From Alphaproteobacteria bacterium (GTDB taxonomy: Bacteria; Pseudomonadota; Alphaproteobacteria; MPNO01): 64,000 bases of DNA. The notes under the pieces were generated by a model. It was not told where the DNA came from. It did not search any database and saw only the letters and a list, made by a program, of their open reading frames with translations. Within the stretch, counting starts at the first letter, position 1. Each line of letters starts with the position of its first letter. Position numbers and translations under genes: made by a program. The stretch covers positions 1,600,001 to 1,664,000 of the forward strand of contig CBDFLJ010000002.1 in the NCBI GenBank assembly GCA_965248835.1, in the 5' to 3' direction. This document shows, piece after piece, positions 1-64,000 of the stretch.

Positions 1-670
1 ACAGCTTTCCGGTGAGCTTGGGCGCACTCAGCCCCTTCATCCCGCGCTCCAGAATGAAGCCGCTGATCACGTCATCGTCGTCCTTCGCCCAGACGACGAA
101 CACGTCGGCGATCGGCGCGTTGGAGATCCACATCTTGGTGCCCTTGAGCACGTACCCGCCGTCGACCGACCGGGCGCGGGTCCTCATTCCGCCCGGATCG
201 GAGCCGTGGTCGGGCTCGGTCAGCCCGAAAGCGCCGACCCATTCGCCGGTCGCGAGCCTGGGCAGATATTTCTGGCGCTGCTCCTCGGTGCCGTAGTTGT
301 AGATCGGCCACATCACCAGCGAGGACTGCACCGACAGCGTCGAACGGTAGGAGGAATCGACGGCCTCGATTTCGCGCGCGATCAGCCCGTAGCAGACATA
401 GTTGGCACCGGCGCAGCCATAGCCATGGATGGTCGAGCCGAGGAAGCCGAGCGCGCCCAGTTCGTTGATGATCTCGCGGTCGAAGGACTCCTCGTTATAG
501 GCCTCGATGATCCGCGGCAGCAGCTTCTCCCGGGCATACTGGCGGGCGGTGTCGCGCGCGAGCCGCTCGTCCTCGCGGAGCTGGGTTTCGAACAGAAGCG
601 GGTCCTGCCAGTCGAACTTGGCCCATTTGCGTGGGGTATGCCCGCTCCCGGCCTCGACCTTCGTCGCCAT
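1..670 (-). CDS. gcdH: Glutaryl-CoA dehydrogenase (acyl-CoA dehydrogenase family), 5' part; runs off the left edge
   Basis: Manual translation from ATG at 670: [79 protein letters not shown], typical of GcdH. Absent from the ORF track because it has no stop in the window. Confidence 0.88.
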
Positions 671-801
671 GGCTCTTGATCCTTCATTGTCCCAGCCCGG
701 TTTCTCGGCCGGACTATAGGCGAAAATACCGGGCGTGTGTATTGACGGCACCGGCGGAATTTGGCCAAACCTTGACCAGCGAACAATTGCCGGAGGCGGG
801 T

Positions 802-2208
802 ATGCCGCACACGCTGAGGTCTTTCCTCGAATCGATCGACAACCGAATGCTGCATATCCACGATCCCATCAGCCCGGAAAGCCAGGTCGGCTATCTGTGC
901 TCGGAGAGCCGGGGACCGCTGATGTTCCACAACCTGACCGGCTATCCCGGCTGGCGGCTGACCGACATCCTGATCAAGGACCGCGCCGGCCAGGCTGCAG
1001 CCTTCGGCCTCGACGACACCAACGAGGTCTGCCCCTACCTCGCCGGGCGAATGGCAAGCCGGCGCGGAAACTCGGTGATGGTGGACGACGGCCCGGTCAA
1101 GGATATCAAGATGCTGGGGGCGGACGTCAACCTCCACAAGCTGCCCATCCCGCAGCATTCCGTGGGCGACGGCGGGCGCTACCTGGGATCGGGCATCACT
1201 ATCACGAAAGACCCCGAAACCGGCATCCGCAACGAATCCATCATCCGGATGATGCTCACCGAAGACCCCCAGAAGGCGACCTTCTGGATGGCCGCACGAC
1301 ACAACTACGCCCATTATCTCAAATACATCGCCAAGGACGAGCCGATGCCGATGGCCTTCGCCATCGGGCTCCACCCGGTCTACGAGATCATGGCCAACTG
1401 GTCGGGCCGGCACGAGGACTTCGACGAGCTCGAATACGGCGCCGGCATCCTCGGCGAGGACATCGAGATGGTCCGCTGCGAGACCATCGATCTCGAGGTC
1501 CCGGCCCATGCCGAGCTGGTGATCGAGGGCATGGTCCACCCCCATGACCGCATCCCGGAAGGCCCGTTCGGCGAGTTCACCACCTTCGGCTCGGGCGCCG
1601 AGGGGCCGGCGCCGGTCTTCCAGATCACCGGGGTGACACACCGCAAGGACCCGATCTTCCGCCACATGCAGGCCACCTGGTTCACCGATCACCAGCCGCT
1701 GATCACCCTGCCGATGGAGGCGACCTACTACAACCGGCTGCGCGACACCCACGGCAACACCAACATCAAGGACGTCTTCGTGCCGCCCTGGGCGTCCCAG
1801 TTCATGATGATCATCCAGATGGAGGCGAAGTGGGACGGCCAGGCGCGCGATGTCCTGATGTCGGCGCTCACCGGACCCAACCTCCACGTCAAGGTCGCGG
1901 TCGCGGTCGATGAGGACGTCGACATCTACAACGCCGAGGACGTGCTGTGGGCGATCGCGTGCCGCACCAACCCGGCCGACCAGGTCCACATCATGCCGGG
2001 CTCCCGGCTGCACCCGCTCGACATCTCGATCCCCGAGATCGGCGACGACTACACCGTGATGCGGATCGGCGGGAAGATGGCCATCGACGCCACCAAGCCG
2101 CCGACCTGGCGGGCGGACGAACGCCGCAAGTTCGCCCGCGTCGACCCGATGGGCAAGAACGACCCGGCAATCGCCGACATCCTCCAACAGGTCCGCGCGG
2201 CGCGTTAG
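802..2208 (+). CDS. UbiD-family prFMN-dependent (de)carboxylase #1
   Basis: GGAGG RBS before ATG 802 ([10 protein letters not shown]). Motifs DGGRY, NESIIR, RH, DE, EGPFGE, VDEDVDI and KMAIDATKP. Confidence 0.92.
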
Positions 2209-2242
2209 AACCGGTTGCGGCACGGCGTCGGAGCGACAGCGG

Positions 2243-3457
2243 ATGACCAGCGTCTTCGCCATGCCGCGCAACGAGATCGCATCGATCGGACTGATCGCCT
2301 CGGGGCACGGCTTCAGCCATTTCTACATGCTGGCTCTGCCGCCCCTGTTTCCGCTGATGCGCACCGATCTGGACGTCAACTGGACGGCGCTGGGCCTGAT
2401 CCTGACCGTCTACGCGGTCGCCACTGGTGTCGCCCAGCTTCCTGCCGGGATCCTGGTCGACCGGATCGGCGCCCGCCCGGTGCTGCTTGCCGGGCTCACG
2501 GTACAGGCCGCCGCCTTCACCCTGGTGGCGCTGTTTCCGGGCTATTGGGCGCTGCTGGTGCTGATGTTCGTCGCCGGATTGGGCAATGCGGTCTTCCATC
2601 CGGCCGATTACGCGATCCTTGCGGCCCGGGTCGAGTCGGACCGCCAAGGCCGCGCTTTCGGCATCCACATCTTCTCCGGCTATGCCGGTTGGGTCGTGGC
2701 GCCACCGGCGATGCTGTTCCTGACCTCGTTCTGGGACTGGCCGACGGCGTGCTCGATCGCCGGCGTGATCGGCCTGCTGTTCGTGGCCGTGGCCGCCCTG
2801 TTCCGCGATGCGCTGAGCGATACGGCGGTGCGGGGCATGGGCGGGGCCGAAGAGCGCGGGCCGAAGCCGTCGGCCGCAAGGACCACGCTTTCGGTGATCA
2901 CCGCGCCTGCAGTGCTGCTGTTCTTCCTGTTCTTTCTGGCGCTGGCGACCGGTACCGTGGGCATCATGAGCTTCGCGGTGGTTGCCCTGGTCGAGCTCTA
3001 CGGCGCCTCGCTGCAGATGGCCAATGCCCAGCTCACCGGCTATTTCACGGCAGCGGCAGTGGGCGTCCTGATCGGCGGGGTGATAGCCGACAAGGTGAAG
3101 GACCACGAAAAGCTCGCCGCGCTTTGCTTCGTCGCCTCGGCCCTGTTCCTCGGCGTGATCGCGCTCAAGATCATGCCGATCGCCTATGTCGCGATCCCGA
3201 TGGCGGCAAGCGCCTTCACGGTCGCGCTGGTCAGCCCCTCGCGCGACCTGATGGTGCGTAATATCTGCCCGCCGGGAACGATCGGCACGGTCTTCGGCTT
3301 CGTTACCACCGGGTTCTCGGTCGGGACGGCGGTCGGCCCGCCGGTCTTCGGCCTGTTCGCCGACATCGGCATGCCCGAGATGGTCTTCTGGCTATCGGGC
3401 CTGATCACCATGTTCTGTATCGTCTCGATCTACGCCGCCAAGGCGGCAGCGCGCTAG
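2243..3457 (+). CDS. MFS transporter (Fsr-like)
   Basis: About 12 hydrophobic segments; motif A GILVDRIGAR; GLGNAVFHP. Confidence 0.9.
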   Translation: MTSVFAMPRNEIASIGLIASGHGFSHFYMLALPPLFPLMRTDLDVNWTALGLILTVYAVATGVAQLPAGILVDRIGARPVLLAGLTVQAAAFTLVALFPGYWALLVLMFVAGLGNAVFHPADYAILAARVESDRQGRAFGIHIFSGYAGWVVAPPAMLFLTSFWDWPTACSIAGVIGLLFVAVAALFRDALSDTAVRGMGGAEERGPKPSAARTTLSVITAPAVLLFFLFFLALATGTVGIMSFAVVALVELYGASLQMANAQLTGYFTAAAVGVLIGGVIADKVKDHEKLAALCFVASALFLGVIALKIMPIAYVAIPMAASAFTVALVSPSRDLMVRNICPPGTIGTVFGFVTTGFSVGTAVGPPVFGLFADIGMPEMVFWLSGLITMFCIVSIYAAKAAAR

Positions 3458-3467
3458 GGGCGGCACC

Positions 3468-4421
3468 ATGAGAGGCCTCTGGCTGTGCGAGGGAAGACTG
3501 GCCTATCGCGAGGACATCCCCGCGCCCCGGCGCGCGCCCGGCGAGTGCATTGTCCGGGTCCGCCACGCCGGCATCTGCTCGACCGACATTGCGATGCTGG
3601 GCGGGCTCTACCCGTTCGAAGGCGTCCTGGGCCACGAGTTCGTCGGTATCGTCGAGGACGGACCCGATGCGCTCGCCGGCCGGCGGGTGGTGGGTGAGAT
3701 CAACGCGTGCTGCGGCGTCTGCGATTACTGCCGCGGCGCGCTGCGCAAGCATTGCCCCAACCGGACGGTGATCGGCATCCTCGGCCGCAACGGCGCGTTC
3801 GCAGAGCGGATCGTCCTGCCGGAGGAGAACCTGCACGTCGTTCCGGACTCGGTGCCCGACCGCGCGGCGGTGTTCACCGAGCCCTTGGCGGCCGCCCTCG
3901 ACATCCTCGAACGCGTCGAGATCGGCCCCGACGACCGGGTTCTGCTGGTCGGTGCCGGCAAGCTCGGCCAGCTCCTCGCCCGCGTCCTGGCGACCACCGG
4001 GTGTACCCTGGACATCATCGTGCGCAGCCCGTCCAAGGCCGCGCGGCTCGACGGCGTGGACGCGCGGCTGATCGCCGCCGAGGACATGACCGCGCAAGCC
4101 TACGACATCGCCGTCGAATGCACCGGCAACCAGGACGGGCTCCTGGCGGCCCTTGCCGGCCTGCGGCCGCAAGGCGCGCTGGTGATGAAAAGCACCTTTC
4201 CCGGCCTGATCGCCGTCGACGTCACCAAGATCGTGGTCGACGAGATCCGCCTGATCGGCTCGCGCTGCGGCCCCTACGACAAGGCGCTTGCCCTGCTCGA
4301 GGGGGGCAAGGTCGATCCGCAGGCCCTGGTCGATGCCACCTACCGGCTCGCGGACGGACTTGCGGGCATCGCCAGGACGCGGGAGCCGGGAACGCTCAAG
4401 GTGCTGCCGGATCTGGACTGA
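3468..4421 (+). CDS. Zn-dependent alcohol dehydrogenase (MDR family)
   Basis: GICSTD, GHE, structural-Zn CGVCDYC..C, EPLAAA, GAGKLG. Confidence 0.9.
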   Translation: MRGLWLCEGRLAYREDIPAPRRAPGECIVRVRHAGICSTDIAMLGGLYPFEGVLGHEFVGIVEDGPDALAGRRVVGEINACCGVCDYCRGALRKHCPNRTVIGILGRNGAFAERIVLPEENLHVVPDSVPDRAAVFTEPLAAALDILERVEIGPDDRVLLVGAGKLGQLLARVLATTGCTLDIIVRSPSKAARLDGVDARLIAAEDMTAQAYDIAVECTGNQDGLLAALAGLRPQGALVMKSTFPGLIAVDVTKIVVDEIRLIGSRCGPYDKALALLEGGKVDPQALVDATYRLADGLAGIARTREPGTLKVLPDLD

Positions 4422-4486
4422 CGGCCCGATCGACACTTGCCTGTTGCGAGAGCCGCGAGATCCTGGCCGCGGCGGCCGTCGAGGTC

Positions 4487-4513
4487 GTTGCTTTACGGTT
4501 GCTTTACGGTTGC
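4487..4513 (+). repeat. 11-bp tandem direct repeat GTTGCTTTACG x2 plus partial copy GTTGC
   Basis: Read directly at 4487-4497, 4498-4508 and 4509-4513, in the intergenic region upstream of nadC. Confidence 0.8.
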
Positions 4514-4530
4514 GGGCGGTTTGTGTACCA

Positions 4531-4542
4531 GGAACATGTTCC
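4531..4542. promoter_or_regulatory. Perfect 12-bp palindrome GGAACATGTTCC, candidate operator
   Basis: AT-rich palindrome about 35 nt upstream of the nadC ATG. Function is inferred only. Confidence 0.4.
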
Positions 4543-4576
4543 AAACACGCTGGACCGGAAAGCGGCGAGACGACCG

Positions 4577-5458
4577 ATGACAGCACGACCGGAGAACCTC
4601 GACATGCGGGCGTTGCTGCCGCCGGCCGAGGAGCGCCAGCGCCTGATCGCCCAATGGCTCGCCGAGGACATCGGGCGCGGCGACATCACGACCGATTTCC
4701 TGATCCCGGCCGATGCCACGGCGCGTTTCGTGATGAACACCCGTGACGATGTGGTGGTCTGCGGCATCGATCTGGCACTGGAGATCTTTCGCCACCATGT
4801 GCCGGACTGTGAGGCCGGAGTGTTGACGCCGGACGGGACGCGAGCCGCGCCGGGCACGGCGCTCGCCCGCGTCAAAGGGCCGGCGCGCGGGCTTCTGACG
4901 GCCGAACGCACGGCGCTGAACCTCCTCCAGCTCCTGACCGGCATCGCCACTCGGACGGCGGCGTACGCGCGGCTGGTCGAGGGGACGGGGGCGACCCTGA
5001 TCGACACACGCAAGACCATCCCGGGTTTCCGGGTGCTGTCGAAATACGCTTCCTGCGTGGGCGGTGCGCGCAACCACCGGATCCGGCTCGACGACGGGCT
5101 GCTGCTCAAGGACAACCACATCGCGGTGTGCGGCTCGATCTCTGCCGCCGTAGCGCAGGCCAAGGCGCTGACCCCGTCATTGACCAAGATCGAGATCGAG
5201 TGCGACACGCTCGAGCAGGTCGCGGAATCGGCGGCGGCGGGCGCCGATGTGATCCTGCTCGACAACATGGACGCGGCCATGATGCGCGAGGCCGTCAGGA
5301 TCATCGCCGGCCGCGCCGAGTGCGAGGCCTCGGGCGGGATAACGCTCGAGACCATCCGCGAGAAGGCGCAAAGCGGAGTCGACTTCATTTCCGTCGGACG
5401 CATGACCCAGTCTGCGCCGGCGGCCGATATCGGCCTCGACGTCTCGATCGATAGCTGA
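4577..5458 (+). CDS. nadC: Quinolinate phosphoribosyltransferase (nicotinate-nucleotide diphosphorylase, carboxylating)
   Basis: EDIGRGDITT, ERTALN, DTRKTIPG, NHRIRLDD, KDNH, EIECDT, LLDNM, EASGGI. The real start is ATG 4577 inside the longer ORF-track frame. Confidence 0.93.
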   Translation: MTARPENLDMRALLPPAEERQRLIAQWLAEDIGRGDITTDFLIPADATARFVMNTRDDVVVCGIDLALEIFRHHVPDCEAGVLTPDGTRAAPGTALARVKGPARGLLTAERTALNLLQLLTGIATRTAAYARLVEGTGATLIDTRKTIPGFRVLSKYASCVGGARNHRIRLDDGLLLKDNHIAVCGSISAAVAQAKALTPSLTKIEIECDTLEQVAESAAAGADVILLDNMDAAMMREAVRIIAGRAECEASGGITLETIREKAQSGVDFISVGRMTQSAPAADIGLDVSIDS

Positions 5459-5551
5459 GCGACAAAAGACACGCCCGGGGACGCTCTTTCCGGCGGTCGG
5501 GCATCGGGTGCCGGAGACCCTCGCCCGCCCGCGCCGGCGCGGGTTTCGAGA

Positions 5552-5580
5552 TTGTGGAAGGCCGGGCCGCGGCCTATAAA
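5552..5580 (+). promoter_or_regulatory. Putative sigma70 promoter for UbiD #2
   Basis: TTGTGG-N17-TATAAA, 35 nt upstream of ATG 5615. Confidence 0.5.
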
Positions 5581-5614
5581 AACTTCGATATCGCAACAAA
5601 TCGGGAGTACCGCG

Positions 5615-7138
5615 ATGGCCAAGACCCTGCGCGAGGAAGTGGACGCCGTGGAAGCGGCAGCCAGGCCCGGCAGCAACATCCGCGCCGTCCTGCCCTATGG
5701 CGATTTGCGCGAATGGCTGGCCGAGGCCGAGCGGCTGGGCGAGGTCACCGTCGTCAAGGGTCTGGAAAAGGAAGAAGAGATCGGCATGGCGGCCGAACTC
5801 GTGATGCATTCCGATGACGCCGACTGCATCGTCTTCGACGACATCAAGGGCCACGAGCCGGGCTATCGCGTGCTGGTCAACTTCTTCGGCGGCAAGCGCA
5901 AGAACATGACGCTCGGCTTCCCCACCGACCTCAGCAAGGTCGAGCTGTCGGAGGCCTATTACACCGCCCAGCTCAAGGACATGAAGCCGATCCCCCATCG
6001 CGTCGTCGAGCAGGGACCGGTCACCGAAAACGTCCTGGAAGGCGATGACATCGACGTGACGAAGTTCCCGGCGCCGCTCTGGCACCCCGATGACGGCGGG
6101 CACTATATCGGCACCGGCTCCTACGACGTCACCGTCGATCCCGACACCGGCTGGATGAATCTGGGCACCTACCGGGTGATGGTCCAGGACGCCAGGACGG
6201 TCGGCTATTACATCTCTCCCGGCAAGCACGGCCGGGTCCACCGCGACAAATACATCGCGCGCGGCGAGAAGATGCCGACGGTGATCGTGGTCGGCGGCGA
6301 TCCCATGACGTTCCTGACCGCCTGCACCGAGATGCCGCCGGGCGTGTGCGAATACGACATCGTCGGTGCCATGCGCGGCGAGCCGCTGAAGGTCATCAGG
6401 GGCCGCCACACCGGCATCCCCTTCCCGGCCGATGCCGAGATCGTGCTCGAAGGCTTCGTCGATCCCGAGGAGCGCCGCCCCGAAGGCCCGTTCGGCGAAT
6501 GGACCGGCTATTACGGCTCGGACATGCGCGACGAGCCGGTGATGCATCTCAGCGCGATCTATCACCGTGACAACCCGATCCTGCTCGGCTGCCCGCCCCA
6601 GCGGCCGCCGGACGAGATGTGCCGCTACCGCGCGGTCACCCGCTCGGCGATGCTGCGCGATGCGATCGAGAAGGCGGGTGTGCCCGATGTCGTCTCGGCC
6701 TGGGCGCACGAGGTCGGCAACTCGCGCATGCTGCTGGCGGTCTCGATCAAGCAGCGCTATCCGGGCCATGCCAAACAGGCCGGCCATTGCGCGGCGATGT
6801 GCCACGTCGGCGCTTACGCCGGAAAGTACGTGATCGTCACCGACGAAGACATCGACATTTCCAACCTCGAGGAGCTGACCTGGGCGATGATCACCCGGTC
6901 CGATCCGGCGACCTCGATCGACATCATCAAGGACGCCTGGTCGACCCCGCTCGACCCGCGCATCCCGCCTTGGGAGAAATCGGCGGGCAACATGACCAAT
7001 AGCCGCGCCATCATCGATGCCTGCCGTCCGTTCCACTGGAAGGACGACTTCCCGATGGTCAACGCTCCCTCCCAGGAGGTCGCGCGCAAGGCCAGGGAGA
7101 AGTTCGGCTACCTGTTGGACGGCAAGGACGCACCGTAA
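5615..7138 (+). CDS. UbiD-family prFMN-dependent (de)carboxylase #2
   Basis: GGGAG RBS; DLREWL, DGGHYIGT, NLGTYR, PGKHG, EGPFGEWTGYY, TDEDIDI, IIDACRP. Confidence 0.93.
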   Translation: MAKTLREEVDAVEAAARPGSNIRAVLPYGDLREWLAEAERLGEVTVVKGLEKEEEIGMAAELVMHSDDADCIVFDDIKGHEPGYRVLVNFFGGKRKNMTLGFPTDLSKVELSEAYYTAQLKDMKPIPHRVVEQGPVTENVLEGDDIDVTKFPAPLWHPDDGGHYIGTGSYDVTVDPDTGWMNLGTYRVMVQDARTVGYYISPGKHGRVHRDKYIARGEKMPTVIVVGGDPMTFLTACTEMPPGVCEYDIVGAMRGEPLKVIRGRHTGIPFPADAEIVLEGFVDPEERRPEGPFGEWTGYYGSDMRDEPVMHLSAIYHRDNPILLGCPPQRPPDEMCRYRAVTRSAMLRDAIEKAGVPDVVSAWAHEVGNSRMLLAVSIKQRYPGHAKQAGHCAAMCHVGAYAGKYVIVTDEDIDISNLEELTWAMITRSDPATSIDIIKDAWSTPLDPRIPPWEKSAGNMTNSRAIIDACRPFHWKDDFPMVNAPSQEVARKAREKFGYLLDGKDAP

Positions 7139-7149
7139 CCGGATGCGCC

Positions 7150-7602
7150 CTAGCCGGTGAACAGCGCCGCGCCTTCGTCCTCGAGCATCGGGCCGGTGAC
7201 CGCGACATCCCTCTCGCCGCAGGCGAAGACGTCGCGGCAGTGGAGCTTGAGCATCGGCGGGCCGGCCTCGCGCACGGTGACCAGGCGCGCGTGCGACAGG
7301 CCGTAGACAAGCCGCGAGATGCCCGACCAGAACACGGCCGCGGCGCACATCGCACAGGGCTCGCAGCTCGTCACCAGGGTATAGCCGTCCAGCACCCCGA
7401 CGCCGTACTTGCGGCTCGCCTCGCGCACCAGGTTGGACTCGGCATGGCCGGTGCAATCACTGTCGGTGACGACCGTGTTCTCGCCTTCCATGACGATGTT
7501 GCCGTCGGGGTCGACCAGCACCGAGCCGAAAGGCGGATTGCCATTTCCCGCCGCCCGTTTCGCAGCCGCATACGCACGCCGCATCAGTTCTTCGTCGTTC
7601 AT
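7150..7602 (-). CDS. Nucleoside/nucleobase deaminase (cytidine deaminase superfamily; guanine/cytosine deaminase-like)
   Basis: MNDEELMRRA..NPPFGSVLV..HAE..EPCAMC Zn motifs. Confidence 0.9.
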   Translation of the reverse strand: MNDEELMRRAYAAAKRAAGNGNPPFGSVLVDPDGNIVMEGENTVVTDSDCTGHAESNLVREASRKYGVGVLDGYTLVTSCEPCAMCAAAVFWSGISRLVYGLSHARLVTVREAGPPMLKLHCRDVFACGERDVAVTGPMLEDEGAALFTG

Positions 7603-7692
7603 CCTGCCCTCCCGGTTCGGCCACGGCTTGCGCGCGGACCGCCCACAATCCGATACTGCCCTGCCAGCAACGCGTTTGCCATGGACCTCTGA

Positions 7693-8751
7693 ATGAAATT
7701 CGGCCTGTTCTACCTGCCCACCTACATGCCGGCGATCCGCGACGCCGGCACCCATTACGACAACATCATCGAGCAGATCCTCTATGCCGAGAAGATCGGC
7801 ATCGATTATGCCTGGCTGGTGGAGCACCATTTCGTCCGGCACGGCGGGCTGATGGCCGCGAACTACGCCTTCCTGTCCTACCTCGCCGGCAGGACCGAGC
7901 GAATCCGGCTCGGCACCGGCGCGACGGTCCTGCCGCTCAACGATCCGGTCCGGGTCGCCGAACAGGCAGCGACCCTGGACCACCTGTCGCGTGGCCGGTT
8001 CGACCTCGGGCTCGGGCGGGGGTTCATCCGGGACGAGTTCGACTCCTTCGGCGTGCCCATGTCGGAGAGCCGCGAGCGGCTGGAGGAAGGCGTTGCGCTG
8101 ATCAAGCAGGCCTGGGCAGCGCCGACGCTGGAATTTCCCGGCGGGTTCCGCCCGCCGATGACCGATTTGTCGATCCTGCCGCCGCCCTTCCAGAAACCCC
8201 ACCCGCCGATCTGGGTCGCGTGCCTGCTGTCGCCGGAGAGCTTCGCCTGGACGGCGCGGGAGGGCTACAACCTGCTCTATGTCGCCTATCACGTCGATCA
8301 TCCGGTCGCGGTCGAACGCATCGGCTGGTACCGCAACGCGCTGACCGCCGCCGGACGCCTCATCGAGGACCACGAGATCTGCTGCGTCTACCACGCCCAT
8401 TTCCTGGAAGCGGACGACGATGTGCGGCTGGAATCGATCGTCGACCAGCCGATGCAGGAATACGCCGCCGCCGGCCTGGAGGCCACGCGCAAGCCGGCCG
8501 ATGCCAAGGGCTACGAGGGCTATGAGCAGCGCGATGCAGGCCAGCGCCGCTTCGGCTTCGAGATGTATTTCCCCGGCCGCGTGCTGATGGGCGGCCCCGG
8601 CCAGGCGATCGCACGCATCAAGGAGCTCGAATCGGTCGGCATCACCCAGATCGGCCTGCTGATCGATTTCGGCTCACTGCCGCAGGCCGAGATCATGCGT
8701 TCGCTGGAAATCTTCGGCCGTGAGGTGCTGCCGGCGGTGCGCGACCTGTAG
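7693..8751 (+). CDS. Luciferase-like (LLM) flavin-dependent monooxygenase/oxidoreductase
   Basis: MKFGLF, EHHF, RTERIRLGT, AEQAATLDHLSRGRFDLGLGRG, QKPHPPIW. Confidence 0.9.
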   Translation: MKFGLFYLPTYMPAIRDAGTHYDNIIEQILYAEKIGIDYAWLVEHHFVRHGGLMAANYAFLSYLAGRTERIRLGTGATVLPLNDPVRVAEQAATLDHLSRGRFDLGLGRGFIRDEFDSFGVPMSESRERLEEGVALIKQAWAAPTLEFPGGFRPPMTDLSILPPPFQKPHPPIWVACLLSPESFAWTAREGYNLLYVAYHVDHPVAVERIGWYRNALTAAGRLIEDHEICCVYHAHFLEADDDVRLESIVDQPMQEYAAAGLEATRKPADAKGYEGYEQRDAGQRRFGFEMYFPGRVLMGGPGQAIARIKELESVGITQIGLLIDFGSLPQAEIMRSLEIFGREVLPAVRDL

Positions 8752-8787
8752 AGCCGACCGAGGTCAAGCTTGCGGCCGGCTACGGTC

Positions 8788-9168
8788 TCAGGACTTGGCC
8801 GGCCGGCTGGAAAACGTCGCGTCGTCGATGACGAAACGCCACAGGCCGTCGGCTTCCCTGGTCAGCACCTCGGCCGAGGAGCCCGACATGGCGACCGAGC
8901 CGTCCGGCGCGGTAAGCACCCAATCGGTGCGGACCAGCGCGGTATCGCCGTTCTCGTAGCTCGCCCCGCATGTCGTGGTGATGCTCACCGACCCGTCCAG
9001 CATCGGCGCCATCATCTCGCCGATCGCCGCCTTACCGACGGCCGAGGCCTCACCGTCGATCGTCAGCATCCCGCCGTCGGCATAAAGCGCCAGCAAACCG
9101 TCGAGATCCTGCGCATTGAAGAGCCTGCCGAACGTCTCCGGCATCTCCGCCGGTGCTTTCACACCCAT
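8788..9168 (-). CDS. NTF2/SnoaL-like (YybH/DUF4440) protein
   Basis: 126 aa; FNAQDLDGLLALY..EVLTREADGLWRFVIDD; GGAGG RBS. Confidence 0.8.
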   Translation of the reverse strand: MGVKAPAEMPETFGRLFNAQDLDGLLALYADGGMLTIDGEASAVGKAAIGEMMAPMLDGSVSITTTCGASYENGDTALVRTDWVLTAPDGSVAMSGSSAEVLTREADGLWRFVIDDATFSSRPAKS

Positions 9169-9249
9169 GATGGCCTCCTCCTGGTCTGATCTCTTGAACT
9201 ATCGATCGCTCGGACTACGCGCCAGGATAGCCCGACATCGCGGTCATGG

Positions 9250-9702
9250 TCAGCCCGGCGCCATGCCCTTTTTCTCGAGCTGCTCGACGGCGTTGGGCGT
9301 CTTTTCCAGACTATCCAGCCCCATGGCTTTCAGCACGTGGCCGGCCTTGGTGAACTGGATGTCGTCGTAGGGCACGACCTCGACGCGGTTGCCCCACGGA
9401 TCGCGGAAGTTGAGGCGGTCTCCGATCAGGGGCACGCCAAGCTTCTCGAGCGCCGAGCGGATCGGGCCGCGGTCGTCGACGACGAAGCCGAAATGACGCT
9501 TCTGGTCGGGCGCCCGGTCCGCGTTCTCGGTCAGTTGCAGGAACTGATCACCCATGTCGATGAAGACGTTGGTCTTGCCCTTGCCGCGCAGCTCGAAGTC
9601 GAAGATTGCGCCGTAGAACGCCAGTGCCTCCTCGATGTCGCCGACCTCCAACACGACGTGGTTGATGCCCAAGGCGCGGGCCTTGCCGGGTGTCCTGGCC
9701 AT
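9250..9702 (-). CDS. VOC/glyoxalase-family protein
   Basis: INHVVLEVGDIEEALAFY, RHFGF, FRDPWGNRVEV. Confidence 0.85.
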   Translation of the reverse strand: MARTPGKARALGINHVVLEVGDIEEALAFYGAIFDFELRGKGKTNVFIDMGDQFLQLTENADRAPDQKRHFGFVVDDRGPIRSALEKLGVPLIGDRLNFRDPWGNRVEVVPYDDIQFTKAGHVLKAMGLDSLEKTPNAVEQLEKKGMAPG

Positions 9703-9724
9703 ATCTCTACCCTCCCGATGCCGG

Positions 9725-10487
9725 CTAACGCGGCGGCAGACGGACGGCGCCGTCGAGCCGGATGGTCTCGCCGTTCAGCAGCGTGTTCTCGACGATATGC
9801 TGGACGAGCTGGGCGAACTCGTCGGGCTCGCCCAAGCGCGGCGGAAACTGGGTGATCGCAAGCAGGCCCTCGCGCACGGCATCCGGGACGCCATCGAACA
9901 TCGGCGTCTCCAGGATGCCGGGCGCGATGGCGCACACCCGGATGCCGGCGCGCGCGAACTCGCGCGCCGCTGGCAAGGTCAGCGAGGCGACCCCGCCCTT
10001 CGACGCCGAATAGGCAGCCTGGCCGATCTGGCCTTCGAATGCCGGCGACCGAGGATGTGTTGACGATTACCCCGCGTTCGCCGGACTCCTGCGGTTCGGC
10101 CTCCGCCATCCCCGCCGCGGCGAGGCGCATCACGTTGAAGGTACCGATCAGGTTGACTTCGATCACCCGGGCGAAGTCCTCCAACGCCATCGGGCCGCCG
10201 CGGCCGACGATACGCGCTGCCGGTCCGATCCCGGCGCAGTTGACGGCGATCTGCGGCGTACCCACCGCATCGCCGATCTCGGCGAGCGCGGCCTCGACGG
10301 CCTCGGGCGAGGTGACGTCGCAGCAAACGCCGATCCCGCCCAGCGCATCGCCAGCCGCCTTGGCGCCCTCGGCGTTCAGATCCATCACGGCGACCTTCGC
10401 GCCCGCGCCGGCCAGCCGTCTGGCCGTGGCCTCGCCCAGCCCCGATGCGCCGCCGGTCACCAGCGCCGCCACACCCTCGATCCTCAT
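9725..10487 (-). pseudogene. HSD10/type II 3-hydroxyacyl-CoA dehydrogenase-like SDR with a +1 frameshift (pseudogene or sequencing error)
   Basis: The N-terminus (MRIEGVAALVTGGASGLG..VNCAGI..NTSSVA) and C-terminus (..[18 protein letters not shown]) are in different frames. The span is 763 nt (3n+1). Removing one C at 10042/10043 restores [17 protein letters not shown]. Confidence 0.85.
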
Positions 10488-10523
10488 GCTCGTCCTTCCC
10501 CCGGTATTCGCCGTACCGGCCAG

Positions 10524-10552
10524 TTTACACCAACCTCCCCCGTCCTTATAGC
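10524..10552 (+). promoter_or_regulatory. Putative sigma70 promoter for the crotonase gene
   Basis: TTTACA-N17-TATAGC, 20 nt upstream of GTG 10573. Confidence 0.4.
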
Positions 10553-10572
10553 TTGGGCCCGGCGGCGCAAGC

Positions 10573-11367
10573 GTGGAGAAGACCGTGGCGGTGTTCGAAT
10601 CCGAGTTCCTGGCCCTCGAAATGCGCGGCCGCATCGCGGTGCTGACGCTGAACCGGCCGGAAAAGCGCAACGCGGTTCACATGGCGATGATCGAGGACGT
10701 CAACCGGTTCTTCGTCACCCCGCCCGACGATGCCCGCGCCGTCGTCCTGGCCGGCGCGGGAGACCATTTCTGCGCCGGGCTCGATCTCTCCGAGCACAAG
10801 GAACGCGACGTGCCTGAGGCGCTCGCCGCCTCGCGCTATTGGCACCGCACGCTGGAGATGATCCAGTTCGGCGGCCTGCCGGTGATCACCGCCATGCACG
10901 GCGCTGTGATGGGCGGCGGGCTGGAGATCGCGGTCGCCACCCACGTCCGGGTCGCCGAGCCGTCGGCGATCTACCAGTTGCCCGAGGGCCAGCGCGGCAT
11001 CTTCGTCGGCGGCGGCGCATCGGTCCGGGTTTCGCGCATCATCGGCGCCGGACGGACGACCGAGATGATGCTCACTGGCCGCCGACTCGACGCCGCCGAG
11101 GGTCAGGCGCTTGGGCTGTCGCACTACCTGGTCGGCACCGGCGAGGCGCTGGACAAGGCACGCGAGCTGGCGGAGACGGTGGCCAGCAACGCGCCGCTGG
11201 TCAACGACGTGATCATGCTGGGCATCGAGCGCATCGCCGACATGTCGATGACCGGCGGCTTCTACACCGAAGCCATCGCCTCGGCGCTGACCCAGACCAG
11301 CGAAGATGCCAGGGCTGGGATGGAGGCGTTCCTGCAAAAACGCAAGGCGAAGTTCCGCGCGGATTAA
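10573..11367 (+). CDS. Enoyl-CoA hydratase/crotonase-family protein
   Basis: LNRPEKRNA, FCAGLDL, GGGLE, LPEGQRGI (both catalytic Glu present). Confidence 0.9.
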   Translation: MEKTVAVFESEFLALEMRGRIAVLTLNRPEKRNAVHMAMIEDVNRFFVTPPDDARAVVLAGAGDHFCAGLDLSEHKERDVPEALAASRYWHRTLEMIQFGGLPVITAMHGAVMGGGLEIAVATHVRVAEPSAIYQLPEGQRGIFVGGGASVRVSRIIGAGRTTEMMLTGRRLDAAEGQALGLSHYLVGTGEALDKARELAETVASNAPLVNDVIMLGIERIADMSMTGGFYTEAIASALTQTSEDARAGMEAFLQKRKAKFRAD

Positions 11368-12293
11368 CAGGCTTTCCGATCGGATCCAGTCGGCCCGGAT
11401 CGGCCGGCGGGCTTTCTCAGGCGCACCGTGAAGACTGCGGCGATCACCAAGGCGGCGCCGATGAGCTGCAGGCGGGTCAGCGTCTGACCGAGGATCACGA
11501 ACCCGGCGGCGATGGTGAAGACCGGCTCGAGGTTCATCACCAGCGTGGCGCGGATCGAGCCGATCAGCGAGATCGCGGCGAAGAAGCAGACTGTGGAGAG
11601 CGCGTAGAGAACCGGCAGCGCGCCATAGCCGAGCCAGCCCTTGGCGGTCTCCGGCAACGCCACGTCGCCATCGATCAGGCAGATGACGATGAAGATCGTC
11701 CCGGCGGCAACCTGCATGTGCAGGGTCAGCGGCCTCGGGTCCTGCGCGCGCATGAGCTGGGCGCTGACCACCGCGACCAACGACCAGGCCCCGGCCGCAC
11801 CCAGCGCCAGGCCGGCGCCGAACAGATCCATCCCCGCACCGGAGAGGTTGAACACCAGCAGCAGCCCGGCGAAGGCGGTCACCAAGGCCGCGGCGATCGC
11901 CGGCGTCATCCGGTCCTGGCCGATTGCGATCGCGATCACGGTCACCAGCATCGGATAGATGTAGAAGATCGAAAACGTCAGGCCGACCGGAATGAGTGCG
12001 AAGGAGTTGTAGAGGCAGTAGGACTGGACCGACAGCAGACAGCCGAGCGCAAGCGAGAACAGGCGTTGGCGCGGCGGCAGCATGAAGGGTATGCCCAGCA
12101 GGCGCATCACGCCGACCAGCACGATGATCGCGCCGGCGAAACGGATGGTGATCGCCGCCAGCGGCTCGCCGCCGCCTTCATAGGACCAGACTGTCGCCAC
12201 GGTGGAGCCGGTGAACGCGGCCGAAGACAGCACCGCGAGACCGATGCCGAACATCCCGCGCCGCCGGGCGGGCTCGGTCGGGATCAGGGGCAT
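11364..12293 (-). CDS. DMT/EamA-family transporter
   Basis: About 10 TM segments in two repeats; RFAGA, YIYPMLV, NLEPVFT, LGQTLT. Confidence 0.85.
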   Translation of the reverse strand: MPLIPTEPARRRGMFGIGLAVLSSAAFTGSTVATVWSYEGGGEPLAAITIRFAGAIIVLVGVMRLLGIPFMLPPRQRLFSLALGCLLSVQSYCLYNSFALIPVGLTFSIFYIYPMLVTVIAIAIGQDRMTPAIAAALVTAFAGLLLVFNLSGAGMDLFGAGLALGAAGAWSLVAVVSAQLMRAQDPRPLTLHMQVAAGTIFIVICLIDGDVALPETAKGWLGYGALPVLYALSTVCFFAAISLIGSIRATLVMNLEPVFTIAAGFVILGQTLTRLQLIGAALVIAAVFTVRLRKPAGRSGPTGSDRKAC

Positions 12294-12328
12294 CGACCGG
12301 CCGGGTCGGCGACGGTGGCGGGCGCGGC

Positions 12329-13333
12329 TCAGTCGAGGTTCAACAGGGTCCGGGCGTTGTTCTCGTAAAGTGCGGCGCGCTCGGTCTTGCTGACCTCGAG
12401 CTCGTCGAGGATCTTGATGGTCTCGCGGATATACATCGGCCCGCCCTCGGGATCGAACGGGCAGTCGGAAGCGAACATGCACTTCTCGATGCCGAAGAAG
12501 GCGAGTCCGCAATCGGTTGCCGCGCTCGACCCGAAGGTCGCAGTATCGGCATAGAACATCTTGAAATAGTCGATCGGCCGCTTTTTCATCGACGCCAGCA
12601 GCGCCTCGTAGTCCTCATCGGCGGTGCGGGTTCCGAGCTGGTCCCAGCCGGGCCCGACCCGCCCTTCGAAATAGGGGATCATCGCGCCCAGGTGGTGGGA
12701 GATGATCTTGATGTCCGGCAGCTTGTCGAAGATGCCGGAAAAGACGATCCGGGCCATCGCCACCGAAGTCTCGTAGGGCCAGCCGAAGGTCCACCAGATC
12801 TCGTACTTGGACTTGTCCTCGGTGAGATAGTCCGGGTGATTGGCGCCGCGCGCGGGGTGCAGCCAGATCGGCTTGTCGAGCTGGGCCATGCGCTCGAACA
12901 GCGGGTAGAACTCCGGCTCGTCCAGCGGCCGGCCGTTGACATGGGAGAAGATCTGGACCCCGCACGCGTTGAGCTCGCGGATCGACCGGTCGATCTCCTC
13001 CATCGTCGCGTCCATGTTGTTCATCGGCAGCGAGGCGATGAAGCCTGGGAACCGGTCGGGGTGCCGGCGGCACAGATCGGCCATGCCGTCATTGACCAGC
13101 CGGGCGAGCTCGGGCGTGACGTCCGGGCCGGCGATGAACTCGATCGGCGGCATCGAGTTCGACAGGATCTGCTGGTACTCGCCGAACGTCTCCATCATGC
13201 GCAGCCGCGCGTCGACGTCGTAAAGGACCGGGATGTTGAGCCAGCGCTTGATCGGGTCCTTGTTGGGGATCACTTCCTGCATCCGCTCGAAATAGGCTTT
13301 GGGAAAGACGTGGTTGTAGATATCAAGCTTCAT
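12329..13333 (-). CDS. Amidohydrolase_2-family protein (ACMSD/LigW-like decarboxylase or hydratase)
   Basis: LARLVNDGMA, PDRFPG, PIWLHP, HHLGAMIP, FYADTA, FASDCPF, NARTLL. Confidence 0.85.
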   Translation of the reverse strand: MKLDIYNHVFPKAYFERMQEVIPNKDPIKRWLNIPVLYDVDARLRMMETFGEYQQILSNSMPPIEFIAGPDVTPELARLVNDGMADLCRRHPDRFPGFIASLPMNNMDATMEEIDRSIRELNACGVQIFSHVNGRPLDEPEFYPLFERMAQLDKPIWLHPARGANHPDYLTEDKSKYEIWWTFGWPYETSVAMARIVFSGIFDKLPDIKIISHHLGAMIPYFEGRVGPGWDQLGTRTADEDYEALLASMKKRPIDYFKMFYADTATFGSSAATDCGLAFFGIEKCMFASDCPFDPEGGPMYIRETIKILDELEVSKTERAALYENNARTLLNLD

Positions 13334-13532
13334 GGCTGGTCCCCTGATCCCCCGAATGCCTCGATGACCGGCGGCGGCGGCGGCGTTGCGGCATTATGTC
13401 GGGACCGGCCGGGGCTGCCAAGCGCGCGCCCGTGGGCGGAGTCGACCCCGCATCCAGGCGCATGATAGGGTCGCGGCGATCACCGGGCCGCGCGGCCCGG
13501 ATGCCGTCGATAATCGAACCGGGAGTATCACG

Positions 13533-14492
13533 ATGAGGAAGATAACGACGAGTCTCGGGCTCGCTGCGATCATTGCCGTGGGCAGCGTTGCCGCCCAGGC
13601 GCAGACCATCGCCATCGGCACCACCAAGGGCGGCGCGACCGCGCAGATCGCCGCGGCGATCGCCAAGGTGGTCTCGACCAAGGGCGGCGGGCTGCAGATG
13701 CGCACCCAGCCGTTCGGCGGCACGCAGCAATACATTCCGGTGGTCAATGCCGGCGACGTCGAGATCGGCATGTCGAACCTGCCGCAATATTCGATGGCCA
13801 TAACCGGCACCGGGCTTTCCAAGCGCAAGCATGACAATTTGCGCCTGCTCGCCAACATGATGGTCTTCCAGGTCGGCATCCTGGTGCCCGACCGCTCCGA
13901 CGTCAAAAAGCTCTCGGACCTGCGCGGCAAGCGGGTACCGGCAGGCTTCAAGGCCGCGCCTCTGTTCGTCTTCCTGATGAACGGATTCCTCGCCAATGGC
14001 GGGCTCAGCTACGATGACGTCGCCCGGGTGCCCGTGGTCGCCCTGCGCCAGCACTGGAACATTTTCGCCCAGGGCAAGACCGACATGGCGCTGGCGGCGC
14101 TCGGCACCGGGCGGGTAAAGGAGCTCAACACCAAGATCTCCGGCGGGATCCGCTTCGTCAGCCTCGACCCCGACCCCAAGATGACCAAGGCGATGGTCGC
14201 GGCATATCCGAAGTCCTTTCTCAGGCTGGTCCAGCCCTCGCCCAGGCTCACCGGCGTCAAGTCCCCGGTCTACACGATGAACTACGACTACACGCTGTGG
14301 GCCAACAAGAACATCTCGGACAAGATCGTGCGCACCATCGTCAAGACGATGTACGACAACGAGGCCGATCTGAAGGCGGCAAGCCCGCTGTGGCGCAGCC
14401 ATTCCTCGGCGACGATGGCCAAGGATCTGGGCTTCGCCTTTCACCCGGCGGCGGTGAAATTCTACCGGGAGGCCGGCGTCTGGAAGCGCTAG
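13533..14492 (+). CDS. TAXI-family TRAP transporter solute-binding protein
   Basis: Signal peptide ending AQA; IGTTKGG, DLRGKRV, FHPAAVKFYREAG. Confidence 0.88.
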   Translation: MRKITTSLGLAAIIAVGSVAAQAQTIAIGTTKGGATAQIAAAIAKVVSTKGGGLQMRTQPFGGTQQYIPVVNAGDVEIGMSNLPQYSMAITGTGLSKRKHDNLRLLANMMVFQVGILVPDRSDVKKLSDLRGKRVPAGFKAAPLFVFLMNGFLANGGLSYDDVARVPVVALRQHWNIFAQGKTDMALAALGTGRVKELNTKISGGIRFVSLDPDPKMTKAMVAAYPKSFLRLVQPSPRLTGVKSPVYTMNYDYTLWANKNISDKIVRTIVKTMYDNEADLKAASPLWRSHSSATMAKDLGFAFHPAAVKFYREAGVWKR

Positions 14493-14519
14493 CAGGGCCG
14501 TTCGCGGGGCAGCGCAGGT

Positions 14520-14548
14520 TTGTCGCCGCCCCGCGGCCGGGGTATAGT
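14520..14548 (+). promoter_or_regulatory. Putative internal sigma70 promoter for the TAXI permease
   Basis: TTGTCG-N17-TATAGT; overlaps the inverted repeat CGCGGGGC..GCCCCGCG between the SBP and permease genes. Confidence 0.45.
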
Positions 14549-14600
14549 CGGCCAGCGTGAAGAACAGGACGAAAACGGGGACCTCGACGGGTAGATTCAG

Positions 14601-16574
14601 GTGGCGGAGGATCACCTAGAGCGGGATAGCGACGCCGCCGGGCTCGACACCCCGATCCCTGACAGGCCATCCGTTCGCGTGATCACGATCGCGATCGGCT
14701 GTGCCATCACGGCCATCCCGCTCGCCTGGGCGATCGATCTGACGCTGCTGCTAGGTTTCGAGTTCTTCCGCGAGCAGGCGCTCGCCGTCGTGCTCGGGCT
14801 CGCGTTTGGGGGGATCTTCCTCCGGTTCCCGGCCTCGGGCGGCTCGTCGCGGACCGGGCCGGTGCCGTGGTACGACCTGATCCTGGCAATCCTCGGAATC
14901 GGTGCCTCGTTCTACCTCGCCTACCGCTACCAGGAGCTGGTCAACGACTTCTACTATCTGCGCCAGGAGGCGTTCGCGATCAGCATCATCATCATCCCGC
15001 TGATCGTCGAAGGTCTGCGCCGCACCGCCGGCTGGAGCCTGGTGGGCGTGCTTTCGATCTTCCTGCTCTACAGCTTCATCGGCCATTGGGTGCCCGGAAA
15101 GCTGCAGGGCAAGCAGCAGGCTCCGGACTCCTTGATCGCCTATCTTGGCGTGGACAACGTCGCCCTGATGGGCCTGCCGATGGTCATCGTGTGCATGGTC
15201 GTCGTGCTGTTCATCTTCATGGGCCGGCTGCTGGTGGTCTCGGGCGCATCGAACTGGTTCACCGACCTCGCCGCCGCCCTGATGGGCCGCTCGCGCGGCG
15301 GTGCAGCCAAGATCGCGATCGTCGCCTCGGGCCTGTTCGGCTCGATCTCGGGCAGCGCGGTCTCCAACGTCGCCTCGACCGGAGTGATCACGATCCCGCT
15401 GATGCGCCGGGCCGGCTACGGCGCGGCCAGCGCCGGCGCGATCGAGGCGGTGGCCTCGACCGGCGGCCAAATCATGCCGCCGATCATGGGCGCGGCCGCC
15501 TTCCTGATGGCCGAACTGCTCGAGGTGGCCTATGTCGAGGTCATCCTCGCCGCCCTGATCCCGGCGATCCTCTATTACATCGCGGTCTTCATTCAGGCCG
15601 ACCTCGAGGCCGCGCGGCTTGGGATCGACCCGGTCCCGGAGGACCGGATCCCGCCTTTGTTGCGCGTGCTCAAGGAAGGCTGGTTCTTCACGATCCCGTT
15701 CATCGTGCTGATCCTGGCGCTGTTCTCGTTCAACATGCCGCCGGAGGGCGCGGCCTTCTATGCCGCGATTTCGATCCCGATCGTCAGCGTGATCTTCGGC
15801 TACAAGGGCCAGCGCATGACCGTGCGGGAGCTTGCCACGGCCATTGCCGAGGCGGGCCGGTCCTCAGTCGACATCATCATGATCGGCGCGATGGCGGGGC
15901 TGATCATCGGCGTCCTCGAGGTCACCGGGCTCGGCTTCGCGCTGACCCTGGTGCTGACCGAGATCGGCAAGGACAGCCTGCTGCTCCTGCTGCTGATCAC
16001 CGCCGGCGTGTCGATCCTGCTCGGCATGGGCATGCCGACATCGGCGATCTACTTCCTGCTCGCCGTCATGGTCGCCCCGCCGCTGATCAAGCTTGGGCTC
16101 GATCCGATGGCCGCCCACCTGTTCGTGCTCTATTACGGGCTGATGTCGATGATCACCCCGCCGGTGGCGATCGCAGCGTTCACCGGCGCCAAGATCGCCG
16201 GCGCGCCGCCGATGCTGACCGCGATGACCGCGGTCAGGCTCGGCTGGGTCGCCTATGTGATGCCGTTCGTGTTCGTCATGTCGCCGGCCCTGATCATGCG
16301 CGGCTCATTCCTGGAGGTGGCGATCGCTTTCATCGCGGCATTCTTCGGCATCTGGCTCGGATCGGCCGGCTTGCTGGGCTATTTCACCAAGCGGCTCAAT
16401 CCGGCGGTTCGCGCGCTGTTCTTCGCCTGCGGGATCGCCTTGTTGTTCCCGATCGATATCGTAGACGGCGGCATCGTCATCCGGCTCGCCGGCGCGGCCC
16501 TGGGCGCGGTCCTGATCGGCCGCGAAATAATCGACAAGCGGCGCGCGGCGGCCTCAACGAGCGCCGCCGAATAG
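14601..16574 (+). CDS. TAXI TRAP fused 4TM/12TM permease
   Basis: GGAAKIAIVASGLFGSISGSAVSNV, EAVASTGGQIMPPIMGAAAF, LGMGMPT, ITPPVA. Confidence 0.93.
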   Translation: MAEDHLERDSDAAGLDTPIPDRPSVRVITIAIGCAITAIPLAWAIDLTLLLGFEFFREQALAVVLGLAFGGIFLRFPASGGSSRTGPVPWYDLILAILGIGASFYLAYRYQELVNDFYYLRQEAFAISIIIIPLIVEGLRRTAGWSLVGVLSIFLLYSFIGHWVPGKLQGKQQAPDSLIAYLGVDNVALMGLPMVIVCMVVVLFIFMGRLLVVSGASNWFTDLAAALMGRSRGGAAKIAIVASGLFGSISGSAVSNVASTGVITIPLMRRAGYGAASAGAIEAVASTGGQIMPPIMGAAAFLMAELLEVAYVEVILAALIPAILYYIAVFIQADLEAARLGIDPVPEDRIPPLLRVLKEGWFFTIPFIVLILALFSFNMPPEGAAFYAAISIPIVSVIFGYKGQRMTVRELATAIAEAGRSSVDIIMIGAMAGLIIGVLEVTGLGFALTLVLTEIGKDSLLLLLLITAGVSILLGMGMPTSAIYFLLAVMVAPPLIKLGLDPMAAHLFVLYYGLMSMITPPVAIAAFTGAKIAGAPPMLTAMTAVRLGWVAYVMPFVFVMSPALIMRGSFLEVAIAFIAAFFGIWLGSAGLLGYFTKRLNPAVRALFFACGIALLFPIDIVDGGIVIRLAGAALGAVLIGREIIDKRRAAASTSAAE

Positions 16575-16599
16575 CCGCCCGCCGGCAACCCGGCCCGGC

Positions 16600-17451
16600 T
16601 CAGCCGCGGACCAGGATATAGGTCTGGCTCGCCGCGGGAAGCGCTGCCAGAGCCGCAGCCAGGTCCTCGGGCGCCTCGCCGTTGCCAAAGGGCTGCAAAT
16701 AGCGCCCGGAGCAGGTCACCTCGAGCCTATCACCGGCGAACGGAAACGGAGCGAGCGCATAAACCCCATCGCCCTCCGGCGTGAGCGTGAGCGTCGCATC
16801 GCGGTCGATCGACATCGGAATGTTGACGAAGTCCTCCCGGGCGCGGTCGGTCTCGTGCCGGAGGTGGAAGTACAGCGCCAGCGTGTCGAAGAACTGGAGC
16901 TGCTTGTAGTTCTGCACCACATGGGGCTCATCGACCCAATCACCCCTGCCGGCTTGCTTGCCGACCTCGTCCTTCAGCCGCTCCTGCCGTGCGATCTCGC
17001 CGTCCAGCATGCTGTCGACAACCTGGCGCACGGGACCCGATTGCGGGACCGGGATCGAGGTCGACCCGCCGGGGCGGACGCGGAACTCCGAATAGCCGTA
17101 GCGTGCGTTGTAGAGTCCCCAGGAGTGCATGCTGGCGAGCAGCCCGCAATAGGGGTCGTGGTCCTCGTTGACCTCGGCCGAGCGCCGGCCGGTCACGCCG
17201 CTGCCCGATGCCGGCGCCGAGGCGCCGATGCCGCATGGCAGGCCGGTCTTGGGATCCAGCACCGGGGCCGCGTCAAAGTCATCCCAGCCATTATCGTGGT
17301 GGCTTACGACATAGACCATCTCCTCGAACGGCTCGCAGCGTTCGAACTGCTCGTTGCCGAAGGCGCGCACGAGCTGCCCGCACAGCGCGTTGTGCTCGCG
17401 CATCGAACACAGGAAATGTGCCTCACCCTTGGGTGCGCTCTGGACCATCAT
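16600..17451 (-). CDS. DUF3891-like protein (HD-motif, function unknown)
   Basis: EHNALCGQL, SHHDNGW, DPYCGLLASMH, E..RQ, NYKQLQFFDTLALYF, PFPF. Confidence 0.7.
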   Translation of the reverse strand: MMVQSAPKGEAHFLCSMREHNALCGQLVRAFGNEQFERCEPFEEMVYVVSHHDNGWDDFDAAPVLDPKTGLPCGIGASAPASGSGVTGRRSAEVNEDHDPYCGLLASMHSWGLYNARYGYSEFRVRPGGSTSIPVPQSGPVRQVVDSMLDGEIARQERLKDEVGKQAGRGDWVDEPHVVQNYKQLQFFDTLALYFHLRHETDRAREDFVNIPMSIDRDATLTLTPEGDGVYALAPFPFAGDRLEVTCSGRYLQPFGNGEAPEDLAAALAALPAASQTYILVRG

Positions 17452-17583
17452 CGGCTGTCTCCCCCGGTCAATTCGTCATCCGATCGCAATCGGCAGGCAG
17501 CCGGGCACCGCCTGCCGGAGGCCCCATTAAAGCGCACTTTGGCGCCGATTGTCACATTCGCCCGGACCGCGAGCGCCGGGACC

Positions 17584-18216
17584 TCACGGCAGCGGGATCT
17601 CGTTGACCTTGTTAGGCACGTCGTAGCCGCGTTGCACGGCGGGCCGGCCGGCGATCTCGACATACCAACGCTTGAGATTGGGGTAGTCGTTGAAATCCAT
17701 GGTCTGCCATTCGTAGCGGGAGATCCAAGGCCAGGTCGCGATGTCGGCGATGGTGTACCCGTCGCCGGCGAGATAGGCGGATCCGCCCAGACGCTTGTCG
17801 AGCACGCCGTAGATGCGCTTGTTCTCGTTGAGATAACGCTCCTCGGCATAGGGCGCCTTGTCTTTGGCACCGCGCAGGAAATGGTGGGTCTGGCCGAGCA
17901 TCGGACCGACGCTGCCCATCTGCATCATCAGCCATTCCATCACCTTCCAGCGCGCGGCGGGCGCGTCCGGCATGAGCTGGCCGGTCTTCTCGGCGAGGTA
18001 CAGCAGGATCGCGCCCGACTCCATCATCGAGACTCCGGTGTCGCGATCGACGATCGCCGGGATCTTGTTGTTGGGGCTGATCGCGAGGAACGCGGGATCG
18101 AACTGCTCGTCCTTGGTGATGTTGACCGCATGCGCCCCGTAGTCGAGCCCCGCTTCCTCAAGCATGATCGAGACCTTGCGGCCGTTGGGTGTTTGCCAAG
18201 TGTAGAGGTCGATCAT
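17584..18216 (-). CDS. Glutathione S-transferase, YfcG/Nu-like
   Basis: MIDLYTWQTPNGRK, ISPNNKIPAI, ESGAIL, GPMLGQ, YTIADIA, RPAVQRG. Confidence 0.92.
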   Translation of the reverse strand: MIDLYTWQTPNGRKVSIMLEEAGLDYGAHAVNITKDEQFDPAFLAISPNNKIPAIVDRDTGVSMMESGAILLYLAEKTGQLMPDAPAARWKVMEWLMMQMGSVGPMLGQTHHFLRGAKDKAPYAEERYLNENKRIYGVLDKRLGGSAYLAGDGYTIADIATWPWISRYEWQTMDFNDYPNLKRWYVEIAGRPAVQRGYDVPNKVNEIPLP

Positions 18217-18250
18217 CGTGTGCGCTCCTTGGGCGGTTCGGGTGAACGGG

Positions 18251-18709
18251 TCACCGGTCGAGCTCGCTGGCCATGACCTCGGCCTTGAGGCCTCGGGCCT
18301 CGGCTGCGGCGAAGTTGAGCTCGACCTTCACCCCGTTGGGGTCCATGAGAAAAAGCTGGAAGAGCCCCTGGTCATCGACTTGGCGCTCCGTGAAGGCCAC
18401 GCCCGTGGCGCGCAGGTGATCCATCATCTCCGCAAGGCCGGTGCACCGGAAACCGACGTGATCGATCACACCGGAGCCCTCGGTCGCCTCGGACTGCTGG
18501 CCGAGATAGGCCTTGCGGTTCTCGCTCACCCCGGCGCCGCCCTCGGTGAGGTGCAGGACATCGCGCTCGCCGAGATAAAGCCAGCAGACCGGGAACTTGA
18601 AGTCGGGCGAGGGGCCGACCCGCATGCCCAGCACGTCGACATACCAGTCGCGGGTGCCCTCGAGATCCGCGGTCTGGATCAGGAAATGCTCGAGATGGCT
18701 GAGCGGCAT
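18251..18709 (-). CDS. VOC/glyoxalase-family protein
   Basis: LEHFLIQTADL, IDHVGF, QLFLMDPNGVKVELNF; GGAGG RBS. Confidence 0.87.
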   Translation of the reverse strand: MPLSHLEHFLIQTADLEGTRDWYVDVLGMRVGPSPDFKFPVCWLYLGERDVLHLTEGGAGVSENRKAYLGQQSEATEGSGVIDHVGFRCTGLAEMMDHLRATGVAFTERQVDDQGLFQLFLMDPNGVKVELNFAAAEARGLKAEVMASELDR

Positions 18710-18801
18710 CGCCTCCTCCTGGTTCCTTCGGTGCTCAAGCGCTACCATAAGCCGCCGGTTTCGCAAGATCGAGCCCGGTTCGAGACAGCGTGGAGTGATG
18801 G

Positions 18802-19113
18802 ATGATGGTCGCCTATTGGGTGGCGCGAGCGAAGATCAACGACCCCGTCGAATACAAGAAATACACCGACCGTGTACCGGACATTCTGGCCAGATTCGAC
18901 GGCAAGGTGCTCGCCCGCGGCGGCGGCTATGAAACTCTTGAGGGACCCGCGACCTTCGAGCGCTTCGTGGTCATCGCGTTTCCGTCGATGGACGCGGCTC
19001 GAGCGTGCTTCAACTCGCCCGAATACCGGGAAGCGGCAGCCTTCCGGCGCGCGGGCGGCGTGGGCCAGAACGAATTGACCATCGTGGAAGCTGGCGAGGC
19101 GACGCCGGCCTGA
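18802..19113 (+). CDS. DUF1330-family protein
   Basis: AYWVA..Y..GKVLARGG..LEG..RFVVIAFPS..FNSPEY. Confidence 0.85.
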   Translation: MMVAYWVARAKINDPVEYKKYTDRVPDILARFDGKVLARGGGYETLEGPATFERFVVIAFPSMDAARACFNSPEYREAAAFRRAGGVGQNELTIVEAGEATPA

Positions 19114-19138
19114 CAGGCAGGCAAACAGGGAGGTAGAC

Positions 19139-19981
19139 ATGGCCGATCGGGTCCTCGAGGGCAAGGTGGTGATGATGACCGGCGCCGCGCGCGGCATGGG
19201 CCGGATGATGTCGCTCGCTCTGGCGGAGGCCGGTGCGAAGGTCGCGATGATAGACATCGACGAAGACGTGCTCGCGGCCGCCCGGGCCGATGTCGAGGCC
19301 GCCGGCGGCCAGGGCTGTGCGGTCGATCTGCCGTGCGACGTCACCATTGCGGAGGCCGCCCGGGCCGCGCTCGACTCGGTGCTGTCGCGCTTCGGCCGGC
19401 TCGACGTGCTGGTCAACGACGCGGTTGTCGGACCGGAGCGGATCGGCGATCACTTCTTCACCGACCCGCCCAAATTCTGGGAGCTCGACGACGCCCTGTG
19501 GCGCAAGATGCTCGACGTCAACGTCTTCGGGCCGCAGCTGATGGCCCGCACCGTCGTGCCGACGATGCTGGAGGCCGGCCACGGCCGGATCGTCAACGTG
19601 ACCACCAGCCTGAACACCATGTACCGGGCCGGTGCCGGCGCCTACGGCCCCTCGAAGGCGGCGCTGGAGGCCCACACAAGGATCATGGCCCACGACCTGG
19701 AAGGCACCGGCGTGAGCGTCAACATCCTGATCCCCGGCGGGCCGGTGAACACCCGGATGATCCCCGAGGCGAGCGGCGTCGACCGGACCGCCCTGATTCA
19801 GCCGGAGGTCATGCGCGAGCCGATCGTCTGGCTGTGCTCCGACGATGCCGAGGGCATCAGCGGGTTGAGGTTCATCGCGCTGCGCTGGGATCCGGACCTG
19901 GACCGCGAGGCGCGGATCGAACAGGCAAGCGCCCCGGTGGCGTGGCCGCAGCTCGGCACCCAGTCGGTTCAGCCGGATTAG
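19139..19981 (+). CDS. Classical SDR oxidoreductase
   Basis: TGAARGMG, LDVLVND, YGPSK. Confidence 0.88.
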   Translation: MADRVLEGKVVMMTGAARGMGRMMSLALAEAGAKVAMIDIDEDVLAAARADVEAAGGQGCAVDLPCDVTIAEAARAALDSVLSRFGRLDVLVNDAVVGPERIGDHFFTDPPKFWELDDALWRKMLDVNVFGPQLMARTVVPTMLEAGHGRIVNVTTSLNTMYRAGAGAYGPSKAALEAHTRIMAHDLEGTGVSVNILIPGGPVNTRMIPEASGVDRTALIQPEVMREPIVWLCSDDAEGISGLRFIALRWDPDLDREARIEQASAPVAWPQLGTQSVQPD

Positions 19982-20008
19982 CCGCACGCTGCGACGCCGG
20001 CCGAACCA

Positions 20009-21016
20009 TCACCCCGGAACGCGCGCAGCCGCACTTTCGTGGAGGCCGTACTCGCCGGTCTCCATCAGCTTGGCGAGTGCGGTCGCTGCCGGTGTCATGG
20101 TGAGGCTCGCCCGGGTCTCGAGCAGCCACGCCTGATAGGGCTCGGCAACGTCCTCCTCGGCGCCGTGGTGGGCGACGCCCTTGGGCGTCCAGGCGATGGT
20201 GCCGGGCTTGTCCATGCCGCCATAGGCCCCCGGCCCGCCGGCGAAAACGATGACCTCGTCGAAATCGGCGTTGCAGTGGATCGGCGGCCGGTCACTGCGC
20301 CGCGAGCCCAGGTGGTAGAACAGCACCGCACCGGCGGCATCGTCGATCAGCCGGCCCGGCACGATGCCGCCGTTGGTCACGCCCAGCCCGCGCGCGCTTT
20401 CGATATTGAACCGGCGCACCTGCGCTGCCCCGACGACATCCGTGCAGGCCAGCGGATCGAAATCGTAGAAGTACGACGTCACGCCGCCGGCGTGCCGGAC
20501 GACGACCTCGTGCTCGCCGCCGGCATCCCCGAACGGCCTCGGCCCATCGACATCGAGCGCCGCGTTGAGCACCGCGCGGGGCTCGGGTGATACCTCGAGA
20601 GGCCCGGCGCTGGTCACCACGATCGCCGCCAGCGCCTCGCTCACCGCGCCGATGCGGTAGGCGACCGCCTTGGGAATCAGCACGAAATCGCCGGATTGCA
20701 ACGCGAGCGCGCCGAAATCGGTCTCCAGGCGCGCCCGGCCGGCAACGACGTAGTGCACCTCGTCGCCGGTCACGTTGCGCAGCGCGAAGCCCATCGGCCC
20801 GTCGTGATGGGCGACCGCGACACTCACGCCATCGGCCTCCAGCAGGGTGAGCGGCAGGCCGCGCGGGGTGTCGGGGACGCCGTCGATGTCGAATCGCCGC
20901 GGGGCATAGGTGCCCTCGATCCGCGTATAGGCCGGCGCATAGCCGGCGCGCACCGCGTTGGTCCGCGTACCGGCGAACCCGTTGCGGGTGTAGTTGTAGA
21001 TCGGTGTCTCAGACAT
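20009..21016 (-). CDS. Homogentisate 1,2-dioxygenase-like cupin (short, divergent)
   Basis: YTRNGFAG, RNVTGDEVHY, ETDFGAL, GDFVLIPK, PPIHCNADFDE, PKGVAHHG. The His/Glu/His iron triad appears to be retained. Confidence 0.65.
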   Translation of the reverse strand: MSETPIYNYTRNGFAGTRTNAVRAGYAPAYTRIEGTYAPRRFDIDGVPDTPRGLPLTLLEADGVSVAVAHHDGPMGFALRNVTGDEVHYVVAGRARLETDFGALALQSGDFVLIPKAVAYRIGAVSEALAAIVVTSAGPLEVSPEPRAVLNAALDVDGPRPFGDAGGEHEVVVRHAGGVTSYFYDFDPLACTDVVGAAQVRRFNIESARGLGVTNGGIVPGRLIDDAAGAVLFYHLGSRRSDRPPIHCNADFDEVIVFAGGPGAYGGMDKPGTIAWTPKGVAHHGAEEDVAEPYQAWLLETRASLTMTPAATALAKLMETGEYGLHESAAARVPG

Positions 21017-21130
21017 GCCTGGGTTCCCCGCTGGAGGGCAGATGCCGGTTGCCAGGATGAACATCTCCGGCGCCGTCTCGGGCGGCTCTCATCGTGGCAG
21101 CCCCGGCGCGAGACGACAACCGGGCGGTTC

Positions 21131-21925
21131 CTATTCGACGACCCAGCGTGGCTTGCGGCGTTCCAGGAAGGCGCCGATGCCTTCCTTGGCGGCCTCGGAA
21201 CTGCGGGTGCCGACGTTCCAGGAAAGCGCGGTCTCCAGCAGCGCCTGGTCGGGGGCTGCGCCCATTTCGGCGAGCAGGGCCTTGGTCGCTGCCACCGCTT
21301 CGGGCGAGGCGGCGAGCGCGAGCTTGCAATGCGCCTCCACCCTGGCGTCGAGATCGGCCTGGTCGGCCGCGACCTCGTGGATCAGCCCGGCGCGGACGGC
21401 CTCCTCGGTCTCGAAGACGATCGCCCCGATGGCGAAATAGCGCAGCCAGCCGGGGCCGATCCTGGGCAGCAGAAAGCTCGAGATGATGCCGGGCGCGAGC
21501 CCGATCCGCACCTCGGAAAGGCAGAATTTGGTTGCCGCGGCGGCGACCGCCACGTCGCAGCAGGAAACCAGCCCCAACGCACCGGCCATCGCCGCACCAT
21601 GGACGCAGGCGATGGTCATCTTCGGGCAAGCGGCAAGCGCGGCATACATCGCCTGGAGACGCCGCGAGTCCGCGGCGACCTCCTCAAGGCTCGCCCCCTC
21701 GGTATCGCGCATCCAGTTGAGATCGGCACCGGCGCAGAAGACCGGGCCGTTGCCCCGGAGCACGATCGCGCGCACCGCCTCCTCGGCGCCGAGTTCGGCA
21801 ACCGAGGCGGCGAGCTCGTCCATCATCTGCGGATTCATCGCATTGCGCACCGCCGGTCGATCGAGGGTGATGGTGGCAATCCCGCGCCGATCGCGCGAGA
21901 CGGCGAGCGTCCCGGTCTCCTGCAT
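21131..21925 (-). CDS. Enoyl-CoA hydratase (methylglutaconyl-CoA hydratase-like)
   Basis: LDRPAVRNA, FCAGADLNWM, LSEVRIGLAP, EGIGAFLERRKPRW. Confidence 0.87.
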   Translation of the reverse strand: MQETGTLAVSRDRRGIATITLDRPAVRNAMNPQMMDELAASVAELGAEEAVRAIVLRGNGPVFCAGADLNWMRDTEGASLEEVAADSRRLQAMYAALAACPKMTIACVHGAAMAGALGLVSCCDVAVAAAATKFCLSEVRIGLAPGIISSFLLPRIGPGWLRYFAIGAIVFETEEAVRAGLIHEVAADQADLDARVEAHCKLALAASPEAVAATKALLAEMGAAPDQALLETALSWNVGTRSSEAAKEGIGAFLERRKPRWVVE

Positions 21926-21927
21926 GC

Positions 21928-23514
21928 TCACCCCTCCTCGGGGATCCGAAGCCGGCCCTTGATCACCTTGCGGGTCGGCGTCAGCGGCAGAGTATCGACC
22001 AGAACCAGGCGTTCCGGCCATTTGAGCTTGGCGATCCCTTCGCGCCCCAGCCAGTCGGTGATGCCGGCCAGGCCCGGCTGGGTGCCGGGCCGCGCGACGG
22101 CGAAGCAGCACGACCGCTCGCCGAGCACGGCATCGGGCATCGGCACGATCGCCGATTGGACGATGTCGGGATGGCGGTCGATCGCCTCCTCGACATCCGC
22201 CGGGTTGATCTTCATCCCGCCGCGGTTGATCAGGTCCTTCTGCCGGCCGGTTACCGTGACCGCCCCGTCGGCGGCGATGATCGCAAGGTCGCCGGTGCGG
22301 AACCAGCCGCCGTCGACGAAGGAATCCGCGTTGACGGCATCGTTGCGGTAATAGCCGTCAAACACCGAGACGCCGCGGATCTGAAGCTCGCCCTCCTCAC
22401 CGGCCGGCAGTACGGTGCCGTCCGGCGCGCAGACCCGCACCTGATTGCCGGGGCTCGGCCGGCCGGCACCGGATGAAGCGGCCTCGACGGTCTCCTCGGG
22501 CCGGGTGAACATGCCGCACTGGGTTTCCGTCATGCCCCAGAGCTGGGCGATCCGCCCGTTGGCGAGCGCCTTCTGGGCGTCGTGGAACAGATCCGGCGCG
22601 GCCACCGCGCCAGAGACCACCATGTACGCGACCGAGGACAAAGGCTCGGGCTCCAGCAGCCCGGCCGCGCGGCAGGCCGCGATATGGGCCGGGGCGAGGA
22701 ACACGTGGCTCGGCGCGAGGCGGGCACAGGCTTCGATGAGGCCCGCCGGCGAGAAGGCGGGCAACAGCGCCGTCGCGCCGCCGCCGTAAAGCGTCAGGTG
22801 GAAGGAATAAAGCCCGAGCAGGTGCGAATACGGCGCGCACGACAGCATGATCGAGTCCGCACGCATCTGTTTCTCGGTATGGTTCAGCCGCGCGTTGGCG
22901 AGGAACCGCCGGTAGTCGGTGCGCACCGCTTTCGGACTCGATGAGGTGCCCGAGGTGAACAGCATGATATAGGGATCGGCGGCCTTCGGCGGTGCGGGAA
23001 GCGGTCGATCACCACCGCCGGCCATGAGATCGGCGAATGCAAGCGCGCCGGGAGGGGCGTCTCCGCCGACGGCGATCACATGCTCGAGGTCGGCAAGCGA
23101 GCCCGCAAGCGCAGCCAGTTCGGCAGCCGGCCGGCGATCGCCCGCCGCCGCCGATGCCAGGACCGCCTTGGCCTTGGCATGGCCGAGGATGTCCGCCGCC
23201 TCGCGCGGTCCATAGGGCATGTGGATGGTGCTGGTGACCGCGCCCAGCCGTGCCGCGGCGAGGACGGCGATGAGGAATTCCGCGACGTTGGGTAGCTGCA
23301 GGCTGATGCCGTCGCCGCGCCCGAGACCCAGGCCGACAAACGCCCCGGCAAGGCGGTCGACCTGCGCGGCGAGATCGGCGTAGTCGATCATCCCCTCGCC
23401 GGTGATGATTGCCGGCGCGCCAGGTGTGCGATCCGCCAGCCCGGCCAGCAGGCTGGAAAGCGTATCCTCGCTCCACAGGTGTGAGCCGTCGCTCCTCGGG
23501 GTCGGGGACATCAT
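21928..23514 (-). CDS. Acyl-/aryl-CoA ligase (ANL family; cyclohexanecarboxylate-CoA ligase-like)
   Basis: FTSGTSSSPK, WGMTE, FRTGD, GRQKDLINRGG, KWPERL, TPTRKV. Confidence 0.9.
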   Translation of the reverse strand: MMSPTPRSDGSHLWSEDTLSSLLAGLADRTPGAPAIITGEGMIDYADLAAQVDRLAGAFVGLGLGRGDGISLQLPNVAEFLIAVLAAARLGAVTSTIHMPYGPREAADILGHAKAKAVLASAAAGDRRPAAELAALAGSLADLEHVIAVGGDAPPGALAFADLMAGGGDRPLPAPPKAADPYIMLFTSGTSSSPKAVRTDYRRFLANARLNHTEKQMRADSIMLSCAPYSHLLGLYSFHLTLYGGGATALLPAFSPAGLIEACARLAPSHVFLAPAHIAACRAAGLLEPEPLSSVAYMVVSGAVAAPDLFHDAQKALANGRIAQLWGMTETQCGMFTRPEETVEAASSGAGRPSPGNQVRVCAPDGTVLPAGEEGELQIRGVSVFDGYYRNDAVNADSFVDGGWFRTGDLAIIAADGAVTVTGRQKDLINRGGMKINPADVEEAIDRHPDIVQSAIVPMPDAVLGERSCCFAVARPGTQPGLAGITDWLGREGIAKLKWPERLVLVDTLPLTPTRKVIKGRLRIPEEG

Positions 23515-23666
23515 CGCCGCGGCACGATCACTGTTCGGATACCGATCGGCGATGATGCGGCAGCGCAGCGTCCCGTTCAAGCAGCGCAGGCCGGACCGAC
23601 TCGATCCGATCGGGACATGGCTTAGAATGACCGGGTTGGTGGGGTGCAATTTCCGGGAGGTGTGCG

Positions 23667-24707
23667 ATGCCGTTCCTGTGCAATGCTTGGTATGTCGCCT
23701 GCTGGGCCGAGGACCTCGGCGCGGCGCCGCTCGCCCGAACGTTGCTCGACCAGAAGGTGGTGCTGTACCGCACGGCCGAGGGGACCGCGGTCGCGCTCGA
23801 GGACCGGTGCTGCCATCGCGCATTGCCGCTGTCGATGGGCCGTATCGAGGGCGACGGGCTGCGCTGCGGCTATCATGGGCTGCTGTTCGATGCCAAGGGG
23901 ACCTGCATCGAGGTGCCGGGGCAGAGCGCGATCCCGCCCGGTGCCGCGGTGCGGGCCTATCCGGTGATCGAGCGCTGGGCGGCCGTCTGGATCTGGATGG
24001 GCGATCCGGCGCTCGCCGACCCGGCTGCGGTCCCCGAGGTTTTCTGGCTCGACGATCCGGGCTGGACGGCCGCGCCCGGCTATCTGCGCGCCGAGGCCAA
24101 TTACCGGCTCCTGGTCGACAACTTGCTCGACCTCACCCATGTCAGCTACCTGCACCTCGGCACGCTTTCGGGCTCCGGAGACGTCGAGGCGGTCGTCCCG
24201 GTGACCACCCGGCGGCAGGGCGACCGGGTCCTGGTCGGGCGCATGCTCGAGGACGTGCTGGTCCCGCCGCTATACTCCGAGGCCAGCGGAATCACCGGCC
24301 AGGTCGACCGCTGGCAGTGGATCACCTGGCAGGCGCCGGCCAACGTCTTTTTCGATGTCGGATGCGCGCCGACCGGCACCGGGGCGCCCGACGGCGATCG
24401 CAGTCAGGGGGTCTCGATGTGGTCAACCCACCTGATCACGCCGGAGACTGAAACAACGACCCATTACCATTTCAGTTGGGCGCGCGATTTCAGGCTCGGT
24501 GATCGAGCGGTTACCGACCGCCTGCACGAGGGTGCGCGCAAGGCGTTCCTGGAGGATTTGGTCGTGCTCGAGGCCCAGCAGCGCGCCATCACCATTTCGG
24601 CCGGCGCGCCGATGATCGACATCAACATCGACAACGGCCCGCTGCAGTTCCGCGGGATCCTGGACCGGAAGATTGCCGCCGAAGCCGCTCGATCTGCGGC
24701 CGAATAG
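23667..24707 (+). CDS. Rieske oxygenase, VanA/TsaM-type (O-demethylase/monooxygenase)
   Basis: NAWYVA, CCHR..CGYHG Rieske motif, DNLLDLTHVSYLH, ED..LEAQQ. Confidence 0.9.
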   Translation: MPFLCNAWYVACWAEDLGAAPLARTLLDQKVVLYRTAEGTAVALEDRCCHRALPLSMGRIEGDGLRCGYHGLLFDAKGTCIEVPGQSAIPPGAAVRAYPVIERWAAVWIWMGDPALADPAAVPEVFWLDDPGWTAAPGYLRAEANYRLLVDNLLDLTHVSYLHLGTLSGSGDVEAVVPVTTRRQGDRVLVGRMLEDVLVPPLYSEASGITGQVDRWQWITWQAPANVFFDVGCAPTGTGAPDGDRSQGVSMWSTHLITPETETTTHYHFSWARDFRLGDRAVTDRLHEGARKAFLEDLVVLEAQQRAITISAGAPMIDINIDNGPLQFRGILDRKIAAEAARSAAE

Positions 24708-24788
24708 GCCCTCCCCCCGTGGCGCAGACCGGAATTTGTTGCTAGCGTCCGGTCCGAACACGACGAGAAATTCCACAGGAGTGCCGCC

Positions 24789-27173
24789 TTGTCGACCACC
24801 GCCCCGGTGACGCCCTTCGATGGACCGAACAGCTATGTCGGGCGCGTGCTCACGCGTCCCGGGGCGCGGCGCGCCGTGGCCGGCCGCGGCCGGTATACCG
24901 ACGACATCCAGCTTCCGAGGACGGCGCATGCGGCCTTCGTGCGCTGTCCATACGGCCGGGCACGGATCGTCTCGATCGAGACCGGCGCGGCACGGGCCGC
25001 ACCGGGCGTGGTCGCGGTGATGACCGGTGCGGAGCTGGCCGAGATCTGCCCGCCCTGGAGCGGGCTGCTGACCAGCTTCGAGGGCATGAAGGCCGCAACC
25101 CAGCATGCGCTTGCGGTCGACCAGGCGGTCTGGCAGGGCGAGCAGGCGGTGATCGTGGTCGCCCAGACCCGCGCCCAGGCCGAGGATGGGGCCGAACGCG
25201 TCGCCATCGAATGGCAGGAGCTGCCGGTCGCGATCGACAAGGAGACCGCGCTGGCGGCCGGAACAGCCCCCGTCCACCCCGATCTCGCCGACAATCTGGC
25301 TTGGCGGCGCGATATCGACAACGGCGATGTCGATGCCGCGATGGAAGCGGCCGATGTGGTCGTTGAGGAAACCTACACGTTCGGCCGGCACACCGCGGTC
25401 AGCCTGGAGCCGCGCGCCATCCTCGCCGACTTCGAACCGGGGACCGGGAAGCTCACGCTCTACACCTCGAGCCAGGTCCCGCATATGATCAAGACCGTGT
25501 TCGCACGCCACCTTCCGGTGGCCGAGCACAACATAAGGGTGGTCGCGCCCGATGTCGGCGGCTCGTTCGGGCTCAAGATCCACACCTACGGCGATGAGGT
25601 CGCGACCTGTGCGCTCGCCATCCGGCTCAAGCGGCCGGTCAAGTTCATCGCCGACCGGCTGGAATCCTTCGTCACCGATATCCACGCGCGCGAGCACCGC
25701 ATCGTACTCAGGATGGGCCTGACCGCCGACGGCAGGATCACCGCGCTGGACATGGACGACCTCTGCGGTGTCGGAGCCTATTCGCAATACCCGCGCACCT
25801 CGGTCTTCGAGGCGAACCAGGTGCTCAACATCACCGCCGGCCCATACGCCCATGAGAACTACCGCGCGGTGGCCCGCATCGTCTATCTAAACGCAGTGCC
25901 GACATCGCAGTACCGGGGGGTCGGGCACCCGATCGGCATCTCCGCGGGCGAGGCACTGCTCGACCTCGCAGCGGCAAGGCTCGGGATCGACCCCATCGAG
26001 ATCCGCCGCCGCAACCTGATGCCCGACGACGGCTATCCGCGCAGGACCGCCTCGGGCGTCCACGTCCAGGACCTGTCGCATCAGGCTTGCCTGGAGCGGC
26101 TGGTCGCGCGCATGGGATATGACGGGCTGCGCGCCGAGCAGGCGGCGCTGCGCGAAGACGGCGTCTACCGCGGCATCGGCATCGCGGCGTTCATCAAGGG
26201 GACCGCGCCCGGGCCGGAAGGCTACTACGGTGCCGGCCGGGCCCCGATCGCTTCGCAGGATGCGTGCACCATGAGCCTCGAGCCCTCCGGCGGCATCCTG
26301 TGCGCGGTCGGCGTGACCGAGCAGGGGCAAGGGGCGGATGCCGTCATGCGCCAGATCGCGGCGACCGCAGTGGGCGTGCCGATCGAGCACGTCCGGGTGA
26401 TCTCCGGCGATACCGACGCGGTGCCCTATGGCGGCGGCACCTATGCCAGCCGGGCGACGGCAATCGGCGGCGAGGCGACTTACCTTGCCGGGCGCGCGTT
26501 GCGGGCGGAGATCCTGCGGCTGGGGGGCGCGCTGCTGCAGTCCGCGCCGGAGACGCTCGATATCGTCTCGGGAAAGGTGGTCGATGCCGGATCGGATGCG
26601 GCCCGGATCCCGCTGGCCGAGATCGGGCGGATCGGCCATTTCCAGGTGGGCGAGCTGCCCAACGATGTCCAGCCGGAGCTCACCCAGACCCGGCACTTCC
26701 GCCTGCGCGAGAAGATCTACATCTTCACCAACGGCATCCACGGCGCCCATGTCGAAGTCGACATGGAGACCGGGTTCGTCACGCTGCTCGACCACTGGGT
26801 GGTCGAGGATTGCGGCCGGGTGATCAACCCCATGCTGGCCGACGAGCAGGTGCGCGGCGGCGTGATCCAGGGCATCGGCGGCGGGCTCTACGAGCACTGC
26901 ATCTACAGCGACAGCGGCCAGCTAATGAACGGCACCATGGTCGACTACCTGACGCCGATGGCCTTCGAGATGCCCGACATAGACGTCACCCACATCGAGA
27001 CGCCCACCGCGGAGTCCGAACTCGGCGCCAAGGGGATCGGCGAGTCCGGCGTCGGCGGTGCACCTTCGGCGGTGATGAACGCCGTCAACGACGCCCTGCT
27101 GCCTTTCCAGGCCCGGATCACCGCACACCCGATCACCCCGGAATCGATCCTCGCCGCGCTTGGCAAGGTCTGA
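24789..27173 (+). CDS. Xanthine dehydrogenase/CoxL-family molybdopterin large subunit #1
   Basis: GRGRYTDD, DVGGSFGLK, QYRGVG, QGQG, GGTYASR, DCGRVINP, KGIGE; TTG start. Confidence 0.92.
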   Translation: MSTTAPVTPFDGPNSYVGRVLTRPGARRAVAGRGRYTDDIQLPRTAHAAFVRCPYGRARIVSIETGAARAAPGVVAVMTGAELAEICPPWSGLLTSFEGMKAATQHALAVDQAVWQGEQAVIVVAQTRAQAEDGAERVAIEWQELPVAIDKETALAAGTAPVHPDLADNLAWRRDIDNGDVDAAMEAADVVVEETYTFGRHTAVSLEPRAILADFEPGTGKLTLYTSSQVPHMIKTVFARHLPVAEHNIRVVAPDVGGSFGLKIHTYGDEVATCALAIRLKRPVKFIADRLESFVTDIHAREHRIVLRMGLTADGRITALDMDDLCGVGAYSQYPRTSVFEANQVLNITAGPYAHENYRAVARIVYLNAVPTSQYRGVGHPIGISAGEALLDLAAARLGIDPIEIRRRNLMPDDGYPRRTASGVHVQDLSHQACLERLVARMGYDGLRAEQAALREDGVYRGIGIAAFIKGTAPGPEGYYGAGRAPIASQDACTMSLEPSGGILCAVGVTEQGQGADAVMRQIAATAVGVPIEHVRVISGDTDAVPYGGGTYASRATAIGGEATYLAGRALRAEILRLGGALLQSAPETLDIVSGKVVDAGSDAARIPLAEIGRIGHFQVGELPNDVQPELTQTRHFRLREKIYIFTNGIHGAHVEVDMETGFVTLLDHWVVEDCGRVINPMLADEQVRGGVIQGIGGGLYEHCIYSDSGQLMNGTMVDYLTPMAFEMPDIDVTHIETPTAESELGAKGIGESGVGGAPSAVMNAVNDALLPFQARITAHPITPESILAALGKV

Positions 27174-27224
27174 CCACGGACGGTCGGTCGGGGTAAGATT
27201 GGGGCCGAAAAAGCGGGAGGGACT

Positions 27225-27863
27225 GTGATGTCGGTTCGGTTCGAAAAGGTGATGCCGCCCAAGACCGGGCTCGCGGTGGAGGTCGCCCAAGGCCAGAAGC
27301 TGCGGGTCATCGATCTCGAAGGCCAACAGGTCGTCGACATGGCCGTCTTCAACCGCGAGAACCTGCGCGAGAAACTGTCGACGTCCTACTCACGCACCCG
27401 CTATACCCCCGAGCCTGGCCAGGACTATGTGCCGCGCGACAAGCTGCTCCAGGGCGACACGCTGATGTCGACGATCTGCCAGCCGATGATGCGCATCCTC
27501 GAGGAGACGCCCGAGCCCAAGGGCGTTCACGACGTCCACAACCGGATGTGCTGCCGGTTCCTATACGAATCCCACGGCATCGGCCCGATCGACGGCTGCC
27601 ACGAGATCATTGCCAAGGCCGTCGCGCCCTACGGCCTGCTGCCGGAGGACATCCCCGACACGATGGACCTGTTCATGAACTATCACCACGACTGCGCGCA
27701 GGGCCGTTGGGTGATCGGCCTGCCGGTCTCCAAGCCCGGCGACTATATCGAGTTCGAGGCGCTGATGGACTGCCTGGTCGGGCTGTCGAACTGTCCGATG
27801 GACGTGCTCGCCCCGTGCAACGCCTACAACTGCACCCCGGTCAAGGTCGAGATCAGGGGCTGA
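27225..27863 (+). CDS. DUF1989 (urea carboxylase-associated/CgdAB-like) protein
   Basis: LRVIDLEGQQVVD, HD..CC, GC, LFMN, SKPGDYIEFEA, SNCPMD..CN. Confidence 0.85.
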   Translation: MMSVRFEKVMPPKTGLAVEVAQGQKLRVIDLEGQQVVDMAVFNRENLREKLSTSYSRTRYTPEPGQDYVPRDKLLQGDTLMSTICQPMMRILEETPEPKGVHDVHNRMCCRFLYESHGIGPIDGCHEIIAKAVAPYGLLPEDIPDTMDLFMNYHHDCAQGRWVIGLPVSKPGDYIEFEALMDCLVGLSNCPMDVLAPCNAYNCTPVKVEIRG

Positions 27864-27876
27864 GCGTTCAGCGCGT

Positions 27877-28701
27877 TCAGCGGGGCACCTCGCCCCGGAC
27901 GGCAAACCGCCGCAGGATGCGCGGCTCGGACGGATCGAAGTCGGTCCGTCCGTGGAGCAGGCAGCGGTTGTCCCAGATCAACAGGTCGCCGGTCTGCCAG
28001 GGGTGGGTGTAGATGTAGCGCTCGTCCTCGATGCGCTCGAACAGCTCATCGAGGATCTCGCGCGCCTCGTCCTCGTCGATGTCGACCAGTTCCTGGGTCA
28101 TCAGCCGGTTGACGTAGATCGACCGCTTGCCGGTCTCGGGGTGGTAGCGCACGACCGGGTGGGCATGGTGCGGCGCATCGGGCTTCCAGTCCTCGAACTT
28201 CTTGCAGCTATTCGGCGTGAAATAGTCGTAGTAGTTGACGCCCTTGATACCCTCGGTCCGCTGCTTGGTCGCCTCGGGCAAGTCCTCGTAGGCCGCGATG
28301 CAGTCCGAAAACCTGGTGTGGCCGCCGCTCCCGGGGGTCGCGATGCCGTAGAGGCTGGTGCATTTGCCGGGCGTATCGAAATAGCACTGGTCGGAATGCA
28401 GCCACATGTCGCCATTCGGCAGCACGCCGTCCTCGCGGACGTTGGAGACGTGCATCATGCCGACGATCTCCTTGGACTCCACGTCGACCACCGTGCGCTC
28501 GGCCTGAATCTCGCCATAGACCTGGCAATAGCGCATGTGCTCCAGGTCGGTTAAGCCCTCCTGGCGGACCAGCACGACGTGACAGTCGAGCAGCGCTTGG
28601 CGCAGTGTCGCAGCGTCGTTCTCGACGATCGGCTTGCGCAGGTCGAGCCCGATGATCTCGACACCCATGACTTCGGACAGCGGCTCCAGCGTCAGCGACA
28701 T
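27877..28701 (-). CDS. TauD/TfdA-family Fe(II)/2-oxoglutarate dioxygenase
   Basis: GVEIIGLDL, HSD (HxD), GGHTRF, HPVVRYHPETG, WDNRCLLHGR. Confidence 0.92.
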   Translation of the reverse strand: MSLTLEPLSEVMGVEIIGLDLRKPIVENDAATLRQALLDCHVVLVRQEGLTDLEHMRYCQVYGEIQAERTVVDVESKEIVGMMHVSNVREDGVLPNGDMWLHSDQCYFDTPGKCTSLYGIATPGSGGHTRFSDCIAAYEDLPEATKQRTEGIKGVNYYDYFTPNSCKKFEDWKPDAPHHAHPVVRYHPETGKRSIYVNRLMTQELVDIDEDEAREILDELFERIEDERYIYTHPWQTGDLLIWDNRCLLHGRTDFDPSEPRILRRFAVRGEVPR

Positions 28702-28721
28702 AACATGGTCTCCCAAGTTCG

Positions 28722-31061
<2,340 letters not shown>

Positions 31062-31094
31062 GGCGATCCTGTCCTTGCTGGTCCTTGTTGGACG

Positions 31095-31802
31095 CTATTC
31101 GGCGGCATCCTCGTTGCGGCGCGACGAGGCTTCGAGCCGCGCGAGGAGCTCGTCTGTCGACTGGACGTCGCCGAAGAAGAGATAGAAGTTGCCGAGTGTT
31201 GCGGCATGCTCCTCGTCGGTCATGGTCGCGCAGCCGTCCGAGACCATCAGCGAGCGGTAGTTGAGCATCATCGCATCGCGCGCGGTGGATTCGCAGCACA
31301 CGTTGGTGGCGACCCCGGTGACGATGATGGTCTCGATCTCGTTGTCGCGCAGCACGTTCTCGATGTCGGACGAGCCCTGGATGAAGGCGCTGTAGCGCCG
31401 CTTGGTCACCCGGTGATCCTCGGCGCGGACATCGAGCGCGGGCCAGAGCTGGAAGGCGCGGCTGTCGCGCTGCATGCCCTCGAGCCGAACCTTCTGCTTG
31501 TCTTCGGTGAAGCGCTCGTGGGCCACCGACCAGCTCTTGAGCGTCTCGTAGCCGGCGAGGTTCTGGATCCACACCACGATGCCGCCGGCATCGCGAACCG
31601 CCTGGGCAAGACGGTTGACGTTGGGCACGATCTCCTGGGCGATGGGCGCCGCGCCGAGCTGACCTTCCTCCATGAAGTAGATCTGCATGTCGACGACAAC
31701 CAGCGCGGTCCTGGGTCCGTCAAAGGACTCGCAGGTGTGCGGCCGCCCTTGGCGCTCGACCATCCGGTCGGTGTATTCCTGTGGCATCTCGAAGTTGTGC
31801 AT
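31095..31802 (-). CDS. Isochorismatase-family cysteine hydrolase #1 (RutB-like amidase)
   Basis: Catalytic D-K-C in VVDMQ, KRRYSAF and GVATNVCCESTARDA; GGAGG RBS. Confidence 0.9.
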   Translation of the reverse strand: MHNFEMPQEYTDRMVERQGRPHTCESFDGPRTALVVVDMQIYFMEEGQLGAAPIAQEIVPNVNRLAQAVRDAGGIVVWIQNLAGYETLKSWSVAHERFTEDKQKVRLEGMQRDSRAFQLWPALDVRAEDHRVTKRRYSAFIQGSSDIENVLRDNEIETIIVTGVATNVCCESTARDAMMLNYRSLMVSDGCATMTDEEHAATLGNFYLFFGDVQSTDELLARLEASSRRNEDAAE

Positions 31803-31828
31803 TGCCGCCTCCACGGTTTGGAGGCCGA

Positions 31829-31857
31829 ACTATAAGGCGCGCCCGGTTGGCCGGCAA
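31829..31857 (-). promoter_or_regulatory. Putative sigma70 promoter for the hydrolase-CoxL-TauD operon
   Basis: Minus strand TTGCCG-N17-TATAGT. Confidence 0.5.
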
Positions 31858-32193
31858 TCGCGCCCGATTTTCGGTCCGCCATGGGCGGTCTTGCAAAAAT
31901 GGTGGTTTCTGCCACGATGATGCTCGATCTCCAACCGGCCGGCGCATCCGCCCCCTGGGCGGTTGGCGACCGGGTTGCAACCGGCTTCAATTGCCGAAAA
32001 ACGGGAGTGCTTTGGGTCGATCCGGCGCGAGGGATACGGCGCGGTCATCGGCGGAATTCATCGGCGTTCCAGGCTGATCGGTGCAGGCGACAGCACGCGG
32101 CCTGCCGCGGCCGGCGGATCGCCGGATAAGTGACATGACGCAGGCGCTGGCGAGGCCGGCCCGGTAAGTCGCAGAAGACAGGGTTGCGAGGAC

Positions 32194-33144
32194 ATGGCAC
32201 AGGGCAAGGTTTCGGGGATGGCAGCCAACGGCACGGTGCGCTCGACATCGCCGGGCACGGCCACGATCTGGCTGGCGGCGGCCGGGGTCGGTGCGCTTGG
32301 CTTCCTGGCGTTCTCGGAATTGTACGCCTGGATCGTCCCGGTCGTGCTTGCGCTGATCGGTTGGGCCGCGGCCGCTTTGGTGTCGGCCGGCAAGCACAGG
32401 GCCGCGCTCGCGCTGGCGTGCGTATTCGTCGTCGCCGTCCTCTTCCCGATGATCGGCGCGCTGGCCTTCAGCTTCGGGCCGTTCCTGAATTCGATTCAAT
32501 CGGGCGAGGCCACCTTTGTGTCGTTCATCGAGACGGCCTTCGACCTGCTCGTCGCCGGCGCGGTGGCGGTCTTCTGCGCGGTCATGGCGTTGCGGTCCTT
32601 CCCCAGCGATATCGTGGAGAAGTATTTCAGCTACGGCATCGTCAGCACGCCGCGCTTCATCATCGGCTCGCTGATCCTGGCCGGCATCGCGATCAATTTC
32701 GCCAACGTCCTGGGCCGCTACCTGTTCCTCGCGCCGATCATCTGGGCCGAGGAAATCATGATCTACATCATGGTCTGGATGGTCTTCGTCGGCTCCGTGC
32801 TGGTGACCTGGGACGGACACCACCTGAAGATGGATTTCTTTTCAATCATGCTGCCCTCGCCGGCAAAGGAGATCATGAACTTCGTCGGCGTGGTGGCGTT
32901 CATCGCCGCCTGCCTGTTCGTCCTGCCGCAGACCCACACGGTGACCAACCTGATGAACGACCTCGACCAGCGCAGCGTCGTTGCGGAGATCCCGATGGTG
33001 GTCCCGCATTTCGCGCTGCTGCTCGGCTTCTCGATCATCTTCGTCGCGGTAGTCTACCGGTTCCGCCGAATGGTAACCGGCGACCTGACGAGCGAGGTCG
33101 ACGCACTGGTCGCCGCCACCGAGGCGGAGGACGTCAAGGGCTGA
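32194..33144 (+). CDS. TRAP small permease (DctQ) with an extra N-terminal membrane region of about 140 aa
   Basis: C-terminal DctQ motifs NVLGRY, WAEE, HLKMDF; hydrophobic N-terminal extension. Confidence 0.8.
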   Translation: MAQGKVSGMAANGTVRSTSPGTATIWLAAAGVGALGFLAFSELYAWIVPVVLALIGWAAAALVSAGKHRAALALACVFVVAVLFPMIGALAFSFGPFLNSIQSGEATFVSFIETAFDLLVAGAVAVFCAVMALRSFPSDIVEKYFSYGIVSTPRFIIGSLILAGIAINFANVLGRYLFLAPIIWAEEIMIYIMVWMVFVGSVLVTWDGHHLKMDFFSIMLPSPAKEIMNFVGVVAFIAACLFVLPQTHTVTNLMNDLDQRSVVAEIPMVVPHFALLLGFSIIFVAVVYRFRRMVTGDLTSEVDALVAATEAEDVKG

Positions 33145-33218
33145 GCACCGGCAGGCCGGCGGTGCCGCCGGATCGAACAACCAAAGATGTGCGCACACAG
33201 GTTTCGGGGAGATAGTCG

Positions 33219-34493
33219 ATGGAGTGGGTGATGGCCTTCTTGCCGGTGGGTCTTCTGATCCTCGGCTTCCCGATCTTCATCATCCTGCTCATTACTTCGG
33301 CGGTGATCCTGCTGTTCTTCATGGAGGTGCCTCTGACCGCAGTCCATCAGGTCATGTTCGGCAGCGTCGACAAATTCGCGCTGATGGCAGTGCCGTTCTT
33401 CATCTTCGCCGGCGAGCTGATGGGTAGGGGCGGTATCTCCCAGCGCATCATCGACTGGGTTCTGTCCGTGATTGGCGGTATGCGGGGAAGCCTGCCGCTG
33501 ACCACGGTCGGCACCTGCACCATCTTCGGCGCGATCTCGGGCTCCAGCCCGGCGACGGTGGCGGCCGTCGGCCGGCTGATGTACCCGCCGCTGCGCGAGA
33601 AGGGCTATAATGAAAGGTTCGCGACCGGCGTGCTGACATCCTCGGGCGCGATCGCTATCGTCATCCCGCCCTCGATCAGCATGATCCTCTACGGCGCCTC
33701 CGCCGAGCAATCGGTGTCGTTGCTGTTCATCGCCGGCGTCTTCCCCGGCCTTTTGATGTCGCTCCTGATGGGCGCCTATATCTACTGGTACGCCGCGCGC
33801 CGCGACATCCGCGAGGGCCAGCCGTTCCGGTGGGGGCCTTTCCTGCGTGCCAGCAAGGCAGGCGTGTGGGCGCTGGGCACCCCGGTGATCATCCTGGGCG
33901 GTATCTACGCCGGCATCTTTTCGCCCACCGAGGCCGCGGGCATCGCCTGCGTCTATGCCATCCTGGTCACCAAGTTCATCTACGGCGACATAAGCTGGAA
34001 GGGGCTGTGGGACGTCTCGGTCAGCTCGATGTACCTGACCGCCCAGGTGCTGATCATCGTCGCCGGCGCGGGCGTGTTCTCCTGGCTGCTGACGGTCAGC
34101 GGCATTCCGCAGTCCGCGGTCGCTGCGATCAACGAGCTCGAGGTCCCGCCCTGGGTGATCCTGTTGATCATCAACTTCTTCCTGCTGATCGTCGGCTGCC
34201 TGCTGGATCCGGGCTCTGCGATCCTGGTCCTCACGCCGCTGCTCGCGCCGATCGCGGCGGCCATCGGCGTCGATCTGATCCATTTCGGCGTGATCATGAC
34301 GGTGAACCTCGCGATCGGTATGTTCACCCCGCCCTTCGGGCTGAACATCTTCGTCGCCCAGGCGCTGTTCAAGGCGCCCCTGAAGAGCATCTATCCGGGG
34401 CTGATACCGTTCATCTTCATCAACATCATCGCGCTGATGATTATCACCTACGTGCCCGAGCTGTCGCTCTACCTCACCCAGTTCGCCGGCTGA
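33219..34493 (+). CDS. TRAP large permease (DctM)
   Basis: AVPFFIFAGELM, FGAISGSSPAT, IPPSI, FSPTEAA, IHFG, TPPFGLNIF. Confidence 0.95.
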   Translation: MEWVMAFLPVGLLILGFPIFIILLITSAVILLFFMEVPLTAVHQVMFGSVDKFALMAVPFFIFAGELMGRGGISQRIIDWVLSVIGGMRGSLPLTTVGTCTIFGAISGSSPATVAAVGRLMYPPLREKGYNERFATGVLTSSGAIAIVIPPSISMILYGASAEQSVSLLFIAGVFPGLLMSLLMGAYIYWYAARRDIREGQPFRWGPFLRASKAGVWALGTPVIILGGIYAGIFSPTEAAGIACVYAILVTKFIYGDISWKGLWDVSVSSMYLTAQVLIIVAGAGVFSWLLTVSGIPQSAVAAINELEVPPWVILLIINFFLLIVGCLLDPGSAILVLTPLLAPIAAAIGVDLIHFGVIMTVNLAIGMFTPPFGLNIFVAQALFKAPLKSIYPGLIPFIFINIIALMIITYVPELSLYLTQFAG

Positions 34494-34503
34494 TCATGGC
34501 GGA

Positions 34504-34529
34504 GGCGGTGCCCCATACGGGGCGCCGCC
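34504..34529 (+). terminator. GC-rich hairpin after dctM (possible terminator or processing stem; no U-tract)
   Basis: GGCGGTGCCCC-ATAC-GGGGCGCCGCC, an 11-bp stem with one G-U pair. Confidence 0.35.
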
Positions 34530-34619
34530 GCGCTTGACCTCGAGCGCCCCGGCTGCCTTTGATCTTTGCATGGGCGGTGCGGCCGCGCGTGCGGTCAGGA
34601 TGCGAGCAGGAAGGGGACG

Positions 34620-35600
34620 ATGAGCGACGAGACGATGGCGGTCACGATTCACGCGCCCGGCGGGCCGGACGCGCTGGTCTACGAACCCGTGCCCCTGGCC
34701 GAGCCGGGCGAAGGCCAGGTGCTGCTGCACCACGCGCGGATCGGGCTCAACTATATCGACGTTGCTTTCCGCCGCACCGGCGGGCCGATCAAGTCCTTCC
34801 CGGCGGTGCTCGGGATGGAGGCCGCCGGCACGATCGAGGCGGTGGGCCCGGGCGTGACCGGCTTCGCGCCGGGCGATCGGGTCTCCCACTGCATGGTGCT
34901 GGGCGCCTATGCCGAGCGCCAGGTGATCGATGCGAACCGCCTGATCGCCCTGCCGCCGGAGATCTCCGAGGAAACCGCGGCCGCAGCAACCCTCCAGGGC
35001 CTGACCGCTCAGTACCTGCTGCGCAGCTCGTATGCCGTCCAGCCCGGCGACACGGTCCTGATCCAGGCGGCGGCGGGCGGCATGGGCCTGCTGCTGTGCC
35101 AATGGGCGAAGCACCTGGGCGCCACGGTCATCGGCACCGTGAGCAGCCCGGAGAAGGCCGCGCTCGCCGCCGGCCATGGCTGCGATCACGCGATCGACTA
35201 CACCAGACAGGACTTCCCGGCCCGGGTGATGGAGATCACCGCCGGGGCAGGCGTATCGGCGGTCTACGACGCCGTCGGCAAGACGACCTTCGACGGCGGT
35301 CTCGCCTGCCTTGCCGAGCGCGGCCACATGGTCTCCTACGGCAACGCCTCGGGCCCGGTCGCCCCGCTCGACATCGCCACCCTGTCGCCGAAGTCGCTGA
35401 CCATCACCAGAGGCTCGCTCGGCAGCTACGTCAGGGACCCGGCCGATCGCGCGGCGCGCGCCGCGGAGCTCTGGGCCCTCATCGCCGACGGCACCCTGAA
35501 GGTCGCGATCAACCAGCGCTACCCTCTGGCCGAGGCCGCAAGGGCCCACGCCGACCTCGAGACCCGCAAGACGACGGGATCGACGGTGCTGACGCCATAG
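34620..35600 (+). CDS. qor: NADPH:quinone oxidoreductase (zeta-crystallin/Qor)
   Basis: GLNYID, GMEAAG, QGLTAQYL, AAAGGMG, YDAVGKTTF, GNASGP, TTGSTVL. Confidence 0.9.
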   Translation: MSDETMAVTIHAPGGPDALVYEPVPLAEPGEGQVLLHHARIGLNYIDVAFRRTGGPIKSFPAVLGMEAAGTIEAVGPGVTGFAPGDRVSHCMVLGAYAERQVIDANRLIALPPEISEETAAAATLQGLTAQYLLRSSYAVQPGDTVLIQAAAGGMGLLLCQWAKHLGATVIGTVSSPEKAALAAGHGCDHAIDYTRQDFPARVMEITAGAGVSAVYDAVGKTTFDGGLACLAERGHMVSYGNASGPVAPLDIATLSPKSLTITRGSLGSYVRDPADRAARAAELWALIADGTLKVAINQRYPLAEAARAHADLETRKTTGSTVLTP

Positions 35601-35633
35601 GGACGGGCTCGGCGGTCCGCAAGGGAGACCATC

Positions 35634-36575
35634 ATGATCATCGACAGCCATTCCCATGTCTGGAGCTATCCGGTGCTCGAGGAGCACGCGGACAAGATCG
35701 TCTCGACCGAGGACCTGATGGCGTTCCGCAGCCGCTATCCGGACCTCTACGACCGCACGCTGCACGAGAGCCCGGTCGACAATTCGGACACGCTGGTCGC
35801 CCAGATGGACGAGCACGGCATCGCCAAGACGATCGTCCAGGCGCGGCCGGGTGCGGTGACCAACGACCAGGTCGCGGCATCGGTTCGCCGCCACCCGGAC
35901 CGGCTCTACGGGCTGTTCCGCATCGGCCACGACCAGGAAGCCGCGCACGATTATGTCGATGACCCGAGACCGGTGCGCGAGGCAGCGCCCGATCACATCG
36001 ACTACTGCGTCGAGGAGCTTGGCATGATCGGCATGGGCGAGATGTTCGTTCGCGCCTTTACCCGCGCGCTCGACCCCGAACTGATCGCCAAGGACCTTGC
36101 GCCGATCATGAACGCCCTGGCCAAGCACGGGATTCCGATCCAGATCCCGACCGCCTGGAGCCAATTTCCCGGCGGTCTGATCTACGGCGATCCGATCTGG
36201 ACCGACGAGATCGCCTGCCGCTGGCCCGACACGCCGGTGATCCTCACCAAGATGGGCCGCTCGGTGCAGACCTATTTCGACCACGCGATGGTCGTGGCCA
36301 TGCGCAACCAGAACGTCTTGTTCGATGTCGTCGGAACCCGGCCGGACCATTTGCGCCACGCGATCGATGCGATCGGCTCAAAACGCATCCTGTTCGGCAC
36401 CGACTGGTCGGCGACCTGGCGCTGGATCAGAAAGCCCACCGACCTCTACACCTTGCGCCTGAACGTCCTGGAAGAGGCCAACCTCGCCGAAGAGGAGCGC
36501 CAGGACATCCTGTGGCGCAACGCGGTGCGCGTCTTCGCCCTGAAGGATATCGGCCAGGCTGAGGCCGCTGCCTGA
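35634..36575 (+). CDS. Amidohydrolase_2-family protein
   Basis: IIDSHSH, HPDRL, ILFGTDW, ILWRNA. Confidence 0.8.
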   Translation: MIIDSHSHVWSYPVLEEHADKIVSTEDLMAFRSRYPDLYDRTLHESPVDNSDTLVAQMDEHGIAKTIVQARPGAVTNDQVAASVRRHPDRLYGLFRIGHDQEAAHDYVDDPRPVREAAPDHIDYCVEELGMIGMGEMFVRAFTRALDPELIAKDLAPIMNALAKHGIPIQIPTAWSQFPGGLIYGDPIWTDEIACRWPDTPVILTKMGRSVQTYFDHAMVVAMRNQNVLFDVVGTRPDHLRHAIDAIGSKRILFGTDWSATWRWIRKPTDLYTLRLNVLEEANLAEEERQDILWRNAVRVFALKDIGQAEAAA

Positions 36576-36622
36576 ACCATGTTCCGATCCGATCGTGTCG
36601 GTTCGGCCGGATCGGGCAGCCG

Positions 36623-38332
36623 CTACCGCGTGTGCCGCGCGGCGTGCTTGGCGGCGCGGTAACCGAAGACCATCGCCGGGCCGAGTGTCGTGCCGGGACC
36701 GGGGTAGGTGCCGGCCATGATCGAGTCCATATCGTTGCCGCAGGCATAGAGGCCTTCGATCGGGGCGTCGTCGGCATCGAGGACCTGAGCATCGGCGTTG
36801 GTCGAAAGCCCGGTGCTGCAGCCGAGCTCGGCCGGCCAGATCTCGAGCGCGGCAAACGGCGCGGACGCGATCGGGCCGAGGCAGGGATTCGGGCGGTGCT
36901 CCGGGTCGCCGTTGAAGCGGTTGAGCTCGGTATCGCCCTTGCCGAAATCCGGATCGCTGCCCTGTTCGGCGAACCGGTTGTGGCGCGCGACCGTCTCGGC
37001 AAGCGTCCCCGGAGCGATGCCGAGATCGGTGGCCAGCGCCTCGATCGTCGCGGCGGTGCGGATATAGCCCTTGCGCACGAAGGGGGCGAGGTCGGTCGTG
37101 CCCGGATGGATGTCGCCGAGCCCGTACTTGCGGACGAACCGCGCATCACAGATCAGGTGGCAGGGGATGGTCGGCGACAGCGCGTTGGCGCGGAACATCG
37201 CCTCGACGAAGTCGTGGTAGGAGACCGCCTCGTTGACGAAGCGGCGGCCTTCGGCGTTGACCGCAACGAGGCCGGGCTTGGCGCGGTCGAGGACGATGTG
37301 CGGGTAGAGCCCTTCGGTCCCGTCCCTGCGCCTGGTGCGCGAGACCGGGGTCCACAGCCCTCCCTGGCGGTTCGGCCCCTCGCCCAGCTTCGCGCCCATC
37401 CGCGCGCCGATCCTGAGACCGTCGCCGGTGTTCTCGGCGACCGCCATCGAATCGGCCGGCATCGGATCGGGCATGAAGGTCCGGCGCATCGCCTCGTTGT
37501 GAGCGAAGCCGCCGGTCGCCAGCACGACGCCGCGGCGGGCGCGCACGCGTATCGGGCCGTTGCCGGTTTGGAGCACGGCACCGGCGACGCCGTCGCCGCC
37601 ATTGATCAGATCCTCCAGCGCGGCGCCGAACAGGACCGCCACGCCGTTCTGCTTGAGGCTGTAGTAGAGCCGGCCGATCAGCGCGTTTCCCATCACCAGT
37701 CTTGTGCCGCGCTTGTAGCGCAGCCGGTCGGCGAGATAGCGCAGAACAAGCCCGGCCGAATGCAGGAAGTTGCCGGGGCTCTTGAACCGACCGAGCAGAC
37801 GGGCGATGTCGGTCTTGCCGGCCATCATGCCGCCGAGCAGCATGAACTCTTCGATTGGCGGGCGAACGCGGTCGAAATCGCGCCCGAGCAGGCGGCCGTC
37901 GAACACCTCGGGGATGATCGCCCTGCCGGCGCTCGCCGCACCGGGCAGGTTGTTGCGGTAGTCGGGGTGGGGGCCGCAGGCGACAAATGCCAGCTCGGTC
38001 CGCGCGACCAGGTCGTCGATCACCCTGGGGCCGTCGGCGAGAAAGGCGGCGCGCCGATCATCCGCCCCGCCGTCGCCGATCAACGCATCGAGATAGGACG
38101 CCGCATCCTCGGCGCTGTCGGGGTAGCCGGCCTCCCGGCTCTGGCTGTTGGCCGGGATCCACAGCGTGCCGGCCGAGGTCGCCCCGGTGCCGCCGACCTG
38201 CTGGGACTTCTCGCAGATCAAGACGTCCAACCCTTCGAGCGCGGCCACCAGCGCCGCCGTCATCCCGCCCGGCCCGGCGCCCGCAACCAGCAGGTCGACC
38301 TCGCGGTCCCATGCTCGAGTGTCCGTTGTCAT
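36623..38332 (-). CDS. FAD-dependent oxidoreductase, KstD/fumarate-reductase flavoprotein family
   Basis: GAGPGG, GGTGATSAG, GVVLATGGF, NTGDG, GRRFVNE, DPDFGKG, GLYACGND, YPGPGTTLG. Confidence 0.9.
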   Translation of the reverse strand: MTTDTRAWDREVDLLVAGAGPGGMTAALVAALEGLDVLICEKSQQVGGTGATSAGTLWIPANSQSREAGYPDSAEDAASYLDALIGDGGADDRRAAFLADGPRVIDDLVARTELAFVACGPHPDYRNNLPGAASAGRAIIPEVFDGRLLGRDFDRVRPPIEEFMLLGGMMAGKTDIARLLGRFKSPGNFLHSAGLVLRYLADRLRYKRGTRLVMGNALIGRLYYSLKQNGVAVLFGAALEDLINGGDGVAGAVLQTGNGPIRVRARRGVVLATGGFAHNEAMRRTFMPDPMPADSMAVAENTGDGLRIGARMGAKLGEGPNRQGGLWTPVSRTRRRDGTEGLYPHIVLDRAKPGLVAVNAEGRRFVNEAVSYHDFVEAMFRANALSPTIPCHLICDARFVRKYGLGDIHPGTTDLAPFVRKGYIRTAATIEALATDLGIAPGTLAETVARHNRFAEQGSDPDFGKGDTELNRFNGDPEHRPNPCLGPIASAPFAALEIWPAELGCSTGLSTNADAQVLDADDAPIEGLYACGNDMDSIMAGTYPGPGTTLGPAMVFGYRAAKHAARHTR

Positions 38333-38338
38333 CGCCGC

Positions 38339-39346
38339 TCAGCCGATCTTGGGCACGACGTCTTCAGCGAAGACCTGCATCTGGTCGAACAGCTCGGTTA
38401 GGTCGTTTGCCGCGAAATAGAGCCCGAGCAGGTGGGTCACGCCGGCCTCGCGGAACTGGTTGGCGCGCGCGATCACATCCTCGACCGTGCCGATCAGGTT
38501 GATGTCCTCATGGCCCAGCGCGCCCTGCTCCTTCAGCGTCGATTTGCGCAGCGAGGTCAGATGGGCGCACATCTGGGTCTTCTCGAAGCGCGCCAGCGCC
38601 GCTGCGCGCGTCTTGCCGAGATGGACGATGTATTGCGGGGCGACTTCGATGGTCGCGGGGTCGCGGCCCGCCTCTTCGGCCAGGCGGTGGAGGGTCTTGA
38701 CGTCCTCCCGCAACCGGTCGAGCGGGACCGCGGCCGGCAGCCAGCCGTCGGCCGAAGCCACCGTGCGGCGCAGATTGTTGGCGTTGTTGCCGCCGACATA
38801 GAGCGGCACGTGGTCCTGCAGCGGCTTGGGGTAGAGCTCGACATCCTCGAAGGCGTAGTAAGCACCCTGATACGAGGCCACGCGCTCGGCGAACAGCTTG
38901 CTCAGCGCCTCGACCCCCTCCTCGAGGATCCTGCCGCGCGGCAGCTTCTGGCCCGGCTGCAGGGCTTCGAACTCCTCCCGGTAGGCGCCGATGCCGACGC
39001 CGATCTCCAGCCTGCCGCCGGAGAAGTGATCGAGCGTGGCGAGCTGCTTGGCCGTCACCACGATGTCGCGGCGCATCGGCAGGACCAGGATCCCGGTGCC
39101 GAAGCGCAAGCTGGTGGTCTCAGCGGCCACGAACGAATAGGTGATCAGGGGCTCCCAGAACCGCGGCGGGGTCGGAAACTCCGAGCGGACGTAGTTCTGG
39201 GTGGTCATGTGGTCGTTGCCCCAGACCGAGTGGTAGCCCAGCGCCTCGGCATGCCTGGCGATGCCGATCACCGCCTCGGGGTCGCTGAACGGGATCGGAT
39301 AGGTCAGACCTTCCATCCCCGTGGGCAGGCCGACACTGACGCGCAT
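38339..39346 (-). CDS. LLM-class oxidoreductase, probable F420-dependent subfamily
   Basis: GYHSVWGNDH, EPLITYSF, AKQLATLDHFSGGRLEIGVGIG, PKPLQ, ADGWLP. Confidence 0.82.
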   Translation of the reverse strand: MRVSVGLPTGMEGLTYPIPFSDPEAVIGIARHAEALGYHSVWGNDHMTTQNYVRSEFPTPPRFWEPLITYSFVAAETTSLRFGTGILVLPMRRDIVVTAKQLATLDHFSGGRLEIGVGIGAYREEFEALQPGQKLPRGRILEEGVEALSKLFAERVASYQGAYYAFEDVELYPKPLQDHVPLYVGGNNANNLRRTVASADGWLPAAVPLDRLREDVKTLHRLAEEAGRDPATIEVAPQYIVHLGKTRAAALARFEKTQMCAHLTSLRKSTLKEQGALGHEDINLIGTVEDVIARANQFREAGVTHLLGLYFAANDLTELFDQMQVFAEDVVPKIG

Positions 39347-39377
39347 TATCGATGTCTCCCTTGTTTGTTGCCGTGGC

Positions 39378-41102
39378 TCAGGCGCGGAGCCGCCCCGTCC
39401 CGTCCTGGTCGAGGGCGCCGTCCGGGCCCAGCGCAACACCGTAGATCGTACGCGCGGCTTCCGGCGAGACCAGCCCGGCCCGGCAGTCCTCGGCGACAGC
39501 GGCCGCATCGCGCGTCTTGGGATTGCCGAGCCCGCCGCCGCCCGGCATCTCGATCACCACGCGCTCGCCCCTGGGAACGGTCTGCGTGCCTTTGCCCGCC
39601 AGCGCCGTGCCCGAGCCCAGCGTGAGCCTGCCGGCAGCCCCGTCTCCGCCGCCGTCGCGGCCGCGCGGCGGGTGGTCGATCCGGTCGAACAAAGCCGAGA
39701 AAGCGAACGGCGCGTCTTCCAGGATGCCGAGCTCCATCACCTGGCCGAGCCCGCCGCGGTTGCGCCCGGCACCGCCCGAGTCGGTGCGGTACTCCTTGCG
39801 CCAGAACACCACCGGGGAGATCGACTCGGTGACCTCGACCGGTACGCTGCGCACCCCGCTTGGAAAGCCGGTGGCCGACAGCCCGTCCTTGCCGGGCCGG
39901 GCACCGGTGCCGCCGGAATGGAAGCTCAGGACGGTGAACGGCTGGGCCTCGGCGACCTCGGCCGGATCGGTATCGACCCGCCCCGGTCCGCCGAAGGCAT
40001 AGACGTTCCACAGGCACGACGTCCCTTCGGCCGGCACAGCGCCGGGCAGCGCCTGGGCGAAGCAGCCGATCATCACGTCGGGCAGCATCTGCCCGGTGAC
40101 GTGGCGCACCGCGACCGGCGCCGGGTGGACCGCGTTGAGGATCGTATTCTCCGGGGCGCTGATCCGGATCGGGGCGAGCGAGCCGGCGTTGTTGGGCACC
40201 GACGGCGCGACGATGCAGCGCACGCCGAAGGTCGCGTAGGCCTCGGTATAGCAATAGGGCACGTTGATGCCGTAGGACGAGATCCCCGAGGTGCCGGTGA
40301 AATCGACATCGATCCCGTCCGGACCCACGGTCATGGCCGCAACCAGATCGATCGGCTTCTCCAGCCCGTCGACGCGCATCGAATAGCGATAGGTGCCGGG
40401 CTTGAGCCTGCCGATCGCTTCCAAGGTCGCAGCCTCGGAGCGGTCGAGGATATGGGCGGCCACGGTCTCCAGATCTTCGATCGCGAATTCGTCCATCATT
40501 TCGACCAGTCGGCGGCAGCCGACATCGTTGCAGGTCGCCAGCGAATGGAGGTCGCCAACCACCTGGACCGGCTCGCGCACGTTGGCGCCGACGATGTCGA
40601 TGAGCGTCCGGTCGATCTCGCCGGCGGTGGCGAACCGCATCGGCGGGATGTAGAGCCCTTCCTCGTAGACTTGGCGGGCGTCGGAGGACATGCCGCGCCC
40701 GCCGATGTCGACGACGTGGCTGGTGCTGGCGAACAGCGCGACCAGCCGGCCGTGGCGGAAGGCGGGCGTCACGAAGGTGAAGTCGTGCAGATGGCCGGTC
40801 CCCATCCAGGGATCGTTGGTCAGAAACACGTCGGCCTCGCGCATCTCGGAGGCCGGGAAGCGGTCCAGGAAATGCCCGACCGAGCGCGCCATCGAGTTGA
40901 CGTGTCCGGGCGTTCCGGTGACCGCCTGCGCCAGCATCCGCCCCTCGGCGTCGAACACCCCGGCCGACAGGTCGCCAGCCTCGCGTGTAGAGGTCGAGAA
41001 CCCGGTGCGGATCAGCGCCTGGGCCTGCTCCTCGACGACCGCGATCAGACGGTCCCACATGAGCTGCAGGCGGATCGGTGAAAGCGTGTTGGCGCGGTTC
41101 AT
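39378..41102 (-). CDS. Hydantoinase B/oxoprolinase-family subunit (system 1)
   Basis: STREAGDLSAG, GTPGH, TNDPW..GHLHD, HVVDIGG, EEGL, PGGGG. Confidence 0.92.
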   Translation of the reverse strand: MNRANTLSPIRLQLMWDRLIAVVEEQAQALIRTGFSTSTREAGDLSAGVFDAEGRMLAQAVTGTPGHVNSMARSVGHFLDRFPASEMREADVFLTNDPWMGTGHLHDFTFVTPAFRHGRLVALFASTSHVVDIGGRGMSSDARQVYEEGLYIPPMRFATAGEIDRTLIDIVGANVREPVQVVGDLHSLATCNDVGCRRLVEMMDEFAIEDLETVAAHILDRSEAATLEAIGRLKPGTYRYSMRVDGLEKPIDLVAAMTVGPDGIDVDFTGTSGISSYGINVPYCYTEAYATFGVRCIVAPSVPNNAGSLAPIRISAPENTILNAVHPAPVAVRHVTGQMLPDVMIGCFAQALPGAVPAEGTSCLWNVYAFGGPGRVDTDPAEVAEAQPFTVLSFHSGGTGARPGKDGLSATGFPSGVRSVPVEVTESISPVVFWRKEYRTDSGGAGRNRGGLGQVMELGILEDAPFAFSALFDRIDHPPRGRDGGGDGAAGRLTLGSGTALAGKGTQTVPRGERVVIEMPGGGGLGNPKTRDAAAVAEDCRAGLVSPEAARTIYGVALGPDGALDQDGTGRLRA

Positions 41103-43177
41103 ATCCGGTCCCCGGTGATGACGATATTGCCGAGCGCATCGATGCGCGCGCTGTGGGATTGAAGCACGATCGTCGTGGTCTCGTCTTCGGCAATGACCGC
41201 GGGCCCGCCGATCAGAGATCCGGGCGCGAGCGCGGCGCGGTGGAATACCGGCACCGGCGTCATCGTCTCGGTCGCGATGTCGAACATCGCGCGGGTGCCC
41301 ACCGGCACGACCGTCCGATCCGGCGGCGCCGGCGGACAGGGTTCGGGCACCGGCCCAGCGGCGGCAAGCCGCAGCGTCCAGTTCATCACCTCGACCGCGA
41401 GCCCGGGAATGATCCGCGAATAGGTCGCGGCATAGACCGTCTCGAACGCCGCGATCATCGCTGCGCGGGAGTCGGCGTCGAACGGCCCTTCGGGCAGCGC
41501 GACGGACAGCTCGTGGCCCTGGCCCCGGTAGCGCATGTCGGCGGTCCGGACAGCGGTCAGGGCCGCACCGGGAGCACCCGCCGAGACGACGGCGCCGGCC
41601 TCTTGCTCCATCTCGGCGAACAGCGCGTTGGGCAGCGCGGGATCGAAGCCCTCATCAAGCGCGGCGTAGCGGCTGCGCACCACCTCGTAGGCCACGGGCG
41701 AGCGCAGGAAGCCGATGGCGGAGCCGACGCCCGCCGCACTCGGCACGAGGATCCGCCCGATGCCGAGCTTCTCGGCCAGCCGGACGGCATGGACCGGGGC
41801 CGCACCGCCGAAGGCGATCATGGTGCGCTCGGCCAGCGTCTTGCCGCGCTCGACCGCGTGCACACGCGCGGCGTTGGCCATGTTCTCGACCACGACCTCG
41901 GAGATGCCGAAAGCGCCGTCGAGTGGGGCGAGCCCGAGTGCGGCGCCCGTCGCCGCCTCGACCGCAGCCGCGGCACGTTGGGAATCCAGCTCCATCGTGC
42001 CGCCGGCGAAACCGGCGGGGTCGATCCAGCCCAGCACGACATCGCCGTCGGTCACGGTGGCCTCCGTCCCGCCGGTTGCGTAGCAGGCCGGCCCCGGCTC
42101 CGAGCCGGCGCTCTGCGGGCCGACCGCGAGCCGGCCCATCGCGTCGACCGAAGCGATCGAGCCGCCGCCGGCGCCGATCTCGACCATCTCGATCACCGGG
42201 ATGCGGAGCGGCAGCCCGCTGCCCTTGAGGAACCGGTACTGGCGGGCAACTTCGAAGCTGCGCGAAGCCTGCGGGGCACCGTCATCGATCAGGCAGATCT
42301 TGGCCGTCGTCCCGCCCATGTCAAAGGACAGCACCCGGTCGAGCCCGCAGCGCCGCGCGAGGTCGGCGGCGAGGATCGCACCGCCGGCCGGACCGGACTC
42401 GACCAGCCGGATCGGGAACCTGCGCCCCGTCTCGGGCCGGGCGAGCCCGCCGCCCGAGGTCATCAGATAGAGCGGGCAGGCGAACCCGAGCGCCTCCAGC
42501 GCCGCCTCGAGCCGGCCGATATAGCCGGCCATCAGGGGCTGGACGTAGGCGTTGGCCGCGGTTGTCGAGCAACGCTCGTACTCGCGGATCTCCGGCGAGA
42601 CTTCGCACGACAGGCTCACCGGGACGTCGGGCAGCGCGGCTTCCAGAACATCGCGCACCAGCCGCTCGTGGCTGCCGTCGACATAGGCGTGGATGAACCC
42701 CACCGCGACCGCTTCGACCGCCTCGGCGCGCAGCGTCTCCACGACCGGGCCGAGCGCGTCGGTTTCCAGCGGGATCAGCACGTTGCCGCGCGCATCGACC
42801 CGCTCGACAACCGGCAGCCGGAGGTAGCGCGGCACCAGCGGGGCCGGGCGGTCCATCTGGATGTCGTACTGCTCGAACCGGTTCTCGAAGGCCATCTCGA
42901 CGACGTCGCGAAAGCCCTCGGTCGCCAGCAGCGCCGTCTTCGCACCCTTGCGCTCGATCAGCGCGTTGGTGGCAAGGGTGGTGCCGTGGATCACCAGGTC
43001 GAAAGCGTCCGGGGCAAGCCCGGTCTCTTCCAGCGCACGCGCAATGCCGGCCAGCACGCCGTCCTCGGGCGCGCGGGAGGTGGTCAGCACCTTGGTCGTC
43101 GCCAGCCTCCCGTCATATTCGACCGCGATGTCGGTGAATGTCCCGCCGACATCGGCGGCCAGCCTCGCCCTTGTCAT
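41099..43177 (-). CDS. Hydantoinase A/oxoprolinase-family ATP-binding subunit (system 1)
   Basis: DVGGTFTD, HGTTLATNAL, ESGPAGG, DMGGTT, IGAGGGSI, FGGAAP, MRYRGQ; 4-nt overlap with the B subunit gene. Confidence 0.93.
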   Translation of the reverse strand: MTRARLAADVGGTFTDIAVEYDGRLATTKVLTTSRAPEDGVLAGIARALEETGLAPDAFDLVIHGTTLATNALIERKGAKTALLATEGFRDVVEMAFENRFEQYDIQMDRPAPLVPRYLRLPVVERVDARGNVLIPLETDALGPVVETLRAEAVEAVAVGFIHAYVDGSHERLVRDVLEAALPDVPVSLSCEVSPEIREYERCSTTAANAYVQPLMAGYIGRLEAALEALGFACPLYLMTSGGGLARPETGRRFPIRLVESGPAGGAILAADLARRCGLDRVLSFDMGGTTAKICLIDDGAPQASRSFEVARQYRFLKGSGLPLRIPVIEMVEIGAGGGSIASVDAMGRLAVGPQSAGSEPGPACYATGGTEATVTDGDVVLGWIDPAGFAGGTMELDSQRAAAAVEAATGAALGLAPLDGAFGISEVVVENMANAARVHAVERGKTLAERTMIAFGGAAPVHAVRLAEKLGIGRILVPSAAGVGSAIGFLRSPVAYEVVRSRYAALDEGFDPALPNALFAEMEQEAGAVVSAGAPGAALTAVRTADMRYRGQGHELSVALPEGPFDADSRAAMIAAFETVYAATYSRIIPGLAVEVMNWTLRLAAAGPVPEPCPPAPPDRTVVPVGTRAMFDIATETMTPVPVFHRAALAPGSLIGGPAVIAEDETTTIVLQSHSARIDALGNIVITGDRI

Positions 43178-43263
43178 ACCCGCCTTGATGTGATTGTTCG
43201 GCCGACACCGAGTTTAACCGAAATCGCGGCCCGCGTGCAGCGTCAACCCGGAGATCCCAACCG

Positions 43264-44223
43264 ATGGCCGAGTTCAGGGGCCGCATCTACGACAGTATCA
43301 TCGAGACGATGGGAGCGACCCCGCTGGTCCGGCTGAACCGGCTGCCGGGCGATACCGGCTGTCGTGCCGAGGTGCTGGCGAAGCTCGAGTTCTTCAACCC
43401 GCTGGGCTCGGTCAAGGACCGGATCGGGGTGTCGATGATCGAGGCGGCCGAGCGCGAGGGCCGCATCCGGCCGGATACGGTGATCGTCGAGCCGACATCG
43501 GGCAATACCGGGATCGGCCTCGCCTTCGCCTGCGCAGCCAAGGGCTACAGGTTGATCGTCACCATGCCCGAATCGATGTCGATCGAGCGCCGCAAGATGC
43601 TGGCGCTGTTGGGCGCGGAAATCGAGCTGACACCGGCGGCCGACCGCATGGTAGGCGCGATCGCCCGCGCCGAGGAACTGATCGCCGCGCTGCCCGATGC
43701 CTACATGCCCCAGCAGTTCGAGAATCCGGCCAACCCGCAGATCCATGTCGAGACCACGGCCGAGGAGATCTGGTGCGATACCGGCGGCCGGCTCGATGCG
43801 TTGGTGCTGGGGACCGGCACCGGCGGGACGATCACCGGCGTGGCGCGGGCGCTGAAGCCGCGCAACGCCGCGCTCAAGGTCTTCGCCTGCGAGCCCGAGG
43901 CGAGCGCGGTGATCTCCGGCGGCCCACCGGGTCCGCACGCGATCCAGGGCATGGGTCCGGGCTTCGTGCCCGACATCCTGGAGACCGGCCTGATCGACGA
44001 GGTGCTCCAGGTCTCAGACGATGAGGCCTACGACATGGCGAGGCGGCTGGCCGCGCGCGAGGGGATCCCGGGCGGCATCTCCTCGGGCGCCGCGGTGGCG
44101 TGCGCGCTGCGGGTCGGCGCGCGTCCGGAGTGGGCCGGCAGGACGATCGTCACGCTGACTCCCTCCTGCGCGGAACGTTATCTCTCGACCCCGCTGTTCG
44201 ACGGGCTGGGCGGCCAGACGTAG
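43264..44223 (+). CDS. cysK: Cysteine synthase A (O-acetylserine sulfhydrylase)
   Basis: KLEFFNPLGSVKDR, EPTSGNTGIG, QQFENPAN, GTGGT, IQGMG, GISSGA, ERYLST. Confidence 0.95.
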   Translation: MAEFRGRIYDSIIETMGATPLVRLNRLPGDTGCRAEVLAKLEFFNPLGSVKDRIGVSMIEAAEREGRIRPDTVIVEPTSGNTGIGLAFACAAKGYRLIVTMPESMSIERRKMLALLGAEIELTPAADRMVGAIARAEELIAALPDAYMPQQFENPANPQIHVETTAEEIWCDTGGRLDALVLGTGTGGTITGVARALKPRNAALKVFACEPEASAVISGGPPGPHAIQGMGPGFVPDILETGLIDEVLQVSDDEAYDMARRLAAREGIPGGISSGAAVACALRVGARPEWAGRTIVTLTPSCAERYLSTPLFDGLGGQT

Positions 44224-44292
44224 CCCCGGCGCGCGGCGCGCGCGATCACCTCCTCGCGGAAGACGAAGTCGTCGGTCCTCACGGACGGACAC

Positions 44293-45018
44293 CTACCACT
44301 GCTCCCGCCACGGCCGGAGGTCGATCTCGAAGGTCCAGCCGTCACGCGGCTGGGCGTGGATGGCGTGGAAGGTCTCGGCGATGGCGGCGGGAGACATCAG
44401 GCCGTCCGGCCCGGCATCGGCGATCTCGTCGGCGAACCTTTCGCGCACCGCGGCTGTATCGATGCGGCCGTCGACGATGATATGGGCGACATGGATACCC
44501 TGGGGCGCGAGCTCGCGCGCCATCGACTGGGCAAGCGCGCGGAGCGCGAACTTCGCGCCGGCGAACGCGGCGAAGCCCGGCCCGCCGCGCACGCTCGCGG
44601 TGGCGCCGGTAATCAGGATCGTACCCCTGCCGCGCGGCGCCATCCTGATCGCCGCCTCGCGCGCAACGAGAAACCCGGCAAACGCCGCCGTGTCCCAGAC
44701 CTGGCGGTAGATGCGCGCGGTCATCGCGGCGATCGGCGCGTTGTGCCAGGCCCCGGCGTTGAAGACCGCGACTTCGACCGGGCCGATCTCGGCCTCGATA
44801 CGGTCATAGACCGATTTGACGGCGTCCTCGTCGCGGGCATCGCAGGGGATCGGAGTCGCCTTGCCGCGATCGGCGCGGATCGAGGCCGCCAGCGCCTCGA
44901 GGGGCCCGGTTTTGCGGCGCGAGGGAACGGCGTGGAACCCGGCACGCGCGAATCGGGCGGCGATAGCACCACCCAGGGCATCGCCGGCACCGATAACGAC
45001 CGCGGCGGGCTCGGGCAT
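44293..45018 (-). CDS. Atypical SDR (catalytic Tyr replaced: FxxxK)
   Basis: GAGDALG, VFNAG, TGATAS, FAAFAGAKFALRALAQSMARE. Confidence 0.85.
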   Translation of the reverse strand: MPEPAAVVIGAGDALGGAIAARFARAGFHAVPSRRKTGPLEALAASIRADRGKATPIPCDARDEDAVKSVYDRIEAEIGPVEVAVFNAGAWHNAPIAAMTARIYRQVWDTAAFAGFLVAREAAIRMAPRGRGTILITGATASVRGGPGFAAFAGAKFALRALAQSMARELAPQGIHVAHIIVDGRIDTAAVRERFADEIADAGPDGLMSPAAIAETFHAIHAQPRDGWTFEIDLRPWREQW

Positions 45019-45032
45019 GGCTTCGGCTCCTG

Positions 45033-45551
45033 CTAGAACGGCACCGACATGAAGGCATGGGTGGCATCGCAATCGACGATGTCGACCCGCTTGAAGGCGA
45101 TGCGCAGGCCCGCTTCGGTCCGGCGCAGGCGATGGCGGGCCTCGCCTCCGAACACCCGGCGGTGCTCGTCGCGGTATTCGAGCATCACGAAGCTCGAGCG
45201 GACCGCGATCTCATCATCGGCCTGCACGCCGTCCTCGAGCGTGACATTGCCGATCACGTGGCGGGTCCGGGTCTCCGGCGCCTGGGCGTAGAAGCGCGGA
45301 TGGCGAATCTGGCGGATGCGCACGTCCATGAGCGACTTGTCCTCGTAGAACAGCGACAGCCGGTCGAGCGGGCTCTTCTGGTCGGGCTCGGCCGGGACCC
45401 AGTACATGCCGTCGTCGGCGAACAGCGCCAGCCAGTCCTCGAACCGGCGCTCGTCCAAAAGGCGGGCTTCGCGGAACAGAAACTCCTCGATCTCGCGCAG
45501 CAACAGCAGCGATTCTATGTCCTTGGCAGAGGAGAGGACAACGCCGCTCAT
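45033..45551 (-). CDS. Aromatic ring-hydroxylating oxygenase beta subunit
   Basis: FLFREARLLDERRFEDWL, YWVP, TRHVIGN, KRVD; 4-nt overlap with the alpha subunit gene. Confidence 0.9.
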   Translation of the reverse strand: MSGVVLSSAKDIESLLLLREIEEFLFREARLLDERRFEDWLALFADDGMYWVPAEPDQKSPLDRLSLFYEDKSLMDVRIRQIRHPRFYAQAPETRTRHVIGNVTLEDGVQADDEIAVRSSFVMLEYRDEHRRVFGGEARHRLRRTEAGLRIAFKRVDIVDCDATHAFMSVPF

Positions 45552-46849
45552 GCGGCCGCCATGTGGCGGCGCCAAGCGCCCAGCATGGCGCGCATCGGAA
45601 GCTCGCTGGTGCCGATATCGCGGATGCCGCGGTTGCCGTAGGCCTCTTCCTTGCCGACCCGGCGCGAGAGATCGATCCACTCCCCGCCCTGGTTGGCGAG
45701 TCCGATCTGGAGCTGCTCGAACACCGCGAGGTCGTCCGACAGCACCGGAGAGGCCGGAGAGTTCGCGGTCGAGACGAACTTGACCGCGGTGTGGAACATC
45801 TCTTCGGGTGCGCCCTTCAGCCGGAAGACATAGGAGTGCACGTCGGTCCGATCGACCGACACCGGCTGGACGATGCGGACCTGCTGGAAGCGGGTGTTGA
45901 TGGAAATGTTGGGGTAAATCAAGTTGTTGAAGGTCTCGCGGGCGAAGATCTCGTTGGTGCGCGCCTCGCCGTAGGCCTCGATCATCGCGTCCTTGTAGCG
46001 CTGGAAGACCGGGTCCTTGCGGTCGGGGTCGATCACTCCGCCGCGGTAGAACCCGTCCATGAACACGTGGCCGGCCTCGTAGCCGTGGATGCCGAGCCCG
46101 TCCCAGTCGCTGAACGAGAACCCGTTGGCGTTGAACATCTGGATTGCCTGATCGGCCTCCTCGACCGGCCCGGCAGCCGCAAGGTGATCGCGCGCAACCG
46201 CGACCGAGGACTCGTGGACGAAGTTGGGATGAACGGTGTCGACCGCATTCTCCATGTGCAGCTTCCAGTTGCCCTGGAAGGTCTGGCGCAGGCAGCCGCC
46301 GGCCAGCTCGACCTCGCCGCCGGGCGCCCGGTCGGCCATGTTGTCGAGCGCATCGGCCATGTCGCCGAGATATTCCAGCAGCGACGGCCCGGTCTCGGCG
46401 AGCGAGGCGAAGACGAAGCCGCGGTGGCTGTCGACGCGCGGCACCGCCGGCATCCCCTGCTTGGACGCGCCGTCGTAGCCGCTGGGATGGGGCACGCCGA
46501 TCAGGCTGCCGTCGGTGTCGTAGGACCAGCCGTGATAGGGGCAGACCAGCCGCTTGCCGCCGCCGCGCGGATGGACGCAGACCGTCATCGCGCGGTGAGC
46601 GCAGCGGTTCCGCAGCACCCGGACGGTCTCGTCGGAATGGCGGATCATCACTACGTCATGCGGCCCGAGCCGGGTGCGCACCCAATCGCCGGGTGTCGGG
46701 ACCTGGCTGTCGTGGCCGACGAAGATCCAGACCCGCCCGAAAATCCGCTCTATCTCGAGGGCGAACAATTCCGGGTCGGTATAGACCCGCCGATGGACCC
46801 GGTCGGGTTCGACCAGGGATTCGATGTCATTCCGGCTCAACTCGGTCAT
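45548..46849 (-). CDS. Aromatic ring-hydroxylating oxygenase alpha subunit (Rieske)
   Basis: RVHRRVYTDP, CAHR-X-CPYHGW, NWKLHMENAVDTVHPNFVH, DDLAVFE. Confidence 0.92.
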   Translation of the reverse strand: MTELSRNDIESLVEPDRVHRRVYTDPELFALEIERIFGRVWIFVGHDSQVPTPGDWVRTRLGPHDVVMIRHSDETVRVLRNRCAHRAMTVCVHPRGGGKRLVCPYHGWSYDTDGSLIGVPHPSGYDGASKQGMPAVPRVDSHRGFVFASLAETGPSLLEYLGDMADALDNMADRAPGGEVELAGGCLRQTFQGNWKLHMENAVDTVHPNFVHESSVAVARDHLAAAGPVEEADQAIQMFNANGFSFSDWDGLGIHGYEAGHVFMDGFYRGGVIDPDRKDPVFQRYKDAMIEAYGEARTNEIFARETFNNLIYPNISINTRFQQVRIVQPVSVDRTDVHSYVFRLKGAPEEMFHTAVKFVSTANSPASPVLSDDLAVFEQLQIGLANQGGEWIDLSRRVGKEEAYGNRGIRDIGTSELPMRAMLGAWRRHMAAA

Positions 46850-46958
46850 CGCAAGGCTCCAAGGCGTGGCGGCCGAGTATTGGACGGCGCGCATCGGCTG
46901 TCAAAACCGGAGCATGGTCCGTTGGATCGACTCGTCCGGACCGGGATCGACGGCGCGC

Positions 46959-47894
46959 CTAGCGGCGGCGGCGGTTGCCGAAGAAGGGGATGCCGAGCGC
47001 GGCCGGCATGCGCGCGCTGCCGGCGAGAAAGACCAGCGAGACGATGGCCAGCGCATACGGCATCACGACGAAGAACTGGTAGGGGATGTCGGGGTTCAGC
47101 GTCTGGAGGCGGATCTGGGCCGCATCGGCCATGCCGAAGAACAGCGAGGCCAGCACCACGCCGGCCGGGTTCCAGCGGCCGAAGACCACGCAGGCGATCG
47201 CGATGAAGCCGCGGCCGGAGACCATGTTCTCCACGAAGCCCGAGAGCTGGGCGATGGCGAGGAATGCTCCGCCGGCACCGGCCATCGCGCCGCCGAACAG
47301 GGTGCAACCATAGCGCAGCGCGGCGACGTCGATACCGACGGCGACCGCGGCCTCGGGATTCTCGCCGGCCGCGCGGATCTCCAGCCCGCGTTCGGTGTAT
47401 TTGAGGAACCACCAGACCGCGAGCGCCGCGACAAGCCCGAGATAGACCGGGGCGTGGTGGTGGAAGACGATCGGGCCGATCCAGGGCAGTTCGGCCAGGC
47501 CGGCGAACGACAGCCGCTCGAACTGCGGCACCGCCACCGCCGGCGAGGTGGCGCCCAGCGTGATGCGGAACCCGAACCCGGTCAGCCCGAGCCCGAGGAC
47601 GACCATTGCGATGCCCGAGACGATCTGATCGACCTTGAGAGTGATCGACATCCAGGCATGGATGGCGGAGAGCATCGTACCGGCGATGATACCGGCGACC
47701 AGCCCGCCCCACGGCGTGCCGGTGTGCACCGCGCCGAGGGCGGCGAAGAACGCGCCCATCAGCATCGAGCCCTCGATGCCGACGTTCATCACCCCGGCCC
47801 GCTGGTTGACGGTCTCGCCCAGTGCCGCGAGCAGGATGGGGGTCGCGAGCCGGACGGTGCCGGCGAGCATGCCGATCCAGAAGATCGAATCCAT
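46959..47894 (-). CDS. ABC transporter permease (nucleoside/BMP-associated type)
   Basis: TPILLAALGE, GVMNVGIEG, AAGENP, GRGFIAIA..FGRWNP, PAALG. Confidence 0.92.
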   Translation of the reverse strand: MDSIFWIGMLAGTVRLATPILLAALGETVNQRAGVMNVGIEGSMLMGAFFAALGAVHTGTPWGGLVAGIIAGTMLSAIHAWMSITLKVDQIVSGIAMVVLGLGLTGFGFRITLGATSPAVAVPQFERLSFAGLAELPWIGPIVFHHHAPVYLGLVAALAVWWFLKYTERGLEIRAAGENPEAAVAVGIDVAALRYGCTLFGGAMAGAGGAFLAIAQLSGFVENMVSGRGFIAIACVVFGRWNPAGVVLASLFFGMADAAQIRLQTLNPDIPYQFFVVMPYALAIVSLVFLAGSARMPAALGIPFFGNRRRR

Positions 47895-48928
47895 CAGCCG
47901 CGCCGCGCCGCGGCTACGCCGATGATCAGGACCGCCAGGATCACCAGCCCCTCGATCACCCAGACGATGGGAAACGGCACGGCCGATTCGCGCTGCAGCA
48001 CGCCCGAGCCGACATGGAGCACCCCGAACAGCAGCGCGGCCAACGGCACGCCGAGCGGGTTCAGCCTGGCAAGCAGGGCGACCGCGATCGCGGTGATCCC
48101 GAAGCCCGGCGCGAAATTGTCCTGCAAGCGATGGTGGATGCCGGCGATCTCGACCGCACCGGCGAGACCCGCCAGCGCGCCGCTCATTGCCATTGCGAGC
48201 AGGATCACCCGCCGGTCGTCGGTCCCGCCATAGCGCGCGGCGAAGGGGTTGATGCCCACGGCGCGGAGCTGAAAGCCGAACGCCGTGTAGCGGAGCAGGA
48301 CGAACACCACGATGGTCGCGGCGACCGCAACGAACAGCCCTTCATGCACCCGGCTCTGTGCGACCACCAGGTCGAACTGCAAGATGTCGGGAATCCGATC
48401 GCTGCGCGGCCAGATTCCGATCCCCTCCTGAAGCGGCCCGCGGACCGCCCAGCCAAGCAATTGCAGCGCGATGTAGTTGAGCATGATGGTGACGATAATC
48501 TCGTTCGCGTTCCAGCGGGCGCGCAGCCAGCCGGCGAGCCCGCCATAGGCCGCGCCGAAGGCGGCGCCGAGGCCGAGGAACCACAGGACCGCGATCCAGG
48601 CCGGACCCGGACCGACCGCCGCGGTGATCCAGAACGCCCCGACCGCACCGATCACGATCTGGCCGTCGGCACCGATGTTGAAGACATTGGCGCGGAAGGC
48701 GATCGCGATGCCGAGCCCGGCCAGCGTCAGCGGGATCGCGCGGACGACGACCTCGTTGAATCCGTTCGCGGTACCGAGTGCATGGCCGATCAAGGCCCCG
48801 TAGGCGGCAAGCGGGTCGACGCCGGCCGCCAGGATGAAGACCCCGCCGAGCGCCGCCGCAGCAATGAGGATCGCACCGCTTATCGCCGCCGTCCGCGCGA
48901 GACCGGGAAAATCGGCGGTCGGGTTCAC
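47894..48928 (-). CDS. ABC transporter permease (nucleoside/BMP-associated type)
   Basis: FNIGADGQ, NEIIVTIMLNY, AVGINPFAARYGG, SGALAGLAG; GTG start overlapping the ATPase stop. Confidence 0.9.
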   Translation of the reverse strand: MNPTADFPGLARTAAISGAILIAAAALGGVFILAAGVDPLAAYGALIGHALGTANGFNEVVVRAIPLTLAGLGIAIAFRANVFNIGADGQIVIGAVGAFWITAAVGPGPAWIAVLWFLGLGAAFGAAYGGLAGWLRARWNANEIIVTIMLNYIALQLLGWAVRGPLQEGIGIWPRSDRIPDILQFDLVVAQSRVHEGLFVAVAATIVVFVLLRYTAFGFQLRAVGINPFAARYGGTDDRRVILLAMAMSGALAGLAGAVEIAGIHHRLQDNFAPGFGITAIAVALLARLNPLGVPLAALLFGVLHVGSGVLQRESAVPFPIVWVIEGLVILAVLIIGVAAARRG

Positions 48929-50424
48929 CGCCCGGCCATCCACGCGCCGACGTCCCCGATTGAGGTCTCGCCGATCGGCACCGGGCCGCGGATCCGTCCG
49001 CCGGCGGCGACCATCACCCGGTCGGCGAGTTGCCAGATCTCGCCGAGGTCCGATGACACGAGGAGGATGCCGAGCCCGGCGGCGCTGCGTTTCAGCAGCG
49101 TGTCGTGGACGAAGGCGATCGTGCGCACATCAAGCCCGCGGGTCGGATAGGCGCTCAGCAGGACCCGGATTCCGGGCGAAAGCTCGCGCGCCAACACCAG
49201 CTTCTGCTGGTTGCCGCCGGACAGGGTGCCGATGGCGGCAGCCGGGCCGGGGGCGGCGACCGCGAATTCGGCGACCGCCTCGGTGGTCCGACGCTCGGCG
49301 ATCGCCCGGCGCAGCCACCCGAACCGGTTGAGCACCGGATCGAACAGGTGGGTCAGCAGAAAATTCTCGCTCAACGACAGGCCCGGCAGGATCGCGTGGC
49401 CGTGGCGGTCCTCGGGCACATGGCGCAGCCCGGCCGCGCGCAGGCTGCGCACCGAACGCCGGCGCGGCGCTGTCTCGCCGAGGTAGCGGACCTCGCCGGC
49501 GTCGGGCGGGCGGAGCCCCGACAGGACCTCGATAAGCTCGCGCTGGCCGTTCCCCTCGACCCCGGCCAGCGCCAGGATCTCGCCTTCGTGCAGCGCGAAG
49601 GAGACGTCCGACAGGGCCGTGCCGCCGGCCGCGCGGCCGACCCGGAGGCGTGCCGCCTCGAGGACCACCGCGCCCGGCCTGCGCGCTCCGACCCGGTCCG
49701 GGGCGGCAATGTCGCCGCCGACCATCGCGCGGACCAAATCCTCGGTGCTGCGCGCAGCGATCGGCGCGGTGTCGACCACCCTGCCCCGGCGCATCACCAT
49801 CACGCGGTCGGCGACTTCGAAGATGTCGTCGAGCTTGTGGCTGATCAGGATGACCCCGACGCGGGAGTCGGCAAGGCGGCGAATCATCGCGAACAACCCG
49901 GCGCACTCCGCACGCGCGAGCACCGCCGTCGGCTCATCGAAGATCAGATAGCGGGCGCCGCGATACAGCGCCTTGATGATCTCGACCCGTTGGCGCGAGC
50001 CGATGTCGAGGTCCGCCACCCGAGCCTCGGGGTCGACCGGCAACGCGATCTGCACGCCGATCTCGCGGATCCTTTGCGCGACGGCATCGAGCGCCAGGAT
50101 CCCGTTGCGGCGGCGGCGCTCGCCGAGCGCGATGTTCTCGGCCACGCTCAAGGTCGGCACGAGCATGAAATGCTGGTGGACCATGCCGATGCCGTGCGCG
50201 ATCGCATCCGCGCAGGACGAGAAGCGGACCTCGACGCCGTCGATCAGGATCTGCCCGCCGTCGGGGCCGATCAGCCCGGCGAGCACGTTCATCAGGGTCG
50301 ACTTGCCGGCGCCGTTCTCGCCGAGGATCCCCAGCACTTCGCCCTCGGCCAGCGTGAGGTTCACGCCGTCGTTGGCGGTGACGCCGGGATAGCGCTTGGT
50401 GACCTCGCGAAGTTCGAGCCCCAC
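48925..50424 (-). CDS. ABC transporter ATP-binding protein, double domain (nucleoside/CUT2 type)
   Basis: GENGAGKS, GIGMVHQHF, DEPTAVL, GNGQREL, LSGGNQQK, PTRGLD. The start codon is uncertain. Confidence 0.92.
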   Translation of the reverse strand: MGLELREVTKRYPGVTANDGVNLTLAEGEVLGILGENGAGKSTLMNVLAGLIGPDGGQILIDGVEVRFSSCADAIAHGIGMVHQHFMLVPTLSVAENIALGERRRRNGILALDAVAQRIREIGVQIALPVDPEARVADLDIGSRQRVEIIKALYRGARYLIFDEPTAVLARAECAGLFAMIRRLADSRVGVILISHKLDDIFEVADRVMVMRRGRVVDTAPIAARSTEDLVRAMVGGDIAAPDRVGARRPGAVVLEAARLRVGRAAGGTALSDVSFALHEGEILALAGVEGNGQRELIEVLSGLRPPDAGEVRYLGETAPRRRSVRSLRAAGLRHVPEDRHGHAILPGLSLSENFLLTHLFDPVLNRFGWLRRAIAERRTTEAVAEFAVAAPGPAAAIGTLSGGNQQKLVLARELSPGIRVLLSAYPTRGLDVRTIAFVHDTLLKRSAAGLGILLVSSDLGEIWQLADRVMVAAGGRIRGPVPIGETSIGDVGAWMAGR

Positions 50425-50441
50425 GGCCGGTTCGGCAGGGC

Positions 50442-51134
50442 TCAGTTGGGCCTGTTGCGCAGCACCGCCAGCACCTCGGCAGCGTTCATCACGTCGCCGA
50501 ACTGCTGGATGAAGGTCTCCAGCGTCGCCAGATGCTCGCCGTCGGAAAGCGCGGCCAGGCAGTCGGCGACCATGACGACCTTGAAGTCGAGCATCATCGC
50601 ATCGCGCGCCGTGGATTCGCAGCACACGTTGGTCTTGGTGCCGCCGACCAGCACATTCTCGATCCCGTAGCCGCGCAGCATGCGCTCCAGAGAAGACGCG
50701 CCGGGGATCAGCGCGCTGTAGCGGTTCTTGATGACCTGCAAGTCGGACGGATCGACTTCCAGGCTGTCGTAGATCCGCTGGCCCTGCTTGCCCGGCGCGA
50801 GGCTCTCGATGGTCCGTTGGCGGACCTCGTCGGCAACGAAGACGTTGAAAAAATTGTCCCAGTCGCTGCGGTCGCCGTCGCCGGTATTGGCGTGGGTGAC
50901 CCAGATGATCTTGACGCCCAGCTTGCGCAGTTCAGCGTTGAAGACGTTGATCTCCCGGCAGATGTCGCGCGAGGCCGGCACCTCGGCCGGCGAGCCCGGC
51001 TGGCAGAACGTGTTCTGCATGTCGACAATCACAAAGGCGGTCTTCGCCGGATCGAGCGAATCGAACAGGTGAAACCGCTGCCTGCGCGCCAGAACCCGAT
51101 CGACGATCTCCTGGCCGATCTCAACATCATGCAT
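50442..51134 (-). CDS. Isochorismatase-family cysteine hydrolase #2
   Basis: IVDMQN, KNRYSA, GTKTNVCCESTARDA. Confidence 0.9.
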   Translation of the reverse strand: MHDVEIGQEIVDRVLARRQRFHLFDSLDPAKTAFVIVDMQNTFCQPGSPAEVPASRDICREINVFNAELRKLGVKIIWVTHANTGDGDRSDWDNFFNVFVADEVRQRTIESLAPGKQGQRIYDSLEVDPSDLQVIKNRYSALIPGASSLERMLRGYGIENVLVGGTKTNVCCESTARDAMMLDFKVVMVADCLAALSDGEHLATLETFIQQFGDVMNAAEVLAVLRNRPN

Positions 51135-51161
51135 CGCACATCCCCCGTACCGTCATCGGCC

Positions 51162-51193
51162 ACAGGATGGGAGCATCGGCGGGGAGGGTCAAG
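51162..51193 (-). promoter_or_regulatory. Promoter-like motif CTTGACCC-N14-CCCATCCTGT (copy 1)
   Basis: TTGACC-N17-CATCCT upstream of the 51134 operon; identical boxes and spacing at 57221-57252. Confidence 0.55.
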
Positions 51194-51284
51194 AATGACA
51201 AGCCGCTGTCGGGGGTGGCGGCAACGCGCCCGCGCGGTGATAGACTTGCCGGCCTTGGCCGAGCAGCGGGAGAGAGGCCGCACC

Positions 51285-52478
51285 ATGGCAAGACGCAACA
51301 ACGGCGGCCGGATGCCGCCCTACGACCTGCCGGACAGCCATCTGGTCGACCGTGCGGCGCTGGCCGACGATGCGGTCTTCGCCGAGGAAAAGGAAAAGAT
51401 CCTCAACCGGGTGTGGCGGCTTGCCTGCCACGCGAGCGAGCTCCGCGAGCCATACGACTTCCGGGCCTTCGATCGGATCAGCCCGCCGCTGTTCATGATC
51501 CGCGGAGACGACGGCAAGATCCGATGTTTCGTCAACGTCTGCTCGCACAGGGGCGCCAAGCTGATCAACGAGCCCAGCGGCAACGGTGAGCACCTGGTGT
51601 GCTTCTTCCACCACTGGAGCTATGACAGCCGCGGCCGATGCATCAACATCCCCCGCAGCGAGGCCTACGCGGCCCACGGCCCGGACAAGGCCGACTGCGG
51701 GCTGCGCGAGGTCCGGTGCGAGACCTACAGGGGTCTGGTGTTCTTCAACCTCGATGACGGTGCCGAGCCGCTCGCCGATTGGCTGGGCGATGCGTTCGAG
51801 TCACTCGATGCCGCGCTCGACTGCGACCTGGAGGTCTTCCACTACTCGCGCGGCGTCCTGAAGGGCAACTGGAAGGACTGGCAGTCCTCCAACATGGATC
51901 CCTATCACGAGTTCATGCATGCAAGGCTGCGCCGGACCAACGTGATGACCGAGGCGGGCATGGCCGGCCGCAGCTTCCAGACCTATCCTAACGGCCACGC
52001 GCGGTTCGGCGGTATGGCCGCCGACTACTCCAGGCACGCATCAACGCGTGGGCGGGACGTGCCGGACTGCCTGCCCGGCGTCGATCCCAACGCCTTCCAG
52101 TCGGTGCCGCTGTTCCCCAACGGGCTCGTCGCCACGCGCGGAACCGTGATGCGGATCGACATCACCACCCCGCTCGGCCCTCTCGAGACCCTGGTCGAAT
52201 GGCGCGGGCTGTGCGTCAAGGGGCTCGACGAGGCGCAGATGATGGCGCGGATCGACCATCACAACGAGTTCTGGGGGCCCTACAGCGCCAACATGCCCGA
52301 AGACGCCTACGCCATGGAATCGCTGGGCCGCGGTTTCGGCGGCGGCGGCGCGCGCTATCAGATCATCGCCCGCGAGGAGGACATGCGGGGCCAGGACGAG
52401 GGGATCATGCGAGGCTTCTACGCCCAGTGGTCGAAGATGATGGGCCGTCCGGCGAGCGGCGATGCGCATCGGCGATGA
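51285..52478 (+). CDS. Rieske oxygenase alpha subunit, methanesulfonate monooxygenase MsmA-like
   Basis: LPDSHLV, VWRLACHASEL, CSH-X17-CFFH, GLREV, LEVFHY, YHEFMH, NGHA, EWRGL, HNEFWGP, AREE, WSKMMGR resemble the MsmA family (recalled). Confidence 0.75.
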   Translation: MARRNNGGRMPPYDLPDSHLVDRAALADDAVFAEEKEKILNRVWRLACHASELREPYDFRAFDRISPPLFMIRGDDGKIRCFVNVCSHRGAKLINEPSGNGEHLVCFFHHWSYDSRGRCINIPRSEAYAAHGPDKADCGLREVRCETYRGLVFFNLDDGAEPLADWLGDAFESLDAALDCDLEVFHYSRGVLKGNWKDWQSSNMDPYHEFMHARLRRTNVMTEAGMAGRSFQTYPNGHARFGGMAADYSRHASTRGRDVPDCLPGVDPNAFQSVPLFPNGLVATRGTVMRIDITTPLGPLETLVEWRGLCVKGLDEAQMMARIDHHNEFWGPYSANMPEDAYAMESLGRGFGGGGARYQIIAREEDMRGQDEGIMRGFYAQWSKMMGRPASGDAHRR

Positions 52479-52923
52479 CACCGTAAAGGCGCTGGTCTAC
52501 CGCTCCTGCCTGGCGCTCGATGCAGACGACTTCAAGGCCTATCTCGCGCTGTGCGCCCCGGAGATGCACTACCGCATCGTCTGCTACAGCCCGGAGATCA
52601 GGAAGGACGTCATCCTGATGAACCACGACCGGGCGGGCCTCGCGGCGCTGTTCGAGAGCCTGCCGGATCACATCGCGCTGCCCGGCAGACTGATGCGCCA
52701 CGCCTCGGTCTACGAGATCGAGCGCAAACGCAACGGGACCGGGGCCAAGGTCACGACCTCGCTGGTGGTCATCCAGACCGAGCCCGAAGGCCTGTCGCGG
52801 GTCTTCGCCGCCGGCCGCTACTTCGACTCCATCGACGTCACCCGCCCGGTGCCGATGCTCACCAGCCGCATTGTGCGGCTCGAGACCCGCGACATCGGCA
52901 TCGGCACCGAGGTGCCGTTCTGA
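52462..52923 (+). CDS. Rieske oxygenase beta subunit, MsmB-like
   Basis: LVYRSCLALD, YSPEIRKD, LPDH, RHASVY, GRYFD, VRLETRDIGIG; overlaps the alpha subunit gene. Confidence 0.75.
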   Translation: MRIGDDTVKALVYRSCLALDADDFKAYLALCAPEMHYRIVCYSPEIRKDVILMNHDRAGLAALFESLPDHIALPGRLMRHASVYEIERKRNGTGAKVTTSLVVIQTEPEGLSRVFAAGRYFDSIDVTRPVPMLTSRIVRLETRDIGIGTEVPF

Positions 52924-52947
52924 CGCCCGCTCCCAACGCGATCGGAG

Positions 52948-53220
52948 TCAGTCGTAGATGACGTCATCAAGGAAGGGATCGCCCGGCAAGGCGGTCTCGG
53001 TATCCAGCAGCGCACCGCAGCCCGGACAGGAGAAACGGCGCAGGAGCACGTTTTCCCCGCCGCCGCTATAGGGGACGCCCGCCACGCCGCGCATCGGCGA
53101 TTCGACCAGCGCCGCCTGCTGCTTCCACGGCTTGCCGCTGGGACCGAGCGCGCGGGCGCATTTGCGGCAGCGGATCCGTCCGGCTTCGATCTCCAGTGTC
53201 GCGGACAGCCGGCGGCTCAT
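52948..53220 (-). CDS. Acetone carboxylase gamma-subunit-like Zn-ribbon protein
   Basis: 90 aa; CRKC..WK..RRFSCPGCGALLDTE..PGDPFLDD; 4-nt overlap with the B subunit gene. Confidence 0.75.
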   Translation of the reverse strand: MSRRLSATLEIEAGRIRCRKCARALGPSGKPWKQQAALVESPMRGVAGVPYSGGGENVLLRRFSCPGCGALLDTETALPGDPFLDDVIYD

Positions 53221-55052
53221 TCGGCGGCCTCCGCAGCGATGCGCAGGGCAGTGAGCGCCGCGCGGCGGACCTCGGTCGCCGATGCATCGACGGCGGCCAG
53301 CGCCTTGTCGATCACCACGCCGTACACCTCGCCCGCCGCATGCCGCGAAACCACGCCCTGGCGGCAGTCCGCGAGCACCGCCTGCGGTTCGCGATCCAGC
53401 GGGTCGCCGTAGCCGCCGCCGCCATTCCAGCGGACCTGCAGCACGTCCTCGCCCATCAGCGGATAGACGCCCCAGGTCACCTGTTTCTGTTCGCCGGGCA
53501 AGGAATCGATCGACTGGGCAAACGCGGTATCGACGTTACGCATGCCGGCATCGGCCTCGTTGTTCTGCACCCAGACATAGCTGTTGGGCGCGCCGGGATA
53601 ACCGCCGGCGATCCCGTCGCTCATCGGGAAATCGGTGCCCTTGCCGGAGATGACGTAGTGCATCCCGCCGTCGGGGGCATCATGCGGGGTCAGTCCGATT
53701 TCCATGCCGGTGCCGCCGCGGTAGCGGCCCGGCCCGCCGGAATCGGTCACCCGCCGGCGGAACAGGTAGCGCAGCGGGAAAATCGTCTCAAGGGTCTCGA
53801 CATTGGCCATGCGCGAGATCGGGTTGGGGATCTCGCCGCCGACATCGATCCCGTCGGCGAAGGCGCGTGCCCCGCCGGCGCCGGCGAAGGTCTCGGTCAG
53901 GATGCCGATCGCCTCCCCGCCACGCTGGTTGCGTCCGAACATGAAGACCGCGAAGTGGTTGGCGTGCCAGACCGCGGTCGCCTCGTCACGGTACTTGTCG
54001 GAAGCATCGAGCATCTTGCCGATCGCAGCACACGCGGCGTTGTTGACCGACTGGATCGCGCCGACCGTGGCGACCGAGACCGGCGCCGGCCTCGTGCAGT
54101 TCACGATCGTGCCCTCGGGCGCGATCATGACGATCGGCCGCACGACGCCTTCGTTCCAGGTGATGTCGTAGCACAGCAACGGGAACAGCGGCGCGAACAG
54201 CCCGCCGAGCGAGGCCCACTTGGTGCAGTTGATCGCATACGGCGCCTGCGGGCTCGATCCGGTGAAGTCGAAGGTGAGCTGGTCGTCCTCCTTGGTCATC
54301 TTCAGGACCACGCGGAAGACCTCACCCTTGACATCGATATACTGGCGCGACTGCCAGGTGCCGTTGGGCAGCTCGCGCAACCGGTCGCGCAGCAGTTGCT
54401 CGGACTGATCGATCAGCGTCCTGCACGCCTCGTCGACCGTCTCGTAGCCGTATTTTTCGATCAGCGCCAGCATGCGCTCGCGCGCGACATTGTTACACGC
54501 GACCATCGAGGACATGTCGAGCGCCACCATCTCGGGCGAGCGCACCATGTTGAGGAACGTGTCCATCACGTCCTGGTTCATGACGCCCTTGGTGATGATC
54601 CTGATGCCGGGGGACGAGAAGCCCTCGGTGTAGATGTCTGGCGCATCAGGGCAGAACCCGCCGGGGTTGGTGGCCCCGATGTCGTAGATGTGGACGAAGC
54701 AGGCGCTCCACGCAACGAGCGCGCCGTGGTGATGGATCGGTGCGACGAGATAGATGTCCGAGGTGTGCAGCGCCGCCGTATAGGGATCGTTCAGGAGAAA
54801 GACATCGCCTTCGTTGATATCCTCGCCGAACCGCCGGATCGTCGCCTGGCACGCCTCCGCCGCGCTGGTCAGGTGGTGCAGGAAGCCAACGCCTCCCATC
54901 AACAGCGCGCCGTCGGCGCGGTAGAGCGAGACCATAAGGTCATGGCCCTCGTTGGTGATCGCGCTGCCGGAAACGTGTTTCAGCGTGATCACCGCCTCGT
55001 CGACGACGCGGTAGAGGCGGTGGCGGATGATCGAGAACGTAATCGGATCCAT
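53217..55052 (-). CDS. Hydantoinase B/oxoprolinase-family subunit (system 2; acetone carboxylase alpha-like)
   Basis: MDPITFSII, SGS..EGHD, NDPY..HTSD, HIYDIG, DFTGSSPQ, DSGGPGRYRGG, GGGGYGDPLDR. Confidence 0.9.
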   Translation of the reverse strand: MDPITFSIIRHRLYRVVDEAVITLKHVSGSAITNEGHDLMVSLYRADGALLMGGVGFLHHLTSAAEACQATIRRFGEDINEGDVFLLNDPYTAALHTSDIYLVAPIHHHGALVAWSACFVHIYDIGATNPGGFCPDAPDIYTEGFSSPGIRIITKGVMNQDVMDTFLNMVRSPEMVALDMSSMVACNNVARERMLALIEKYGYETVDEACRTLIDQSEQLLRDRLRELPNGTWQSRQYIDVKGEVFRVVLKMTKEDDQLTFDFTGSSPQAPYAINCTKWASLGGLFAPLFPLLCYDITWNEGVVRPIVMIAPEGTIVNCTRPAPVSVATVGAIQSVNNAACAAIGKMLDASDKYRDEATAVWHANHFAVFMFGRNQRGGEAIGILTETFAGAGGARAFADGIDVGGEIPNPISRMANVETLETIFPLRYLFRRRVTDSGGPGRYRGGTGMEIGLTPHDAPDGGMHYVISGKGTDFPMSDGIAGGYPGAPNSYVWVQNNEADAGMRNVDTAFAQSIDSLPGEQKQVTWGVYPLMGEDVLQVRWNGGGGYGDPLDREPQAVLADCRQGVVSRHAAGEVYGVVIDKALAAVDASATEVRRAALTALRIAAEAAE

Positions 55053-55063
55053 CGCGATGCTCC

Positions 55064-57190
55064 TCAGTCGAACTCGATGACGATGTTGCGGTATTCGTCC
55101 ATGCGGCCGGTCTGGGCGGCCTGGACGACGATGGTGGTGATCGGCGTGTGAATGACCGCCGGGCCGTTGATGAGATTGCCGGGCGCAAGCTTCTCGAAAT
55201 CGTAGATGGCGGCAGGCGCCAGGCCGTCGGCGGCATCAACGAAGACCTCGCGGGTCCCCAGGCTCGCAGCACCCGGATCGGCGCCGCCGAGCGGCTCGGC
55301 CGGGATTTCCGGACTGATCGTCGGCCCGCGCGCGGACAGCCGGAACATGGTCATCTCGATCCCGGCACCGCGGTAGGCCGATCCCTTGCCGTATTTGCGC
55401 TCGTACAACGCCTCGAAGTCGTCGACCAGGGCGGCGAACCCCGCCTCGTCGAGCGGGGTCGCCGCGCGCACGGGGGTCGTGACCTCGTGCACCTGGCGGC
55501 CGTAGCGCATGTCGACCGACCATTCCAGCCCAATGTCGGCGGCGGCGAAGCCCTCCTCGCCGAGCTGGGCGCGAGCGCGGGCGATCATCGGCTCGAACAG
55601 CGCGTTGATCTCGTCCGCCGGCGTCGGTACCGGCCTCGTGGTGGTGTGCGCGTATTCATGGACGATATCGGCCGAGACCAGGCCGAAGGCGCAGTTGACG
55701 GCGGCCGTATAGGGCACGATGACCCGCTTGACGTTGAGCTCGCGGCCGAACACCCCGGCTAGCAGGGCGCACGAGCCGCCGAAGGCGTGCAGCACGAAGT
55801 CGCGCGGATCGAGGCCGCGCTCCACGGTGATCCCGTGGATCAGATCGGTGATCTGGGCCGCCGCCACGCGGTAGATGCCGAATGCGGCCTGCTCGACACC
55901 CATGCCCATGGGATCGGCGATCTTCTCCTTGAAGACCCTGCGCGCAGCCTCGATGTCCAGCGTCATCGTGCCGCCGAGGAAGATCGTCGGATCCATGTAG
56001 CCGATCAGCGTCATCACATCCGTCAAGGTCGGCTCGTTTCCGCCGAGCCCGTAGCACACCGGCCCCGGCCGCGCGCCGGCGCTCTGCGGGCCGACGCGGG
56101 GGACGTTGGTGCGCGGCTCGAGCGAGATGATCGAGCCGCCCGCCGCGCCGATCGAGACGACCTCGATCTTGGGCGCGACATAGTGGTAACGGTCGACCAT
56201 CGGCTCGCGGGCGAACTCGAGTTCGCCGTCCTGGATCACGCCCACCTTGAAGGTCGTGCCCCCCATGTCGGCGGCGATCACGTCGGCATCGCCCATCATG
56301 TCGCCCAGGAACTTGGCGCCGATGACGCCCGCCGCCGGACCGCACTCGATCATGCCGACCGCACGGATCGCCGCATCGGCGGCCGGCAGCAGCCCGCCAT
56401 AGCCCTGCATAACCAGCAGCGGGCCGCCATAGCCCTCCTCGGCAAGGAGCGCTTGCAGGTTGGTGACGTAATCGCGCGCGATACGCCCGGCATAGGCGTT
56501 GATCACCGTGGTCGAGGTGCGCTCGTATTCGCCCGGCACCGGGGCGATGTCGCTGGACAGGGTCACATAGCAAGCGGGCGCGAGACGGCCGACGATGTCG
56601 CGGACCCGCTTCTCGTGGGCATCGTTGTAGAACGACCACAACAGGCACACCGCAAGCGCCTCGACGCCCTTGGTCTCGACCAGATAGCGGACCGCGGCCT
56701 CGACCGCGGCCTCGTCGAGCTCGCGGATGATTGCGCCCTTGTAGTCGACCCGCTCGGGGATGCCCCGGATGCGCTCGGCCGGGACCAGCGCCGGCGCGCG
56801 GTCGGTCTTGACCGGATGCTTGAGCCCTTCCTCGGCGAGCCCGGCCCAACGGCCGTAGGCGCCGCGGGTGACCAGCAGCGTGTCCTCGAACCCTTCGGTG
56901 GTGATCAGCCCGGTCGGCGCGCCTGAACGGGTCAAGATCGTGTTGTCGACCACCGTGGAGCCGTGCGTGAACAGGCTGGTCCGGGCCAGCAGGTCCTTCA
57001 GGCCGACCCCCATCGCGCCGGCGGCCGAGCGAATCGAATCGAGCACACCGTCGGCGAAGTTGGGCGGCGTCGACAGCGCCTTGCCGAGATGGATCGGCTC
57101 GCCCACCGAAAACACCACCGTGTCGGTGCAGGTCCCGCCCACATCGGTCGCGATCACATAGCTCTTTCCGTCCGCGCCGCTGCCCGCCAT
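55064..57190 (-). CDS. Hydantoinase A/oxoprolinase-family ATP-binding subunit (system 2; acetone carboxylase beta-like)
   Basis: [51 protein letters not shown]. Confidence 0.92.
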
Positions 57191-57220
57191 ACCCGACTTC
57201 CACCCCTTTGTCGCACCGCG

Positions 57221-57252
57221 ACAGGATGGGCGGGCGCGGTTTTCGGGTCAAG
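57221..57252 (-). promoter_or_regulatory. Promoter-like motif CTTGACCC-N14-CCCATCCTGT (copy 2), next to the inverted repeat TGTCGC-N3-GCGACA (57209-57223)
   Basis: Read directly from the sequence; about 30 nt upstream of ATG 57190. Confidence 0.55.
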
Positions 57253-57299
57253 GCGAGGCGGCGGCTCGGCGGGCGTCCAAGCGCCGGGCCGCAACATCG

Positions 57300-57328
57300 C
57301 TTGGCCTGCCGCGGGTTGCGTCCTATAT
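57300..57328 (+). promoter_or_regulatory. Putative promoter for mnmA
   Basis: CTTGGC-N16-CCTATAT resembles the alphaproteobacterial CTTG..CTATAT promoter consensus. Confidence 0.45.
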
Positions 57329-57380
57329 CGTCACCTCCGGGCCTCGCGGCCAATCACGAGTTCCTGAAACGAGCGTAGGC

Positions 57381-58565
57381 ATGATCGATCTGGGGATCGC
57401 CAAGCCTCGTACGGCTACGCGGGTCGTCGTCGCGATGTCGGGCGGGGTCGACAGCGCGGTGACAGCAGCGCTCGTGGCCGAGGCGGGCTACGAGGTCGTC
57501 GGTGTGACCATGCGGCTCTACGACCAAGACGGTCCCGCACGCCGGGCCGGCGCATGCTGTGCCGGCCAGGATATCCATGACGCGCGCCTGGTGGCCCAGG
57601 CGATCGGCATCCCCCACTACGTGCTCGACTACCAGCAGCGGTTCCGCACCTCGGTGATCGAGGCCTTCGCCGATGCCTACGCGCGCGGCGAGACGCCGGT
57701 GCCCTGCATCACCTGCAACCGGACGGTCAAGTTCGCGGACCTTTTGGGCCTCGCCCGCGATCTCGGCGCGGATGCGCTGGCGACGGGGCACTATGCCCGC
57801 AGGATCGAGGGCGCGGAGGGGCCGGAGCTCCACCGCGCCTGCGACCTCGCACGCGACCAGAGCTATTTTCTCTACGCGACCACGCCGGACCAGCTCGATT
57901 TCCTGCGCTTTCCGCTCGGCGGAATGACCAAGGAGGCCGTGCGCGCCGAAGCCGGCCGGCGCGGGTTGCCGATCGCGGCGAAGCCGGACAGCCAGGATAT
58001 CTGCTTCGTTCCCGATGGGCGCTATGCGCGCGTCGTCGAGCGGCTGCGCCCCGAGGCCGCTTCACCCGGCGAGATCGTCGACGAGGCCGGCCGCGTGCTC
58101 GGCCGCCACGCCGGCGTCATACACTATACCGTCGGCCAGCGCCGGGGCCTTGGGATCGGCGGAACTGCCGAGCCGCTGTTCGTCCTGGCGCTCGATCCCG
58201 CCGCGCGGCGCGTCGTGGTCGGCCCACGCGACAGCCTGGCGCAGACGACGATCCGGCTCGCCGGCCTCAACTGGCTCGCCGCGCCTTTGATCCCCGGCGA
58301 GCCGCGCGTGGTGACGACAAAAGTCCGCTCGATGCGGCCGCCCGCCCCGGCCCGTGTGGTCGCGGCCCACGACGGCACCGCGCTGGTGACGCTGGAGACC
58401 CCCGAGCACGGCGTCGCGCCGGGCCAGGCATGCGTGATCTACGACGGCGAGCGCGTGCTCGGCGGCGGCCCGATCGGCCGTCAGCCGGCCCCGCGGCAGA
58501 CCGCGGAATTCCTCTTGCCAGCCGCCGCACCCATTGGGTATCAAGCGGCATCCGTGGCGGAGTAG
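57381..58565 (+). CDS. mnmA: tRNA-specific 2-thiouridylase
   Basis: [49 protein letters not shown]. Confidence 0.96.
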
Positions 58566-58631
58566 CTCAGTTGGTAGAGCAACGGAATCATAATCCGTGG
58601 GTCGCTGGTTCGAGTCCGGCCTCCGCTACCA
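58556..58631 (+). tRNA. tRNA-Met (CAT), probably elongator
   Basis: 76 nt GGCGGAG..CTCCGCT-A-CCA; D arm AGCTCAGTTGGTAGAGC; anticodon arm ACGGA-ATCATAA-TCCGT; T loop GGTTCGAGTCC; CCA is encoded. Confidence 0.95.
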
Positions 58632-58743
58632 GATCTTTCGCGGGGCCGGCGGGAAGCTGGAGCGCGTTCCGATCGGGTCGGGCCGGTCCAACCCCTGATC
58701 CGGATCGATGCCCATGGGCACGATCACCGCCGAAGGAGGTCCG

Positions 58744-59178
58744 ATGAAGGTCCAGCGGGATGCGCCGATCTTCCTGGCGCTGGTCGTCGAAGATCTCGAC
58801 CGGTCGGTCCGGTTCTATCAGGACATCCTCGGGATGGAGGAGATCAAGCGCGTCGTCGTTTCCGACGAAAAGGCGGTGCGCGGCGGGTTCTCCGCCAAGG
58901 GGTTTCGCTTCCGGACGTTTCGCACCGGCCCGCTCGCGCTCAAGCTGGTCGAGGTCAATGGCGACCCCGCCCCAACGCAGGGGCTGGTCGACAGCCACCG
59001 CGGGGTGCGCTACATCGCCTTCGCCGTCGACGATATCGACGCGGTCCACAAGCAGCTCAGCGACGCCGGCGTGGCGTTCACCTCGGAGATCCTGCCGCCG
59101 GAACCCGACCAGGGCGTCGGCCGGCTGGTGTTCTTCCACGACCCCGACGGCAACCTGCTCGAGCTCTACGGCGATTGA
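58744..59178 (+). CDS. VOC/glyoxalase-family protein
   Basis: LVVEDLDRSVRFYQDILG, YIAFAVDD, FHDPDGNLLEL; GGAGG RBS. Confidence 0.87.
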   Translation: MKVQRDAPIFLALVVEDLDRSVRFYQDILGMEEIKRVVVSDEKAVRGGFSAKGFRFRTFRTGPLALKLVEVNGDPAPTQGLVDSHRGVRYIAFAVDDIDAVHKQLSDAGVAFTSEILPPEPDQGVGRLVFFHDPDGNLLELYGD

Positions 59179-59233
59179 GGACCGGCCTGCCCCGGAGCCA
59201 AAGCGGGCCGATCCGGCCCGTCGGGAACATGCG

Positions 59234-59635
59234 CTAATCGAGCACGGCGATGGCGTCCACCTCGACCAGCCAGTCGTCATCGGCCAAGCCCGCGACGACC
59301 ACCAGCGTCGAGGCCGGCCGGTTGGTCATCAGCCCGTCGTCCATGATCTGCTTTCGCCCGCCGCGCACGCCGGCGAGGTTCTCCTTGCCGACGACGTAGG
59401 TGGTGATCTTGACGATGTTGTCCAGCGTGCCCCCGACCTCCTTGAGCGTCGCATCGATGTTGAGGAAGGCCTGGCGGACCTGCGCGGCGGCATCGCCCTT
59501 GCCGACCGTGTTGCCGTCGCTGTCGATGCCGACCTGGCCGGCCAGATAGACCGTCTTGTCAGCCTGGGCGACCCAGGAGAAATTGCCCGGCGGCGCACAG
59601 ACGCTTTCGGGGTTCATGTAGCGGCGCTCGGCCAT
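59234..59635 (-). CDS. RidA/YjgF-family protein
   Basis: YLAGQVG, QVRQAFLN, IVKITTY, PASTLVVV, LVEVDAIA. Confidence 0.9.
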   Translation of the reverse strand: MAERRYMNPESVCAPPGNFSWVAQADKTVYLAGQVGIDSDGNTVGKGDAAAQVRQAFLNIDATLKEVGGTLDNIVKITTYVVGKENLAGVRGGRKQIMDDGLMTNRPASTLVVVAGLADDDWLVEVDAIAVLD

Positions 59636-59752
59636 GATCGTGCTCCCGTTCCCTCGGGTCCTGGCTGCCATGATAAGAGCACAGCGGGCGGACGACCGCA
59701 AAGCCGCAAGCTGATATGATCGGCCCGCGATCGATCGGGATGGGAGCCGGGG

Positions 59753-61021
59753 ATGACCGGGCGGGCGCGCTTCCTGCGCGGTGAATACGCGGGCTATCAG
59801 GGCGCGCTGGGCAAGCTCGCCGAGGACAAGGAGCTGACCCGGGTCGGCCCCGGCACACCGGGCGGCGAATATCTGCGCCGGTTCTGGCACCCGGTCGCCT
59901 TCACCGCCGATCTTGCCGACGTGCCGGTCCGGGTGCGATTCCTGGGCGAGGATCTGGCGCTGTTCAAGGACAGGTCCGGCCGCATCGGTCTATTGGCGCT
60001 GAACTGCAGCCACCGCGGGACCTCGCTCGAGTTCGGCATCATCCAGGACCGCGGCATCATGTGCTGCTACCACGGCTGGGTGTTCGACGTGAACGGCAGG
60101 ATCCTGGCCACCCCGGGCGAGCCGGCCGACAGCACGCTCAAGGACCGGCTGTGGCACGGCGCCTATCCGGTGCACGCGTTCAAGGGTCTGATCTTCGCCT
60201 ATATGGGACCGCCCGAGCACCGCCCGCCGTTCCCGGTCTACGACTCCTTCGAACTCGCCGACTACCGTCTCGAGCCGTGGGGCGGCAATGTTCTGCCGTG
60301 CAACTGGATCCAGGTGAAGGAGAACGCCATGGACCCGGTGCACACATCGTTTCTGCACAGCATCAACTTCACCGAGTCCTTCGGGGTGATCCCGGACCTC
60401 GATTTCTGCGATACCCCGTTGGGGATGATGTATGTCGGCGTGCGCCGGATCGCCGACAATGTCTGGGTGCGCTCGACCGAGATGATCATGCCCAACCTGC
60501 ATCAGCTCGCGCCCACGTTCGAGACCGGCGAGGCGCCCAAGACCTTCTCGCGGCCGATGCAGTCGATCTGGGCGGTGCCGCTCGATGACACCCACACCAT
60601 GAACATCGGCTTCAACCACTACGATGAGCTCAACCCGCCGGACATGGACAAGTACTACACCGGCACCGATTTCGGCCAGATGCCCGACCGCCCCTACGAG
60701 GAGCGCCAGCGCCTGCCCGGCGATTACGACGCCCAGGTCAGCATCGGACCGGTAGCGGTCCACGCGCGCGAGCATCTGGGCGCGACCGACCGCGGCGTCA
60801 GCCAGTTCCGCCGCCTGGTGCGTCAGGGCATCCGCGATACCGCGGCAGGCAAGGACCCGGTGCCCGCCGCCCAGCGCAGCAAAGGACCGATCCGCAGCTA
60901 CGCCCACGACACGATCCGCCGCGCGCCGCCGGAAAGCGACGACGACGCCGATGCCGCGTTGCTCCGCCGGATCGGCAACGAGGTGACCGAAGACGTGCTG
61001 GCGGGCAAGCACCCGCGTTAG
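59753..61021 (+). CDS. Rieske oxygenase, phthalate 4,5-dioxygenase/LigXa/CbaA-like
   Basis: LTRVGPGTPGGEYLRRFWHP, CSHR..CCYHGW, CNWIQ..ENAMDPVHTSFLH, WAVPLDD, EHLGATDRG; extended -10 TGATATGAT upstream. Confidence 0.88.
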   Translation: MTGRARFLRGEYAGYQGALGKLAEDKELTRVGPGTPGGEYLRRFWHPVAFTADLADVPVRVRFLGEDLALFKDRSGRIGLLALNCSHRGTSLEFGIIQDRGIMCCYHGWVFDVNGRILATPGEPADSTLKDRLWHGAYPVHAFKGLIFAYMGPPEHRPPFPVYDSFELADYRLEPWGGNVLPCNWIQVKENAMDPVHTSFLHSINFTESFGVIPDLDFCDTPLGMMYVGVRRIADNVWVRSTEMIMPNLHQLAPTFETGEAPKTFSRPMQSIWAVPLDDTHTMNIGFNHYDELNPPDMDKYYTGTDFGQMPDRPYEERQRLPGDYDAQVSIGPVAVHAREHLGATDRGVSQFRRLVRQGIRDTAAGKDPVPAAQRSKGPIRSYAHDTIRRAPPESDDDADAALLRRIGNEVTEDVLAGKHPR

Positions 61022-62538
61022 CGCGCTGCCGCCTGGTTCCGCTCCCAGTCCGCACGCAACGCGTTGCGGTCGAGCTTGCCGCGGTCATTGCGCGGCAAGG
61101 CCTCGCGGAAGATCACCGCCTTGGGGACCTTGGCGGGCGGCAGTCTTTCGCCGCAATGGGCGATGATCGCCGCTTCGCTTGGATCACGGCCGGGCGCGGC
61201 GGCGACGTAGCTCACCACCTCCTCGCCCCAGATCGGATCCGGCACGCCGATGGTGCAGGCCTCGGCGATTGCGGAAAATTCGGCCAGCACGGAATCGATC
61301 TCGAGCGGGGCGATATTGATCCCGCCCCGGATGATCAGGTCGCTGGCCCGTCCGGTGACGAACAGGTAGCCGTCTGCATCGAGATAGCCGAGATCCCCGG
61401 ACAGGCTGGGACCGGGCGGCAGCGCCTCGATGGTGCCGTCCGGCCTCAAGTAGCCGAGCATGCGCTGGCGGGCGCTGGTCACACGGATCCGGCCGGGCTC
61501 GCCAGGCGGCAGAGGCGCACCGGCCTCGTCGACGATCTCGACGCGCTGGTGCCTGGTCGCCCGCCCGGCTGAGCCGATGCGCCGGTCGGCGCCGTTGGAG
61601 CCGGCGATCCAGCCCAGCTCGCTCGAGCCGAAGCTCTGAGCCACGATGATCCCGTAACGCCGCTCGAATGCCGTGGTGTCCGCGCCGTGAAGCGGCGCCG
61701 AGCTCGATCCGATATAGCGCAGCGCCGGCATGTCCGCGGCGCTAAGATCCACCGGCTCGCTCGTCAGCATGCCGAGCCCGGCCGGCACGCACGCCGCAAC
61801 GCTCACCCGGTAATCCCGGATCCATTCGAGATACCGGCTGCGCGAGAACCTGCGGGCAAGGATCGCGGTCGCACCGCGGATCAGCGGACCCAGGAGCGCG
61901 ATCTCCTGGGCGGACACCCAGGCGCAGGAGCGGAAATCCAGCACCCGGTCGTCCACGCCGATATCCATCGCCGTCATTCCGGCATCGGTGTTGTGGAACA
62001 GCGTAGCGTGGGTGTAGGCGACCCCCTTGGGCGCCGCATCGGTCCCGGAGGTGTAGAAGATCACGCCCGGATCGTCGGGCGACCCGAGGGCGGGCACCGC
62101 GCCGTCTTCGCCGGCCGGCCAGTCGCCCAGCACGCGGTTCGGTCCCGGCCATCGCCCGATCGCCGCGGCAATCTCCGCGCTTGGCTCATGGATCACCAGC
62201 CGCGGGGCGACCGTCGCCAGGATCGCGTCCAGATGCCGGGCATTGGACTCGACATTGACGGTGCACACGCAGGCGCCGTAGCGCAGCACGCCCAGATAGG
62301 CGGCCGCATGCTCCAAGCTGTTGCCGCCCAGCAGCATCACCCGCTCGGACGCCCGGATTCTCGCATCGGCCAGCAGACGCGCGATGCCCGCGGTAAGCCG
62401 GGCAAGGCCGCCATAGGTGATCTGCGTGCCCTGGTCGACGCTGTGGAGATAGACCTTGTCGGGGCGCTCGCTTGCGTGACGCTGGATAAAGGCGCCGAAG
62501 CCGGTGAAGGGCGAGTCCGACGCGCGCGCCTCAGGCAT
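61018..62538 (-). CDS. Acyl-/aryl-CoA ligase (ANL family)
   Basis: YTSGTDAAPKG, FGSSE, SGDLGY, GRASDLIIRGG, GVPDPIWGEE, LPRNDRGK. Confidence 0.88.
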   Translation of the reverse strand: MPEARASDSPFTGFGAFIQRHASERPDKVYLHSVDQGTQITYGGLARLTAGIARLLADARIRASERVMLLGGNSLEHAAAYLGVLRYGACVCTVNVESNARHLDAILATVAPRLVIHEPSAEIAAAIGRWPGPNRVLGDWPAGEDGAVPALGSPDDPGVIFYTSGTDAAPKGVAYTHATLFHNTDAGMTAMDIGVDDRVLDFRSCAWVSAQEIALLGPLIRGATAILARRFSRSRYLEWIRDYRVSVAACVPAGLGMLTSEPVDLSAADMPALRYIGSSSAPLHGADTTAFERRYGIIVAQSFGSSELGWIAGSNGADRRIGSAGRATRHQRVEIVDEAGAPLPPGEPGRIRVTSARQRMLGYLRPDGTIEALPPGPSLSGDLGYLDADGYLFVTGRASDLIIRGGINIAPLEIDSVLAEFSAIAEACTIGVPDPIWGEEVVSYVAAAPGRDPSEAAIIAHCGERLPPAKVPKAVIFREALPRNDRGKLDRNALRADWERNQAAAR

Positions 62539-64000
62539 ATCCGGTCTTTGCCAGGAACCGGAAATAGGGGTCCTGGCGAGCCTCCAGCGCCGACCGCTCC
62601 TGGTCGGTGAACCATCTGGAAAAATCCATCGAAGCGGTCGGATAGACAGCGCGGGCGAATTGTTCCTTCTGGTCCAGCGGGACCGTCGCGTCGAGTCCGA
62701 TACCGCCGTCGGAAACCGAGATCTGGCCGGTCTTGAGCTCCGATGCCTGGAATGCCTGGCCGCGGGCGAATTCGTTGAAGACGACGATGTCCCGGCCCGG
62801 GCTCACGCGGGACTCCATCGCCCAGACGACGTCCTCCGGCTGCCAGATATCGATGTCCTCATCGACGACGATGCACATGCGGAGCCCGCGGTGGGTGGTC
62901 ATGATGGCGCCCATGACGTTGCGCTGGAGCCCCTCGTCGGAGCGCCGCTGCTTCCTGACCTGGACCACCACGCCGCCCCAGTTGGTGAGCCCCGTCCAGA
63001 TCGCCACGTCCTGGACGAAGCCCGGCGCCATGCGCTCGCACATCTCGTAAATCGATGCGCAGACATAGGGGCACTGGTACCAGATCGAGCCCAGGATCGG
63101 CACGAAGAAATAGGGCCGATCGGCGCGGCGGGTGATTGCCGTCAGCTCGAAGGCCCGCGGGGTGCGGTAGGCGCGCCCCATGAACCGCGCCCATTCGGGA
63201 TGGAGCGGCGCCTCCCCCTGACGCCCCAGCGCCTCGGCTTCGGCGGTCTCCCACACCCGCTCTCCCTCGATGACGTATCCCTCCAGCACCCATTCCGAGC
63301 GTGCGATCGCGTAGGCATCGACGGTCTTGGCTTTGACGATGTCCACTGGCGAGCCCTGCAGCGCGCCGGCCATGCCGATCTCATCGGTGAAGCCGGGAAA
63401 GACGATCGGATTGAAGGTGCTGTAGCCCATCATCTCGACCGCGGGCGGCGGACAGATATTGACGGTGACCGGGATCTTCTCGCCCGGCCAGCGGCGGCAG
63501 ATGGCATCGCCCTGCCCGCCCGGGACCATGTTGATCGAGGCGTTCGGCCGATCCTCGCGGAATGCCATGCGGTAGAACGAGAACTGCGTGCCGCCGCCCG
63601 GCACCCAGGGCGGGCCGATGAAATGCACGCCGTTGCCGAAGAACCGTCCGCCGTCTTCGGCGGTATGCATCACCAGCGGCAGGATGTCGGTGATCGCGCC
63701 GATCGCGCCGGCCTCGACGACGACCTCCTGGCACGGCGCGTCCTGCGTCCCGACCTCGCGCGGGGCGATCGGGTTACGCAGCGCGCCCAGCAGCTTGTGC
63801 TTGATGTCCTTGAACTCTTCGACCCCGAACAGCCGTGCGCAGCGCTCCTTGGTCGCCCACATGTTGGCGATCAACCGCGCGTCGGGGTAGCCGGTCACCG
63901 CGTCTGCGACCAGCGTCTTGGAGTTGTCGAAGGCCTTGCAGATCGCCGTCATCTCCAGCACCGGATCGACCGGGGCGCGGATGACGTGGACATCCTCGCC
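62531..64000 (-). CDS. UbiD-family (de)carboxylase #3, divergent (HPEW type); 5' end lies beyond the right edge
   Basis: The frame is open to 64000 (..VDPVLEM). APCQEV, DGGRF, YR, DEIGMAGALQG, EWVLEG, HPEWARFMG, VDEDIDI, GLDAT; 8-nt overlap with the CoA ligase gene. Confidence 0.85.
   Translation of the reverse strand, partial: GEDVHVIRAPVDPVLEMTAICKAFDNSKTLVADAVTGYPDARLIANMWATKERCARLFGVEEFKDIKHKLLGALRNPIAPREVGTQDAPCQEVVVEAGAIGAITDILPLVMHTAEDGGRFFGNGVHFIGPPWVPGGGTQFSFYRMAFREDRPNASINMVPGGQGDAICRRWPGEKIPVTVNICPPPAVEMMGYSTFNPIVFPGFTDEIGMAGALQGSPVDIVKAKTVDAYAIARSEWVLEGYVIEGERVWETAEAEALGRQGEAPLHPEWARFMGRAYRTPRAFELTAITRRADRPYFFVPILGSIWYQCPYVCASIYEMCERMAPGFVQDVAIWTGLTNWGGVVVQVRKQRRSDEGLQRNVMGAIMTTHRGLRMCIVVDEDIDIWQPEDVVWAMESRVSPGRDIVVFNEFARGQAFQASELKTGQISVSDGGIGLDATVPLDQKEQFARAVYPTASMDFSRWFTDQERSALEARQDPYFRFLAKTGYA

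Follow-up and report, generated by a model that had tools for sequence, protein, structure and literature searches.

Two UbiD-family genes on either side of nadC in an alphaproteobacterial genome: a probable mosaic of separate units kept by descent

The five genes UbiD1, MFS, ADH, nadC and UbiD2, located in a 64,000-nucleotide stretch of alphaproteobacterial DNA (hereafter the window), are best read as part of a mosaic: three units with separate functions that have remained neighbours through descent, in a lineage crowded with UbiD genes (probability about 0.58). The first unit would consist of UbiD1, the MFS transporter and the alcohol dehydrogenase (ADH), divergent from an operon containing an acyl-CoA dehydrogenase (ACAD), a CoA-transferase and MarR; the second would be nadC, and the third UbiD2, followed in this genus by a flavin monooxygenase. 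All five genes of the original prediction are present on the plus strand, with the two short gaps of 34 and 10 bp that it gave (Table 1). Spacers of 155 and 156 bp precede nadC and UbiD2, respectively, and the two UbiD genes are separated by 3.3 kb and three genes.

Table 1. Features of the locus, in positions of the window.
Feature	Position	Strand	Remarks
Acyl-CoA dehydrogenase (ACAD), 5' part	1..751	-	Acyl-CoA_dh_N/M; divergent from UbiD1
UbiD1	802..2208	+	468 aa; Pfam UbiD + UbiD_C; predicted prFMN-type UbiD-family decarboxylase, HmfF clade
MFS transporter	2243..3457	+	MFS_1; 34 bp 3' of UbiD1
Zn-dependent medium-chain dehydrogenase/reductase (MDR/ADH)	3468..4421	+	ADH_N 70.7 bits; 10 bp 3' of MFS
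Non-coding elements 5' of nadC	4490..4542	.	Repeat, TTTGTGTAC, palindrome
nadC, quinolinate phosphoribosyltransferase	4577..5458	+	QRPTase_N + QRPTase_C; TIGR00078
UbiD2	5615..7138	+	UbiD + UbiD_C; predicted prFMN-type UbiD-family decarboxylase, PhdA clade
Luciferase-like flavin monooxygenase	7693..8751	+	Downstream of UbiD2

The motifs quoted for the two UbiD proteins were found in both of them: NESIIR at residue 144 and EGPFGE at residue 253 of UbiD1, NLGTYR at residue 182 and EGPFGE at residue 290 of UbiD2. Their assignment to distinct clades was also confirmed, the mutual score being only about 138-144 bits and the nearest solved structures being different. The best solved relatives of UbiD1 are the HmfF structures 6H6V and 6H6X (195-196 bits, end-to-end alignment). 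UbiD1 and HmfF have the metal/prFMN motif in the same N-x-S-I-x-R form, and His297 of UbiD1, invariant in our alignment A1, corresponds to HmfF His296, a residue reported to be key for furan specificity. UbiD2 is closest to 7PDA, the phenazine-1-carboxylate decarboxylase PhdA of Mycolicibacterium fortuitum (356 bits, residues 28-495), and the motifs NLGTYR/NVGTYR and EGPFGEWTGY are common to both. However, the PhdA host belongs to another phylum, and UbiD2 has at least two nearer paralogs in its own genome (70% and 59% identity), which implies diversified substrates. Both proteins are intact, and the characterised enzymes nearest to them, HmfF and PhdA, use heteroaromatic acids as substrates, in agreement with the (hetero)aromatic-acid type originally proposed. 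We could rule out that either of them is the ubiquinone-pathway UbiD, the case named beforehand as fatal to the proposal: UbiD1 and UbiD2 score 132 and 168 bits against NF008175, whose cut-off is 788. Another paralog of the genome (C1:1955435-1956976) scores 641 to this model.

In the first unit, UbiD1 would be a prFMN-dependent decarboxylase of the HmfF clade removing, or reversibly adding, a carboxyl group on some aromatic or heteroaromatic acid, its prFMN probably being provided by the only UbiX match of the genome (C2:1889332). The MFS and the ADH may be lineage-specific add-ons. An MFS gene follows UbiD1 in 11 of the 54 related loci; the ADH is found neither in these 54 nor at any other locus retrieved, and it lacks a paralog in its own genome. 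The ADH translation carries the GHE and C-x2-C-x2-C-x7-C zinc motifs, with an ADH_zinc_N score of 30.3 bits, slightly below the cut-off of 31.8. By analogy with the upper HMF pathway, it may oxidise a side-chain alcohol of a compound that the MFS would move across the membrane. The import of an aromatic acid, as first suggested, fits poorly with the relatives of the MFS (45-54% identity), which are automatically named as FSR family or fosmidomycin resistance proteins and not as aromatic-acid importers. On the minus strand, the ACAD gene extends upstream of the window (full gene C2:1599456-1600751) and is followed by a family III CoA-transferase and MarR; it adjoins UbiD1 in 29/54 loci. The CoA-transferase scores 511 bits to the succinate-glutarate CoA-transferase model, below the cut-off of 750. 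This arrangement recalls phthaloyl-CoA decarboxylase (Pcd; 8OZ5/8PMK), a UbiD-family enzyme paired with a family III CoA-transferase, since here too a UbiD gene adjoins such a transferase and an acyl-CoA enzyme. In contrast to Pcd, to which UbiD1 scores only about 80 bits versus the 195-196 obtained with HmfF, the CoA genes are divergently transcribed at UbiD1, and family f2 shows them linked to nadC with no UbiD gene.

The nadC gene is a canonical quinolinate phosphoribosyltransferase gene, judging from its TIGR00078 score (298-301 bits for a cut-off of 198) and from its alignment with the Thermus enzyme 1X1O (247 bits, core motifs aligned), and it is the only match in the genome. Its role would be the ordinary one of supplying NAD synthesis with nicotinate mononucleotide made from quinolinate. 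A bacterial route to NAD of the kynurenine type, through 3-hydroxyanthranilate and with NadC, was reportedly described by Kurnasov et al. in 2003. Our genome resembles it by the presence of NadC and of a 3-hydroxyanthranilate 3,4-dioxygenase (3-HAO) that reaches the equivalog cut-off, the latter most likely being the source of quinolinate, and by the lack of a NadA match, which extends to all 20 family genomes searched. It differs in that tryptophan 2,3-dioxygenase and kynureninase have no match in the genome or its genus; kynureninase is present in most sister genera. The region upstream of nadC contains a tandem 11-nt repeat GCTTTACGGTT (4490-4511), the element TTTGTGTAC (4520-4528) and a palindrome GGAACATGTTCC (4531-4542). 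CTTTAC[CG]G was recovered upstream of nadC in 9/26 loci and a TTTGTTTGTGTAC-type element in 8/26. A loose search pattern gives three matches across the 4.9 Mb genome, of which one is at nadC, and exact TTTGTGTAC occurs twice when both strands are considered. The interval 4490..4542 is a candidate nadC-specific operator or promoter region.

The third unit would be formed by UbiD2 as an independent decarboxylase of the PhdA clade. Within the genus, the flavin monooxygenase may act with UbiD2: an 89% identical ortholog follows UbiD2 in genome G004, and none is present in the locus of the closest metagenome-assembled genome (MAG).

Orthologs of UbiD1 (72-91% identity) were recovered in 59/78 genomes of the order. 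The expected co-occurrence of UbiD homologs with nadC was observed inside this order, UbiD1 and nadC being less than 5 kb apart in 30 of the 39 genomes with both genes, distributed in three families, and this linkage is kept although flanking synteny is lost. UbiD2 directly adjoins nadC in 14/15 family genomes, including G004 and G007, in which UbiD1 has moved away from the nadC-UbiD2 pair. The closest MAG has a compact trio in which UbiD1 and nadC are separated by a 33-bp gap and followed by UbiD2. These well-kept linkages are counterpoints to a separation into units, as is the fact that both UbiD clades have members acting on heteroaromatic acids, the substrate of NadC being heteroaromatic too. 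UbiD genes are highly dense in these genomes, with 38 matches (and one to UbiX) in the genome studied here and 27-39 matches per genome in 20/20 family genomes. In our genome, 7.5% of the bases are no more than 5 kb from a UbiD gene, and 0.2% fall between two UbiD genes that are themselves at most 5 kb apart, so that, from a single genome, chance could explain the position of a gene picked post hoc. The UbiD1-nadC-UbiD2 arrangement is nevertheless common to many genomes of related marine bacteria.

UbiD1, MFS and ADH could alternatively form a furan module like hmfF-hmfT1-psfG, importing and oxidising 5-hydroxymethyl-2-furoate-type compounds and converting 2,5-furandicarboxylate to 2-furoate, with nadC and UbiD2 as bystanders. 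In the upper HMF pathway as described in PMC8091172, HmfF is accompanied by an MFS transporter and by either the GMC oxidoreductase HmfH or the dehydrogenase PsfG. The components at UbiD1 resemble this set, an MFS and an alcohol-oxidising enzyme adjoining UbiD1 as in the hmfFG-hmfH/psfG-hmfT1 clusters. The full-length similarity to HmfF, the conserved histidine, the name "2,5-furandicarboxylate decarboxylase 1" automatically given by one source to relatives of UbiD1 and the GMC oxidoreductase beside UbiD1 in 18/54 loci are consistent with such a module. We nevertheless consider it improbable, given the low score to HmfF, which three other paralogs of the genome match equally or better (230, 188, and 224 bits), the FSR-type MFS, and the confinement of the ADH to this genome. 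Unlike in hmf clusters, no UbiX/HmfG gene adjoins UbiD1, and its partners change from one family to another (ACAD/CoA-transferase in some, GMC/TauD in others). The GMC protein resembles choline dehydrogenase and is accompanied by TauD and TauE instead of hmf genes (a TauD dioxygenase is present in 20/54 loci), and no UbiD1 locus among the 54 contained nadC and GMC together. It is very doubtful that UbiD1 and UbiD2 assemble as subunits into a single hetero-oligomeric carboxylase/decarboxylase comparable to phenylphosphate carboxylase alpha/beta. Several UbiD genes of the genome do occur in tight pairs (overlapping or at most 57 bp apart), and the best NCBIfam match of UbiD2 is the beta subunit, Phenyl_P_beta, but at 298 bits for a cut-off of 469; moreover, the distance between UbiD1 and UbiD2, their variable spacing and partners, their full separation in G004 and G007 and the presence of UbiD2 orthologs with UbiD1 in only 10/54 loci all argue against it.

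An N-heteroaromatic (pyridine-type or aza-arene) carboxylate island seems unlikely, even though the conserved UbiD1-nadC linkage, the nadC-UbiD2 adjacency that outlasts rearrangements and the substrates of HmfF and PhdA speak for it. The UbiDs would cut polycarboxylated rings down to quinolinate or form a precursor of it, NadC would channel quinolinate, as nicotinate mononucleotide, into NAD supply, and in relatives NadC would release nicotinate together with an adjacent thymidine/AMP-phosphorylase-like enzyme. In G004, nadC-UbiD2 is directly preceded by a trio of molybdenum hydroxylase genes, an enzyme class that includes N-heterocycle hydroxylases. A neighbour may also contribute to quinolinate supply, since the genes matched do not account for the source of the NadC substrate. 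However, nadC is the sole housekeeping copy, and the thymidine-phosphorylase-like gene, present in 21/54 UbiD1 loci, has no tblastn match in our genome at E<=1e-10. PncB/NadV have no match in the genome either, so that the route from free nicotinate to NAD would not be available. Family f3 retains UbiD1 in 20/25 genomes and four UbiD2 orthologs, with nadC in 0/25 (and in 0/5 genomes at E<=1e-3). Conversely, family f2 has nadC in 5/5 genomes and UbiD1 in 0/5; in the single f2 genome inspected, nadC and ACAD-CoA-transferase are divergently oriented and have no UbiD separating them. Outside the lineage, no UbiD was detected within 8 kb of nadC in 79 loci (the only positive among the 80 loci searched is within the lineage), and nadC was near none of 71 more distant UbiD1 relatives. 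With so many UbiD genes per genome, adjacency by chance is easy.

The separation into three units is thus suggested by the persistence of UbiD1 and nadC without each other in f3 and f2, by the other contexts of UbiD1, which include, besides the GMC and TauD neighbours, a gene-sized, 95% identical copy lying in an unrelated oxygenase cluster between a Rieske/VanA-like oxygenase and a FAD monooxygenase, by the variability of the genes between the conserved ones (ADH, MFS, phosphorylase-like), by the upstream region proper to nadC with its spacers and shared elements, by the single-copy, canonical nadC amid dense UbiD genes, and by the restriction of the nadC-UbiD linkage to one lineage. Of the common pathway originally envisaged, co-occurrence with nadC in the order stood; the grouping of all five genes in one pathway was not supported by these observations. 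All linkage goes back to one ancestral event, which makes selection and inertia indistinguishable. We infer that the three units are not metabolically coupled, and the gene order shared by these genomes is more likely inherited than a sign of a common pathway.

The original prediction of five co-oriented genes was borne out by plus-strand open reading frames and domain matches, with intergenic gaps of 34, 10, 155 and 156 bp along the order UbiD1, MFS, ADH, nadC and UbiD2. The source genome comprises 4.89 Mb in two contigs with roughly 66% G+C, in an assembly rated 100% complete with 9.5% contamination. Genes outside the window were called by a heuristic combining open reading frames and third-position GC, which missed some of them, nadC itself included.

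Coordinates of the five genes and of other features of the source genome and of related loci. Positions without contig or locus name refer to the window; C1 and C2 are the contigs of the source genome, and L-numbers are individual loci.
Feature	Position	Strand	Domains or match
UbiD1	802-2208	+	UbiD + UbiD_C
MFS	2243-3457	+	MFS_1
Zn-type MDR/ADH	3468-4421	+	ADH_N; ADH_zinc_N slightly below cut-off
nadC	4577-5458	+	QRPTase_N + QRPTase_C
UbiD2	5615-7138	+	UbiD + UbiD_C
Amidohydro_2 gene	12329-13393	-	
TAXI-type TRAP transporter	13368-16574	+	
Further divergent UbiD-family gene	62531-64000, continuing past the window end	-	PF01977 match C2:1663110-1663757, 99 bits
UbiD1 duplicate	C2:1508285-1509688 (L076 9286-10689)		
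UbiX	C2:1889332-1889877		TIGR00421
Paralog matching the ubiquinone UbiD model	C1:1955435-1956976		NF008175
Phosphorylase-like gene	L021 13497-14978; L038 10680-12449; nadC loci L084-L104, L128		NF003338

Both UbiD1 and UbiD2 are predicted members of the UbiD family of prFMN-dependent reversible decarboxylases, with respective scores of 193.7 and 232.4 bits on PF01977, 84.8 and 106.3 bits on PF20696, and 266.7 and 285.1 bits on TIGR00148 (cut-off 244.85). The catalytic and ligand motifs quoted for them were found in both proteins: N144, R149, H167, E209, E253 and E258 of UbiD1 were invariant throughout the alignment of its relatives (A1), UbiD2 exhibited NLGTYR at 182, GKHG at 203, CEYD at 245 and EGPFGE at 290, and in both the metal/prFMN ligands (N, H, E), the catalytic R and the E-x4-E aligned with those of the characterised decarboxylases HmfF and PhdA. 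We take the residue roles to be those of N168, R173, H191, E233, E277 and E282 in Fdc1 numbering, from which UbiD1 is offset by a constant 24. The ubiquinone-pathway enzyme, whose identification with one of the two UbiDs had been named as fatal to the proposed pathway, was ruled out for both, as they reached 131.9 and 167.5 bits on NF008175 (cut-off 788) vs 641 bits for another paralog of the genome.

The best PDB matches of UbiD1 were the HmfF structures 6H6V and 6H6X (195-196 bits, full length), and its H297, invariant among 13 relatives, aligned with His296 of HmfF. In PMC7976604, one histidine, numbered H297, is described as key to the furan specificity of HmfF. UbiD1 thus shares with HmfF the status of closest relative and the conserved histidine, but without unique orthology, three other paralogs of the genome scoring 230, 188 and 224 bits to 6H6V/6H6X, and without the hmf context, in which hmfG is a UbiX neighbour, the UbiX gene being 288 kb distant from UbiD1. 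This gene, the single TIGR00421 match of the genome (236 bits vs a cut-off of 108.9), lies away from the locus and encodes a flavin prenyltransferase, so that a source of prFMN for the UbiD enzymes is present. The nearest solved relative of UbiD2 was 7PDA, the phenazine-1-carboxylate decarboxylase PhdA (356 bits over residues 28-495); UbiD2 scored below the cut-off of the model for the phenylphosphate carboxylase beta subunit (TIGR02724, 297.8 bits vs 468.95).

These two proteins belong to a large set. The source genome matched PF01977 at 38 sites and UbiX at one, its heuristic ORF set contained 37 UbiD proteins, and each of the 20 genomes of the family gave 27-39 UbiD matches, the counts from genome searches not being strict copy numbers. 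Some of the UbiD genes of the source genome are grouped as tight pairs or triplets; 7.5% of its bases lie at most 5 kb from a UbiD gene and 0.2% between two UbiDs at most 5 kb apart. With so many matches in each family genome and one UbiX in the source genome, UbiD-containing neighbourhoods alone thus say little. Among the papers retrieved for UbiD in connection with quinolinate, with symbionts of sponges or with dissolved organic matter, none described a UbiD expansion this large. The window itself ends in another divergent gene of the UbiD family. The source genome also holds a second, gene-sized copy of UbiD1 (95.4% DNA identity across 1421 bp, covering window positions 790-2208 only), flanked on one side by an amidase and a Rieske/VanA-like oxygenase and on the other by an FAD monooxygenase. 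Apart from this 95% copy in the source genome, UbiD1 is predicted to be an order-wide, single-copy enzyme of the HmfF clade.

The gene nadC is predicted to encode a canonical quinolinate phosphoribosyltransferase, with 297.8-300.6 bits on TIGR00078 (cut-off 198.4), both PF02749 and PF01729 found in its product, and 246.9 bits to the Thermus enzyme 1X1O, with DTRKT, RNHR, LLKDNH, LLDN and EASGG aligned. The possibility of a second, catabolic paralog was ruled out, since this is the sole NadC match of the genome. In profile searches of the assemblies, from which all gene absences are drawn, NadA gave no match in the source genome, in its genus or in 20/20 genomes of the family, NadB none in the source genome that reached the model cut-off, PncB/NadV none in the source genome or in three genomes of another family, f3 (TIGR01514, PF04095), and tryptophan 2,3-dioxygenase none in the source genome. 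Kynureninase was found in most sister genera and in 0/3 genomes of the genus, the source genome included, and a stand-alone 3-hydroxyanthranilate 3,4-dioxygenase (3-HAO) equivalog is encoded in the source genome. We thus regard nadC as a housekeeping enzyme, because it is the only NadC match in a genome with 3-HAO and without NadA or PncB/NadV; NadC and 3-HAO stand there without a recognisable upstream route to their substrates.

Within the 155-bp spacer preceding nadC we observed a tandem 11-nt repeat GCTTTACGGTT, an element TTTGTGTAC and a 12-bp palindrome GGAACATGTTCC (window 4490-4542). Among 26 related loci, 9 and 8 carry similar elements ahead of nadC, and such conservation suggests that nadC may be under its own control region. 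No riboswitch or other known RNA was detected by Rfam in window 1-9000 at E<=0.1, and a promoter and terminator scan of window 500-7800 gave the same counts as shuffled sequence and was uninformative.

Relatives of the MFS are auto-named as FSR/fosmidomycin-resistance type, so the suggested role of aromatic-acid importer gained no support. The ADH scored 70.7 bits on ADH_N (cut-off 23.5) and 30.3 bits on ADH_zinc_N (cut-off 31.8), its zinc motifs C...GHE and C-x2-C-x2-C-x7-C are readable in the translation, and no equivalog model was reached; no paralog of it is present in the source genome, and none of the other loci retrieved carries a copy. Further along the window, an Amidohydro_2 gene without NCBIfam match at E<=1e-10 adjoins a TAXI-type TRAP transporter.

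The order-wide survey covered 78 genomes, including the source genome, with UbiD1 orthologs at 72-91% identity; related loci are named as uncultured marine and sponge-associated Alphaproteobacteria. UbiD1 and nadC were recovered, respectively, in 16/19 and 16/19 genomes of the own family f1 (source genome excluded), 0/5 and 5/5 of f2, 20/25 and 0/25 of f3, 21/26 and 23/26 of f4, and 1/2 and 2/2 of f5, that is, in 59/78 and 47/78 genomes overall. In five good f3 genomes nadC gave no match even at E<=1e-3. A bypass by which UbiD1 would convert quinolinate to nicotinate, then taken to NaMN by PncB, was considered for f3 genomes having UbiD1 without nadC and was ruled out, TIGR01514 and PF04095 each matching in 0/5 genomes (including the source genome and three good f3 genomes). 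Family f3, devoid of NadC (0/25), has kept 3-HAO in 21/25 genomes.

The co-occurrence with nadC on which the original prediction depended was recovered: among the 39 genomes with both genes, UbiD1 and nadC are less than 5 kb apart in 30, 14 kb apart in one, far apart on one contig in four and on separate contigs in four. UbiD2 orthologs (at least 81% identity) lie at most 5 kb from nadC in 14/15 f1 genomes, and 2.1 kb from a partial nadC at a contig edge in the fifteenth. In two genomes of the own family (G004, of the same genus, and G007), UbiD2 is beside nadC though UbiD1 sits elsewhere. In G004, UbiD1-MFS is 1.9 Mb away from nadC-UbiD2-LLM (LLM, luciferase-like flavin monooxygenase), directly upstream of which is a molybdenum hydroxylase trio of large, 2Fe-2S and FAD subunits (L245, G004:C1:3805001-3822000, 4877-12888). 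In f4, a thymidine-phosphorylase-like gene comes next after nadC, followed by orthologs of the UbiD pair C2:605650/607218 of the source genome; an Amidohydro_2 gene on the opposite strand that separates UbiD1 from nadC there was considered as ACMSD and dropped for want of an NCBIfam match at E<=1e-3. The block that f1 and f4 have in common consists of GltD-like, MarR, CoA-transferase, acyl-CoA dehydrogenase (ACAD), UbiD1 and nadC genes, with flanks that are not syntenic. UbiD1 identity between f1 and f4 (81-85%) is above that of the neighbouring nadC (61-64%). The related genomes are not independent, because all linkage comes from one ancestral arrangement.

Around 54 UbiD1 orthologs the neighbours varied: ACAD was present in 29 loci, CoA-transferase in 28, nadC in 26, TauD in 20, GMC oxidoreductase in 18, MFS in 11, a UbiD2 ortholog in 10 and ADH in none, and nadC and GMC never occurred together (0/54). 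The neighbourhood of nadC, ACAD and CoA-transferase is independent of UbiD1, since an f2 genome (G020, L247 7259-10799) has nadC in divergent orientation next to ACAD and a CoA-transferase of family III, and no UbiD gene there. In f3-type loci lacking nadC (L053, L064, L048, L175, L176), the UbiD1 ortholog has a TauD-family dioxygenase on one side and, in divergent orientation on the other, a choline-dehydrogenase-like GMC oxidoreductase. L053 and L064 also carry a nearby TauE/SafE sulfite exporter, which may hint at an organosulfonate link.

Outside the lineage, a UbiD was found within 8 kb of nadC in only 1/80 nadC loci of diverse bacteria, that one on a contig of the own lineage, and nadC in 0/71 loci around more distant UbiD1 relatives or paralogs. 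A phosphorylase-like gene of the thymidine-phosphorylase family (580 bits) directly follows nadC in 21/54 lineage loci and pairs with it in 12/80 nadC loci of diverse Proteobacteria, e.g., Bosea, Rhodoplanes, Cupriavidus and Caballeronia; it had no match in the source genome.

We favor the reading that three units have been kept side by side by descent in a UbiD-rich lineage, which best fits these data and to which we assign a probability of about 0.58. Three observations speak for a metabolic tie of the UbiDs to quinolinate: the unusually well kept UbiD-nadC linkage, the enzymes for heteroaromatic acids in the clades of both UbiD1 and UbiD2, and the want of a recognised source of the NadC substrate in the source genome. 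Against it, UbiD1 persists without nadC and nadC without UbiD1, and we consider such a tie unlikely. Literature searches on UbiD with quinolinate phosphoribosyltransferase, quinolinic acid, sponge symbionts and dissolved organic matter yielded nothing relevant. In a more specific version, which we hold to be quite improbable, the trio of UbiD1, nadC and PhdA-like UbiD common to three families would be a working unit, the UbiDs acting on N-heteroaromatic or aminophenolic (poly)carboxylates from the environment to give quinolinate or its precursor 3-hydroxyanthranilate and NadC capturing the product. If true, this trio would be a new entry to NAD synthesis for genomes in which neither NadA nor tryptophan dioxygenase nor kynureninase was found, and UbiDs feeding NadC would be a new link of prFMN chemistry to NAD synthesis. 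If the ordinary reading of units retained together by descent holds, the value of the locus would be one of caution, and of context for UbiD-rich uncultured marine and sponge-associated Alphaproteobacteria.
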